From Pristiophorus japonicus (lineage: Eukaryota): DNA of 64,000 bases. The translations under genes and the position numbers were made by a program. A model generated the notes under the pieces. The model was not told the DNA's origin and did not search any database. It worked only from the letters and a program-made list of their open reading frames with translations. Positions 1 to 64,000 of the stretch are shown piece after piece. Within the stretch, counting starts at the first letter, position 1, and each line of letters begins with the position of its first letter. The stretch lies in NCBI RefSeq assembly GCF_044704955.1, contig NC_091989.1, positions 186,930,001-186,994,000 on the forward strand. The letters run 5' to 3'.

Positions 1-463
1 TACCTTATGATGATAGATTGAGTAGACTGGGTCTTTACTCGTTGGAGTTCAGAAGGATGAGGGGTGATCTTATCGAAACATTTAAAATAATGAAAGGGAT
101 AGACAAGATAGAGGCAGAGAGGTTGTTTCCACTGGTCAGGGAGACTAGAACTAGGGGGCACAGCCTCAAAATACGGGGGAGCCAATTTAAAACCGAGTTG
201 AGAAGGATTTTCTTCTCCCAGAGGGTTGTGAATCTGTGGAATTCTCTGCCCAAGGAAGCAGTTGAGGCTAGCTCATTGAATGTATTCAAGTCACAGATAG
301 ATAGATTTTTAACCAATAAGGGAATTAAGGGTTATGGGGAGCGGGCGGGTAAGTGGAGCTGAGTCCACGGCCAGATCAGCCATGATCTTGTTGAATGGCG
401 GAGCAGGCTCGAGGGGCTAGATGGCCTACTCCTGTTCCTAATTCTTATGTTCTTATTTTCTTA
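1..463 (+). mobile_element. CR1 LINE 3' end (ORF2 C-terminus, 3' UTR and TTCTTATG-type tail), inserted into the integrase of the adjacent LTR element
   Basis: ORF 18-362 has the CR1 C-terminal motifs RRMRGDLIETFK, RTRGH and FFSQRVVNLWNSLP. The tail ttcttatgttcttattttcttat lies at ~443-463. Integrase-coding sequence resumes immediately after it. Confidence 0.92.
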
Positions 464-1913
464 TAAAAGGTTCCTATGGGACATATCAGGAGGGTAGAGG
501 GATCCTGGAAGTCGATCCAAATCGATTACATCGGGCCCCTACCCACTGCCCAGGGAGGTTACAAGTACTGCCTAGTATTAGTAGATGTATTCACCAAATG
601 GGTGGAAGCCTTCCCATGCCGAACAGCCACTGCCCTGGGAACAGCTAGGATCCTGGTCAGAGAAGTGTTCTCTCGATGGGGACTACCACAATATGTGGAG
701 TCCGACCAAGGGAGTCACTTCATCGGTGATGCAGGAGACCCTTAAGGTACTCGGCATCAAAGGGAAATGTCATGTCGCCCACAACCCACAGACATCCGGG
801 CCTGTGGAGCGATAAAACCATACTATCAAAAAAAGACTGCACAAAGAGACAGGGGACTCACCCAAAAGGTGAGTAGAGGTCCTACCACTGGTCCTCATGG
901 GGATCCGGGCCAGCCAGTCAAAGACCACGGGGTACTCCCCTTACGAGCTCATGACCAGCAGAGCCATGCGAACCCCCACCCATGTGTTAGCCCCGGAACT
1001 CACGGAAGGTCAGCTTAGGGAAGCAAACCGGGACAGCTTTGTCAGGAATCTGTTTGAACACCTTAAACAGATTCAGTGGCAGGCTGCTAACAACATGGGA
1101 ACACAGCATCTGAGCAACCGACTGCTGCTAGAACCCTGCACACACCATGAGTGGGAGATAGGGGACCGGGTTATGGTGAGGAACTACCCTAGAGTAGGGG
1201 TCTTTGAGGCACTGTACATGGGACCGTACCACATTGTCGACAAGGCAAGCCGCATGGTCTATGCCATAAAACTGCCCCGCCGAACAAAGTGGTTCCACAT
1301 AAATCAATGTAAACGTTTCAACCCCGGGGCAGCAGCTAAACGTAAGGGACAGCCAAAAACTGTAAACCCCCTGGGACCCCCATCCAACAGCCCCCGCTGT
1401 GGAAATCCCACAGGGGACGTGGCAGACTGTACCCAGACTGTACCCAGAGGGGCGATGGACTGTGTTACTGGAGGGGCTGTCCCCCCAATCATCTGGGACT
1501 CGGACACACCCCCAGCAGCTGGAGCCTTAAGAAGGACTCCCCGCACACCACGGCCAAAGACACCGTGGTCACCAGCGCTCCAATTTAAATGGTTCAGCCC
1601 CGGGAAAGGGACCAGCTGCAAAAGGGCACCTTAGGTCAGAGACCGGCCCATGAGCAGGGACACCCAGCCGGTAGCCTCGGACAACGAGGGACCCACAGAG
1701 GAGATAGTGGTGGACCAGACACCAAGTGAGAGTCCCCAGCCCGTGGCCCTCAACCAGGCAGAACCCCCAGGGGAAGAAAGGAACCAGGCAGCCACCCCCA
1801 GAGGAGCGATGTGCTGCAGCACCAGAGGGGACGTTCCCCCGATAGTGTGGGACTCAGACCCACGTCCGGTCAGGACACTCCGGGTCCTGCAGTACAGGCC
1901 GATCTATTACTGA
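464..1913 (+). pseudogene. Retroviral-type integrase (rve core, GPY/F module, long Pro-rich C-terminal extension); frameshifted
   Basis: Core reads WKSIQIDYIGPLP...VDVFTKWVEAFP...WGLPQYVESDQGSHF...HNPQTSGPVER...TGYSPYELM. GPY/F module reads GDRVMVR..GPYHIV..WFHINQCK. The pieces are spread over several frames. Confidence 0.9.
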
Positions 1914-2352
1914 CCTTGCTGGACACCCAGCGGGAGAAGAAGAAAGAGAGAAGGCAGGAATTAACCTGGCCTCCCGGAGACGGGTGACAGGTGTACATAT
2001 ATAGTACAATGTGAATTTAAGGATGTTTGGAGAATAAGTTTAGAATAGTGTAAGATTTATCTGTGTAATGATAAATATATATGTATTAGTTAACTGGGGT
2101 AAGGAAAAGAATCTACCTGTGCAGCTGTTAAAAGAAGCACAGGCCGGGTAACACCCGGGAGTAAGAAGAATCTACCGGTATGGCTATTAAGGAAGCACCG
2201 GTGAGATAACAAGCAGAACGACTGTGAGATAAAGTTAAAAGCAATCAGTCCATAAGGAACTGAATGAGACAGCAAGTCGATTAAAGACTATGAGCCCAAT
2301 TTAGAACTCGGTCACCTTTATCAAGCCAGAGAGCTTTCTCAGGGCTGGACAA

Positions 2353-2375
2353 TGTGTTTTATGTGCCCCTACAGG
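2353..2375 (+). promoter_or_regulatory. Putative env splice acceptor
   Basis: tgtgttttatgtgcccctacag|G lies 13 nt upstream of the signal-peptide ATG at 2388, as expected for a spliced retroviral env mRNA. Confidence 0.55.
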
Positions 2376-2387
2376 AGAGAGAGCAGC

Positions 2388-4751
2388 ATGAGAAGGGTCC
2401 TGTTCCTGCTCGCCCTGACAGGGATGAGCAGCAGCGACCGAGGAGAGGTGGAAGAATCCCCCATCTACGGGTGTTCAGGAGGGAGAGCACCGATTGTAAC
2501 CGCCGGGGGTGGCCCCCGAGACGTGGAAGAACTCACCGTTTACACCCACCAGGGAAGGTGGCCAGGGTGTCTGGGATCTAACTCTACCCTCTACTCCAGC
2601 CAGGAAGGGTTTACCTACGGGGAGGCCTCAGTTCCATTCCCCCGATACGGATCGTTGCTGCCCGAGTCAGTGTTACAGAGGGAAAGCGTGTGTTCGACTT
2701 GCAAAGGGAACATTGCCCTGGGAAGATGGTGGTGGCTCAGGAAACTCAGCAAGGACACATGGGACCAGGAATCGGACTGGGAAAGATTGGGTAATGATAC
2801 GTACCTCACCATCACGGGGACACAGGGAGGAGTAACAGTGTGTTGGGACAAAAGGTGGGAATCTGAACAAGGAATTTATGTTTGCATGTGGGATCAGAGA
2901 GTATTTGTCCCACAGGCATATCGATCGCCTTCGCCAGGCAATGGCAAGATGAAGGGGAAGGGATGGGGTGGGATTCTAGCCTACACGGTGCACGGTCCCA
3001 CACTCCCCACTCCCAATTAACACCACCCAACTAAGGGCACACATTAAGAAACCCCCGCCCACAACCCCGCCAATACACACAGTAATAGAAAGGTGTCCTA
3101 TCACCACCAAGGGACCTGGGAACGGATTAGTATTGGTACCGACCGAAAAGATGTTATCCTGGGGGTACATTATGCAGTAGCTTCAGTAATTTTAAACCTT
3201 ACCGAGGTACACCTGCCTGCATGGTGTCTGAAGGAAACAGAGCTGCTATACCAGGCCCTACTTAGAGGCATGTTCAAGAAATGTTATGAGTTAGACTTTG
3301 GAAATGTAGAGAAAGCAGACTTATACACCCTAAACACTAGGGACACCGTGGGCTCAGGGAGACCGAGAAGGGGAATCATAAACAACGTTTTCACTACCTA
3401 CAATACAGCATCCTCTGTAATAAATAGCCCAGATGACATAGAGCTGCAAACACAGATAAACAGTTTAAAGACCCAATTGAGAAAAATCCTGAAACAGGAG
3501 AACACCGTAGTAGGATCAGAACTACACGAGGACCAGGCTATGACTGTCCATTTAAAGGAAATAGTGGCTGAGCTGGAAAAACAAGCACAGACAGTGAATG
3601 CACTCATACGGGAGGATAGAAACTCTTCTGACCAGACTGTACAGAACGAGGTGTGCATACTGTATGGGGCATGGTTATTGGGCGAGGGCCGTAACAACCT
3701 GGAGGATTTAAAACAAGGTGTAGTCCCCTCTTGGATCAGGAACAAGCACCTCACAGCCCTCCACCCGTACAGCAATTCACTAAGCCCGTGCCAGCTCCGC
3801 CTAGCCTCTGAAGCCTACCCTGTCCCAGTAGACTGTGGGAAATCTAACCACACCATTATGGGGATAGTATTAAGGATGCTGGTCATGGGTGGGACAGCCC
3901 AACCCGCACCGGTATACTGGGTGGAGAACATTGGAGTTATTCAGGGAGGTGCACACATTCGTTTCACAGCGGTCCCACCCTATGTCATAAAGTGGGAGCA
4001 CGCTGTGACAGGTACTGACCTCTCTGGGAGCCAGAGCCGGGGTACACACGTAATACTGTGTCCCCAGTACTTGAGTACCCATTCAAAGTCACAGTGTGGG
4101 TTTAAAGCTGCTGGCACACAGCCTTTTAACTGTACCATGGAGGTAATGACACAATACCATGTCCCTCCACAGGTAGCACACATAGGGGCTGGGACATATT
4201 GTGTCACCACCAGTGCGCCCCACGACCAACATGGACACTTCTGGTGTCCGGTAAGTGACAGCAGTTTTTGCTTCAAACCTGAGGCATCAGTTCAAGTGGC
4301 CCAGGAACGGATCGTCCCCATTCCTGAACCCTCCACTGTCTACCTCACTGTGAAGGAAAACATCACAAACCTGCAGGATTATGTTGTACATTTTGTCTAT
4401 GCAATTCCCCCTCTACCCGAACATCTCATCGCTCTGCTAAAAGTTGTAATTATCTCACAAAAACACTTCTATACTCTAGAACAGAAAACCATTGAGATAG
4501 GGAGAAAGATTCTCGAGATCACAATTCCGCCTTGGTGGGACCTTTTCAGAAATATAGAGGTCCCAGTCTGGATCTGAATCGCTTCCCACACTTTAGTTAT
4601 TTGTCAACTCACGATTATACTTTACTTTTGTTGTCTCACTTGCCGAGTGAAACGCAGAGGCCGTCAGGTCAGGCACCAAAGGGTGCTGTACGCTCCTTGG
4701 CCGAACTTGGGAATCGTGCAGGGATGGGTGACACCATACTACCATGTTTAA
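2388..4751 (+). pseudogene. env: env-like glycoprotein gene: signal peptide, Ig-like domain, Pro/Thr linker, class I F-type fusion protein with furin site, TM and cytoplasmic tail; at least two frameshifts and one premature stop
   Basis: Signal MRRVLFLLALTGMSS; furin site RPRR|GIINNV; heptad region ELQTQINSLKTQLRKIL; Cys-rich block; W-rich membrane-proximal PPWWDLF. Reading through TGA 4575-4577 gives the TM IASHTLVICQLTIILYFCCLTC, basic RVKRRGR, and a tail ending at TAA 4749-4751. Confidence 0.82.
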
Positions 4752-5044
4752 TTTGTATTTGATTTTACCTGCTGTAAACCGCAACATCGCGAGTGTTGTA
4801 AGAGTGTTACTTAAATGTTTTGACTCTGTACTGAACTTAAAATGTGTTTGACTATGGACCTTTGTGCTATTTGAGAATGTGTTACTATGTGTTTTTATTT
4901 GTTTTACTTAGAACTGTGTTTGGCCATGTACCGTTATTCCACTGTGAAAATTAAGTAAAAGAGGAACATCATACCCCCTCTGTGCTACAACCGAACTGTA
5001 ACGACTGTATTCGCCTGTATATTGCATTGCATTTCAACGGGGGA

Positions 5045-6381
5045 TGCAGGGTAATGTTTAGCCAGTATAAATGCAGGGAAGGTTGACTCTCAGAAGCAGG
5101 AATTTTGCTGACCTTGATTGACACTCAAGAGTGTGGAGTGTCAACAGGGGCACTGAAGGAGGTGCAAAATTCACAAGAACCCCCCCCACCCTCTCCTCCC
5201 CAGTGTTTGGGCTCATTCGAAAGGAAATTTAATTTGGGATTTTCTACCGAAAAGTTTGGAACTCTAAAGTGCTTATGGAAGAAACTACGAACTTTAATAT
5301 AATTTTGGATTTTAAAAGACAGACTCAAGGCTGTGGGCGGACCCACGGAACGAGCAAGAGACAGTCGAATTAAGTGAAGCTACCTGGGTGTGAGGACTGG
5401 ATTAACCTGTCTGGAAGAATGAGTATTCGAAAATCCTTCCCCCACAAGAGATATTAACATCACAAAATCACCCAGAGGTAGCTACCCATCAACATGGGTC
5501 TGGACAACCATTTCAGCATATACATCACTTAAAGGCCCAATCCAGCCTGTATGTGAAAGACTAAGCACAAAAGGACATTGCAATTACCAAACTAATATTT
5601 TCATCAAGAAACAGTTTTCGAACATCAACCCACCAAAGACATATCAACTTTTAACGAGCCCGACAAAATATTATAAAGAGCCAAGCCCGCCAAAATTATA
5701 CAAAAGATTTTGAACAGATTTGGCGGCAAGATTAGAACCACTGAAATCGTATAACGGGCCCCTGTATCAACAGCGGTTGGGTGGTTGCTGGGTAGCTACC
5801 AGGCTGCTACTACCTCAGATGCCATCCTACACACCAGGTGCTATACTGAGAGTATGTCATCACGACAAGGAGAGAAACCAACGCAACAGTTGTAAACTAA
5901 CTTCTCCAGCCTCGAAGTCCTGAAGTCCTGAAGGAAGGAAGAACATCACCATCGCAGCAGCGACCGACCACAGACAACCTGGTATCAAGGGAAAAACAAC
6001 CGCGATCTACCGTTAGCTATCAAAAGGGTTGGTAAGCATAGTCCCTGCCTGCCCTGGAATCTAACCTAGCTACAATTAGGTATTGGGAAGTGGGAGGTAT
6101 AATTTACTGTGACCCCCTTTGAATGTGTAGTGTATGGTTCTTTATTAGAGTGATTGTAAGTTTGGCTGTGTATTTTCTTACGAGAGTAATAGGCCTGCAT
6201 TGCCCTGACTGTAATAAAAACAAATTTCTTTGCATCAAACCAGTGTCCTTTGCTCTTTTGTCACCCCCCCGACCAGAGTCTAGAACCCAAGGGAGGGGGA
6301 GCGATTTGAAACCGCTCAAGTTGGTCAGAAGTGAACCTGACCCCTTCATAGAGACCACAACCCCCCTTATAAGGGGGTACA
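5045..6381 (+). repeat. Putative 3' LTR (start uncertain: 5045 or 6108)
   Basis: AACGGGGGA (5036-5044) precedes TG at 5045. AATAAA is at 6213-6218 and the region ends TACA. Alternative start: TGTGACCCCCTT at 6108 is an imperfect inverted repeat of the end AAGGGGGTACA and is preceded by GGGAAGTGGGAGG. Confidence 0.55.
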
Positions 6382-6394
6382 TGGGAGCATCTCA

Positions 6395-7016
6395 ATTTTA
6401 CAGGGGGTCCCCAGGAGTGTGTCAGTATTTACAGGGGGTACCCAGGAGCGTGTCAGTATTTACAGGGGGTCCCCGGGAGTGTGTCAGTATTTACAGGGGG
6501 TCCCGGGGAGTGTGTCAGTATTTACAGGGGGTCCCCGAGGGTGTGTCAGAATATGCAGGAGGTCCCTGGGAGCGTGTCAGTATTTACAGGGGGTCCCCGG
6601 GAGTGTGTCAGTATTTACAGGGGGTCCCGGGGAGTGTGTCAGTATTTACAGGGGTCCCCGGGGAGTGTGTCAGTGTTTACAGTGGGTCCACGGGGAGTGT
6701 GTCAGTATTTACAGGAGTCCCCGGGGAGTGTGTCAGTATTTACAGGGGGTCCCCAGGAGTGAGTCAGTATTTACAGGGGGTCCCCGGGAGTGTGTCAGTA
6801 TTTACAGTTGGTCCACGGGGAGTGTGTCAGTATTTACAGGGGGTCTCCGGGGAGTGTGTCAGTATTTACAGGGGTCCCCGGGGAGTGTGTCAATATTTAC
6901 AGGGGTCCCTGGGTGTGTCTCAGTATTTACAGGGGTCCCCGGAGTGTGTCAGTATTTAAAGGGGGTCCCCGGGGAGTGTGTCAGTATTTACAGAGGGTCC
7001 CTGGGAGTGTGTGAGT
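6395..7016. repeat. ~31-bp minisatellite (GAGTGTGTCAGTATTTACAGGGGGTCCCCGG), ~20 copies
   Basis: Tandem units are directly visible. Confidence 0.95.
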
Positions 7017-7702
7017 GTGGGGATCCCCTACACTAAACTATTTGCAAAGCATTGTTCACATGTTGTCTGGTGTTATCCTGTGTGTGTGAGAGGCTAGCTT
7101 TTGCTGCTCGATCCAGGGGTACACATTGTTGGGGCGCGACAGATGTGGTTTTGATGTGATGTAAAACTCCTGTGGAGTCCCCTTGTGGAGTGAGGTGTTT
7201 GTGTTGTGACTGGGAGCAGCAAGGCGCTGGGCCCTCACCAGTCTGTGGTTATTCTCGGGATCAGCCAGTTATGTCAAACAGGGTTCCTCGCTCTGCTGCT
7301 AAAGATAAGACCCTGTGGTAAACAGCCGGATTTAAACACTCTGCAAATGCAGGAAATTATAACCAGAAAACGCTGCTGATTCCCGGCAGCTGCCACAGAT
7401 CACGCAGTGATACAGCACGGCAGGAGGCCATTCGGAAAAGCAATGTGCCTGTTGCCAACATTCTCTGTCTTTAAGCTGCGTGAGTTTAAGAACGGCTTGC
7501 TGGATCTTGTCTGTGCAGGGTGGGTGATATTGTGATCGATCTGTCTCCATTATCGAGCAGTACACACAGGAATACTTAGTCTCTTGGCAAGCACTGAACT
7601 GCTTTTGACCAGTCCATATTTAATGAAAAGGGGAAAATGCATGGAGCAGAATTGCCACATAATCCTCAACGTGACAGAGCAAGAGCTAAGCCGTGTATAG
7701 CT

Positions 7703-7990
7703 AGGGAATTTGAGTATAGGAGCAGGGAGGTTTTACTGCAGTTGTACAGGGCCATAGTGATGCCTCACCTGGAATATTGTGTTCAGTTTTGGTCTCTTAA
7801 TCTGAGGTAGGATGTTCTTGCTATTGAGGGATTGCAGCGAAGGTTCACCAGACTGAGTCCTGGGATGGCAGGACTGACATATGAGGAGAGACTGGATCAA
7901 CTGGGCCTTTATTCAGTGGAGTTTAGAAGGATGAGAGGGGATCTCACAGAAACGTACAAGATTCTGACGGGACTGGACAGGTTCGATGCA
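7703..7990 (+). mobile_element. CR1 ORF2 fragment
   Basis: Translates to QRRFTRL..GMAGLTYEERL..RRMRGDL. Confidence 0.88.
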
Positions 7991-7993
7991 TTG

Positions 7994-8282
7994 AAACATA
8001 GAAAACAGGTGCCGGAGTAGGCCATTCGGCCCTTCGAGCCTGCACCATCATTCAATAAGATCATGGCTGATCATTCCCTCAGTACCCCTTTCCTGCTTTC
8101 TCTCCATACCCCTTGATCCCTTTAGCCACAATGGCCATATCTAACTCCCTCTTGAATATATCCAATGAACTGGCATCAACAACTCTCTGCGGCAGGGAAT
8201 TCCACAGGTTAACAACTCTCTGAGTGAAGAAGTTTCTCTTCATCTCAGTCCTAAATGGCTTACCCCTTATCCTAAGACTGTG
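7994..8282 (-). mobile_element. CR1 3' end
   Basis: aaacatagaaa tail followed by aggccattcggcccttcgagcctgcacc; matches the CR1 end at 24814-25125. Confidence 0.9.
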
Positions 8283-10905
8283 ATCCTGGTCCGGGTACTG
8301 ATCCAGGTCCGGGTACTGATCCGGGTCCGGCTACTGATCCGGGTACTGATCCGGGTCCGGGTACTGATCCGGGTACTGATCCTGGTCCGGGTACTGATCC
8401 AGGTTCGGGTACTGATCCAGGTCCGGGTACTGATCCTTGTCCGGGTACTGATCCGGGTTCTGGTACTGATCCGGGTCCGGGTACTGATCCTTGTCCGGGT
8501 ACTAATCCAGGTCCGGGTACTGATCCGGGTTCTGGTACTGATCCGGGTCCGGGTACTGATCCTTGTCCGGGTACTGATCCGGGTCCGGGTACTGATCCGG
8601 GTTCTGGTACTGATCCGGGTACTGATCCTGGTCCGGGTACTGATCCAGGTCCGGGTACTGATCCTTGTCCGGGTACTCATCCTGGTCCGGGTATTCATCC
8701 TGGTCCGGGTACTCATCCTGGTCCGGGTCCTGATCCTGGTCCGGGTCCTGATCCTGGTCCAGGTCCTGATCCGGGTACGGGTACTGATCCGGGTCCGGGT
8801 ACTGATCCTGGTCCGGGTACTGATCCGGATCCAGGTGCTGATCCTGGTCCGGGTACTGATCTTGGTCCGGGTACTGATCCTGGTCCGCGTACTGATCCTG
8901 GTCCGCGTACTGATCCTGATCCGGGTACTGATCCGGGTCCTGATCCTTGTCCGGGTACTGATCCGGGTCCGGGTACTGATCCGGGTTCGGGTACTGATCC
9001 GGGTCCGGGTACTGATCCTGGTCCGGGTACTGATCCAGGTTCGGGTACTGATCCAGGTCCGGGTACTGATTCTGGTCCGGGTACTGATCCTTGTCCGGGT
9101 ACTGATCCGGGTTCTGGTACTGATCCGGGTCCGGGTACTGATCCTTGTCCGGGTACTAATCCAGGTCCGGGTACTGATCCGGGTTCTGGTACTGATCCGG
9201 GTCCGGGTACTGATCCTTGTCCGGGTACTGATCCGGGTCCGGGTACTGATCCGGGTTCTGGTACTGATCCGGGTACTGATCCTGGTCCGGGTACTGATCC
9301 AGGTCCGGGTACTGATCCTTGTCCGGGTACTCATCCTGGTCCGGGTACTCATCCTGGTCCGGGTACTCATCCTGGTCCGGGTCCTGATCCTGGTCCAGGT
9401 CCTGATCCGGGTACGGGTACTGATCCTGGTCCGGGTACTCATCCTGGTCCGGGTCCTGATCCTGATCCGGGTCCTGATCCTTGTCCGGGTACTGATCCGG
9501 GTCCGGGTACTGATCCGGGTTCGGGTACTGATCCGGGTCCGGGTACTGATCCGGGTCCGGGTACTGATCCGGGTCCGGTTACTGATGCCGGTCCGCGTAC
9601 TGATCCGGATCCGCGTACTGATCCGGGTCCTGGTCCGGGTACTGATTAAGTTCCGGGTACTGATCCGGGTCCAGGTACTGATCCGGGTCCAGGTACTGAT
9701 CCGGGTCCAGGTACTGATCCGGGTCCGAGTACTGATCCTGGTCCGGATACTGATCCGGGTCCAGGTACTGATCCGGGTCCAGGTACTGATCCTGGTCCAG
9801 GTACTGATCCGGGTCCAGGTACTGATCCGGGTCCAGGTACTGATCCGGGTCCGAGTACTGATCCTGGTCCGGGTACTGATCCGGGTCCAGATACTCATCC
9901 GGGTCCGGGTACTGGTCCTGGTACTGATCCGGGTCCAGGTACTGATCCTGGTCGGGTTACTGATCCGGGTCCAGGAACTGATCTTGGTCCGGGTACTGAT
10001 CCAGATCCAGGTACTGATCCAGGTCCAGGTACTGATCCGGGTCCGGGTACTGATCCGGGTCCAGGTACTTATCCTTGTCCGGTACTGATCCTGGTCCGGG
10101 TACTGATCCGGGTCCAGATACTCATCCGGGTCCGGGTACTGATCCGGGTCCGGGTACTGATCCGGGTCCGGGTACTGATCCGGGTCCAGGTACTGATCCT
10201 GGTACTGATCCGGGTTCAGGTACTGATCCTGGTCCGGGTACTGATCTGGGTCCAGATACTCATCCGGGTCCGGGTACTAATCCGGGTCCGGGTACTGATC
10301 CGGGTCCGGGTACTGATCTGAGTCCGGGTACTGATCCTGGTCCAGGTACTGCTCCGGGTCCAGGTACTGATCCGGGTCCGGGTACTGATCCGGGTCCAGG
10401 TACTTATCCTTGTCCGGTACTGATCCTGGTCCGGTACTGATCCTGGTCCGGGTACTGATCCGGGTCCAGATACTCATCCGGGTCCGTGTACTGATCCGGG
10501 TCCGTGTACTGATCCGGGTCCAGGTACTGATCCTGGTACTGATCCGGGTTCAGGTACTGATCCTGGTCCGGGTACTGATCCGGGTCCAGATACTCATCCG
10601 GGTCCGGGTACTGATCCGGGTCCGGGTACTGATCCTGGTCCGGGTACTGATCCTGGTCCGGGTACTGATCCTGGTCTGGGTACTGATCTGAGTCCGGGTA
10701 CTGATCCTGGTCCAGGTACTGATCCTGGTCCGGGTACTGATCTGAGTCCGGGTACTAATCCTGGTCCAGGTACTGCTCCGGGTCCGGGTACTAATCCTGG
10801 TCCAGGTACTGATCTGAGTCCGGGTACTGATCCGGTTCCAGGTACTGATCCGGGTCCGGGTACTGATCCTGGTCCGGGTACTGATCCGGGTCCGGGTATT
10901 GATCC
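8280..10905. repeat. 18-bp satellite (ACTGATCCGGGTCCGGGT, 6-bp sub-period), ~2.6 kb, with higher-order duplication
   Basis: Tandem units are visible. The variant order at ~8400-8790 recurs at ~9035-9420. Confidence 0.95.
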
Positions 10906-11014
10906 ACACTGGAGGCTGTGTGTGTGCAGTGACCCCTGACCCTCCCGGTGCGTCCTGTCTCCGGGTGAACCTGTTCCTGACCCAAGGGACGTTGCCCCTA
11001 TCCCCGGCCCAATG

Positions 11015-11683
11015 GTGGGGCCATCGACCAGCACCTCCCCGGTGGGGCCCATCGACCAGCACCTCCCCGGTGGGGCCATCGACCAGCACCTCCCCGGTGG
11101 GGCCCATCGACCAGCACCTCCCCAGTGGGGCCCACCCGACCAGCACCTCCCCGGTGGTGCCACCTGACCAGCACCTCCCCGGTGGGGCCACCTGACCAGC
11201 ACCTCCCCAGTGGGGCCCACCCGACCAGCACCTCCCCGGTGGTGCCACCTGACCAGCACCTCCCCGGTGGTGCCACCTGACCAGCACCTCCCCGGTGGGG
11301 CCCATCGACCAGCACCTCCCCGGTGGGGCCCACCTGACCAGCACCTCCCCAGTGGGGCCCACCCGACCAGCACCTCCCCGGTGGGGCCCACCCGACCAGC
11401 ACCTCCCCGGTGGGGCCCACCCGACCAGCACCTCCCCGGTGGGGCCCACCTGACCAGCACCTCCCCGGTGGGGCCCACCCGACCAGCACCTCCCCGGTGG
11501 GGCCCACCCGACCAGCACCTCCCCGGTGGGGCCCACCCGACCAGCACCTCCCCGGTGGGGCCCACCCGACCAGCACCTCCCCGGTGGGGCCCACCCGACC
11601 AGCACCTCCCCGGTGGGGCCCACCCGACCAGCACCTCCCCGGTGGGGCCCATCGACCAGCACCTCCCCGGTGGGGCCCATCGC
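11015..11683. repeat. 29-bp GC-rich minisatellite (CCGACCAGCACCTCCCCGGTGGGGCCCAC), ~23 copies
   Basis: Tandem units are visible. Confidence 0.95.
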
Positions 11684-11739
11684 ACCAGCTCTTGGGCAGA
11701 CTGTTGGAGGGCTCCCAGTGCTGCAGTCAGTGAGTGGAA

Positions 11740-12246
11740 ACGTTTAATTTTTTTATTGATTGGTTGATTTATTTTTTATTTATTATTTATTATTGATGAT
11801 GGCTCTTTATTGGTAAAAGTGAAGTGTTTAATGCTTTGCAAAATCCCCTAACTTCCCTTCACCCCCCCAATCTCTGGTTACCTGCATCTAATTTATAAAG
11901 TGTAGGCCAGGTTTTTTTGAGTGTACAAAAATCAACATTAGAGACATCAAAACATGGAGAATAGGTGCAGGAGTAGACCATTCGGCACTTCGAGCCTGCA
12001 CCACCATTCAACATCATGGCTGATCTGGGCTAAGTTAGTTTGGAGTAACTTTTCACTGCCTAAACTTGCAAAACAGGCATAAGTAGCTGATAACAGCCCT
12101 TTTTGGAAAAAAAAACAACTAAAACAAAACTTTTCTAACTAACTAGAAGTGGAGCAAACTAAATGCCGAGAATTGCGATTTCTAAGATACTCCATACTAA
12201 ACTAGTTGCTCCAAAAAAATAGCAACTCGAGCCGAACCTTGGGCCC
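11740..12246. mobile_element. Probable end of a non-autonomous DNA-transposon-like repeat, carrying a small CR1 3' fragment (~11940-12027)
   Basis: Non-coding, sharp end at ...ccgaaccttgggccc, and resembles shark interspersed repeats as I recall them. No partner TIR was located. Confidence 0.35.
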
Positions 12247-12299
12247 GTGGAATGGTGTTCCCCAGGGGCAGTATATATATATATATTACCGAACCTTGG

Positions 12300-12428
12300 G
12301 CCCGTGGAGTGGTGTTCCCCAGGGGCAGTATATATATATTAATGACCTGGACTTGGGTATACAGGGCATCATTTCAAAGTTTACAGATGATACAAAACTC
12401 GTAAATGTAGTAAACAATGAGGAGAACA
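12300..12428 (+). mobile_element. CR1 RT fragment
   Basis: SGVPQG...YINDLD...SKFTDDTKL. Confidence 0.8.
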
Positions 12429-14432
12429 TAAATAGGAGTCGGCCATTCGGCCCCTCGAGCCTGCTCCGCCATTCAATGAGATCACGGCTGATCTTTGTCA
12501 ACTCCACTTTCGTGCCCGATCCCCATATCCCTTGATTCCCTTAACAACCAAAAATCTATCGATCTCTGCCTTGAATATACTCAATGATTGAGCCTTCACA
12601 GCCCTCTGGGGCAGAGAATTCCAAAGATTCACCACCCTCTGAGTGAAGAAATTCCTCCTCAGTCCTAAATGGCCGACTCCTTATGCTGAGACTGTGACCC
12701 CTGGTTCTAGACTCCCCAGCCCGGGGAAAACACCCTCCCTGCATCTACCCTGTCAATCCCTGTAAGTTTGTTGTATTTTTCAGTGAGATCACCTCTCATT
12801 CTTCTAAACTCCAGAGAGTATAGGTCTCTTCTACCCAATCTCTCCTCATAGGACAATCCCCCCATCCCAGGAATCAGTCTGGTGAACCTTCGCTGCACTC
12901 CCTCTATGGCACGTATATCCTTCCTTAGAGATACAGTGATCATGACCATCTATAAAAAAAGGGGACAAGTCTGACTGCAGGAACTACAGAGAAATCTCCC
13001 TGTTATCAGCCACTGGGAAAGTCCTCGTCAACCGTCTTCTCCCTGTGGCCGAGGAGCTCCTCCCGGAGTCACAGTGCGGATTTCGTCCCCTACGGGGCAC
13101 AACAGACATGATATTTGCAGCGCGACAACTGCAGGAAAAATGCAGGGAGCAGCACCAGCCCTTATACATGGCCGCCTTCGATCTTACAAAAGCCTTGGAC
13201 ACTGTCAACTGCGAGGGTCTATGGAGCGTCCTCCTCCGTTTCGGATGCCCCAAAAGTTCGTCACCATCCTCTGCCTGCTTCACGATGACATGCAGGCCGT
13301 AATTCTTACCAACGGATCCATTACAGACCCAATCCACGTGCGGACCGGGGTTAAACAGGGCTGTGTTATCGCCCCAACCCTCTTCTCAATCTTCCTCGCT
13401 GCCATGCTCCATCTCACAGTCAACAAGCTCCCCGCTGGAGTGGAACTAAACTACAGAACCAGTGGGAACCTGTTCAACCTCCACCAGCCTGTCCTCACTG
13501 CACAGCACCGCCCCCCAGTCATCAAGATCCACGGCGTGGCCCTGGACAACGTGACCCATTTCCCTTATCTCGGGAGCCTCCTATGAACAAGAGCAGAGAT
13601 TGATGACGAGATCCAACACCGCCTCCAGTGCGCCAGTGCAGCCTTCGGCCGCCTGAAGAAAGGAGTGTTTGAAGACCAGGCCCTCAAATTTGGCACCAAG
13701 CTCATGGTCTACAGGGCTGTAGTAATACCCACCGTCCTGTATGGCTCAGACACATGGACCATGTACAGTAGACACCTTAAGTTGCTGGAGAAATACCACC
13801 AATGATGTCTCCACAAGATTCTACAAATCCCCTGGGAGGACAGACGCACCAACCTTAGCGTCCTCGACCAGACCAACATCTCCAGCATCGAAGCACTGAC
13901 CACACTCGAGCAGCTCCGCTGGGCAGGCCACATTGTCCACATGCCCCAGACACGAGATTCCCAAAGCAAGTGCTCTTCTCGGAACTTCTTCATGGCAAAC
14001 GAACCAAAGGTGGGCAGAGGAAACGTTCCAAGGACACCCCTCAAAGCCTCCCTGATAAAGTGCGACATCCCCACCGATATCTGGGAGTCCCTGGCCAAAG
14101 ACCGCCCTAAGTGGAGGAAGTGCATCCGGGAGAGCGCTGAGCACCTCGAGTCTCGTCGCCGAGAACATGCAGAAACCAAGCGCAGGCAGCGGAAGGAGCG
14201 TGCAGCAAACCAGTCCCACTCCCCTTCCCTCAACCACTGTCTGTCCCACCTGTGACAGGGACTGTAATTCCCTTATTGGACTGTTCAGCCACCTAAGGAT
14301 TCATGTTAAGAGTAGAAGCAAGTCTTCCTCGATTCCAAGGGACTGCCTATGATGATGATCCTTCCTTCGGTAAGGAGACCAAAACTCTCCACAATACTCC
14401 AGGTTTGGTCTCAGCAGGGCCCTGTATAATTT
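12425..14432 (-). mobile_element. CR1 3' portion (12425-12926 and 14358-14432) split by an RTE insertion
   Basis: CR1 C-terminal translation on the minus strand continues colinearly at 14358. Confidence 0.88.
12927..14357 (+). mobile_element. RTE-BovB-like LINE, 5'-truncated and internally deleted, with 10-bp TSD ATCCTTCCTT
   Basis: PESQCGFRPLRGTTDMIFAARQLQEKCREQ, GVKQGCVIAPTLF, and C-terminal CPTCDRDC..H zinc finger. (TGA)n tail. TSD at 12917-12926 and 14358-14367. Confidence 0.92.
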
Positions 14433-15645
14433 CAGAGACGGAATTAGTGAACGTCTCATGACTCTCTGACTCACCCTATCACTGAATCAATGCACCACAG
14501 TCATCACTGTGTACGCCCCAACACTCGATGCAACAGATGAGACCAAAGAGGGTTCTTACTCCAGTCTCGAAAAATCCCTGTCCCACGTCCCTACGGACGA
14601 CAAACTGATGATCTCGGCGACTTCAACACCAGGGTCGGCAAGTACACAGCCCTCTGGGGAGGTGTGATTGGCAGAGAGGGTAGGGAAAACCAACCCCAGT
14701 GGTACCCTACTCCTGACAAAATGTCTAGAGCACGACCTTGTCACAACCAACACCTTGTTCCACCAGAGGGACAAGTACAAGGTAGCGTGGCAACACCCTC
14801 ACTCCAAACACTGGCACCTGCTCGACTATGTCATCGTCCGAGCCAGGGATCGGAAGGATGTGCACATCACCCGCGCCATGACAGGAGCTGACGACTGCTG
14901 GACAGACCATCGCCTAATCCGATCCATCATCGACATCAACATAGACCCAAAGCAGAGGGGACAGCAGAAGCAGTGTCGCAAAAAAGTCAATGCCGGAGCA
15001 CTTAGAGACCCAGCTAAGAGAGCCCTATACAGCCAGCACCTCACAGCTAACCTGGCGTGCCTTGATGACCCTGAGACGCAGAATGCCCACAGCACTTGGT
15101 CTGCCCTCCAGGCCTCTATAACCAGTGCCTGCGAAGAGACGCTCGGTCACTCAACCAGGAAACACCAGGACTGGTTTGATGAGAATGATCAGGAGATCCA
15201 GGAGCTAATAGATCGCAAGCTCAGGGCATTTCTGAACCTAAAGCAACAACCCAACTCGGGAGCAGCAAAGCAGCTTTACAGATGGCTCAACGCTGAGGTC
15301 CAACAAAACACCCGCGACCAAAAGAACAGGTGGTGGTGGAGAAAGCACAGGAGATACAACATCTGGTCAACATCCATGATGTGTGAGGATTCTTCATCGC
15401 ACCCAAGGCCCCACCCCACTGCTGGCCAAGAATGGGGAAACACTCATCAAGGACACCGAGGCTGTCAGGACCCGCTGGAAGGAGCACTTCGAAGATCTCC
15501 TTGACTGAGACTTTGCCTTTGACTCGAGTGTTCTCGACTCTATCCCGCAGCATGCTACCCGCCCCCATCTCAGCAAAACCCCAGCCCTGCACAAGGTAGA
15601 AAAGGCCATCCGTCAGCTCAAGAACAAGGCAACGGGAGCGGATGG

Positions 15646-15848
15646 TGTTATGTTGAGAATAAATCCACAGGACTGTATCGCAAGCTCAAACTTTTGTGAC
15701 CGTGGTCTCTTTATTCAGACTCCAGTATGAGGAGTCACCTTTTATACCTGCTTGTCCCAGGGTGCACAGGTGACCCTTAGGTCTCCCACAGGTGTGCCCC
15801 CTAGTGGCAAGTCTTACATTTGGGTAAGGTCTACATACATACGTAACA
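15646..15848 (-). mobile_element. Solo LTR (203 bp) with 5-bp TSD GATGG
   Basis: TGTTA...TAACA termini. GATGG at 15641-15645 and 15849-15853. TATAAAA and AATAAA on the minus strand. Confidence 0.9.
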
Positions 15849-16311
15849 GATGGAACCCCCGCTGAGGCACTAAAGTATGGCGGAGAGGCACTATTGGCAT
15901 CAATGCATGACCTCAGCTCTCATCTGAAAGGAGGAGAGCATGCTGGGAGATCTCAGAGACAGTGATCGTGACCATCTTTAAAAAAGGGGACAAGTCCGAC
16001 TGCAGCAACTACAGAGGGATCTCCCTGTTATCAGCCACTGGGAAAGTCATCGCTAGAATCCTCCTCAACCGTCTTCTCCCTGTGGCTGAGGAGCTCCTCC
16101 CGGAGTCACAGTGCGGATTCCGTCCGCTACGGGATACAACGGACATGAACTTTACGGCGCGACAACTGCAGGAGAAATGCCGGGAACTGCACCAACCCTT
16201 ATACATGGCCTTCTTTGACCTTTCAAAGACCCTCGACACTGTTAACCGCGAGGGTCTATGGAAGGTCCTCCTCAGTTTCAGATGCCCCCAAAAGTTTGTC
16301 GCCATCCTTCG

Positions 16312-19300
16312 TGATACGTCCTTATTACACAGTATAAATGCACACGAGGCCCATGCTTGAGAGGTCAGTCTGTGACCTGTCCTTTATTCCTTAGCACTCA
16401 AGTGATGAAGGTGGGTGGAGCTTCCCCTTTTATACCTGAAGGTCCAGGTTAGGAGTGTCTCCCATCTAGTGGTCAGTGTTCTCACGGTGTACAACTTAGG
16501 TCAGTTTATACATGGGTTACAATGCTGGTTGAATACATGACATCACCTCCCCCCCCCAAAAGTCTTATTGGGATCACAGGTTGAGTCTCTCTGGTGGTTT
16601 ACACTCTCTTGTAGAGCGCCCGAGTTGGGGCTCCGGTTGTTGGGCGCTGGCCTGAGTGTTTGCAGTGCCTCAGGCCTGTCCGGACTGCCCACAGTGACTG
16701 GGCTCTCCTCCCTTTGGTTCCGGTGTTCGGTCACCTTTGGTGGAGTGAACTCTACATCGTGTTCTTCCTCTGCTTCTTCTATGGGGTTGCTGAACCTCCT
16801 TTTTGTTTGATCCACATGTTTGCGGCAGATTTGTCCATTGGTAAGTTTAACTACCAGAATCCTATTTCCCTCTTTGGCAACCACAGTGCCTGCGAGCCAT
16901 TTGGGCCCTGCAGCGTAGTTGAGGACAAAAACAAGATAATTTACATCAATGCATCACGCCCTCGCATTCCTGTCATGGTAATGATATTGTGGCTGGCGCC
17001 TGCTCTCGACAATTTCTTCCATATTGGGGTGTATAAGGGATAATTGGGTTTTGAGCGTCCTTTTCATTAGTAGCTCTGCGGGTGGAACCCCTGTGAGCGA
17101 GTGTGGTCGGGATCTATAGGCCAACAGGAGGCGTGATAAGCGGGTTTGTAGGGAACCCCCTTGGAATCTTAGCATCCCCTGTTTGATTATCTGCACTGCT
17201 CGTTCTGCCTGGCCGTTTGAGGCCGGCTTGAACAGTGCCGTTCTAACATGATTAATTGCATTGCCTGCCATGAAGTCCTGGAATTCAGTGCTTGTGAAGC
17301 ACGGGCCATTGTCGCTGACCAAGATGTCCGGTAGACCATGGGCGGCGAACATTGCCCGTAGGCTTTCCACCGTGGCAGAGGATGTGCTTGAATTTAAAAT
17401 GTCACACTCGATCCATTTGGAGTAGGCGTCGACTACAATCAAAAACATTTTCCCCATGAAAGGACCTGTGTAGTCCACATGGATGCGTGACCAAGGCTTG
17501 GCGGGCCATGGCCAGGGGCTAAGGGGGGCTTCCCTGGGCGCATGGCCCAGCTGGGCACACGTGTTGCACCTGCGAACACAATGTTCCACCTGCGAACACA
17601 ATGTTCCAGGTCTGCATCTATCCCTGGCCACCAAACGTGTGACCTGGCAATTGCCTTCATCGTGACAATGCCCGGGTGCCCATTGTGGAGTTCTCTGATG
17701 AACACCTCTCTGCCCATCTGGGGCATGACTACGCGGTTTCCCCACAGTAGGCAATCGGCCTGAATCGAGAGTTTATCCTTGCGCCTGTGAAATGGTTTAA
17801 ATTTCAGGGCATGCCCTGTACGTGGCTGCCCAGTCCCCATTCAGGACACATTTCTTGACTAGAGACAAGTGGTCTCTATTTGTCCAGACTTTAATCTGAC
17901 GGGCTTCAACAGCCATGACCATCTCAGCACCATGCTCGGTAGCCCCCTCAGTGGTGGCTAGTGGGAGCCTGCTGAGTGCATCGGCGCAGTTTTCGGTGCC
18001 CGGTCTGTGCCGAATTGTGTAGTCATAGGCAGCTAATGTGAGTGCCCACCTCTGTATGCGGGCCGATGCATTTGCATTTATGGCCTTGTTGTCGGCCAAA
18101 AGGGACGTTAGGGGTTTGTGATCTGTCTCCAGCTCAAATTTCCTGCCAAAAAGATACTGGTGCATTTTCTTTACCGCATATACACATGCGAGTGCCTCCT
18201 TTTCTACCATCCCGTAGCCCCTTTCTGCCTGGGACAGACTCCTGGAGGCATAAGCTACCGGCTGTAACTGACCCTTGGCATTGACATGCTGCAACACACA
18301 CCCGACACCATAGGACGACGCATCGCACATTAACACAAGTTTCTTACATGGGTCATAAAACGTTAAGATTGTTGGAACATAAATTGTGTGCTCTATTAAA
18401 AGCCCTTTCCTGGCTGTCCCCCCAGACCCATTCACGACCTTTGCGCAGGAGCACGTGTAGCGGCTCTAGCAGCGTGCTCAATTTGGGAAGAAAGTTACCA
18501 AAATAGTTCAGGAGCCCCAGGAACGAACGCAGCTCCGTCGTGTTACGGGGTCTGGGTGCTCTCTGGATCGCTTCCGTCTTGGATACAGTAGGGCTGATCC
18601 CGTCTGCTGCTACCCTCATCCCCAGGAATTCTACCTCTGGAGCGAGGAAGACGCACTTCGCCTTTTTCAGTCGCAGACCTACCCGGTCCAGTCTGCGAAG
18701 CACCTCCTCCAGGTTATGAAGGTGTTCTTCAGTATCGTAACCCGTAATGAGGATGTCGTCCTGAAAAACCACCGTCCCTGGAATCGACTTGAGGAGGCTT
18801 TCCATATTTTGTTGGAAGATCGCGGCGGCCGAGCGAATCCCGAACGGACATCTGTTGTACTCAAACAACCCCTTGTGTGCCGTGATGGTGGGCAGCTTCT
18901 TCGACTCACTCGCCAGCTGCTGGGTCATGTAAGCTGAGGTCAGGTCCAATTTTGAAAAAAGTTTGCCACCAGATAGCGTCGCAAAGAGGTCCTCCGCTCT
19001 CGGTAGCGGGTACTGGTCTTGGAGTGACACCCGATTGATGGTGGCCTTTTAATCGCCACATATCCTGACCGACCCACCCGCCTTGAGCACCGGCACAATC
19101 AGGCTCGCCCAGTCACTGAATTCGACTGGCGAGATGATGCCTACCCTCAACAGGCGGTCCAATTCGCCTTCTATCTTTTCCCGCATCACGTACGGCACCG
19201 CTCTGGCCTTGTGGTGTACTGGTCTGGCGTCCGGGTTTATGTGAATCACTACCTTGGCCCCCATGAAAGTGCCAATGCCAGGTTGAAATAATGAGTCAAA

Positions 19301-20404
19301 TTTGTCCAGGACCTGAGAGCATGATACTCGCTCCACAAAGGAAATTGCATTGACATCGCCCCATTTCCAGTTCATGACAGCAAGCCAACTCCTCCCCAGT
19401 AGTGCGGGACCGTCCCTTGGGACAATCCAGAGTGGCAACCTGTTCTCCGAATCTTTGTGGGTCACGACTACCGTGGCGCTGCCTCGCACCGGAATGATCT
19501 GCTTTGTGTAAGTCCGTAGCTGTGCATCAATCGGCGATAATTTTGGCCTCCTGGCCTTGGATGCCCACAATTTTCCAAATTGTTTGATACCCATCACGGA
19601 CTGGCTGGCCCCCGTGTGTAACTCCATTGATACTGGGATGCCATTGAGGAGCACTTTCATCATTATCGGTGGCGTCCTGGTGCATTAACTGTATACGTGC
19701 TCCACATGAACTCGCTGAACTTCAGCTTCCAGCGATTTCCCCCAGTGTCCATTTCTGCAATTTCTGCAGGTATTTTGCTCATCTCTGCAAACTCCGGCTG
19801 AATGTGTACCTCCACGCCTTCAGAATGAGTTGCGGTTTGAAACAAAAGGTCCCTTGCCAGTCGATCGTCCCTGACAGTCCCTGTTATTGTCCTTGAGTGC
19901 ACCATTAACAGGTGTTGATGGCCCCATTACTAGCCGCATTGTCCCTTGCAATGGCGTGAATCGCTGTTCAGCTTGCCATCGTCTCTGTTGAACTCCCCCT
20001 CTGGGTTCGACTACATGTTGGGGCATGCCCGACTGCCCTTGTCTGCCTGGAGAACTGTGTGCTGCTTTAACAATGTTGAATCTCTGTCCCAACCATTCCT
20101 TAACACAGTACCTCTCGTCTGTTCTGCTAGTGGCCATGCTCGCGTGGTTTAAATCCCAGTTTCTTGTCGCCATTGATACGTCCTTACTACACAGTATAAA
20201 TGCACACGAGGCCCATGCTTGAGAGGTCAGTCTGTGACCTGTCCTTTATTCCTTAGCACTCAAGTGATGAAGGTGGGTGGAGCTTCCCCTTTTATACCTG
20301 AAGGTCCAGGTTAGGTGTATCTCCCACCTCGTGATCATTGTTCTCACGGTGTACAACTTAGGTCAGTTTATACATGGGTTACAATGCTGGTTGAATACAT
20401 GACA
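16312..20404 (-). mobile_element. Ty3/Gypsy LTR retrotransposon (Mag/K02A2.6-like): two 231-bp LTRs, gag largely deleted, pol frameshifted, TSD CTTCG
   Basis: LTRs at 16312-16542 and 20174-20404. TSD at 16307-16311 and 20405-20409. PPT 16543-16557; PBS TGGCGACAAG next to the 5' LTR. Protease (L.TGA), RT (FQDD), RNase H (CDAS, ETDHKPL) and integrase (HxGH..C..C, IHVDY, SDNG, NGQAER). Confidence 0.95.
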
Positions 20405-22819
20405 CTTCGCCTGCTCCACGACGACATGCAGGCCGTGATCCTGACCAACGGATCCATTACAGACCCAATCCACGTCCAGACCGGCGTCAAACAGGGCTGT
20501 GTCATCGCCCCAACCCTCTTCTCAATCTTCCTCACTGCAATGTTCCACATCACACTCAACAAGCTCCCCGCTGGAGTGGAACTAAACTACAGAACCAGTG
20601 GGAACCTGTTCAATCTTCGCCACCTCCAGGCCAAAGCCGTCCCAACCTCTGTCGTCGAGCTACAGTACGCGGACGACGCCTATGTCTGCGCACACAGAGG
20701 CTGAACTCCAGGACATAGTCGATGTATTTACTGAGGCGTACAAAAGCATAGGCCTTGCACTAAACATCCGTCAGACAGAGGTCCTCCCCCAGCCTGTCCT
20801 CGCTGCACAGCACTGCCCCTCAGTCATCAAGATCCATGGCGCGGCCTTGGACAAGGTGGACCATTTTATACACCTCAGGAGCCTCTTATTAGCAAGGACA
20901 GACATCGACGACGAGATCCAACACCATCTCCAGTGCGCCAGTGCAGCCTTCGGTCACCTGAGAAAGAGAGTGTTCGAAGACCAGGCCCTCAAATCCACCA
21001 CCAAGCTCATGGTCTACAGGGCTGTAGTAATACCCACCCTCCTGTATGGCTCAGAGACATGGACCATGTACAGTAGACACCTCAAGTCACTGGAGAAATA
21101 CCACCAACGATGCCTCCGCAAGATCCTACAAATCCCCTAGGAGGACAGACGCACCAACGTTAAAGTCCTCGACCAGGCCAACATCCCCAACATTGAAGCA
21201 CTGACCACACTCGACCAGCTCCGTTGGACAGGCCACGTTGTCCGCATGCCCGACACAAGACTCCCAAAGCAAGCACTCTACTTGGAACTCCTACTTGGCA
21301 AGTGAGCCCCAGGTGGGCAGAGGAAACGTTACAAGGACACCCTCAAAGCCTCCCTGATAAAGTGCAACATCCCCACCTGGGAGTCCCTAGCCAAAGACCG
21401 CCCTAAGTGGATGAAGTGCATCCGGGAGGGCGCTGGGCACCTCGAGTCTCGTCGCCGAGAGCATGCAGAAACCAAGCGCAGGCAGCGGAAGGAGCGTGCG
21501 GCAAACCAGTCCCACCCTCCCTTTCCCTCAACCACTGTCTGTCCCACCTGTGACAGGGACTGTGGTTCCCATATTGGACTGCTCAATCACCTGAGAACTC
21601 ACTTCGAGTGGAAGCAAGTCTTCCTCGATTCCGAGCGACTGCCTATGATGATGGAGATTTGGTTTGTAGATTTTGAAATACGAAACTTCTGAAGTTGAAC
21701 CTTGAAACTGATGGGCAAGGATCACAAACCATAGCTGGAATCCTGCCGATGATACAAGTCACACAACTGGGGTTTTAATCACAAGGTGGCCATTTGCCAG
21801 TCCTCTCATTGACCGATGATCTGATTAATACACAATGGAGCTTAAAGCCCAGTCCAGTCCAATCTGAGCCCGATCATTGCAGCCCAGTGGATGATACTGA
21901 ACAGCAGTGAGCAGAGTGGGTCAGTTTAACCTCCCTTTTATATCAGTGTCCTTGTTCAATTCAATATGGTCACTGCACTATTCCAGGTTAGTCATTGAAC
22001 CTTTGGATTAAAGGCTCCCACTGCACTGGTGTAAACAGCAGCACATTGTTCACATTTACTGGGCTGATGTTTGTAAACCAAGTGGGAGGAGAGGCAGCAG
22101 CGATGTGACCCTATTAGCTGCTGAAAGCAGCAGGAGACTCGGGATTATAGTCACATTATATAGAATCTACAGCAGAGAAACAGACCATTCGGTCCCTCTG
22201 GTCAATGCTCCACACAAACCTCCTCCCACCACATCCCATGTTTTTCACCTGGTGCTGATCCAGCTTCCCCTCCAGTGCATGTGTTATTGGTCTCAAGCAC
22301 ACCTTGTGGTACTGAGCACAATAATCACATCGTGCAGTTATGGGGGGTCATGGGGCAGCTGATCAGCAGCTGCTCAGGTTCCACAAACAAGGTGAACAAC
22401 CAATTGATTTAACTTTAAGGGTCAGTAGTGGAGGTCACAATGTAAACTCCCCATTCTGCAGAACATGCTGTTGGATCAGTTATATCCCCCTAAACAGGCA
22501 GGCAAGCCCCAAGTCTAACGTCTCATCCAAAGGACAGCAATACAACATTCCCTCAGTACTGGAGGGTGTATGTTATCTGCTGAAATCCTAGAGAGAGAGA
22601 GAGAGAGAGAGAGAGTGAGTAGCACAGAACAAGGAAAAAGCCATTTGGCTCCTCACCCCCACTCCAGCTGTAGACCAGGAGCATTATGCCCCAACACCTT
22701 CAACTGGTTTAACAGATTGAGCCAGAGGCCAGAAAGGTTGGCCTTCAATCCTCAAACCGAAATTGAGCAAAGTTTCTACAATCCCAATCTAGGTTTGTGT
22801 CTGTTTCCCTCCTATTTCA

Positions 22820-22985
22820 CCAATCACCTTCCCTGTAACAGCCCAGCTTGGACCCAGCCATACAGAGAGCACCCTGTCCACACAACAAGCCAGTCTGAGT
22901 CCAATCACCTTCCCTGTAACAGCCCAGCTTGGACCCAGCCATTCAGCAAGCACCCTGTCTGCACAACAAGCTCGTCTGAGTCCAA
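22820..22985. repeat. 81-bp tandem duplication (2 copies)
   Basis: ccaatcaccttccctgtaacagcccagcttggacccagcca... starts at 22820 and 22901. Confidence 0.9.
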
Positions 22986-23459
22986 CAACATCCACCCCCA
23001 AACCACACCCCTTTTATACAGCTGCCAATCAGCTCATTGGCCAATCAGCTGGCCAATCAATGAGGTGGCGATTTAAAGTAATGTGGTCCTCAATAAATGG
23101 TACAGACACACACAAGACAATTTAAAGAGATAAATACATAAAAAGGTAAAGTAGAGAATGTGGCTCAGAGAGTGGGAGGATAAGTAATGTTTTATAACTG
23201 TTTATAAGTTTATGATCCATATTCTATTAATATTACAGGAACACAGTAACTCCTGATAGCCCCATACCATTCTTACACTGAGTATTGTAAGTGACAGTGT
23301 GTGAGATGAAATGTTGAACAATTGCAGTGCAGGGATTACAGAATTCTCCGGGGATGCTGCATTGAAAGGGTTAAAGACGTCTTGACATGAGGATATACGT
23401 CAGCTTCTGTTGTCACACCTGCTCAAATACTACACAGCCATTTGATCTTGTTACTGCCT

Positions 23460-24330
23460 CAACAACAACTTATCTATTGACACAGTGCCTTCAATGTAGA
23501 AACACATCCCAAGGGGCTTCACAGAGGTGTGAGGGACAACATACATCGAACCAAGGACAGAGATATTCAGAGGGGGTGACCACCAGCTCGGTCAGTGACC
23601 TCGGTCTAAGGAGGGCCTCAAAGGAGGAGAAGGTGGCCGAGGGTTTAGGGAGGGAGATTTAAACATAGAAACATAGAAAATAGTTGCAGGAGTAGGCCAT
23701 TCGGCCCTTCGAGCCTGCACCGCCATTCAATAAGATCATTCACCTCAGTACCCCTTTCCTGCTTTCTCTCCATACCCCTTGAACCCTTTAGCCATAAGGG
23801 CCACATCTAACTCCCTCTTGAATATATCCAATGAACTGGCATCAACAACTCTCTGCGGCAGGGAATTCCACAGGTTAACCACTCTCTGAGTGAAGAAGTT
23901 TCTCCTCATCTTAGTCCTAAATGGCCTACCCCTTATCCTTAGACTGTGTCCCCTGATTCTGGACCTCGATGGCTAAAGATGTGGCTGCCATCGGTGTGGC
24001 AAAGAGAGGGCGAGATACAAGATGTAAGAGGAACACAAAGTTTCAGTGATAGGGAGGGGCGTGGCCATGGGGAATTTAAATATGAGGGTGAGAATATTGA
24101 AGTTGAGGTATTGTGGGACTGGTCAGTGAGGACAGGTGTGATGGGCGAGCAGGGCTTGGTGTAGGATAGGGGCTGTGCAGCAGAGTTTTGGAGAAGCTGG
24201 GTTTATGGAGGCCAAAGGGTGGGAGATTAACCGGGAGAATATTGGTGTAATCCAGTGTGGAGGTGATAAAGCCACAGATAAGCAGGATTTGTCTAGGTTT
24301 CACCATGGAGCAGAGCTGGATGGGAAACAC
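23460..24330 (-). mobile_element. Degraded L2-like LINE 3' region, with a CR1 3' end inserted at ~23661-23965
   Basis: ITSTLDYTNIL (L2 SRLDY motif) on the minus strand, similar to 41000-41740. CR1 catagaaa tail at 23661. Confidence 0.7.
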
Positions 24331-24334
24331 GGAG

Positions 24335-24725
24335 GTACAGTGGTGTAGTGGTTATGTTACTGGACCAATAATCCACAGAACCTGAGTTAAAACCCACCAT
24401 GGCAGTTTGAGCATCTGAACTCAGTGTAAAAACCTGGAAATAAAAGTCACCATGAAGCTGTGGGATTGCTGCAAATAATCAACTCCTGCCCTTTAGGGAC
24501 GGGAACCTGCTATCCTAACCCCGTCTGGCCTGTACGTGACTCCAGTCCCACACCAATGTGTTTGTCTCTTTACTGGCTTGTGAATTGGCCCAGCGAGCCC
24601 CTCGCTTGTATAAAGCCACTGCGAAGGACTGCAGTGGTTGGAGAAGGCCCACCTCCAGCTTCTCAGGGCGACTAGGATGGCCAATAAATGCCGGCCTTGC
24701 CAGTGAGCTCACAGCCTGAGAATGG
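24335..24725 (+). mobile_element. tRNA-derived SINE with a LINE-derived 3' tail
   Basis: A-box TGGTGTAGTGG and B-box-like GAGTTAAAACC. The tail ...gggcgactaggatggccaataaatgccggccttgccag matches the 3' end of the LINE at 29405-30235. Confidence 0.7.
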
Positions 24726-24813
24726 AAGGACTGAGGTCAATCATTCTCGATCAGTTTGTCTGCCCACTGCCCAACTCTGTCTGTATCACCCACAGTCCTT
24801 CAGCTGTTGCTTG

Positions 24814-27800
24814 CATAGAAACATAGAAACATAGAAACATAGAAAATAGGTGCAGGAGTAGGCCATTCGGCCCTTCTAGCCTGCACCGCCATTCAATGAG
24901 TTCATGGCTGAACATGCAACTTCAGTACCCCATTCCTGCTTTCTCACCATACCCCTTGATTCCCCTAGTAGTAAGGACTTCATCTAACTCCTTTTTGAAT
25001 ATATTTAGTGAATTGGCCTCAACAACTTTCTGTGGTAGAGAATTCCACAGGTTCACCACTCTCTGGGTGAAGAAATTCCTCCTCATCTCGGTCCCAAATG
25101 GCTTCCCCCTTATCCTTAGACTGTGTCCCCTGGTTCTGGACTTCCCCAACATTGGGAACATTCTTCCTGCATCTAACCTGTCTAACCCCGTCAGAATTTT
25201 AAACGTTTCTATGAGGTCCCCTCTCATTCTTCTGAACTCCAGTGAATACAAGCCCAGTTGATCCAGTCTTTCTTGATAGGTCAGTCCCGCCATCCCGGGA
25301 ATCAGTCTGGTGAACCTTCGCTGCACTCCCTCAATAGCAAGAATGTCCTTCCTCAGGTTAGGAGACCAAAACTGTACACAATACTCCAGGTGTGGCCTCA
25401 CCAAGGCCCTGTACAATTGTAGCAACACCTCCCTGCCCTTGTACTCAAATCCCCTCGCTATGAAGGTCAACATGCCATTTGCTTTCTTAACCGCCTGCTG
25501 TACCTGCATGCCAACCTTCAATGACTGATGTACCATGACACCCAGGTCTCTTTGCACCTCCCCTTTTCCTAATCTGTCACCATTCAGATAATAGTCTGTC
25601 TCTCTGTTTTTACCACCAAAGTGGATAACCTCACATTTATCCACATTATACTTCATCTGTCATGCATTTGCCCACTCACCTAACCTATCCAAGTCGCTCT
25701 GCAGCCTCATAGAATCCTCCTTGCAGCTCACACTGCCACCCAACTTAGTGTCATCCGCAAATTTGGAGATACTACATTTAATCCCCTCGTCTAAATCATT
25801 AATGTACAGTGTAAACAGCTGGGGCCCCAGCACAGAACCTTGCGGTACCCCACTAGTCACTGCCTGCCATTCTGAAAAGTCCCCATTTACTCCTACTCTT
25901 TGCTTCCTGTCTGACAACCAGTTCTCAATCCATGTCAGCACACTACCCCCAATCCCATGTGCTTTAACTTTGCACATTAATCTCTTGTGTGGGACCTTGT
26001 CGAAAGCCTTCTGAAAGTCCAAATATACCACATCAACTGGTTCTCCCTTGTCCACTCTACTGGAAACATCCTCAAAAAATTCCAGAAGATTTGTCAAGCA
26101 TGATTTCCCTTTCACAAATCCATGCTGACTTGGACCTATCATATTACCTCTTTCCAAATGCACTGCTATGACATCCTTAATAATTGATTCCATCATTTTA
26201 CCCACTACTGATGTCAGGCTGACCGGTCTGTAATTCCCTGTTTTCTCTCTCCCTCCTTTTTTAAAAAGTGGGGTTACATTGGCTACCCTCCACTCCATCG
26301 GAACTGATCCAGAGTCAATGGAATGTTGGAAAATGACTATCAATGCATCCACTATTTCCAAGGCCACCTCCTTAAGTACTCTGGGATGCAGTCCATCAGG
26401 CCCTGGTGATTTATCGGCCTTCAATCCCATCAATTTCCCCAACACAATTTCCCGACTAATAAGGATTTCCCTCAGTTCCTCCTCCTTACTAGACCCTCCG
26501 ACCCCTTTTATATCCGGAAGGTTGTTTGTGTCCTCCTCAGTGAATACCGAACCAAAGTACTTGTTCAATTGGTCTGCCATTTCTTTGTTCCCCGTTATGA
26601 CTTCCCCTGATTCTGACTGCAGGGGACCTACGTTTGTCTTTACTAACCTTTTTCTCTTTACATATCTATAGAAACTTTTGCAATCCGTCTTTATGTTCCC
26701 TGCAAGCTTCTTCTCGTACTCCATTTTCCCTGCCCTAATCAAACCCTTTGTCCTCCTCTGCTGAGTTCTAAATTTCTCCCAGTCCCCGGGTTCGCTGCTA
26801 CTTCTGGTCAATTTGTATGCCACTTCCTTGGCTTTAATGCTATCCCTGATTTCCCTTGATAGCCACGGTTGAGCCACCTTCCCTTTTTTATTTTTACGAC
26901 AGACAGGAATGTACAATTGTTGTAGTTCATCCATGCGGTCTCTAAATGTCTGCCATTGCCCATCCACAGTCAACCCCTTCAGTATCATTTGCCAATCTAT
27001 CCTAGCCAATTCACGCCTCATGCCTTCAAAGTTACCCTTCTTTAAGTACTGGACCATGGTTTCTGAATTAACTGTTTCATTCTCCATCCTAATGCAGAAT
27101 TCCACCATATTATGGTCACTCTTCCCCAAGGGGCCTCGCACAACGAGATTGCTAATTAATCCTCTCTCATTACACAACACCCAGTCTAAGATGGCCTCCC
27201 CGCTAGTTGGTTCCTCGACATATTGGTCTAAAAAACCATCCCTTATGCACTCCAGGAAATCCTCCTCCACTGTATTGCTTCCAGTTTGGTTAACCCAATC
27301 TATGTGCATATTAAAGTCACCCATTATAACTGCTGCACCTTTATTGCACGCACCCCTAATTTCATGTTTGATGCCCTCCCCAACATCACTACTACTGTTT
27401 GGAGGTCTGTACACAACTCCCACTAACGTTTTTTGTCCTTTGGTATTCTGCAGCTCTACCCATATAGATTCCACATCATCCAAGCTAATGTCCTTCCGAA
27501 CTATTGCCTTAATTTGCTCCTTAACGAGCAATGCTACCCCACCTCCTTTTCCTTTTATTCTATCTTTCCTGAATGTTGAATACTCCTGGATGTTGAGTTC
27601 CCAGCCCTGATCATCCTGGAGCCACGTCTCCGTAATCCCAATCACATCATATTTGTTAACATCTATTTGCACAGTTAATTCATCCACTTTATTGCGGATA
27701 CTCCTTGCATTAAGACACAAAGCCTTCAGGCTTGTTCTTTTAACACCCTTTGTCCTTTTAGAATTTTGCTGTACAGTGGCCCTTTTTGTTCTTTGCCTTG

Positions 27801-27903
27801 GGTTTCTCTGCCCTCCACTTTTCCTCATCTCCTTTCTGTCTTTTGCTTTTGCCTCCTTTTTGTTTCCCTCTGTCTCCCTGCATTGGTTCCCATCCCCCTG
27901 CCT
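24814..27903 (-). mobile_element. CR1 LINE with near-complete ORF2 (APE endonuclease and RT) broken by one nonsense codon at 25660-25662
   Basis: ORFs 25660-27924 and 24922-25656 are in the same frame (WANA*QMKYN). Motifs LNARS, ITETW, GDFN, SDH, YRPVSL, GVPQGS and FADD. (TTCTATGT)n tail at 24814-24845. Confidence 0.96.
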
Positions 27904-27929
27904 GTCAAGGGAAGAGTTAATCACCTGAC

Positions 27930-28490
27930 TGTCAGCCGTGGCTCAGTGAGCAGCACACTGGCCTCTGGTGGTGGCTTCAAGTCCCAGTCCAGACACTTCA
28001 GCACAGAATTCTAGGCTACCACTCAGTGCAGTGCTGAGGGAGTGCCGCACTGTCCGAGGGGCAGTACTGAGGGAGCGCCGCACTGCCGGAGGGGCAGTAC
28101 TGAGGGAGTGCCGCACTGTCGGAGGGGCAGTACTGAGGGATTGCCGCACTGTTGGAGGAGCAGTACTGAGGGAGTGCCGCACTGACGGAGGGGCAGTACA
28201 GAGGGAGTGCCGCGCTGTCGGAGGGGCAGTACTGAGGGAGTGCCGCACTGTCGGAGGGGCAGAACTGAGGGAGCGCTGCACTGTCCGAGGGGCAGTACTG
28301 AGAGAGTGCTGCACTGTCTAAGGGGCAGTACTGAGGGAGCACTGCACTGTCCGAGGGCAGTGCTGAGGGAGTGCCGCACTGTCGGAGGGGCAGTACTGAG
28401 GGAGTGCCGCACTGTCGGAGGGGCAGTACTGAGGGAGTGCCGGACTGTCGGAGGTGGCGTCTTTTGGATGAGACGTTAAAACAAGGCCCC
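27930..28490 (+). mobile_element. Deu-domain SINE (SacSINE1/AmnSINE1-like) with an internal 33-bp unit amplified ~13 times
   Basis: tRNA-like head gccgtggctcagtg. Core cagtgcagtgctgagggagtgccgcactgtc...cgtcttttggatgagacgttaaa. Tandem GGGCAGTACTGAGGGAGTGCCGCACTGTCGGAG at 28029-28453. Confidence 0.8.
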
Positions 28491-28599
28491 AAAATGCGAT
28501 TGAACTTTTCTTTAATTCTACTTGTGATTATTTTAAATTTTGTTCTCTCTCATTACCATCCCACTGACCAATGGAAACACTGGGGTAGAAATTGTGGGA

Positions 28600-29085
28600 C
28601 GATGTGGGACCTTATCAAAAGCTTTGCTAAAGTTCATATACACTGCGTCAAAAGTACTCCACTCATCGATCCTCCTGGTTACCTCCTCAAAACATTCAAT
28701 CGGTTTAGTCCAACACGATCTTCCCTTAACAAATCCGTGCTGTCTGTCCCTAATTAATCCTTGCCTTTCCAAATGTAGACATAGAAACATAGAAAATAGG
28801 TGCAGGAGTAGGCCATTCGGCCCTTCTAGCCTGCACCGCCATTCAATGAGTTCATGGCTGAACATGCAACTTCAGTACCCCATTCCTGCTTTCTCACTAT
28901 ACCCCTTGATCCCCTTTTGGGGACTTCATCTAACTCCCTTTTGAATATATTTAGTGAAATAGAAATGTAGATTTATCCTGTCTTTCAGGATTTTCTCCAA
29001 TAATTTCCCCACCACTGAGGTTGGGCTGACAGGCCTGTAATTACTCGGCCTATCCCTTTCTCACTTCTTAAACAAGGCTGCACAT
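28600..29085 (-). mobile_element. CR1 RT fragment with a younger CR1 3' end (28779-28960) inserted
   Basis: QHGFVKGRSC...[11 protein letters not shown]; catagaaa tail. Confidence 0.85.
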
Positions 29086-29404
29086 TATAGTCTCGATGTT
29101 GGAGACTGTGTACCCAGTAGTTTCGGTTCTGTCAGTCTGGTGCCTTTCGATAAAGATAAAGCTGTTTGTTGGTGCGAGGGACACAATCGGAAGCGTATTT
29201 CCATATCGACAGCGTGGTGCTGATTGTTTTTAGTAACAAGGCCCCTCTGGGACATCCCCCAGCTCAGATTAAACCTGACTGTGAAACCTGAGAGCATGTG
29301 TAGAGAAGATACTAGTCTTGATGTTATCACTGAGTTTCGGACATCTGTCAAGTATCAATAGCAAATAGTCACTGTGCTTCCAGTAAACCCAGGGCATTTA
29401 AAAA

Positions 29405-30235
29405 TTAATTCCTGGGATGTAGACATCGCTGGGAAGGCTGGCATTTATTGCCCATCCCTAATTGCCCCTTGAGAAGGTGGTGGTGAGCCGCCTTCTTGAA
29501 CCGCTGCAGTCCGTGTGGTGAAGGTGCTCCCACAGTGCTGTTAGGGAGGGAGTTCCAGGATTGTGACCCAGCGACGATGAAGGAACAGCCGATATATTTC
29601 CCAGTCAGGATGGTGTGTGACTGGGAGGGGAATATGCACGGTGCACCGGTGGTGGAGGGAGGGAATGTTGAAGGTGGTGGATGGGGAGCCAATCAAGCGG
29701 CTGCTTTGTCCTGGATGGTGTCGAGCTTCTTGAGTGTTGTTGGAGCTGCACCATCCAGGCAAGTGGAGAGTATTCCATCACACTCCTGACTTGTGCCTTG
29801 TCGATGGTGGGGGGGCTTTGGGGAGTCAGGAGGTGAGACACTTGCCACAGAATACCCAGCCCCTGACCCGCTCTTGTAGCTACAGTATTTATGTGGCTGG
29901 TCCAGTTAAGTTTCTGGTCAATGGTGACCCCCAGGATGTTGATGGTGGGGGATTCGGCGATGGTAATGCCGTTGAATGTCAAGGGGAGGTGGTTACTCTC
30001 ACTTGTTGGAGATGGTCACTGCCTGGCACTTGTGTAGTGTGAATGTTACTCGCCACTTATCAGCCCAAGCCTGAATGTTGTCCAGGTCTTGCTACATGTG
30101 GGCCTGGACTGTTTCATTATCTGAGGAGTTGTGAATGGAACTGAACACTGTGCAGTCATCAGCGAACATCCCCACTTCTGACCTTATGATGGAGGGAAGG
30201 TCATTGGTGAAACAGCTGAAGATGGTTGGGCCGTG
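29405..30235 (-). mobile_element. CR1-clade LINE of a second family, 3' end
   Basis: ILGVTIDQKLNWTSHI...AQVRSVMEYSPLAW...SWNSLPNS; tail gggcaattagggatgggcaataaatg. Confidence 0.85.
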
Positions 30236-31475
30236 GATACGGGAACTCTTTGGCACAAAAAATAGAAAAGTAAATTATAATTTAAATGGAGAACAATTGC
30301 AAAGTGCTTCAGTACAGTGGGACCTGGGGGTCCTTGTGCATGAAACACAAAAAGTTAGTATGCAGGTACAGTAAGTGATCTTGGCCTTTATTGCAAAGGG
30401 GATGGAGTACTACTCCAGCCTACTCCAGAGTACAAAGCCAGCGGTGTAATCCAGTGACGGTCAAAGCAGGAACGTAGTCGGGATGTCCAGAGAAGTCGAG
30501 GAGATCGGGAACCGATTGGAGAAAAGAGTTCAGCGACACAGACTTGGAGCGACCGAGCTGGTTCCAGGGTTTCTCAGCGCTGTTGGCCGATAGCGAACCC
30601 GGACTGTTTTACTTGCTGTCTGTCACTCGTTCTACTTCTTCCATTATCAGCAGACCCCAGAGCCCCTTCTCCCGTCGGTGAGTGGGAGCGGTTTCTGTGA
30701 TTGGTCGGTGAGTCGGGAAGTCGGGAGGTCGGTGAGTCGGGAGGTCAGGAGGTCGGTGAGTCGGGAGGTCAGAGAATCGGGAGGTTGGAAGGTCAGAGAG
30801 TCAAGTGTTCAGAGAGTCAGGGGGCATAGATTTAAAGTAATTGGGGGGAGGATTAGAGGGGCGATGAGGAAATATTTCTTCACCCAGAGGGTGGTGGGGG
30901 TCTGGAACTCACGGCCTGAAAGGGTGGTAGAGGCAGAAACCCTCACCACATTTAAACAGGACCTGGATGTACACCTGAAGTGCTGTAACCCACAGGGCTA
31001 CGGACCGAGAGCTGGAAAGTGGGATTAGGCTGGGTAGCTCTTGGTCGGCCGGTGTGGACACGATGGGCCGAATGGCCTCCTGTGTGGGAAGTGCTCTATG
31101 ATTCTCTGACTCTATGAACACGGCCTCACTGAGGGAGACGTGGGGTAAAGAGCGAGGAAGGGAACAGGATGGAAAACACAGGAGGGGGGCATTCAAGGCT
31201 GGGTAACTCTCAGCTTAGAAACAATTTGCTGGCTGGGGAGCCGAGCCAGTCAGTGACCATTCTGAGTGGGGTTTCCATCAATCATCGCTGACGGGGCCAG
31301 TTTAGTTCCGGGTGTGTGTCGCTGCTTGTTACTGATAAGGTCTCGGTCTAACCAGCCGCTTCCGCTGCTTATCGACAGGGCACCAGCGGGTCGGTTCTGT
31401 GAGCGACCCACTGACCTGTGTTCGGGGAGGGAGCAGGAGGTGATCGGTAACAGTAACTGACCCTCCTGGTCCTGA

Positions 31476-31812
31476 GCCCCATCCCTGACCCTGACCCTAA
31501 CCCTGACCCTGACCCGAACCCTGACCCTGAACCTAACCCTGACCCGAACCCGAACCCTGACCCTGAACCTAACCCTATCCTTGACCCTAAACCTAATCCT
31601 AACCCTGACCCTAACCCTGACCCAAACCCTGACACTAACCCTAACACTGACCCTGACCTTGAGCCTGGCGCTGACCCTGATCCTATCCCTAACCCTATCC
31701 CTAACCCTAACCCTGACCTTAACCCTGACCCTGCCCTGACCCTGACCCTTACCCTAACCCTGACCCTAACACTGACACTAACCCTGACCCTGACCCGAAC
31801 CCTGACCCTGAC
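31476..31812. repeat. Telomere-like hexamer array (CCCTAA/CCCTGA variants)
   Basis: Mixed TTAGGG/TCAGGG on the minus strand. Confidence 0.88.
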
Positions 31813-33820
31813 CCACTGACCTGTGTTCGGGGGGTTGGGGGGCGGGGGCGGGGGCGATCAGTAACAGTAACCGACCCTCCTGGTCCTGAGCCCCGTGCAC
31901 AGCTCAGCCAATCAGTAACAGCGACTGGGAGTTCAATGTGAAAGTGTAATGGGAATGTTCCACATAGTGGTTAAAGTGTAGAGAGAAGTGACACACATTT
32001 TATATACACAGATAATAGAGAGAGAGAGAGACATGTAGACAGACAGAGTGGTACTTTAAATGTTACCGGTGCAGGTGTGATACATATACAGCCGGTGCTG
32101 TTGTTCCATGCCTTTGTTACCTCCAGACTTGACTATTCCAGCGCACTCCTGGCTGGCCTCCCACATTCTCCCCGACATAATCTAGAGCTGATCCAAAACT
32201 CGGCTACCCATGTCCTAACTCGCACCCGTAATGTGACACCGAGTGGCATAAAGAGATATTAGGGCAGGTGACCAAAAGCCTGGTCAAAGAGGTAATTTTT
32301 AAGGAGCATCTTAAACAAGGAAAGAGAGGTAGAGAGGTGGAGAGGTTTAGGGAGAGAGTCCCAGAGCTTGGGACCCAGGCAGCTGAAGGCACGGCCACCG
32401 ATGGTGGAGCGATTATAATCAGGGATGGTCAGGACGGCAGAATTTGAGGAGCACAGACATCTCTGGGGCAGGGGGGGGGGAGGCTGGAGGAGATTACAGA
32501 GAGAGGGAGGGGCGAGGGCCATAGAGGGATTTGTAAACAAGATTGAGAATTTTGAAATCGAGGCATTGCTTAACCGGGAGCCAATGTAGGTCAGTGAGCA
32601 CAGGGTGATATCTGTACACTGACTGGTGTCTCTCACTCCAATTCAAGGAGATATCGGTACACTGACTGGTGTCTCTCAGTCCCTCTCTCTCAAGGTGATA
32701 TCTGTTCACTGACTGGTGTCTCTCACTCCAATTCAAGGAGATATCGGTACACTGACTGGTGTCTCTCAGTCCCCTCTCCCTCAGGGTGATATCTGTACAC
32801 TGACTGGTGTCTCTCACTCCAATTCAAGGAGATATCGGTACACTGACTGGTGTCTCTCAGTCCCACTCCCTCGGGTTGTTATCTGTACACTGACTGGTGT
32901 CTCTCAGTCCGTCTCTCTCAGGGAGATATCTGTACACTGACTGGTGTCTCTCAGTCCGTCTCCCTCAGGGAGATATCTGTACACTGACTGGTGTCTCTCA
33001 GTCCCCTCTCCCTCAGGGAGATATCTGTACACTGACTGGTGTCTCTCAGTCCCTCTCCCTCAGGGAGATATCTGTACACTGGCTGGTGTCTCTCAGTCCC
33101 TCTCGCTCAGGGAGATATCTGTACACTGGCTGGTGTCTCTCAGTCCCTCTCCCTCAGGGAGATATCTGTACACTGACTGGTGTCTCTCAGTCCCATCCCT
33201 CAGGGAGATATCTGTACACTTTATTCCCTTATCGCTCAAAAATCTGTCCAGCTCCATCTTAAATTTATTCAATGACACAGCCTCCCCAGCTCTCCACAGA
33301 TTTACAACGCTCTGAGAGAAGAAATTCCTCCTCATCTCAGTTTTAAATGGGCGGCCCCTTATTCTGAGACTATTGGACTATATTTTCCCCATGCTGTTTT
33401 TTGGCGTATTGTCAGAGTTGGCCCGAACCTTTTTTGGCCCCGAATATTCCCCAGAAATAACGATCAAATTTCAGGCATGGAGCTGTGTGGGTTCCCTGAC
33501 CTTCACCCCCCTCACCCACCCCCGAGTTCCTGACCTTCGGCCTCCCCTCACCCACTCCCGGGTTCCTGACCTTCGGCCACCCGAGTTTTTGACACCCCCC
33601 GAGTCCCTGACCTCGCCCCGATTGATCCCCTCTCCGCTCTCCCCGCATCGATTCCCTCTCCTCTCTCTCCCCTCCCCCGGCCACCCCCCCCCACATCAAT
33701 CCCCGCCCTCCAGCCCCTCCCCCACCACACGGCCGTGCAGAGGGAGTGGAAAACACGGAGCCAATAATCGCTGCGATTGTTGAACACTCCGTTCTCGGGA
33801 TGTGGGCATCGCTGGCCAAG

Positions 33821-34480
33821 CCTAACCCTAACCCTGACCCTAACCCTGACCGTGACCCTGAACCTGACCATAACCATGACCCTAACCCTGACCCAAACCC
33901 TGNNNNNNNNNNNNNNNNNNNNNNNNNNNNNNNNNNNNNNNNNNNNNNNNNNNNNNNNNNNNNNNNNNNNNNNNNNNNNNNNNNNNNNNNNNNNNNNNNN
34001 NNNNNNNNNNNNNNNNNNNNNNNNNNNNNNNNNNNNNNNNNNNNNNNNNNNNNNNNNNNNNNNNNNNNNNNNNNNNNNNNNNNNNNNNNNNNNNNNNNNN
34101 NNNNNNNNNNNNNNNNNNNNNNNNNNNNNNNNNNNNNNNNNNNNNNNNNNNNNNNNNNNNNNNNNNNNNNNNNNNNNNNNNNNNNNNNNNNNNNNNNNNN
34201 NNNNNNNNNNNNNNNNNNNNNNNNNNNNNNNNNNNNNNNNNNNNNNCTAACCATGACCCTATCCAAAACCCTGATCCTAACCCTAACCCTGACCCTAACC
34301 CTAACCCTAACCCTGACCCTGAGCCTAACCCTGACCCTAACCTTAACCCTGACCCTAACCATGACCCTATCCCTAACCCTGTCCCTGACCCTCACCCTAA
34401 CCCTGATCCTGAATCTAACCTGAACCCGAACCCTATCCTTAACCCTGATCCTGACCCACTGACCCGAACCCTGACCCTGA
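33821..34480. repeat. Telomere-like hexamer array containing assembly gap 33903-34246
   Basis: CCCTAA/CCCTGA on both sides of the N run. Confidence 0.88.
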
Positions 34481-36225
34481 CCCACTGACCTGTGTTCGGG
34501 GAGGGCGGGGGGCGATCAGTAACAGTAACCGACCCTCCTGGTCCTGAGCCCCGCGCACAGCTCAGCCAATCAGCAACAGCGACTGGGAGTTCAATGTGAA
34601 AGTGTAATGGGAATGTTCCACATCGTGGTTAAAGTGTAGAGAGAAGTGACACACATTTTATATACACAGATAATAGAGAGAGAGAGAGACATGTAGACAG
34701 ACAGAGTGGTACTTTAAATGTTACCAGTGCGGGTGTGATACATGTACACCCGGTGCTGTTGTTCTGTGCCTTTGTTACCTCCAGACTTGACTATTCCAGC
34801 GCACTCCTGGCTGGCCTCCCACATTCTCCCCGACATAAACTAGAGCTAATCCAAAACTCGGCTACCCATGTCCTAACTCGCACCCGTAATTTGATACCGA
34901 GCGGCATAAAGAGATATTAGGGCAGGTGACCAAAAGCCTAGTCAAAGAGGTAGGTTTTAAGGAGCATCTTAAACAAGGAAAGAGAGGTAGAGAGGTGGAG
35001 AGGTTTAGGGAGGGAGTTCCACAGCTTGGGGCCCAGGCAGCTGAAGGCACGGCCACCGATGGTGGAGCGATTATAATCAGGGATGGTCAGGAGGGCAGAA
35101 TTTGAGGAGCACAGACATCTCGGGGGTTGGGGGGCTGGAGGAGATTACAGAGATAGGGAGGGGTGAGGCTGTGGAGGGATTTGTAAACAAGATTGAGAAT
35201 TTTGAAATCGAGGCATTGCTTAACCGGGAGCCAATGTGATACCTGTACACTGACTGGTGTCTCTCAGTCCCTCTCCCTCAGGGAGATATCTGTACACTGA
35301 CGGGTGTCTCTCAGTCCCTCTCCCTCAGGGAGATATCTGTACACTGACTGGTGTCTCTCAGTCCCTCTCCCTCAGGGAGATATCTGTACACTGACTGGTG
35401 TCTCTCAGTCCCTCTCCCTCAGGGAGATATCTGTACACTGACTGGTGTCTCTCAGTCCCTCTCCCTCAGGGAGATATCTGTACACTTTATTCCCTTATCG
35501 CTCAAAAATCTGTCTATCTCCGTCTTAAATTTATTCAATGACACAGGCTCCCCAGCTCTCCACAGATTTACAACCCTCTGAGAGAAGAAATTCCTCCTCA
35601 TCTCAGTTTTAAATGGGCGGCCCCTTATTCTGAGACTATCGGACTATATTTTCCCCATGCTGTTTTTTGGCGTATTGCCAGAGTTGGCCCGAATCTTTTT
35701 TCGCCCCGAATATTTCTCAGAAATATTCAGGCATGGAGGCTGTGTGGGTTCCCCGGGTTCCTGACCTTCGCCCCCCCCACCCCCACCCCCGGGTTCCTGA
35801 CCTTCGGCCCCCTCCCCCACCCCCGAGTTCCTGACCTTCGCCCCCCCCCCCCCAACCCGGGTTCCTGACCTTCGGCCCCCTCCCCCACCCCCGAGTTCCT
35901 GACCTTCGCCCCCCCACCCCACCCCCGGGTTCCTGACCTTCGGCCCCCCCTCCCCCACCCCCGGGGTCCTGACCTTCGGCCCCCCGAGTTTTTGACACCC
36001 CCCGAGTCCCTGACCTTCTCCCCCCGATTGATCCCCTCTCCGCTCCCCCCGCATCGATTCCCTCTCCTCTCTCTCCCCTCCCCCGGCCACCCCCCCCACA
36101 TCAATCCCCGCCCCCCAGCCCCTCCCCCACCACACGGCCGTGCAGAGGGAGTGGAAAACACGGAGCCAATAATCGCTGCGATTGTTGAACACTCCATTCT
36201 CGGGATGTGGGCATCGCTGGCCAAG

Positions 36226-36667
36226 CCTAACCCTAACCCTGACCCTAACCCTGACCGTAACCCTGAANNNNNNNNNNNNNNNNNNNNNNNNNNNNNNNNN
36301 NNNNNNNNNNNNNNNNNNNNNNNNNNNNNNNNNNNNNNNNNNNNNNNNNNNNNNNNNNNNNNNNNNNNNNNNNNNNNNNNNNNNNNNNNNNNNNNNNNNN
36401 NNNNNNNNNNNNNNNNNNNNNNNNGTATCCCTGAACCTGACCCTAACCCTGACCCTGACCCTGACCCTGACCCTGAGCCTAACCTTAACCCTGACCCTAA
36501 CCATGACCCTATCCCAAACCCTGACCCTAACCCAAACCCGAACCCTGTCCCTGACCCTAACCCGAACCCTGATCCTGAATCTAACCCGAACCCGAACCCT
36601 ATCCTTAACCCTGATCCTGACCCACTGACCCTAACCCTGACCCTGACCCTGACCCTGACCCTGACCC
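36226..36667. repeat. Telomere-like hexamer array containing assembly gap 36268-36424
   Basis: CCCTAA/CCCTGA on both sides of the N run. Confidence 0.88.
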
Positions 36668-38844
36668 GTGTTCGGGGAGGGCGGGGGGCGGGGGCGATCA
36701 GTAACAGTAACTGACCCCCCTGGTCGTGAGCCCCGCGCACAGCTCAGCCAATCAGTAACAGCGACTGGGAGTTCAATGTGAAAGTATAATGGGAATGTTC
36801 CACATAGTGGTTAAAGTGTAGAGAGAAGTGACACACATTTTATATACACAGATAATAGAGAGAGAGAGAGACATGTAGACAGACAGAGTGGTACTTTAAA
36901 TGTTACCAGTGCGGGTGTGATACATGTACACCCGGTGCTGTTGTTCCGTGCCTTTGTTACCTCCAGACTTGACTATTCCAGCGCACTCCTGGCTGGCCTC
37001 CCACATTCTCCCCGACATAATCTAGAGCTGATCCAAAACTCGGCTACCTGTGTCCTAACTCGCACCCGTAATGTGACACCGAGCGGCATAAAGAGATATT
37101 AGGGCAGGTGACCAAAAGCCTAGTCAAAGAGGAAGGTTTTAAGGAGCATCTTAAACAAGGAAAGAGAGGTAGAGAGGTGGAGAGGTTTAGGGAGAGAGTT
37201 CCAGAGCTTGGGGCCCAGGCAGCTGAAGGCACGGCCACCGATGGTAGAGCGATTATAATCAGGGATGGTCAGGAGGGCAGAATTTGTGGAGCACAGATAT
37301 CTCGGGGGTTGGGGGGCTGGAGGAGATTACAGAGAGAGGGAGGGGCGAGGGCCATAGAGGGATTTGTAAACAAGATTGAGAATTTTGAAATCGAGGCATT
37401 GCTTAACCGGGAGCCAATGTAGCTCAGTGAGCACAGGGTGATATCTGTACACTGACTGGTGTCTCTCAGTCCGTCTCTCTCAGGGAGATATCTGTACACT
37501 GACTGGTGTCTCTCAGTCCCTCTCCCTCAGGGAGATATCTGTACACTGACTGGTGTCTCTCAGTCCCTCTCCCTCAGGGTGATATCTGTACACTGACTGG
37601 TGTCTCTCAGTCCGTCTCTCTCAGGGAGATATCTGTACACTGACTGGTGTCTCTCAGTCTCTCTCCCTCAGGGAGATATCTGTACACTGACTGGTGTCTC
37701 TCAGTCCCTCTCCCTCAGGGAGATATCTGTACACTTTATTCCCTTATCGCTCAAAAATCTGTCTATCTCCATGTTAAATTTATTCAATGACACAGCCTCC
37801 CCAGCTCTCCACAGATTTACAACCCTCTGAGAGAAGAAATTCCTCCTCATCTCAGTTTTAAATGGGCGGCCCCTTATTCTGAGACTATTGGACTATATTT
37901 TCCCCATGCTGTTTTTTGGCGCATTGCCAGAGTTGGCCCGAATCTTTTTTGGCCTCGAATATTCCCCAGAAATAACGATCAAGTTTCAGGCATGGAGGCT
38001 GTGTAGGTTCCCCGGGTTCCTGACCTTCGGCCCCCCTCCCCCACCCCCGGGTTCCTGACCTTCGGCCCCCCTCCCCCACCCCCGGGTTCCTGACCTTCGG
38101 CCCCCCTCCCCCACCCCCGGGTTCCTGACCTTCGGCCCCCCCCTCCCCCTCCCCTCCCCCACCCCCGAGTTCCTGACCTTCGGCCCCCGTCCCCCACCCC
38201 CGAGTTCCTGACCTTCGGCCCCCCTCCCCCACCCCCGGGTTCCTGACCTTCGGCCCCCCGATTGATCCCCTCCCCCCTCATCAATCCCCGCCCCCCCAGC
38301 CCCTCCCCCACCACACGGCCGTGCGGAGGGAGTGGAAAACACGGAGCCAATAATGGCTGCCATTGTTGAACACTCCGTTCTCGGGATGTGGGCATCGCTG
38401 GCCAAGCCGCCATTTTGTGCCCATGCCCTAGTAGCCAATGAGAAGGGAGTGATGGTGTTTGGCCTTCTCCCTGACCCTTGGTTTGGGACAACCCAGTGTC
38501 TGGCCCGGCCCACCTCACAGGGCAGTGAGGAGTTGGGTGTGGGTCTGGAGTCACATATAGGCCGGGCCGGGTAAGGGCGACAGGTTTCCTTCCCTGAACC
38601 ACAGTCGGGACTCTCACCGCTACCTACTCCTCTTTAAATGCTCCAGATTTGTAAACTGATTTCAGATTGTCAAACTGGTGGGATTGTTGAGTGCACTGGA
38701 TCAGTAACACAACCTCCACACCACTGTCAGGGACACTGTCCAACATATCAACCCTTGTGACCATGGAACCGGCCCATCCACACTCCTTCAATTACAGCAC
38801 TCACCCGTGGGCCGGGCTCGGGGGGCCTCCGTATGTTCTGGGCC

Positions 38845-39480
38845 AGACTTCTATTGGCCGAGGCACAGGATACAAGACCAGGGGGGTTAGGCTTCAACTG
38901 CACGCAACACGAGTTAGGCCACAGCTGGAGTACTGCGTGCAGTTCTGGTCACCACATTACAAGAAAGATGTGATTGCACTGGAGAGGGTACAGAGGAGGT
39001 TTACGAGGATGTTGCCGGGACTGGAGAATGTTAGCGAGGAGGAAAGATTGGATAGGCTGGGCGTGTTTTATTTGGAACTGAGGAGGCTGAGGGGAGATTT
39101 AATTGAGGTGTATAAAATTATGAGGGGCCTGGATGGAGTGGATAGGAAGGAGCTATTTCCCTTAGCAGAGGGGTCAATAACCAGGGGGCATAGATTTAAA
39201 GTAATTGATAGAAGGATTAGAGGGGAGATGAGGAAATATTTCTTCACCCAGAGGATGGTGGGGGTCTGGAACTCATGGCCTGAAAGGGTGGTAGAGGCAG
39301 AAACCCTCACCACATTTAAACAGGACCTGGATGTACACCTGAAGTGCTGTAACCCACAGGGCTACGGACCGAGAGCTGGAAAGTGGGGTTAGGCTGGGTA
39401 GCTCTTGGTCGGCCGGTGTGGACACGATGGGCCGAATGGCCTCCAGTGTGGGAAGTGCTCTATGATTCTCTGACTCTATG
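38845..39480 (+). mobile_element. CR1 ORF2 3' fragment
   Basis: RPQLEYCVQFWSP...RRLRGDLIEVYK...TRGH...FFTQRMV. Confidence 0.9.
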
Positions 39481-39846
39481 AACACGGCCTCACTGAGGGA
39501 GACGTGGGGTAAAGAGCGAGGAAGGGAACAGGATGGAAAACACAGGAGGGGGGCATTCAAGGCTGGGTAACTCTCAGCTTAGAAACAATTTGCTGGCTGG
39601 GGAGCCGAGCCAGTCAGTGACCATTCTGAGTGGGGTTTCCATCAATCATCGCTGACGGGACCAGTTTAGTTCCGGGTGTGTGTCGCTGCTTGTTACTGAT
39701 AAGGTCTCGGTCTAAACAGCCGCTTCCGCTGCTTATCGACAGGGCACCAGCGTGTCGGTTCTGTGAGCGACCCACTGACCTGTGTTCGGGGAGGGCGGAG
39801 CGGGGGGGCGATCGGTAACAGTAACCGACCTTCCTGGTCCTGAGCC

Positions 39847-40560
39847 CCGAACCCTAACCCTAACCCTGACCCTAACCCGAACCCTAACCCTGACCCTGAC
39901 CCGAACGCTAACCCGAACCCTGACCCGAACCCTGACCCTATCCCTGACCCTAACCCTAACCCTGACCCTGACCTGAACCCTAACCCTAACCCTGCGCCTG
40001 ACCCAAACCCTAACCCTAACCCTGAACCTGACCCTAACCCTGACCCTGACCCTGACCCTAACCCTGACCCTGACCCTGAGCCTGACCCGAAGTCTGACCC
40101 TGACCCTAACTCTNNNNNNNNNNNNNNNNNNNNNNNNNNNNNNNNNNNNNNNNNNNNNNNNNNNNNNNNNNNNNNNNNNNNNNNNNNNNNNNNNNNNNNN
40201 NNNNNNNNNNNNNNNNNNNNNNNNNNNNNNNNNNNNNNNNNNNNNNNNNNNNNNNNNNNNNNNNNNNNNNNNNNNNNNNNNNNNNNNNNNNNNNNNNNNN
40301 NNNNNNNNNNNGATCCTGACCCACTGACCTGTGTTCGGGGAGGGTGGGGGGAAATCGGTAACAGTAACTGACCCTCCTGGTCCTGAGCCCCTAACCCTGA
40401 CCCTGACCTTAACCCTGACCCTGAGCGTGACCCACTGACCTGTGTTCAGGGAGGGAAGGTGGGGAGATTGGTAACAGAAACTGACCCTCCTGCTCCTGAG
40501 CCCCTAACCCGAACCCTGAACCTGACCCTGACCCTGACCCTAACCCTGACCCTGACCCAC
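39847..40560. repeat. Telomere-like hexamer array containing gap 40114-40311, interleaved with ~75-bp spacer repeats
   Basis: CCCTAA/CCCTGA/CCCGAA units. The spacer cccactgacctgtgttcgggg...ggtcctgagccc occurs three times at 40318-40633. Confidence 0.85.
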
Positions 40561-40999
40561 TGACCTGTGTTCGGGGAGGGCGGGGGGCGGGGGGTGATCA
40601 GTAACATTAACTGACCCTCCTGGTCCTGAGCCCCGCGCACAGCTCAGCCAATCAGTAACAGCGACTGGGAGTTCAATGTGAAAGTGTAATGGGAATGTTC
40701 CACATAGTGGTTAAAGTGTAGAGAGAAGTGACACACATTTTATATACACAGATAATAGAGAGAGAGAGAGACATGTAGGCAGACAGAGTGGTACTTTAAA
40801 TGTTACCGGTGCGGGTGTGATACATGTACACCCGGTGCTGTTGTTCTGTGCCTTTGTTACCTCCAGACTTGACTTTTCCAGCGTACTCCTGGCTGGCCTC
40901 CCACATTCTCCCCGACATAATCTAGAGCTGATCCAAAACTCGGCTACCCGTGTCCTAACTCGCACCCGTAATGTGACACCGAGCGGCATAAAGAGATAT

Positions 41000-41740
41000 T
41001 AGGGCAGGTGACCAAAAGCCTGGTCAAAGAGGAAGGTTTTAAGGAGCATCTTAAACAAGGAAAGAGAGGTAACGAGGTGGAGAGGTTTAGGGAGGGAGTT
41101 CCACATCTTGGGGCCCAGGCAGCTGAAGGCACGGCCACCGATGGTTGAGCGATTATAATCAGGGATGGTCAGGAAGGCAGAATTAAAGGAGTGCAGACAT
41201 CTCGGGGGGTTGTGGGGCTGGAGGAGATTACAGAGATAGGGAGGGGCGAGGCTGTGGAGGGATTTATAAACCAGGATGAGAATTTTGAAATCGAGGTGTT
41301 GCTGAACCGGGAGCCAATGTATGTCAGCGAGCACAGGGGGTGATGGGTGAGTGGGACTGGGTGTGAGTTAGGACACAGGGCAGTGAGCACAGGGAGTGAT
41401 GGGTGAGTGGGACTTGGTGCGAGTTAGGACACGGGGCAGTGAGCACAGGGGGTGATGGGTGAGTGGGACTTGGTGCGAGTTAGGACACGGGGCAGCCGAG
41501 TTTTGGATCACCTCTAGTTTACATTGAGTAGAATGTGGGAGGCCGGCCAGGAATGCGTTGGAATAGTCAAGTCTGGGGGTAACAAGGGCATTGATGAGGG
41601 CTTCAGCAGCAGAAGAGTTGAGGCAGGGGTGGAGACGGGCGATGTTACGGAGCTGGGAATAGGCGGAGTTAGTTATGCTGTGGATATGTGGTTGGAAGCT
41701 CATTTCAGGGTCAGATATGACCCCAAGGTTGTGAATATGT
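41000..41740 (-). mobile_element. L2-like LINE 3' fragment with an internal ~56-58-bp tandem triplication (~41330-41495)
   Basis: NLGVI...LRNIARL...LVTPRLDYSNA...IQNSAA...HWLPV...GGRAFS. Confidence 0.85.
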
Positions 41741-42205
41741 GAAGAATCCCACGGCACTATGTTGGGAGAAGAGCTGGGAGTTTTCCCGGTGTCCTGGGCC
41801 CAATGTTTATCCCACAACCAATGTCACTGAAACAGATTATCTGGTCACTTTATATAATTGCCTAATTGAGTGTGTAGAACTTACAGTGAGTGAGACACAA
41901 GATAAAGGATACACCATGCTCCCAGCCATTGGGCAGGTAATCTGGATTCAGACACAACTCCTCTGCCCAACCTCTCTCCCCGCAGTCCCTGCCTTTATTG
42001 ACCCTTCGAGCAGCACTGGGCTGCCCACTGACTGAGCAGCTTCAGTTTACAAAAGGCCGACTGCCTCCCTTACTGCCCGTGTTCTGTTCCTAAACACTCT
42101 GTGCCCAAAGACCCGGCCCCCTCCCCTCACAGACTGACAGAAAGGGTTTCCTCACACAATGGTGAGGAGTGTCTGTCCCAACACCCAGACCCATGTAACA
42201 CTGAG

Positions 42206-43159
42206 GGGGGAAATTACCCCGCGCCCTGATTGTGGGCGGAACCTTCCGGGGCCGCGACGTTTAGTGCCCAGTGCAGAAGTCCCGCCCCCACCGCGGAATT
42301 ATCCTCACTGCCCCTCGAAGGAAGCAGAGCGCAATCTCACGTACTCCACGTCCATCGGGGGCGGTAACCGGGGTGGTAACCGGGGTAAGTGGGGCAGTAA
42401 CCGGGGCGGTAAGTGGGGCAGTAACCGGGGCAGTAACCGTGGTAAGTGGGGCAGTAACCGAGGCGTTAACCGGGGTAAGTGGGGCAGTAACCGGGGCGGT
42501 AACTGGGGCGGTAACATGAGTAACCGGGGCGGTAACCGGGGTGGTAACTGAGGTAAGTGGGGCAGTAACCAGGACAGTAACCGGGGCGGTAACTGGGGTG
42601 GTAACCAGGGTGGTAATCGGAGTAACCGGGGCGGTAACCGCGGCGGTAACTGGGGCGGTAACCGGAGTAACCGGGGCGGTAACCAGGGTAAATGGGGCAG
42701 TAACCGGGGTGGTAACCGGGGTAAGCGGGGCAGTAACCGGAGCTGTAACTGGGGCGGTAACCGGGGTAATCGGGACGGTATGCAGGGTGGTGACCGGGGC
42801 CATAACCGGGTGGTAACCGTGCGGTAACTGAGGCGCTGAAGGACACGATACGCGGATGCTCCGTGTCGGGCTGTGGTGGTTTGATGCCCCTCCCCCGTAC
42901 ATTAAAGGGGCAGGGTCGCTGCTTACTCTGCAAGGCCTCTGATGGCCCCCACTGGGCCCCCAGAGCAGCGTGGGACCGGGCCGGTAGCCCAGCGCCCAAG
43001 GCGGAGCGCGGGCTGTATGATGGCGGCATGGACCACACTCGGGCCGCCATCCCTGAGCCGACCCGAGAGTCGGCCGACAGGAAAACATGGCGGCCCCTTT
43101 ACGGAGCGCTCCGAGAGCGGATATCCGCCAGCCTCACGGCCCGGGGGGTAATTTCCCCC
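42206..43159. mobile_element. MITE-like element with perfect 15-bp TIRs (GGGGGAAATTACCCC) and an internal GGTAACCGG-based microsatellite (~42358-42830)
   Basis: TIRs at 42206-42220 and 43145-43159; no transposase ORF; no clear TSD. Confidence 0.75.
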
Positions 43160-43460
43160 ACGGGGGGGTGAGGGGTCGGGGCGGGGAGGTGAGAGGTCGG
43201 GGCGGGGAGGGGTCGGGGTGGGGAGGGGTCGGGGAGGTGAGGGGTCGGGGTGGGGAGGGGTCGGGGCGGGGAGGGGTCGGGGTGGGGAGGGGTCGGGGAG
43301 GTGAGAGGTCGGGGCGGGGAGGGGTCGGTGAGGGGATCGTGTCGGTGAGGGGTCGGGGAGGTGAGAGGTCGGGTCGGGGAGGTGAGAGGTCGGGGTGGGG
43401 AGGGGTCGGGGTGGGGAGGGGTCGGTGAGGGGTCGTGACGGGGTAGTGAGGGGTCGCTGA
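43160..43460 (+). repeat. G-rich low-complexity repeat (GGGGTCGGGGYGGGGA-like), G-quadruplex-prone
   Basis: Dense G4 tracts with short loops. Confidence 0.8.
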
Positions 43461-43774
43461 TTGTGTTTAAACCCCCCCCTCACCTGCGATAACGAGACTA
43501 TAAAAAGGAGTAAGTTTGCTCCCTTATTGTCGAGGCTCTGGGACAGACAACGCCCGGTCAGTATATAATCGAGGTGTCTCTCGGTTTACCTTCTGGGGAC
43601 ATGGGCACCGTTGCCGAGGCCGTTGTCCGTCCCGAGTTGTCCCGAGAAGGTCGGGGTGGCCCGTTTCCTACAACGGAAAGGCTCGCTAGGCCGCGTCACG
43701 GGGCAGCTCAGGGTCCACCACATTGGTGTGGGACTGGAGTCACGTGTAGGCCGGACTGTGTGAGGATGGCAGCT

Positions 43775-44120
43775 CTTTACAATATACATCAATGATTTAG
43801 ATGAAGGAGTTGAGTGTAATATCTCCAAGTTTGCAGATGACACGAAGCTGGGTGGTGGTGTGAGCTGTGAGGAGGACGCTATGAGGCTGCAGGGTGACTT
43901 GGACAGGTTAGGCGAGTGGGCAAATACATGGCAGATGCAGTATAATGTGGATAAATGTGAGGTTATCCACTTTGGGGGCAAAAACACGAAGGCAGAATAT
44001 TATCTGAATGGCTGTAGATTAGGAAAAGGGGAGGTGCAACGAGACCTGGGTATCATGGTACATCAGTCATTGAAAGTTGGCATGCAGGTACAGCAGGCAG
44101 TGAAGAAGGCAAATGGTATG
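43775..44120 (+). mobile_element. CR1 RT fragment, cut by the Gypsy insertion
   Basis: [32 protein letters not shown], then an LTR begins. Confidence 0.9.
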
Positions 44121-47100
44121 TGTTGTGTATCTGTAAAGCATGCACTCCCATGTTCCGCCACCAGGGAGCGCATCCCCTGAAGTCCCAAGGGATCTCAGCA
44201 TCCCTTGGGAGCACTGTATATAAGCCGGCCCCTAAGGCCTGTTCCTCACTCTGGAGCGTCTTAATAAAGACTGAGGTCACTGTTACTTTAACCTCCTTGT
44301 GTGCAGTCTCATCTGTGTTCGGAACACAATAACTGGCAACGAGTATACGAATCCAACGCAAAGATGCAGCAAACTGTGTGTATCCTGGAGAAGTTCTCGG
44401 AGGGTGAGGACTGGGAAGCCTATGTCGAACGGCTAGACCAGTACTTTGTAGCTAACGACCTGAACGGAGAAGGAAACGCTGCAAAAAGGAGAGCGACCTC
44501 CTCACAGTCTGCGGGGCACCGACCTACAGCCTCATGAAGAATCTTCTGGCTCCAGTGAAACCCACAGATAAGTCGTATGAGGAGCTGTGTATAGTGGTTC
44601 GGGAGCATCTTAACCTGAGGGAGAGCGCGCTGATGGCGAGGTATCGGTTCTACATGTGCCAGTGATCTGAAGGTCAGGAAGTGGCGAGCTACATCGCCGA
44701 GCTAAGGCGACTTGCAGGATAATGTGAGTTTGATGGCTACCTGGAGCAAATGCTCAGAGACTTTTTTGTACTGGGCATTGGCCACGAGAGCATCCTACGA
44801 AAACTTTTGACTGTAGAGACACCGACCCTCAGTAAGGCCATTGTGACAGCACAGGCGTTTATGTCCACCAATGATAACAACAAACAAATCTATCAGCACA
44901 CAAATGCTAGCAATGTTCATAAATTAACTAGAACTGTGTTTGCGAGCAGAAATGTACAGGGCAGAAACCATGAGTCTGCAACTGCCAGCAGGCCTCAGGT
45001 GACCCAGATGACTCAGATTCCCCAACAAAGGATGAATGCAAGGCAATTCACACCTTGTTGGTGTTGTGGAGGCTTCCATTCAGCCTATTCATGCCATTTC
45101 AAAGGGTATGTTTGCAAGAGCTGTGGAACAATGGGGCACCTCCAACGAGTTTGCAGACGAGCTGCAAGCTCTGCAAAACCTGCTAACCACCACGTGGCAG
45201 AGGAAGATCAGTCCATGGTGGATCAAAGCAATTCCGAACCTCAGAGAGAGGAGGCAGTTGCTGAAGTACGCGGGGTGCACACATTTTTGATGAAATGTCC
45301 ACCTATAATGCTAAATGTAAAATTGAATGGCTTACCATGGAACTGGCGCTAACCAATCCATCATGAATAAAAAGATGTTTGAGTGCAACAAGGCACTCAG
45401 ATCAGCCCTGAGCACCATCCACACGAAACTGACAATGTACACCAAAGAGTTTATCACTGTCCTGGGCAGCGCCATGGTCAAGGTCACCTACGAGGGCACG
45501 GTGCATGAACTGCCACTCTGGGTTGTCCCGGGCGATGGCCCCACACTGCTTGGAAGGAGCTGGCTGGGCAAAATCCACTGGAACTGGGATGACATCTGAG
45601 CGCTATCACATGTCGATGAGGCCTCATGTACCCAGGTTCTTAGCAAATTTCCTTCCCTTTTTGAGCCTGGCATTGGAAACATTTCCGGGGCGAAGGTGCG
45701 GATCCACTTGGTCCCAGAGGCATGATCCATTCACCACAAGGCGCGAGCGGTACCTCACATGAAGAGGGAGAGTGTGGAAATCGAGCTGGACAGGCTGCAA
45801 CGTGATGGCATCCCCAGTGGAATTCAGCGAGTGGGCCAGCCCGATTGTTCCAGTACTCAAAAGTACTGGCACAGTCAGGATTTGCGGCGATTATAAAGTA
45901 ACTATTAATCGTTTCCCACGACCTAAGGCAGACGACCTATTTGCAATGCTGGCAGGAGGCAAGACGTTCTCCAAGCTCGACCTGACTTCGGTCTACATGA
46001 CGCAGGAGCTGGAGGAGTCTTCGAAGGGCCTCACCTGCATCAACACGCACAAGGGACTGTTCATCTACAATTCTGTCAGCTGCAGCGATCTTCCAGAGAA
46101 AAATGGAGAGCCTACTCAAGTCGGTACCACACACAGTGGTTTTTCAGGACGACATACTGGTCACGGGTTGGGTCACCGTCGAGCACCGACAAAACCTGGA
46201 GGAGGTCCTCCAGCGACTGGATCACGTAGGGCTGAGGCTGAAGAGGTCGAAATGCGTCTTCATGGTAACAGAAGTGGAGTTTTTGGGGAGAAAGATCACA
46301 GCAGAAGGCATTCGGCCCACAGACGCCAAGACAGAGGCTATCAGGAACGTGCCCAGGCCATAGAACGTCACGGAGCAGCGGTCGTTCCTGGGACTCCTCA
46401 ACTATTTTGGTAACTTCCTACCGGGATTAAGCACCCTCTTAGAGCCCCTACATGTGTTATTGTGTAAAGGTGAGAACTGGGTACGGGTAAAAAAACCAAG
46501 TAATTGCTTTTGAGAAAGCCAGAAACATTTTATGCTCCAACAAGCTGCTGGTATTGTAAAACCCGTGTAAAAGACTCGTGCTAGCATGTGATGCGTCGTC
46601 GTACGGAGTCGGGTGTGTATTACAACAAGCTAACGTTGCGGGGAAGTTGCAACCTGTCGCCTATGCTTCCAGGAGCTTGTCTAAGGCCGAGAGAGCCTAC
46701 TGCATGATTGAGAAAGAGGCATTAGTGTGTGTGTTCGGGGTAAAGAAAATGCATCAGTACCTGTTTAGCCACAAATTTGAGCTGGAAACCGATCATAAGC
46801 CCTTCATATCCCTCTTCGCTGAAAACAAGGCGATAAATACTAATGCCTCAACCTGCATACAAAGGTGGGCACTCGCGCGATCAGCGTATAACTATACAAT
46901 CCGCCACAGGCCAGGCACCGAGAACTGTGCGGATGCTCTCAGTCGACTACCACTGCCCACCACGGGGGTGGAAATGGCACAGCCTGCAAACTTGTTGATG
47001 TTGGCGCAGCCCGCAGACTTGTTGATGGTCATGGAAGCATTTGAAAATGATAAATCACTTGTCATGGCCCACCAGATTAGGACTTGGACAAGCCAAGATC

Positions 47101-47855
47101 CTCTGCTGTCCCTAATAACAAACTGTGTACTGCATGGGAGCTGGGCCAGCATCCCCATTGAAATGCAAGAGCTAATCAAACCATTCCAGTGGTGAAAGGA
47201 CGAGCTGTCCATTCAGGCAGACTGCCTGTTGTGGGGTAACCGCGTAGTGCTACCCAAAAAGGGCAGGGAGACGTTTATCTCAGATCTCCACAGCACACAC
47301 CCGGGTATAGTAATGATGAAAGCGATAACCAGATCCCACGTGTGGTGGCCCAGTATCGACTCTGACTTAGAGTACTGTGTATGGCAATGCAGCGTATGTG
47401 CTCAGTTGAGCAACGTGCCCAGAGAGGCACCACTAAGTTTGTGGTCCTGGCCCTCCAGACCATGGTCAAGGATCCATGTCGACTATGTGGGCCCGTTTCT
47501 CGGTAAAATGTTCCTGGTGGTGGTGGATGCTTTTTCAAAATGGATTGAATGTGAAATAATGTCGGGAAGCACCGCCACCATTGAAAGCCTGAGAGCCATG
47601 TTTGGCACCCACGGCCTGCCTGACATACTTGTCAGTGACAACGGGCCATGTTTCACCAGTGCCGAATTTAAAGAATTCATGACTCGCAATGGGAACAAAC
47701 ATGTCACCTCGGTCCCGTTTAAACCAGCCTCCAATGGGCAGGCAGAGCGGGCAGTACAAACAATCAAACAGAGCCTTAAACAAGTCGCACAAGGCTCACT
47801 CCAAACCCGCCTGTCCCGAGTACTGCTCAGCTACCGCACGAGATCCCACTCTCTC
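44121..47855 (+). mobile_element. Ty3/Gypsy (Mag-like) element: 5' LTR 44121-44331, PBS, decayed gag-pol; truncated in integrase by the satellite; no 3' LTR
   Basis: Termini TGTTGTGT...ACACAATA with TATA and AATAAA. PBS TGGCAACGAG at 44334. gag DWEAYVERLDQYFVAN and CKSCGTMGHLQRVC. RT FQDD; RNase H CDAS; integrase IHVDY, SDNG, NGQAER. Confidence 0.93.
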
Positions 47856-50800
47856 ATCTGTATACTGACTGGTGTCTCTCAGTCCCTCTCCCTCAGGGAG
47901 ATATCTGTACACTGACTGGTGTCTCTCAGTTCCCTCTCCCTCAGGTAGATATCTGTACATTGACTGCTGTCTCTCAGTTCCCTCTCCCTCAGGGAGATAA
48001 CTGAATACTGACTGGTGTCTCTCAGTCCCTCTCCCTCAGGGACATATCTGTACACTGACTGGTGTCTCTCAGTCCCCTCTCCCTCAGGGAGATATCTGTA
48101 CACTGACTGGTGTCTCTCAGACCCTCTCCCTCAGGGGGCACTCTGTACACTGACTGGAGTCTTTCAGTCCCTCTCCCTCAGGGAGATATCTGCACACTGG
48201 CTGGTGTCTCTCAGTCCCACTCACTCAGGGAGATATCTGTACAATGATTGGTGTCTCTCAGTCCCTCTCTTTCGAAGAAATATCTGCACACCGACTGGTG
48301 TCTCTCAGTCCCTCTGCCTCAGGGAGATATCTGTAAATTGACTGGTGTCCCTCAGTCCCTCTCCATAAGGGTGATATCTGTACACTGACAGCTGTCTCTC
48401 AGTCCCTCTCCCTCAGGGAGATATCTGTAGACTGACTGGTGTTTCTCAGTCCCTCTCCCTCAGGGACATAACTGTAGACTGACTTGTGTCTCTCGGTCCT
48501 TCCACTCAGGGAGAGATCTGAACACTGACTGATGTCTCTTACTGCCTCTCCCTCAGGAAGATGTCTATCCACTGACTGGTGTCTCTCAGTCCCTCTCCCT
48601 CAGGGAGATATCTGTACACTGACTGGTGTCACTCAGTCCCTCTCCCTCAGGGAGATATCTGTACACTGACTGATGTCACACAGTCCCTCTCCCTCAGAGT
48701 GATATCTGTACACTGACTGGTGTCTCTCAGGCCCCTCTCCCTCAGGGTGATATCTGTACACTGATTGGTGTCTGTCAATCCCTATCACTCAGGGAGATAT
48801 CTGTACACTGATTGGTGTCTCTCAGGCCCCTCTCCCTCACGGTGATATCTGTACACTGATTGGTGTCTGTCAATCCCTATCACTCAGGGGGATATCTGTA
48901 CATTGACTGGTGTCACTCAGTCAATCTCCCTCAGGAAGATATCTGTACACTGACTGGTGTCCCTCAGTCCCTCTCCCTCAGAGTGATATCTGCACACTGA
49001 CTGGTGTCTCTCAGTCCCTCTCCCTCAGGGAGATATCTGTACACTGACTGGTGTCCCTCAGTCCCTCTCCATCAGAGTGATATCTGTACACTGACTGGTG
49101 TCTCTCAGTCCCTCTCCCTCAGGGAGATATCTGTACACTGACTGGTGTCTCTCAGTCCCACTCCCTCAGGGTGATATCTGTACACTTACGGGTGTCTGTC
49201 AGTCCCTCTTCCTCAGGGAGATATCTCTACACTGACTGGTGTCTCTCAGTCCCACTCCCTCTGGGAGATTTCTGTACACTGACTGGTGTCTCACAGTCCC
49301 TCTCCCTCATGAAAATATCTGTACACTGACTGGTGTCTCCCAGTCCCTTTCCCTCAGGGGGTTATCAGTACACTGACTGGTGTCTCTCAGTCCCTTTCCC
49401 TCAGGGAGATATCATTACACTGACTGGTGTCTCTCAGTCCCTCTCCCTCAGGGAGATATCTGTACACTGACGGGTGTCACACAGTCCCTCTCCCTCAGGG
49501 AAATATTGGATACTGACTGGTGTCTCTCAGTGCCACTCCCTCAGGGACATATCTGTACACTGACTGGTGTCTCTCGGTCCCCCTCCCTCAGGGAGATACC
49601 TGTACATTGACTGGTGTCTCTCAGTCCCTCTCCCTCAGGGAGATATCTGTACACTGACTGGTGTCTCTCAGTCCCACTCCCTCTGGGAGATTTCTGCACA
49701 CTGATTGGTGTCTCTCAGTCCCTCTCCCTCAGGGAGATATCTGAACACTGACGGGTGTCACACAGTCCCTCTCCCTCAGGGAAATATTGGATACTGACTG
49801 ATGTCTCTCAGTCCCACTCCCTAAGTAGATATCTGTACACTGAATGGTGTCTCTCAGTCCCACTCCCTCAGGGTGATATCTGTATACTGACTGGTGTCTG
49901 TCAGTCCCTCTTCCTCAGGGAGATGTCTGGAAATTGAATGGTGTCTCTCAGTCCCTCTCCCTCAGGGAGATATCTGTACACTGACTGGTGTCTCTCAGTC
50001 CCACTCCCTCTGGGAGATTTCTGCACACTGATTGGTGTCTCTCAGTCCCTCTCCCTCAGGGAGATATCTGAACACTGACGGGTGTCACACAGTCCTTCTC
50101 CCTCAGGGAAATATTGGATACTGACTGGTGTCTCTCAGTCCCACTCCCTCAGGGAGATATCTGTACACTGAATGGTGTCTCTCAGTCCCACTCCCTCAGG
50201 GTGATATCTGTATACTGACTGGTGTCTCTCAGTCCCACTCCCTCAGGGACATATCTGTACACTGACTGGTGTCTCTCGGTCCCTCTCCCTCAGGGAGATA
50301 TCTGAACACTGACGGGTGTCACACAGTCCTTCTCCCTCAGGGAAATATTGGATACTGACTGGTGTCTCTCAGTCCCACTCCCTCAGGGAGATATCTGTAC
50401 ACTGAATGGTGTCTCTCAGTCCCACTCCCTCAGGGTGATATCTGTATACTGACTGGTGTCTCTCAGTCCCACTCCCTCAGGGACATATCTGTACACTGAC
50501 TGGTGTCTCTCGGTCCCTCTCCCTCAGGGACATATCTGTACACTGACTGGTGTCTCTCAGTCCCACTCCCTCAGGGACATATCTGTACACTGACTGGTGT
50601 CTCTCAGTCCCTCTCCCTCAGGGAGATATCTGCACACTGGCTGGTGTCTCTCAGTCCCACTCACTCAGGGAGATATCTGTACACTGATTGGTGTCTCTCA
50701 GTCCCTCTCTTTCGAAGAAATATCTGCACACCGACTGGTGTCTCTCAGTCCCTCTGCCTCAGGGAGATATCTGTACACTGAATGGTGTCTCTCAGTCCCA

Positions 50801-53800
50801 CTACCTCAGGGTGATATCTGTATACTGACTGGTGTCTGTCAGTCCCTCTTCCTCAGGGAGATGTCTGGAAATTGAATGGTGTCTCTCAGTCCCTCTCCCT
50901 CAGGGAGATATCTGTACACTGACTGGTGTCTCTCAGTCCCACTCCCTCTGGGAGATTTCTGCACACTGATTGGTGTCTCTCAGTCCCTCTCCCTCAGGGA
51001 GATATCTGAACACTGACGGGTGTCACACAGTCCCTCTCCCTCAGGGAAATATTGGATACTGACTGGTGTCTCTCAGTCCCACTCCCTCAGGGAGATATCT
51101 GTACACTGAATGGTGTCTCTCAGTCCCACTCCCTCAGGGTGATATCTGTATACTGACTGGTGTCTCTCAGTCCCACTCCCTCAGGGACATATCTGTACAC
51201 TGACTGGTGTCTCTCGGTCCCTCTCCCTCAGGGACATATCTGTACACTGACTGGTGTCTCTCAGTCCCACTCCCTCAGGGACATATCTGTACACTGACTG
51301 ATGTCTCTCAGTCCCTCTCCCTCAGGGAGATATCTGCACACTGGCTGGTGTCTCTCAGTCCCACTCACTCAGGGAGATATCTGTACACTGATTGGTGTCT
51401 CTCAGTCCCTCTCTTTCGAAGAAATATCTGCACACCGACTGGTGTCTCTCAGTCCCTCTGCCTCAGGGAGATATCTGTAAATTGACTGGTGTCCCTCAGT
51501 CCCTCTCCACAAGGGTGATATCTGTACACTGACTGGTGTTTCTCAGTCCCTCTCCCTCAGGAAGATATCTGTACACTGGCTGGTGTCTCTCAGTCCCACT
51601 CACTCAGGGAGATATCTGTACACTGATTGGTGTCTCTCAGTCCCTCTCTTTCGAAGAAATATCTGCACACCGACTGGTGTCTCTCAGTCCCTCTGCCTCA
51701 GGGAGATATCTGTAAATTGACTGGTGTCCCTCAGTCCCTCTCCACAAGGGTGATATCTGTACACTGACTGGTGTTTCTCAGTCCCTCTCCCTCAGGAAGA
51801 TATCTGTACACTGGCTGGTGTCTCTCAGTCCCACTCACTCAGGGACATAACTGTAGACTGACTTGTGTCTCTCGGTCCTTCCACTCAGGGAGAGATCTGT
51901 ACACTGACTGATGTCTCTTACTGCCTCTCCCTCAGGAAGATGTCTATCCACTGACTGGTGTCTCTCAGTCCCTCTCCCTCAGGGATCAGGGAGATATCTG
52001 TAAACTGACTGGTGTCACTCAGTCCCTCTCCCTCAGGGAGATATCTGTACACTGAATGGTGTCTCTCAGTCCCACTACCTCAGGGTGATATCTGTATACT
52101 GACTGGTGTCTGTCAGTCCCTCTTCCTCAGGGAGATGTCTGGAAATTGAATGGTGTCTCTCAGTCCCTCTCCCTCAGGGAGATATCTGTACACTGACTGG
52201 TGTCCCTCAGTCCCTCTCCATCAGAGTGATATCTGTACACTGACTGGTGTCTCTCAGTCCCTCTCCCTCAGGGAGATATTTGTACACTGACTGGTGTCTC
52301 TCAGTCCCACTCTCTCAGGGTGATATCTGTACACTGACGGGTGTCTGTCAGTCCCTCTTCCTCAGGGAGATATCTCTACACTAACTGGTGTCTCTCAGTC
52401 CCACTCCCTCTGGGAGATTTCTGTACACTGACTGGTGTCTCACAGTCCCTCTCCCTCATGAAAATATCTGTACACTGACTGGTTTCTCCCAGTCCCTTTC
52501 CCTCAGGGGGTTATCAGTACACTGACTGGTGTCTCTCAGTCCCTCTCCCTCAGGGAGATATCTGCACACTGACTGGTGTCTCTCAGTCCCTCTCCCTCAG
52601 GGAGATATCTGTACACTGACTGGTGTCTCTCAGTCCCACTCCCTCTGGGAGATTTCTGCACACTGATTGGTGTCTCTCAGTCCCTCTCCCTCAGGAAGAT
52701 ATCTGAACACTGACGGGTGTCACACAGTCCCTCTCCCTCAGGGAAATATTGGATACTGACTGGTGTCTTTCAGTCCCTCTCCCTCAGGGAGATATCTGTA
52801 CACTGAATGGTGTCTCTCAGTCCCACTTCCTCAGGGTGATATCTGTATACTGACTGGTGTCTGTCAATCCCTCTTCCTCAGGGAGATGTCTGGAAATTGA
52901 ATGGTCTCTCTCAGTCCCACTCCCTCAGGGACATATCTGTACACTGACTGGTGTCTCTCGGTCCCTCTCCCTCAGGGACATATCTGTACACTGACTGGTG
53001 TCTCTCAGTCCCACTCCCTCAGGGACATATCTGTACACTGACTGGTGTCTCTCAGTCCCTCTCCCTCAGGGAGATATCTGCACACTGGCTGGTGTCTCTC
53101 AGTCCCACTCACTCAGGGAGATATCTGTACACTGATTGGTGTCTCTCAGTCCCTCTCTTTCGAAGAAATATCTGCACACCGACTGGTGTCTCTCAGTCCC
53201 TCTGCCTCAGGGAGATATCTGTAAATTGACTGGTGTCCCTCAGTCCCTCTCCACAAGGGTGATATCTGTACACTGACAGCTGTCTCTCAGTCCCTCTCCC
53301 TCAGGGAGATATCTGTACACTGACTGGTGTTTCTCAGTCCCTCTCCCTCAGGAAGATATCTGTACACTGGCTGGTGTCTCTCAGTCCCACTCACTCAGGG
53401 ACATAACTGTAGACTGACTTGTGTCTCTCGGTCCTTCCACTCAGGGAGAGATCTGTACACTGACTGATGTCTCTTACTGCCTCTCCCTCAGGAAGATGTC
53501 TATCCACTGACTGGTGTCTCTCAGTCCCTCTCCCTCAGGGATCAGGGAGATATCTGTACACTGACTGGTGTCACTCAGTCCCTCTCCCTCAGGGAGATAT
53601 CTGTACACTGACCGATGTCCCACAGTCCCTCTCCCTCAGAGTGATATCTGTACACTGACTGGTGTCTCTCAGGCCCCTCTCCCTCAGGGTGATATCTGTA
53701 CACTGATTGGTGTCTGACAATCCCTATCACTCAGGGAGATATCTGTACACTGATTGGTGTCTCTCAGGCCCCTCTCCCTCACGGTGATATCTGTACACTG

Positions 53801-56800
53801 ATTGGTGTCTGTCAATCCCTATCACTCAGGGGGATATCTGTACATTGACTGGTGTCACTCAGTCAATCTCCCTCAGGAAGATATCTGTACACTGACTGGT
53901 GTCCCTCAGTCCCTCTCCCTCAGAGTGATATCTGTACACTGACTGGTGTCTCTCAGTCCCTCTCCCTCAGGGAGATATCTGTACACTGACTGGTGTCTCT
54001 CAGTCCCACTCCCTCAGGATGATATCTGTACACTGACGGGTGTCTGTCAGTCCCTCTTCCTCAGGGAGATATCTCTACACTAACTGGTGTCTCTCAGTCC
54101 CACTCCCTCTGGGAGATTTCTGCACACTGACTGGTGTCTCACAGTCCCTCTCCCTCATGAAAATATCTGTACACTGACTGGTTTCTCCCAGTCCCTTTCC
54201 CTCAGGGGGTTATCAGTACACTGACTGGTGTCTCTCAGTCCCTCTCCCTCAGGGAGATATCTGCACACTGACTGGTGTCTCTCAATCCCGCTCACTCAGG
54301 GAGATATCTGTACACTGACTGGTGTCTCTCGGTCCCCCTCCCTCAGGGAGATACCTGTACATTGACTGGTGTCTCTCAGTCCCTCTCCCTCAGGGAGATA
54401 TCTGTACACTGACTGGTGTCTCTCAGTCCCACTCCCTCTGGGAGATTTCTGCACACTGATTGGTGTCTCTCAGTCCCTCTCCCTCAGGGAGATATCTGAA
54501 CACTGACGGGTGTCACACAGTCCCTCTCCCTCAGGGAAATATTGGATACTGACTGGTGTCTTTCAGTCCCACTCCCTCAGGGAGATATCTGTACACTGAC
54601 TGGTGTCTCTCAGTCCCACTCCCTCAGGGTGATATCTGTATACTGACTGGTGTCTGTCAGTCCCTCTTCCTCAGGGAGATGTCTGGAAATTGAATGGTGT
54701 CTCTCAGTCCCTCTCCCTCAGGGAGATATCTGTACACTGACTGGTGTCTCTCAGTCCCACTCCCTCTGGGAGATTTCTGCACACTGATTGGTGTCTCTCA
54801 GTTCCTCTCCCTCAGGGAGATATCTGAACACTGACGGGTGTCACACAGTCCCTCTCCCTCAGGGAAATATTGGATACTGACTGGTGTCTCTCAGTCCCAC
54901 TCCCTCAGGGAGATATCTGTACACTGAATGGTGTCTCTCAGTCCCACTCCCTCAGGGTGATATCTGTACACTGACTGGTGTCTCTCGGTCCCTCTCCCTC
55001 AGGGAGATATCTGTACATTGACTGGTGTCTCTCAGTCCCTTTCCCTCAGGAAAAAATGTTTACATTGACTGGATTCTCTCAGTCCCTCCCCCTCTGGGTG
55101 ATATCTGTACACTGACTGGTGTCTCTCAATCACTCTCCCTCAGGGAGATATCTGTACACAGACTGGTGTCTCTCAGTCCCTCGCCCTCAGGGAGATATCT
55201 GTACACTGACTGGTGTCTCTCAATCCCTCTCCCTCAGGGAGATATCTGTACACCGACTGGTGTCTCTCAGTCCCTCTCCTTCAGGGAGATATCTGTAAAC
55301 TGACTGGTGTCCCTCATTTCCTCTCCCTCAGGGTGATATCTGTACACTGACAGCTGTCTCTCAGTCCCTCTCCCTCAGGGAGATATCTGTACACTGACTG
55401 GTGTTTCTCAGTCCCTCTCCCTCAGGAAGATACCTGTACAGTGGCTGGTGTCTCTCAGTCCCACTCACTCAGGGAGATATCAGTACACTGACTGGTGTTT
55501 CTCAGTCCCTCTCCCTCAGAGTGATATATGTAAACTGACTGGTGTCTCTCAGTCCCCTCTCCCTAAGAGAGATATCTGTACACTGACTGGTGTCTCTCAG
55601 TCTCTCTCCATCAGCGAGATATCTGTACACTGACTGGTGTCACTCAGTCCCTCTCCCTCAGGGAGATATATGTACACTGACTGATGTCTCTCAGACCCTC
55701 TCCCTCAGGGAACACTCTGTACACTGATTGGAGTCTCTCGGTTCCTCCACTCAGGGAGATATCTGTACACTGACTGGTGTCTCTCAGTACCTCTCCCTCA
55801 GGAAGATGTCTGTCCACTGACTGGTGTCTCTCAGTCCCTCTCCCTCAGGGAGATATCTGTACACTGACTGGTGTCACTCAGTCCCTCTCCCTCAGGAAGA
55901 TATCTGTAACCTGACTGGTGTCCCTCAGTCCCTCTCCCTCAGAGTGATATCTGTAACCTGACTGGTGTCCCTCAGTCCCTCTCCCTCAGAGTGATATCTG
56001 TGCACTGACTGGTGTCACTCAGTCCCGCTCCCTCAGGGAGATATCTGTGCACTGACAGGTGTCTCTCAGTCCCACTCCCTCAGGGTGATATCTGTACACT
56101 GACTGGTGTCTGTCAGTACCTCTTCCTCAGGGAGATATCTGGACACTGACTGGTGTCTCTCAGTCCCTCTCCCTCAGGGAGATATCTGTACATTAACTGG
56201 TGTCTCTCAGTCCCCTCTCCCTCAGGGAGATATGTGTACACTGACTTGTGTCACTCAGTCCCCTCTCCCTCAGGGAGATATCTGCACACTGACTGGTGTC
56301 TCCCAGTCACTCTCCCTCAGGGAGATATCTGTACACTGACTGGTGCCTCTCAGTCCCTCTCCCTCAGGGGGTTAGCTGTACACTGATTGGCGTCTCTCAG
56401 TCCCCTCTCCCTCAGGAAGATATCTGTACACTGACTGGTGCCTCTCAGTCCCTCTCCCTCAGGGGGTTAGCTGTACAGTGATTGGTGTCTCTCAGTCCCC
56501 TCTCCCTCAGGGAGATATCTGAACACTGACTGGTGTCTCTCAGTCCCTCTCTCACAGGGAGACATCTGTACACTAACTGGTGTCCCTCAGTCCCCATCCC
56601 TCATGGAGATATCTGTACACTGTCTTGTGCCTCTCAGTCCGCTCTCTCTCAGGGAGATATCTGAACACTGACTGTTGTCTCTCAGTCACTCTCCCTCAGG
56701 GAGATATCTGTACGCTGACGGGTTTCACACAGTCCCTCTCACTCAGGGGAATATTGGATACTGACTGGTGTCTCTCAGTCCCACTCCCTCAGGGAGATAT

Positions 56801-59800
56801 CTGTACACTGACTGGTGTCTCTCAGTCCCACTCCCTCAGGGTGATATCTGTATACTGACTGGTGTCTCTCAGTCCAACTCCCTCAGGGACATATCTGTAC
56901 ACTGACTGGTGTCTCTCGGTCCCTCTCCCTCAGGGAGATATCTGTCCATTGACTGGTGTCTCTCAGTCCCTTTCCCTCAGGAAGATATGTGTACATTGAC
57001 TGGATTCTCTCAGTTCCTCCCCCTCAGGGTGATATCTGTTCACTGAATGGTGTCTCTCAGTCCCTCTCCCTCAGGGAGATATCTGTACACTGACTGGTGA
57101 CTCTCAGTCCCACTCCCTCTGGGAGATTTCTGTACACTGATTGGTGTCTCTCAGTCCCTCTCCCTCAGGGAGATATCTGAACACTGACTGGTGTCTCTCA
57201 GTCCCTCTCCCTCAGGGAGATATCTGTACACTGACGGGTGTCACACAGTCCCTCTCCCTCAGGGAAATATTGGATACTGACTGGTGTCTCTCAGTCCCAC
57301 TCCCTCAGGGAGATATCTGTACACTGACTGGTGTCTCTCAGTCCCACTCCCTCAGGGTGATATCTGTATACTGACTGGTGTCTCTCAGTCCCACTCCCTC
57401 AGGGACATATCTGTACACTGACTGGTGTCTCTCGGTCCCTCTCCCTCAGGGAGATATCTGTACATTGACTGGTGTCTCTCAGTCCCTTTCCCTCAGGAAG
57501 ATATGTGTACATTGACTGGATTCTCTGTCCCTCCCCCTCAGGGTGATATCTGCACACTGACTGGTGTCTCTCAGTCACTCTCCCTCAGGGAGATATCTGT
57601 ACACAGACTGGTGTCTCTCAGTCCCTCTCCCTCAGGGAGATATCTGTACACTGACTGGTGTCTCTCAATCCCTCTCCCTCAGGGAGATATCTGTACACCG
57701 ACTGGTGTCTCTCAGTCCCTCTCCTTCAGGGAGATATCTGTAAACTGACTGGTGTCCCTCAGTTCCTCTCCCTCAGGGTGATATCTGTACACTGACAGCT
57801 GTCTCTCAGTCCCTCTCCCTCAGGAAGATATCTGTACACTGATTGGTGTCTGTCAATCCCTATCACTCAGCGGGATATCTGTACACTGACTGGTGTCTCT
57901 CAGTCTCTCTCCATCATCGAGATATCTGTGCACTGACTGATGTCTCTCAGACCCTCTCCCTCAGGGGACATTCTGTACACTGATTGGCGTCTCTCGGGCC
58001 CTCCACTCAGGGAGATATCTGTACACTGACTGGTGTCTCTCAGTACCTCTCCCTCAGGAAGATGTCTGTCCACTGACTGGTGTCTCTCAATCCCTCACCC
58101 TCAGGGAGATATCTGTACACTGACTGGTGTCACTCAGTCCCTCTCCCTCAGGAAGATATCTGCAACCTGACTGGTGTCCCTCAGTCCCTCTCCCTCAGAG
58201 TGATATCTGTACACTGACTGGTGTCTCTCAGTCCCGCTCCCTCAGGGAGATATCTGTACATTGACTGGTGTCTCCCAGTCACCCTCCCTCAGGGAGATAT
58301 CTGTACACTGACTGGTGCGTCTCAGTCCCTCTCCCTCAGGGGGTTAGCTGTGCACTGATTGGTGTCTCTCAGTCCCTTCTCCCTCAGGAAGATATCTGTA
58401 CACTGATTGGTGCCTCTCAGTCCCTCTCCCTCAGGGGGTTAGCTGTACACTGATTGGTGTCTCTCAGTCCCCTCTCCCTCAGGGAGATATCTGAACACTG
58501 ACTGGTGTCTCTCAGTCCCTCTCTCTCAGGGAGACATCTGTACACTGACTGGTGTCCCTCAGTCCCCATCCCTCATGGAGATATCTGTACACTGACTGGT
58601 GCCTCTCAGTCCGCTCTCCCTCAGGGAGATATCTGATCACTGACTGGTATCTCCCAGTCCCTCTCCCTCAGGGAGATATCTGTACACTGACGGGTGTCAC
58701 ACAGTCCCTCTCCCTCAGGGAGATATCTGTACACTAACTGGTGTCACTCAGTCCACTCTCCCTCAGGGAGATATCTGCACACTGACTGTTGTCTCCCAGT
58801 CACTCTCCCTCAGGAAGATATCTGTACACTGACTGGTGCCTCTCAGTCCCTCTCCCTCAGGGGGTTAGCTGTGCACTGATTGGTGTCTCTCAGTCCCCTC
58901 TCCCTCAGGAAGATATCTGTACACTGACTGGTGCCTCTCAGTCCCTCTCCCTCAGGGGGTTAGCTGTACACTGATTGGTGTCTCTCAGTCCCCTCTCCCT
59001 CAGGGAAATATCTGAACACTGACTGGTGTCTCTCAGTCCCTCTCTCTCAGGGAGACATCTGTACACTGACTGGTGTCCCTCAGTCCCCATCCCTCATGGA
59101 GATATCTGTACACTGATTGGTGTCTCTCAGTCCCCTCTCCCTCAGGGAGATATCTGAAGACTGACTGGTGTCTCTCAGTCCCTCTCCCTCAGGGAGATAT
59201 CTGTACACTGACGGGTGTCACACAGTCCCTCTCCCTCAGGGAAATATTGGATACTGACTGGTGTCTCTCAGTCCCACTTCCTCAGGGAGATATCTATACA
59301 CTGACTGGTGTCTCTCAGTCGCACTCCCTCAGGGTGATATCTGTATACTGACTGGTGTCTCTCAGTCCTACTCCCTCAGGGACATATCTGTTCACTGACT
59401 GGTGTCTCTCAGTCACTCTCCCTCAGGGAGATATCTGTACACAGACTGGTGTCTCTCAGTCCCTCTCCCTCAGGGAGATATCTGTACACTGACTGGTGTC
59501 TCAATCCCTCTCCCTCAGGGAGATATCTGTACACCGATTGGTGTCTCTCAGTCCCTCTCCCTCAGGGAGATATTTGTAAATTGACTGGTGTCCCTCAGTT
59601 CCTCTCCCTCAGGGTGATATCTGTACACTGACAGCTGTCTCTCAGTCCCTCTCCCTCAGGGAGATATCTGCACACTGACTGGTGTTTCTCAGTCCCTCTC
59701 CCTCAGGAAGATATCTGTTCACTGGCTGGTGTCTCTCAGTCCCACTCACTCAGGGAGATATCAGTACACTGACTGGTGTCTCTCAATCCCTCTCCCTCAG

Positions 59801-62192
59801 GGAGATATCTGTACACCGACTGGTGTCTCTCAGTCCCTCTCCTTCAGGGAGATATCTGTAAACTGACTGGTGTCCCTCAGTTCCTCTCCCTCAGGGTGAT
59901 ATCTGTACACTGACAGCTGTCTCTCAGTCCCTCTCCCTCAGGAAGATATCTGTACACTGATTGGTGTCTGTCAATCCCTATCACTCAGCGGGATATCTGT
60001 ACACTGACTGGTGTCTCTCAGTCTCTCTCCATCATCGAGATATCTGTACACTGACTGGTGTCACTCAGTCCCTCTCCCTCAGGGAGATATATGTACACTG
60101 ACTGATGTCTCTCAGACCCTCTCCCTCAGGGGACACTCTGTACACTGATTGGCGTCTCTCGGGCCCTCCACTCAGGGAGATATCTGTACACTGACTGGTG
60201 TCACTCAGTCCCTCTCCCTCAGGAAGATATCTGCAACCTGACTGGTGTCCCTCAGTCCCTCTCCCTCAGAGTGATATCTGTACACTGACTGTTGTCTCTC
60301 AGTCCCTCTCCCTCAGGGAGATATCTGTGCACTGACTGGTGTCTCTCAGTCCCGCTCCCTCAGGGAGATATCTGTACACTGACTGGTGTCTCTCAGTTTT
60401 TCTCCCTCAGGGAGATATCTGTACACTGACTGGTGTCTCCCAGTCACCCTCCCTCAGGAAGATATCTGTACACTGATTGGTGCCTCTCAGTCCCTCTCCC
60501 TCAGGGGGTTAGCTGTACACTGATTGGTGTCTCTCAGTCCCCTCTCCCTCAGGGAGATATCTGAACACTGACTGGTGTCTCTCAGTCCCTCTCTCTCAGG
60601 GAGACATCTGTACACTGACTGGTGTCCCTCAGTCCCCATCCCTCATGGAGATATCTGTACACTGATTGGTGTCTCTCAGTCCCCTCTCCCTCAGGGAGAT
60701 ATCTGAAGACTGACTGGTGTCTCTCAGTCCCTCTCCCTCAGGGAGATATCTGTACACTGACGGGTGTCACACAGTCCCTCTCCCTCAGGGAAATATTGGA
60801 TACTGACTGGTGTCTCTCAGTCCCACTCCCTCAGGGTGATATCTGTATACTGACTGGTGTCTCTCAGTCCTACTCCCTCAGGGACATATCTGTACACTGA
60901 CTGGTGTCTCTCGGTCCCTCCCCCTCAGGGAGATATCTGTACATTGACTGGTGTCTCTCAGTCCCTTTCCCTCAGGAAGATATGTGTACATTGACTGGAT
61001 TCTCTGTCCCTCCCCCTCAGGGTGATATCTGTTCACTGACTGGTGTCTCTCAGTCACTCTCCCTCAGGGAGATATCTGTACACAGACTGGTGTCTCTCAG
61101 TCCCTCTCCCTCAGGGAGATATCTGTACACTGACTGGTGTCTCTCAATCCCTCTCCCTCAGGGAGATATCTGTACACCGACTGGTGTCTCTCAGTCCCTC
61201 TCCCTCAGGGAGATATCTGTAAATTGACTGGTGTCCCTCAGTTCCTCTCCCTCAGGGTGATATCTGTACACTGACAGCTGTCTCTCAGTCCCTCTCCCTC
61301 AGGGAGATATCTGTACACTGACTGGTGTTTCTCAGTCCCTCTCCCTCAGGAAGATATCTGTTCACTGGCTGGTGTCTCTCAGTCCCACTCACTCAGGGAG
61401 ATATCAGTACACTGACTGGTGTCTCTCAGTCCCTTTCTCTCAGGGAGATATCTGTACACTGACTGGTGTTTCTCAGTCCCACTCCCTCAGGAAGATATCT
61501 GTACACTGGTTGGTGTCTCTCAGTCCCACTCACTCAGGGACATATCTGTAGACTGACTGGTGTCTCTCAGTCCCTCTCCCTCAGGGAGATATCTGCACAC
61601 TGACTGGTGTCACTCAGTCCCTCTCCCTCAGTGAGATATCTGCACACTGACTGGTGTCCCTCAGTCCCTCTCCCTCAGAGTGATATCTGTGCACTGACTG
61701 GTGTCTCTCAGGCCCCTCTCCCTCAGGGTGATATCTGTAAACTGACTGGTGTCTCTCAGTCCCCCCTCCCTAAGGGAGATATCTGTACACTGATTGGTGT
61801 CTGTCAATCCCTATCACTCAGGGTGATATCTGTGCACTGACTGGTGTCGCTCAGTCTCTCTCCATCAGCGAGATATCTGTACACTGACTGGTGTCACTCA
61901 GTCCCTCTCCCTGAGGGAGATATCTGTACACTGACTGGTGTCTCTCAGTACCTCTCCCTCAGGAAGATGTCTGTCCACTGACTGGCGTCTCTCAGTCCCT
62001 CTCCCTCAGGGAGATATCTGTGCACTGACTGGTGACTCTCAGTCCCGCTCCCTCAGGGAGATATCTGTGCACTGACTGGTGTCTCTCAGTCCCACTCCCT
62101 CAGGGTGATATCTGTACACTGACTGGTGTCTGTCAGTACCTCTTCCTCAGTGAGATATCTGGACACTGACTGGTGTCTCTCAGTCCCTCTTT
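47856..62192. repeat. 47-bp satellite array (GAGATATCTGTACACTGACTGGTGTCTCTCAGTCCCTCTCCCTCAGG), ~14.3 kb, ~300 monomers, with higher-order structure
   Basis: Tandem units are visible and diagnostic variants recur in ordered blocks. Confidence 0.97.
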
Positions 62193-62309
62193 TTAACATT
62201 CAAAAAAATAAACTAAAGTAAAGTGTCCCTGGACCTTGACTGCGGAACTGATACTTGCTGGGGACCTGCTGTATAAATAAATCAGGGAATTGAAATGTGT
62301 GCTGGGGGC

Positions 62310-62405
62310 GAGGAGAGGAAGCTGAGCCTGTGGTTTGAGTGGGTGTGCCTCTGTTGGAACCTCACTCACTCACTCACTCACTCACCCCAGTTCCCTATTT
62401 AAACA
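62310..62405 (+). promoter_or_regulatory. Putative V-segment promoter: ETS-like GAGGAA (62315), RUNX TGTGGTTT (62329-62336), TATA-like TATTTAAA (62396-62403)
   Basis: Motifs lie 85-175 bp upstream of the leader ATG. No ATGCAAAT octamer seen. Confidence 0.5.
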
Positions 62406-62487
62406 GCACTGACTGGGTCCCCACACCAAGGCGCCCTGAAGCTGCTGATTTGTGGCGTGTGTCTGTCTGTCTGCACACACAGGGGTA

Positions 62488-62533
62488 ATGGCGAGTGCTG
62501 CTTGTCTCGGTGTCCTTCTGGCCTGTGTGATGG
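62488..62533 (+). CDS. Antigen-receptor V gene leader exon (MASAACLGVLLACVM-G)
   Basis: 46-nt hydrophobic leader ending in phase 1 at G|GTGAGT. Intron 62534-62641 ends with a polypyrimidine tract and CACAG. Confidence 0.92.
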
Positions 62534-62641
62534 GTGAGTTATTGTGCACCCAGTGCTGCCTGGCTTGTCCGGGAGGCTGTGTGAGCCCGTGTTGTTCCCT
62601 ATATTAAAGTGCACCCTTCTCACTCTCTCTTCTGTTCACAG

Positions 62642-62935
62642 GCGTGCGGTCCGCTATCGAGCTGAGACAGTCTGCTGCTGCCGTGAAACGGCCCGGGGAG
62701 TCTCACAAACTGTCCTGTACAATCAGTGGCGACAGCAGCTACTACCTGAGCTGGGTTAAACAGGCCCCCGGGCAAGGGCTGGAGTGGCTGGCGCGTGTCG
62801 ATTATGATGATGACAAGTTTTACTCACCTGGACATCGAGACCGATTGACCGTGTCCAAGTCCGGCAACACCGCGTACCTGGAAATCCGCAAACTGACAGC
62901 CGGCGACACCGCCATCTATTACTGTGCGGATGGCA
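62642..62935 (+). CDS. Unrearranged IgH-like V gene segment (IgW-VH-like or TCR-associated Ig-like V), intact
   Basis: GVRS-AIELRQSAAAVKRPGESHKLSC..WVKQAPGQGLEWL..RLTVSK..AYLEIRKLTAGDTAIYYCA. Conserved Cys, Trp and YYC; no stops; followed by an RSS. Confidence 0.95.
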
Positions 62936-62974
62936 CACAGTGAGAGGAAGCAGGGCTGGGCTGGTACAAAAACT
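62936..62974 (+). other. Recombination signal sequence, 23-bp spacer
   Basis: CACAGTG (62936-62942), 23-nt spacer, ACAAAAACT (62966-62974). Confidence 0.96.
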
Positions 62975-63296
62975 CAGCCGCACTACAGTCAGGGGAATCA
63001 GTGAAAGGGGAAGCACCATGGCTCACCCCCAGCCTCGCCGTGTTGGGATCTGTCCCCCCCCGTGAATGGGAGAGGGCATTAGCTGGGAAGCCCCAGGATC
63101 ATACAGCCCAGAGCCCCCCCCCCCCCACAACCCACTGTCTGCACACCCCACCCACCGTCTGACCCCCGTCCCCACCCATCATCTACCTCCCCCCCCTCCC
63201 GGGAATGGGAGAGGGCATTAGCTGGAAAGCTCCAGGATCATACAGCCCAGAACCCCCCTCAACCCACCATCTGCCCCCCGTCCCCCAACCCACCGT

Positions 63297-63912
63297 CTGT
63301 GGGACGGCCTATGATGAAGATTAGTGGGGAATTCCTGGCTCCGGGGGACGGCCTATGATGAAGATTAGCGGGAGATTCCTGGCTCCGGGGGACGGCCTAT
63401 GATGAGGATTAGCGGGGGATTCCTGGCTCCGGGGGACTGCCTAAGATGAAGATTAGCGGGGGATTCCTGGCTCCGGGGTTTGGCCTATGATGAAGATTAG
63501 CGGGGGATTCCTGGCTCCGGGGGGACTGCCTATGATGAAGATTAGCGGGAGATTCCTGGCTCCGGGGGGACAGCCTATGATGAGGATTAGCGGGGGATTC
63601 CTGGCTCCGGGGTTTGGCCTATGATGAAGATTAGCGGGGTATTCCTGGCTCCGGGGGGATGGCCTATGATGAGGATTAGTGGGGGATTCCTGGCTCCGGG
63701 GGGATGGCCTATGATGAAGATTAGCGGGGTATTCCTGGCTCCGGGTGACAGCCTATGATGAGGATTAGCGGGGGATTCCTGGCTCCGGGGGACATCCTAT
63801 GATGAAGATTAGCGGGGGATTCCTGGCTCCGGGTGACAGCCTATGATGAAGATTAGCGGGGGATTCCTGGCTCCGGGGGGATGGCCTATGATGAGGATTA
63901 GCGGGGAATCCT
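63297..63912. repeat. ~42-44-bp minisatellite (GGGGACGGCCTATGATGAAGATTAGCGGGGGATTCCTGGCTCC), ~14 copies
   Basis: Tandem units are visible. Confidence 0.93.
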
Positions 63913-64000
63913 GGGGTGACCTGAAGCTGGGCCTTGGGACATATCTAAGAATTGATATATTTATTAATTCTCGAGGATGCAGAAGAGCCCGGTCTCCAAT

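Follow-up and report, generated by a model that had tools for sequence, protein, structure and literature searches.

A conserved, probably immunoglobulin-like head on the predicted F-type envelope protein of an abundant endogenous retrovirus family of the sawshark

The genome of the sawshark Pristiophorus japonicus carries the front end of an envelope (env) gene belonging to a dead endogenous retrovirus, in which a real and constrained head, probably of immunoglobulin (Ig) fold, is placed on a retroviral Env of the F type. The window analysed here is a stretch of 64,000 nucleotides (assembly GCF_044704955.1, contig NC_091989.1, positions 186,930,001 to 186,994,000, forward strand). On balance, we favour the reading that unbroken sister copies of this element encode a single chain, in which a signal peptide is followed by a conserved arm, its core probably of Ig fold, then by a Pro/Thr-rich linker and a predicted F-type fusion protein, and in which the arm likely served as the virus's own cell-attachment head.

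The Env remnant sits between integrase remnants (467-1631) and a long terminal repeat (LTR; about 5150-6372), as listed in Table 1. In the window copy a stop codon lies ahead of the anchor, and no function of its own was seen. The part of the element that precedes env, read from DNA before the window's start and in two sister copies, comprises a coiled-coil frame, a gag that includes a zinc knuckle, protease, reverse transcriptase (RT), tether, RNase H and integrase. The LTR pairs of the two sister copies are 88-93% and 89% identical, which indicates that these insertions are old. The integrase remnant also gave a SH3_Tf2-1 match (E 1.6e-4), under the Pfam cut-off. Following the integrase, a Pro-rich stretch at 1635-1990 with a repeated motif (…PPIIWDSD… / …PPIVWDSD…) is found in many copies and may represent an integrase tail or a small accessory frame. 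Other repeats populate the window: a 31-bp tandem array at 6370-7020, directly after the LTR, a short-unit array at 8280-10900 and a long satellite at about 48000-62000. LINE remnants lie in the 1-460 and 12700-20200 regions, one of them splitting the proviral integrase, and a separate Gypsy-type LTR element occupies the minus strand within the same regions.

Table 1. Features of the proviral remnant in the window
Feature	Position	Strand	Basis or remark
Integrase remnants, core and C-terminal SH3-like part, frame-broken	467..1631	+	Pfam rve E 1.5e-11
Env signal peptide, predicted	2388..2435	+	Met then hydrophobic stretch, read from translation
Arm, first ~70 residues, constrained	2436..2647	+	dN/dS 0.17; pLDDT <50
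Probable Ig-like core, frame-broken here	2648..2944	+	core Cys 2700 and 2883
Ig core details: C-strand Trp cluster; probable extra Cys pair	near 2730; 2691 and 2841		Cys pairing inferred from strand register
Arm C-terminal end with last conserved Cys	2945..3009	+	Cys in 22/23 rows; dN/dS 0.18 (residues 183-222 of P0001)
Pro/Thr-rich linker	3010..3093	+	weaker constraint, dN/dS 0.47
F2-like segment	3094..3371	+	ends in furin-type site RPRR (3360-3371)
F1-like ectodomain	3372..4577	+	predicted fusion peptide, heptad repeats, Cys-rich domains; premature stop in window copy
Transmembrane anchor, predicted, behind stop	4578..4640	+	in frame in other copies
3' LTR, approximate ends	5150..6372	+	matches stretches upstream of gag in L031, L032, L034

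The five motifs from which the earlier note had read an Ig-like domain can all be found when 2352-3020 is translated, and 61 residues separate the core Cys pair, in line with its count. Two of the motifs nevertheless fall in the wrong frame because of small deletions in the window copy: ESVLQRES, between the first and second breaks, and LAYTVHG, after the third, are off-frame readings that had been taken for the A'-B and G strands. Unbroken copies and skate proteins have different residues at both stretches, with a better fit to an Ig A'-B strand. The frame shared by the family does contain the Trp cluster, both core Cys and the linker. Compared with most copies, the window copy is missing bases at five places (near 2643, 2685, 2889, 2986 and 3160), and each of these small deletions recurs in only 2 to 8 of 28 aligned copies (30 loci minus two near-duplicates). 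The Pro/Thr-rich linker described before the F module, KKPPPTTPPIHT, is present. That Ig and F parts share one open reading frame does not hold in the window, where arm, linker and F module are split over frames, and does hold in other copies. The domain had also been drawn too short, at about 110 residues; the arm extends over about 190. A second Cys pair, earlier considered possible, is real and was understated, the arm having eight conserved Cys, found in 22-26 rows per position where the alignment of copies has 23-26 rows.

Two loci (L016 and L008) retain natural open frames of 569 and 566 amino acids that run from signal peptide through arm and linker into F1. The junction between arm and F2 is open, by position, in 26/56 loci, at least two of them with a change of register; loci selected by protein are biased to intact ones, and among those selected by DNA the junction is open in 9/28. 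The skate proteins P0004 and P0008 and the Logan protein P0005 have an identical layout at 54-67% identity, and the named proteins nearest to the window Env come from sawshark and skate. The whole env gene is open in none of the family's copies examined. The window copy belongs to a very abundant endogenous retrovirus family, spread over many contigs: the best 40 scored of 3,360 candidates have 89-100% DNA identity, and a search with the skate protein gave 14,466 candidates, of which the best 110 were scored. Three public gene models (P0006, P0009 and P0010) splice env pieces onto zinc-finger and Niban-like genes, and these fusions are annotation artefacts or exonisation. One locus, L054, is an apparent mosaic, its arm like the main subfamily and its fusion part like a divergent one.

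The arm evolved under purifying selection of a strength like that on F2. The loci sort into eight groups that are 64-85% identical to one another, and 143 between-group pairs (at most six copies per group, L054 left out as mosaic) gave a dN/dS of 0.13 for the Ig core (95% interval 0.08-0.19) and 0.09 for F2, next to the values for the first part of the arm and the linker in Table 1. Read in the two other frames, the Ig core yields 1.71 and 1.27, and its differences are concentrated at third positions (0.14, 0.11 and 0.41 by codon position). These pairs are non-independent and the divergent copies were chosen by protein similarity; the contrast between frames is still large.

The rest of Env is a predicted paramyxovirus-F-type fusion protein, whose layout includes a predicted signal peptide, furin-type RPRR site, fusion peptide, heptads, Cys-rich domain and anchor. 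In the ESM Atlas a sister copy scored 0.93 for Baculo_F and 0.90 for Fusion_gly, sharing 195 and 186 of 256 features, respectively. A direct Pfam match of the F part (PF00523/PF12259-like) was not obtained; a homologous second retroviral family scored 26.4 bits against PF00523, short of its 29.8-bit cut-off, and its Env aligned with that of the window family over 511 columns with probability 99.9. Judged by eye, the F2-like segment starts with residues similar to those that open the mature Env of lokiretroviruses.

The core of the arm is probably an Ig-like fold. The B-strand Cys, C-strand Trp and F-strand Gly-x-Tyr-x-Cys have canonical, conserved spacing (core Cys in 26/26 and 23/24 rows, Trp in 26/26), and the Asp that normally precedes Gly-x-Tyr is mostly Glu or Gln. 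Profile evidence for the proposed Ig domain was divided: Pfam gave no match for arm or F in the window's own translations, and in-frame relatives matched Ig_3, with 15/29 members at E<=1 and a best score of 18.6 bits, below the cut-off of 30. Structure modelling suggested a possible beta-sandwich, the best matches of the predicted fold being V-type Ig domains, with all scores under threshold; a single-sequence prediction (pLDDT 34) was set aside. Foldseek comparison of the arm with PDB and BFVD returned nothing at E<=0.001, PDB profile searches gave no significant match, and an ESM Atlas search with the arm gave no usable match. The first ~70 residues may possibly be the remnant of a second V-type domain, as their alignment with the V domain of a frog Env (tail of P0019) suggests (5.6 bits, reached by 0/200 and 1/300 shuffles); this likeness is absent with the homologous P0074.

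Relatives differ in what occupies the head slot: preceding the same linker and fusion core, some carry other heads and some carry none, which makes it likely that the head is a swappable module for cell binding. Within the sawshark genome, a second endogenous retrovirus family of high copy number (L071, L073-L094; for example G000, C2:267204980-267208267; best 40 of 1,205 candidates) has an F-type Env and a Thr/Pro linker, preceded by a different Cys-rich head of ~110 amino acids that matches neither Ig nor the arm. A profile search over 1.84 billion representatives produced 47 matches, six of the long ones being inspected individually. Among these relatives, P0074 (Logan) carries a Cys-less V-type head (V-set E 0.045) that is 43% identical to the tail of P0019, a Pol gene model from frog; the RT of P0019 ranks among the closest to the RT of the window element (49%). 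In both proteins an F-type Env bears a clean V-type Ig head free of Cys, and they are the best candidates for tracing a host donor. The P0019 tail weakly matches V-type exons of the sawshark genome (E 0.17-0.7). In that genome, L068-L070 (G000:C33, 3.37-3.54 Mb) form a cluster of Cys-less V-type exons, two of which were scanned (V-set E 4e-5 and 0.002); such exons, we presume, resemble genes of the CEACAM/CD2 family. P0056 from bamboo shark bears an automatic UniRef label as Ig-like domain-containing, P0065 from frog shows Ig-like motifs by eye and has no Pfam match, P0055 and P0068 from sharks share another Cys-rich head, and P0083 is headless. No convincing alignment joins the arm to the heads of relatives, apart from the hint in its first 70 residues. 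Among the papers listed by a literature search of mainly open-access texts, none describes an F-type Env that bears an Ig head.

As to origin, an ancient capture of the head from a host gene is probable. It would have happened no later than the separation, or host crossing, of the element's shark and skate lineages, and divergence since then would have made the donor unrecognisable. The closest host Ig-superfamily protein was sought, and no donor was recognised: none appeared among 11 matches, nor among 47 matches of which 12 were scanned with Pfam, the searches being too insensitive for matches this weak. The window also contains an antigen-receptor V gene segment (62488-62975) with an apparent leader exon and an open V exon, beside the long satellite; the segment itself spans 62608-62943, and a recombination signal with a 23-bp spacer begins at 62936.

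Whether the arm is a coding part of this Env, and whether it is Ig at all, must be weighed against other readings. Two features of the window could suggest that the arm is non-coding or stands apart from F, linked to it only when frameshifts are read through, or that it was recently captured from the V segment: arm and F lie there in different open frames, and a V segment is present some 60 kb away. This explanation retains next to no probability and is already refuted, since open frames cross the junction in many copies and in skate, the core dN/dS is 0.13, the copies lie on many contigs and the arm has no similarity to the V segment (-0.7 bits, a score reached by 9/200 shuffles); recent capture is rejected on this ground, and the proximity is the coincidence that the earlier note had suspected. 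A constrained, beta-rich, disulfide-bonded viral domain that mimics Ig motifs without Ig-superfamily descent is decidedly improbable. In its favour, every Ig score is under threshold, eight Cys with many Trp are atypical, and sister families have Cys-rich heads without an Ig match. Against it, sequence profiles, PDB sequence matches and fold ranking all favour Ig, the spacing from Cys to Trp to Gly-x-Tyr-x-Cys is canonical and conserved, and clearer Ig heads occupy the same slot in relatives.

Regarding function, the attachment-head reading would operate as follows. Cleavage by furin at RPRR would keep the arm attached to F2. Each trimer would carry three heads, tethered by flexible linkers, that bind a protein or glycan of the cell surface, and refolding of F1 and membrane fusion would follow, with head binding either triggering fusion or only tethering the virus. 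This scheme is modelled by analogy on type-C gamma Env (IgV-like domain plus proline-rich region) and on foamy Env (F-like core with its own binding domain). Its main rival holds that the arm is Ig-like and acts as an immune modulator or shield, through binding of inhibitory receptors or masking of the prefusion trimer, instead of binding an entry receptor. We regard this as rather unlikely. The clean head of relatives resembles the CEACAM/CD2-type Cys-less V exons in the sawshark genome, and weak BFVD matches of the arm include viral immunomodulators (all E>0.01), both of which agree with an immune role. Headless relatives (P0083 and published lokiretrovirus Env) imply, in addition, that the core apparently works without a head. 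However, the placement of the arm and its linker is that known for receptor binding in type-C gamma Env. Headless F proteins can also bind cells themselves, as does RSV F, so a head can add attachment to an F that already binds cells.

The identity of the retrovirus was approached through its RT, which matched retroviral RTs best (E 5e-54; Pr125Pol 4e-49) and Ty3 less (1e-38). A quick-method RT tree, in which no named Loki or snakehead RT was included, splits the element from Gypsy-type RTs. Hand-counted identities over a 51-residue RT block were 36/51 for snakehead retrovirus, 29 for WDSV, 26 for Loki-Lca, 26 for FFV and 23 for Loki-Ape, and the RT of the second family has a motif of the same snakehead-like type. 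This count is a lead pointing away from lokiretrovirus, and it weakened the lokiretrovirus identity of a first reading. Both RT_RNaseH and RNase_H were matched, a dual arrangement common to canonical retroviruses too, and searches of viral_contigs with RT and with Env gave no relative. Clade Huo unites snakehead retrovirus and its endogenous relatives, according to the accessible part of PMC6001957, and snakehead-like elements are known in elephant shark (CmiERV lineage I; PMC4422223). In the available portion of PMC7947760, the five cartilaginous-fish genomes looked up in Table S2 bear no asterisk, taken as the mark of presence, and one of these is the species holding P0056. Tentatively, and with a little less than even confidence, we propose that snakehead-like, and not loki, retroviruses of sharks, skates and frogs combine an F-type core with an N-terminal slot in which heads can be exchanged. 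The slot would have been filled on independent occasions, both with Ig domains captured from hosts (in frogs a CEACAM/CD2-like V, in the window family an Ig rich in disulfide bonds and perhaps present as two domains in tandem) and with unrelated Cys-rich heads.

F-type fusogens are known with a separate attachment protein (paramyxoviruses) or an inserted binding domain (foamy virus), and a linker-borne Ig head at the N-terminus would add a third way of attaching. Relatives with different heads or none allow direct comparison of how attachment is coupled to an F core. Should the RT placement prove right, F-type Env would extend into canonical retroviruses beyond foamy and loki viruses. An exchangeable head slot, if true, would be the F-type parallel to head swapping in gamma Env and a natural model of a fusion protein gaining its own attachment domain.

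The individual parts are known from other Env classes, and the earlier view of a single-chain attachment-plus-F envelope as unusual was overstated, given the foamy and type-C gamma precedents. Lokiretrovirus, in the accessible part of PMC7947760, is alike in having an F-like Env (signal peptide, furin site, heptads, anchor), a dual RNase H and a coiled-coil frame ahead of gag; unlike the window family, it has the F2-like part directly after the signal peptide, headless, in all 7 Env starts examined out of 24 consensus sequences, and its RT core motifs differ. Snakehead retrovirus has the closest RT core among the named RTs compared by hand. As far as the available text of bioRxiv 2024.03.17.585361 describes them, type-C gamma RBD-C, EnvP(b)1 and a SIRP-like IgV head share an N-terminal IgV-like domain joined by a flexible, proline-rich linker, and heads have been exchanged between lineages, with one reported capture of a host SIRP-like IgV into an alpha-like Env. 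Compared by layout, those proteins have an orthoretroviral SU/TM core in place of the F-type core, and their one reported host capture contrasts with a head without recognisable donor here. Foamy Env, in the accessible part of PMC11468914, is likewise a retroviral single chain that unites a paramyxo/pneumovirus-F-like core with a receptor-binding domain of its own; that domain is an internal insertion (residues 217-543) of a previously unseen fold, in contrast to the N-terminal Ig head on a linker of the window family.
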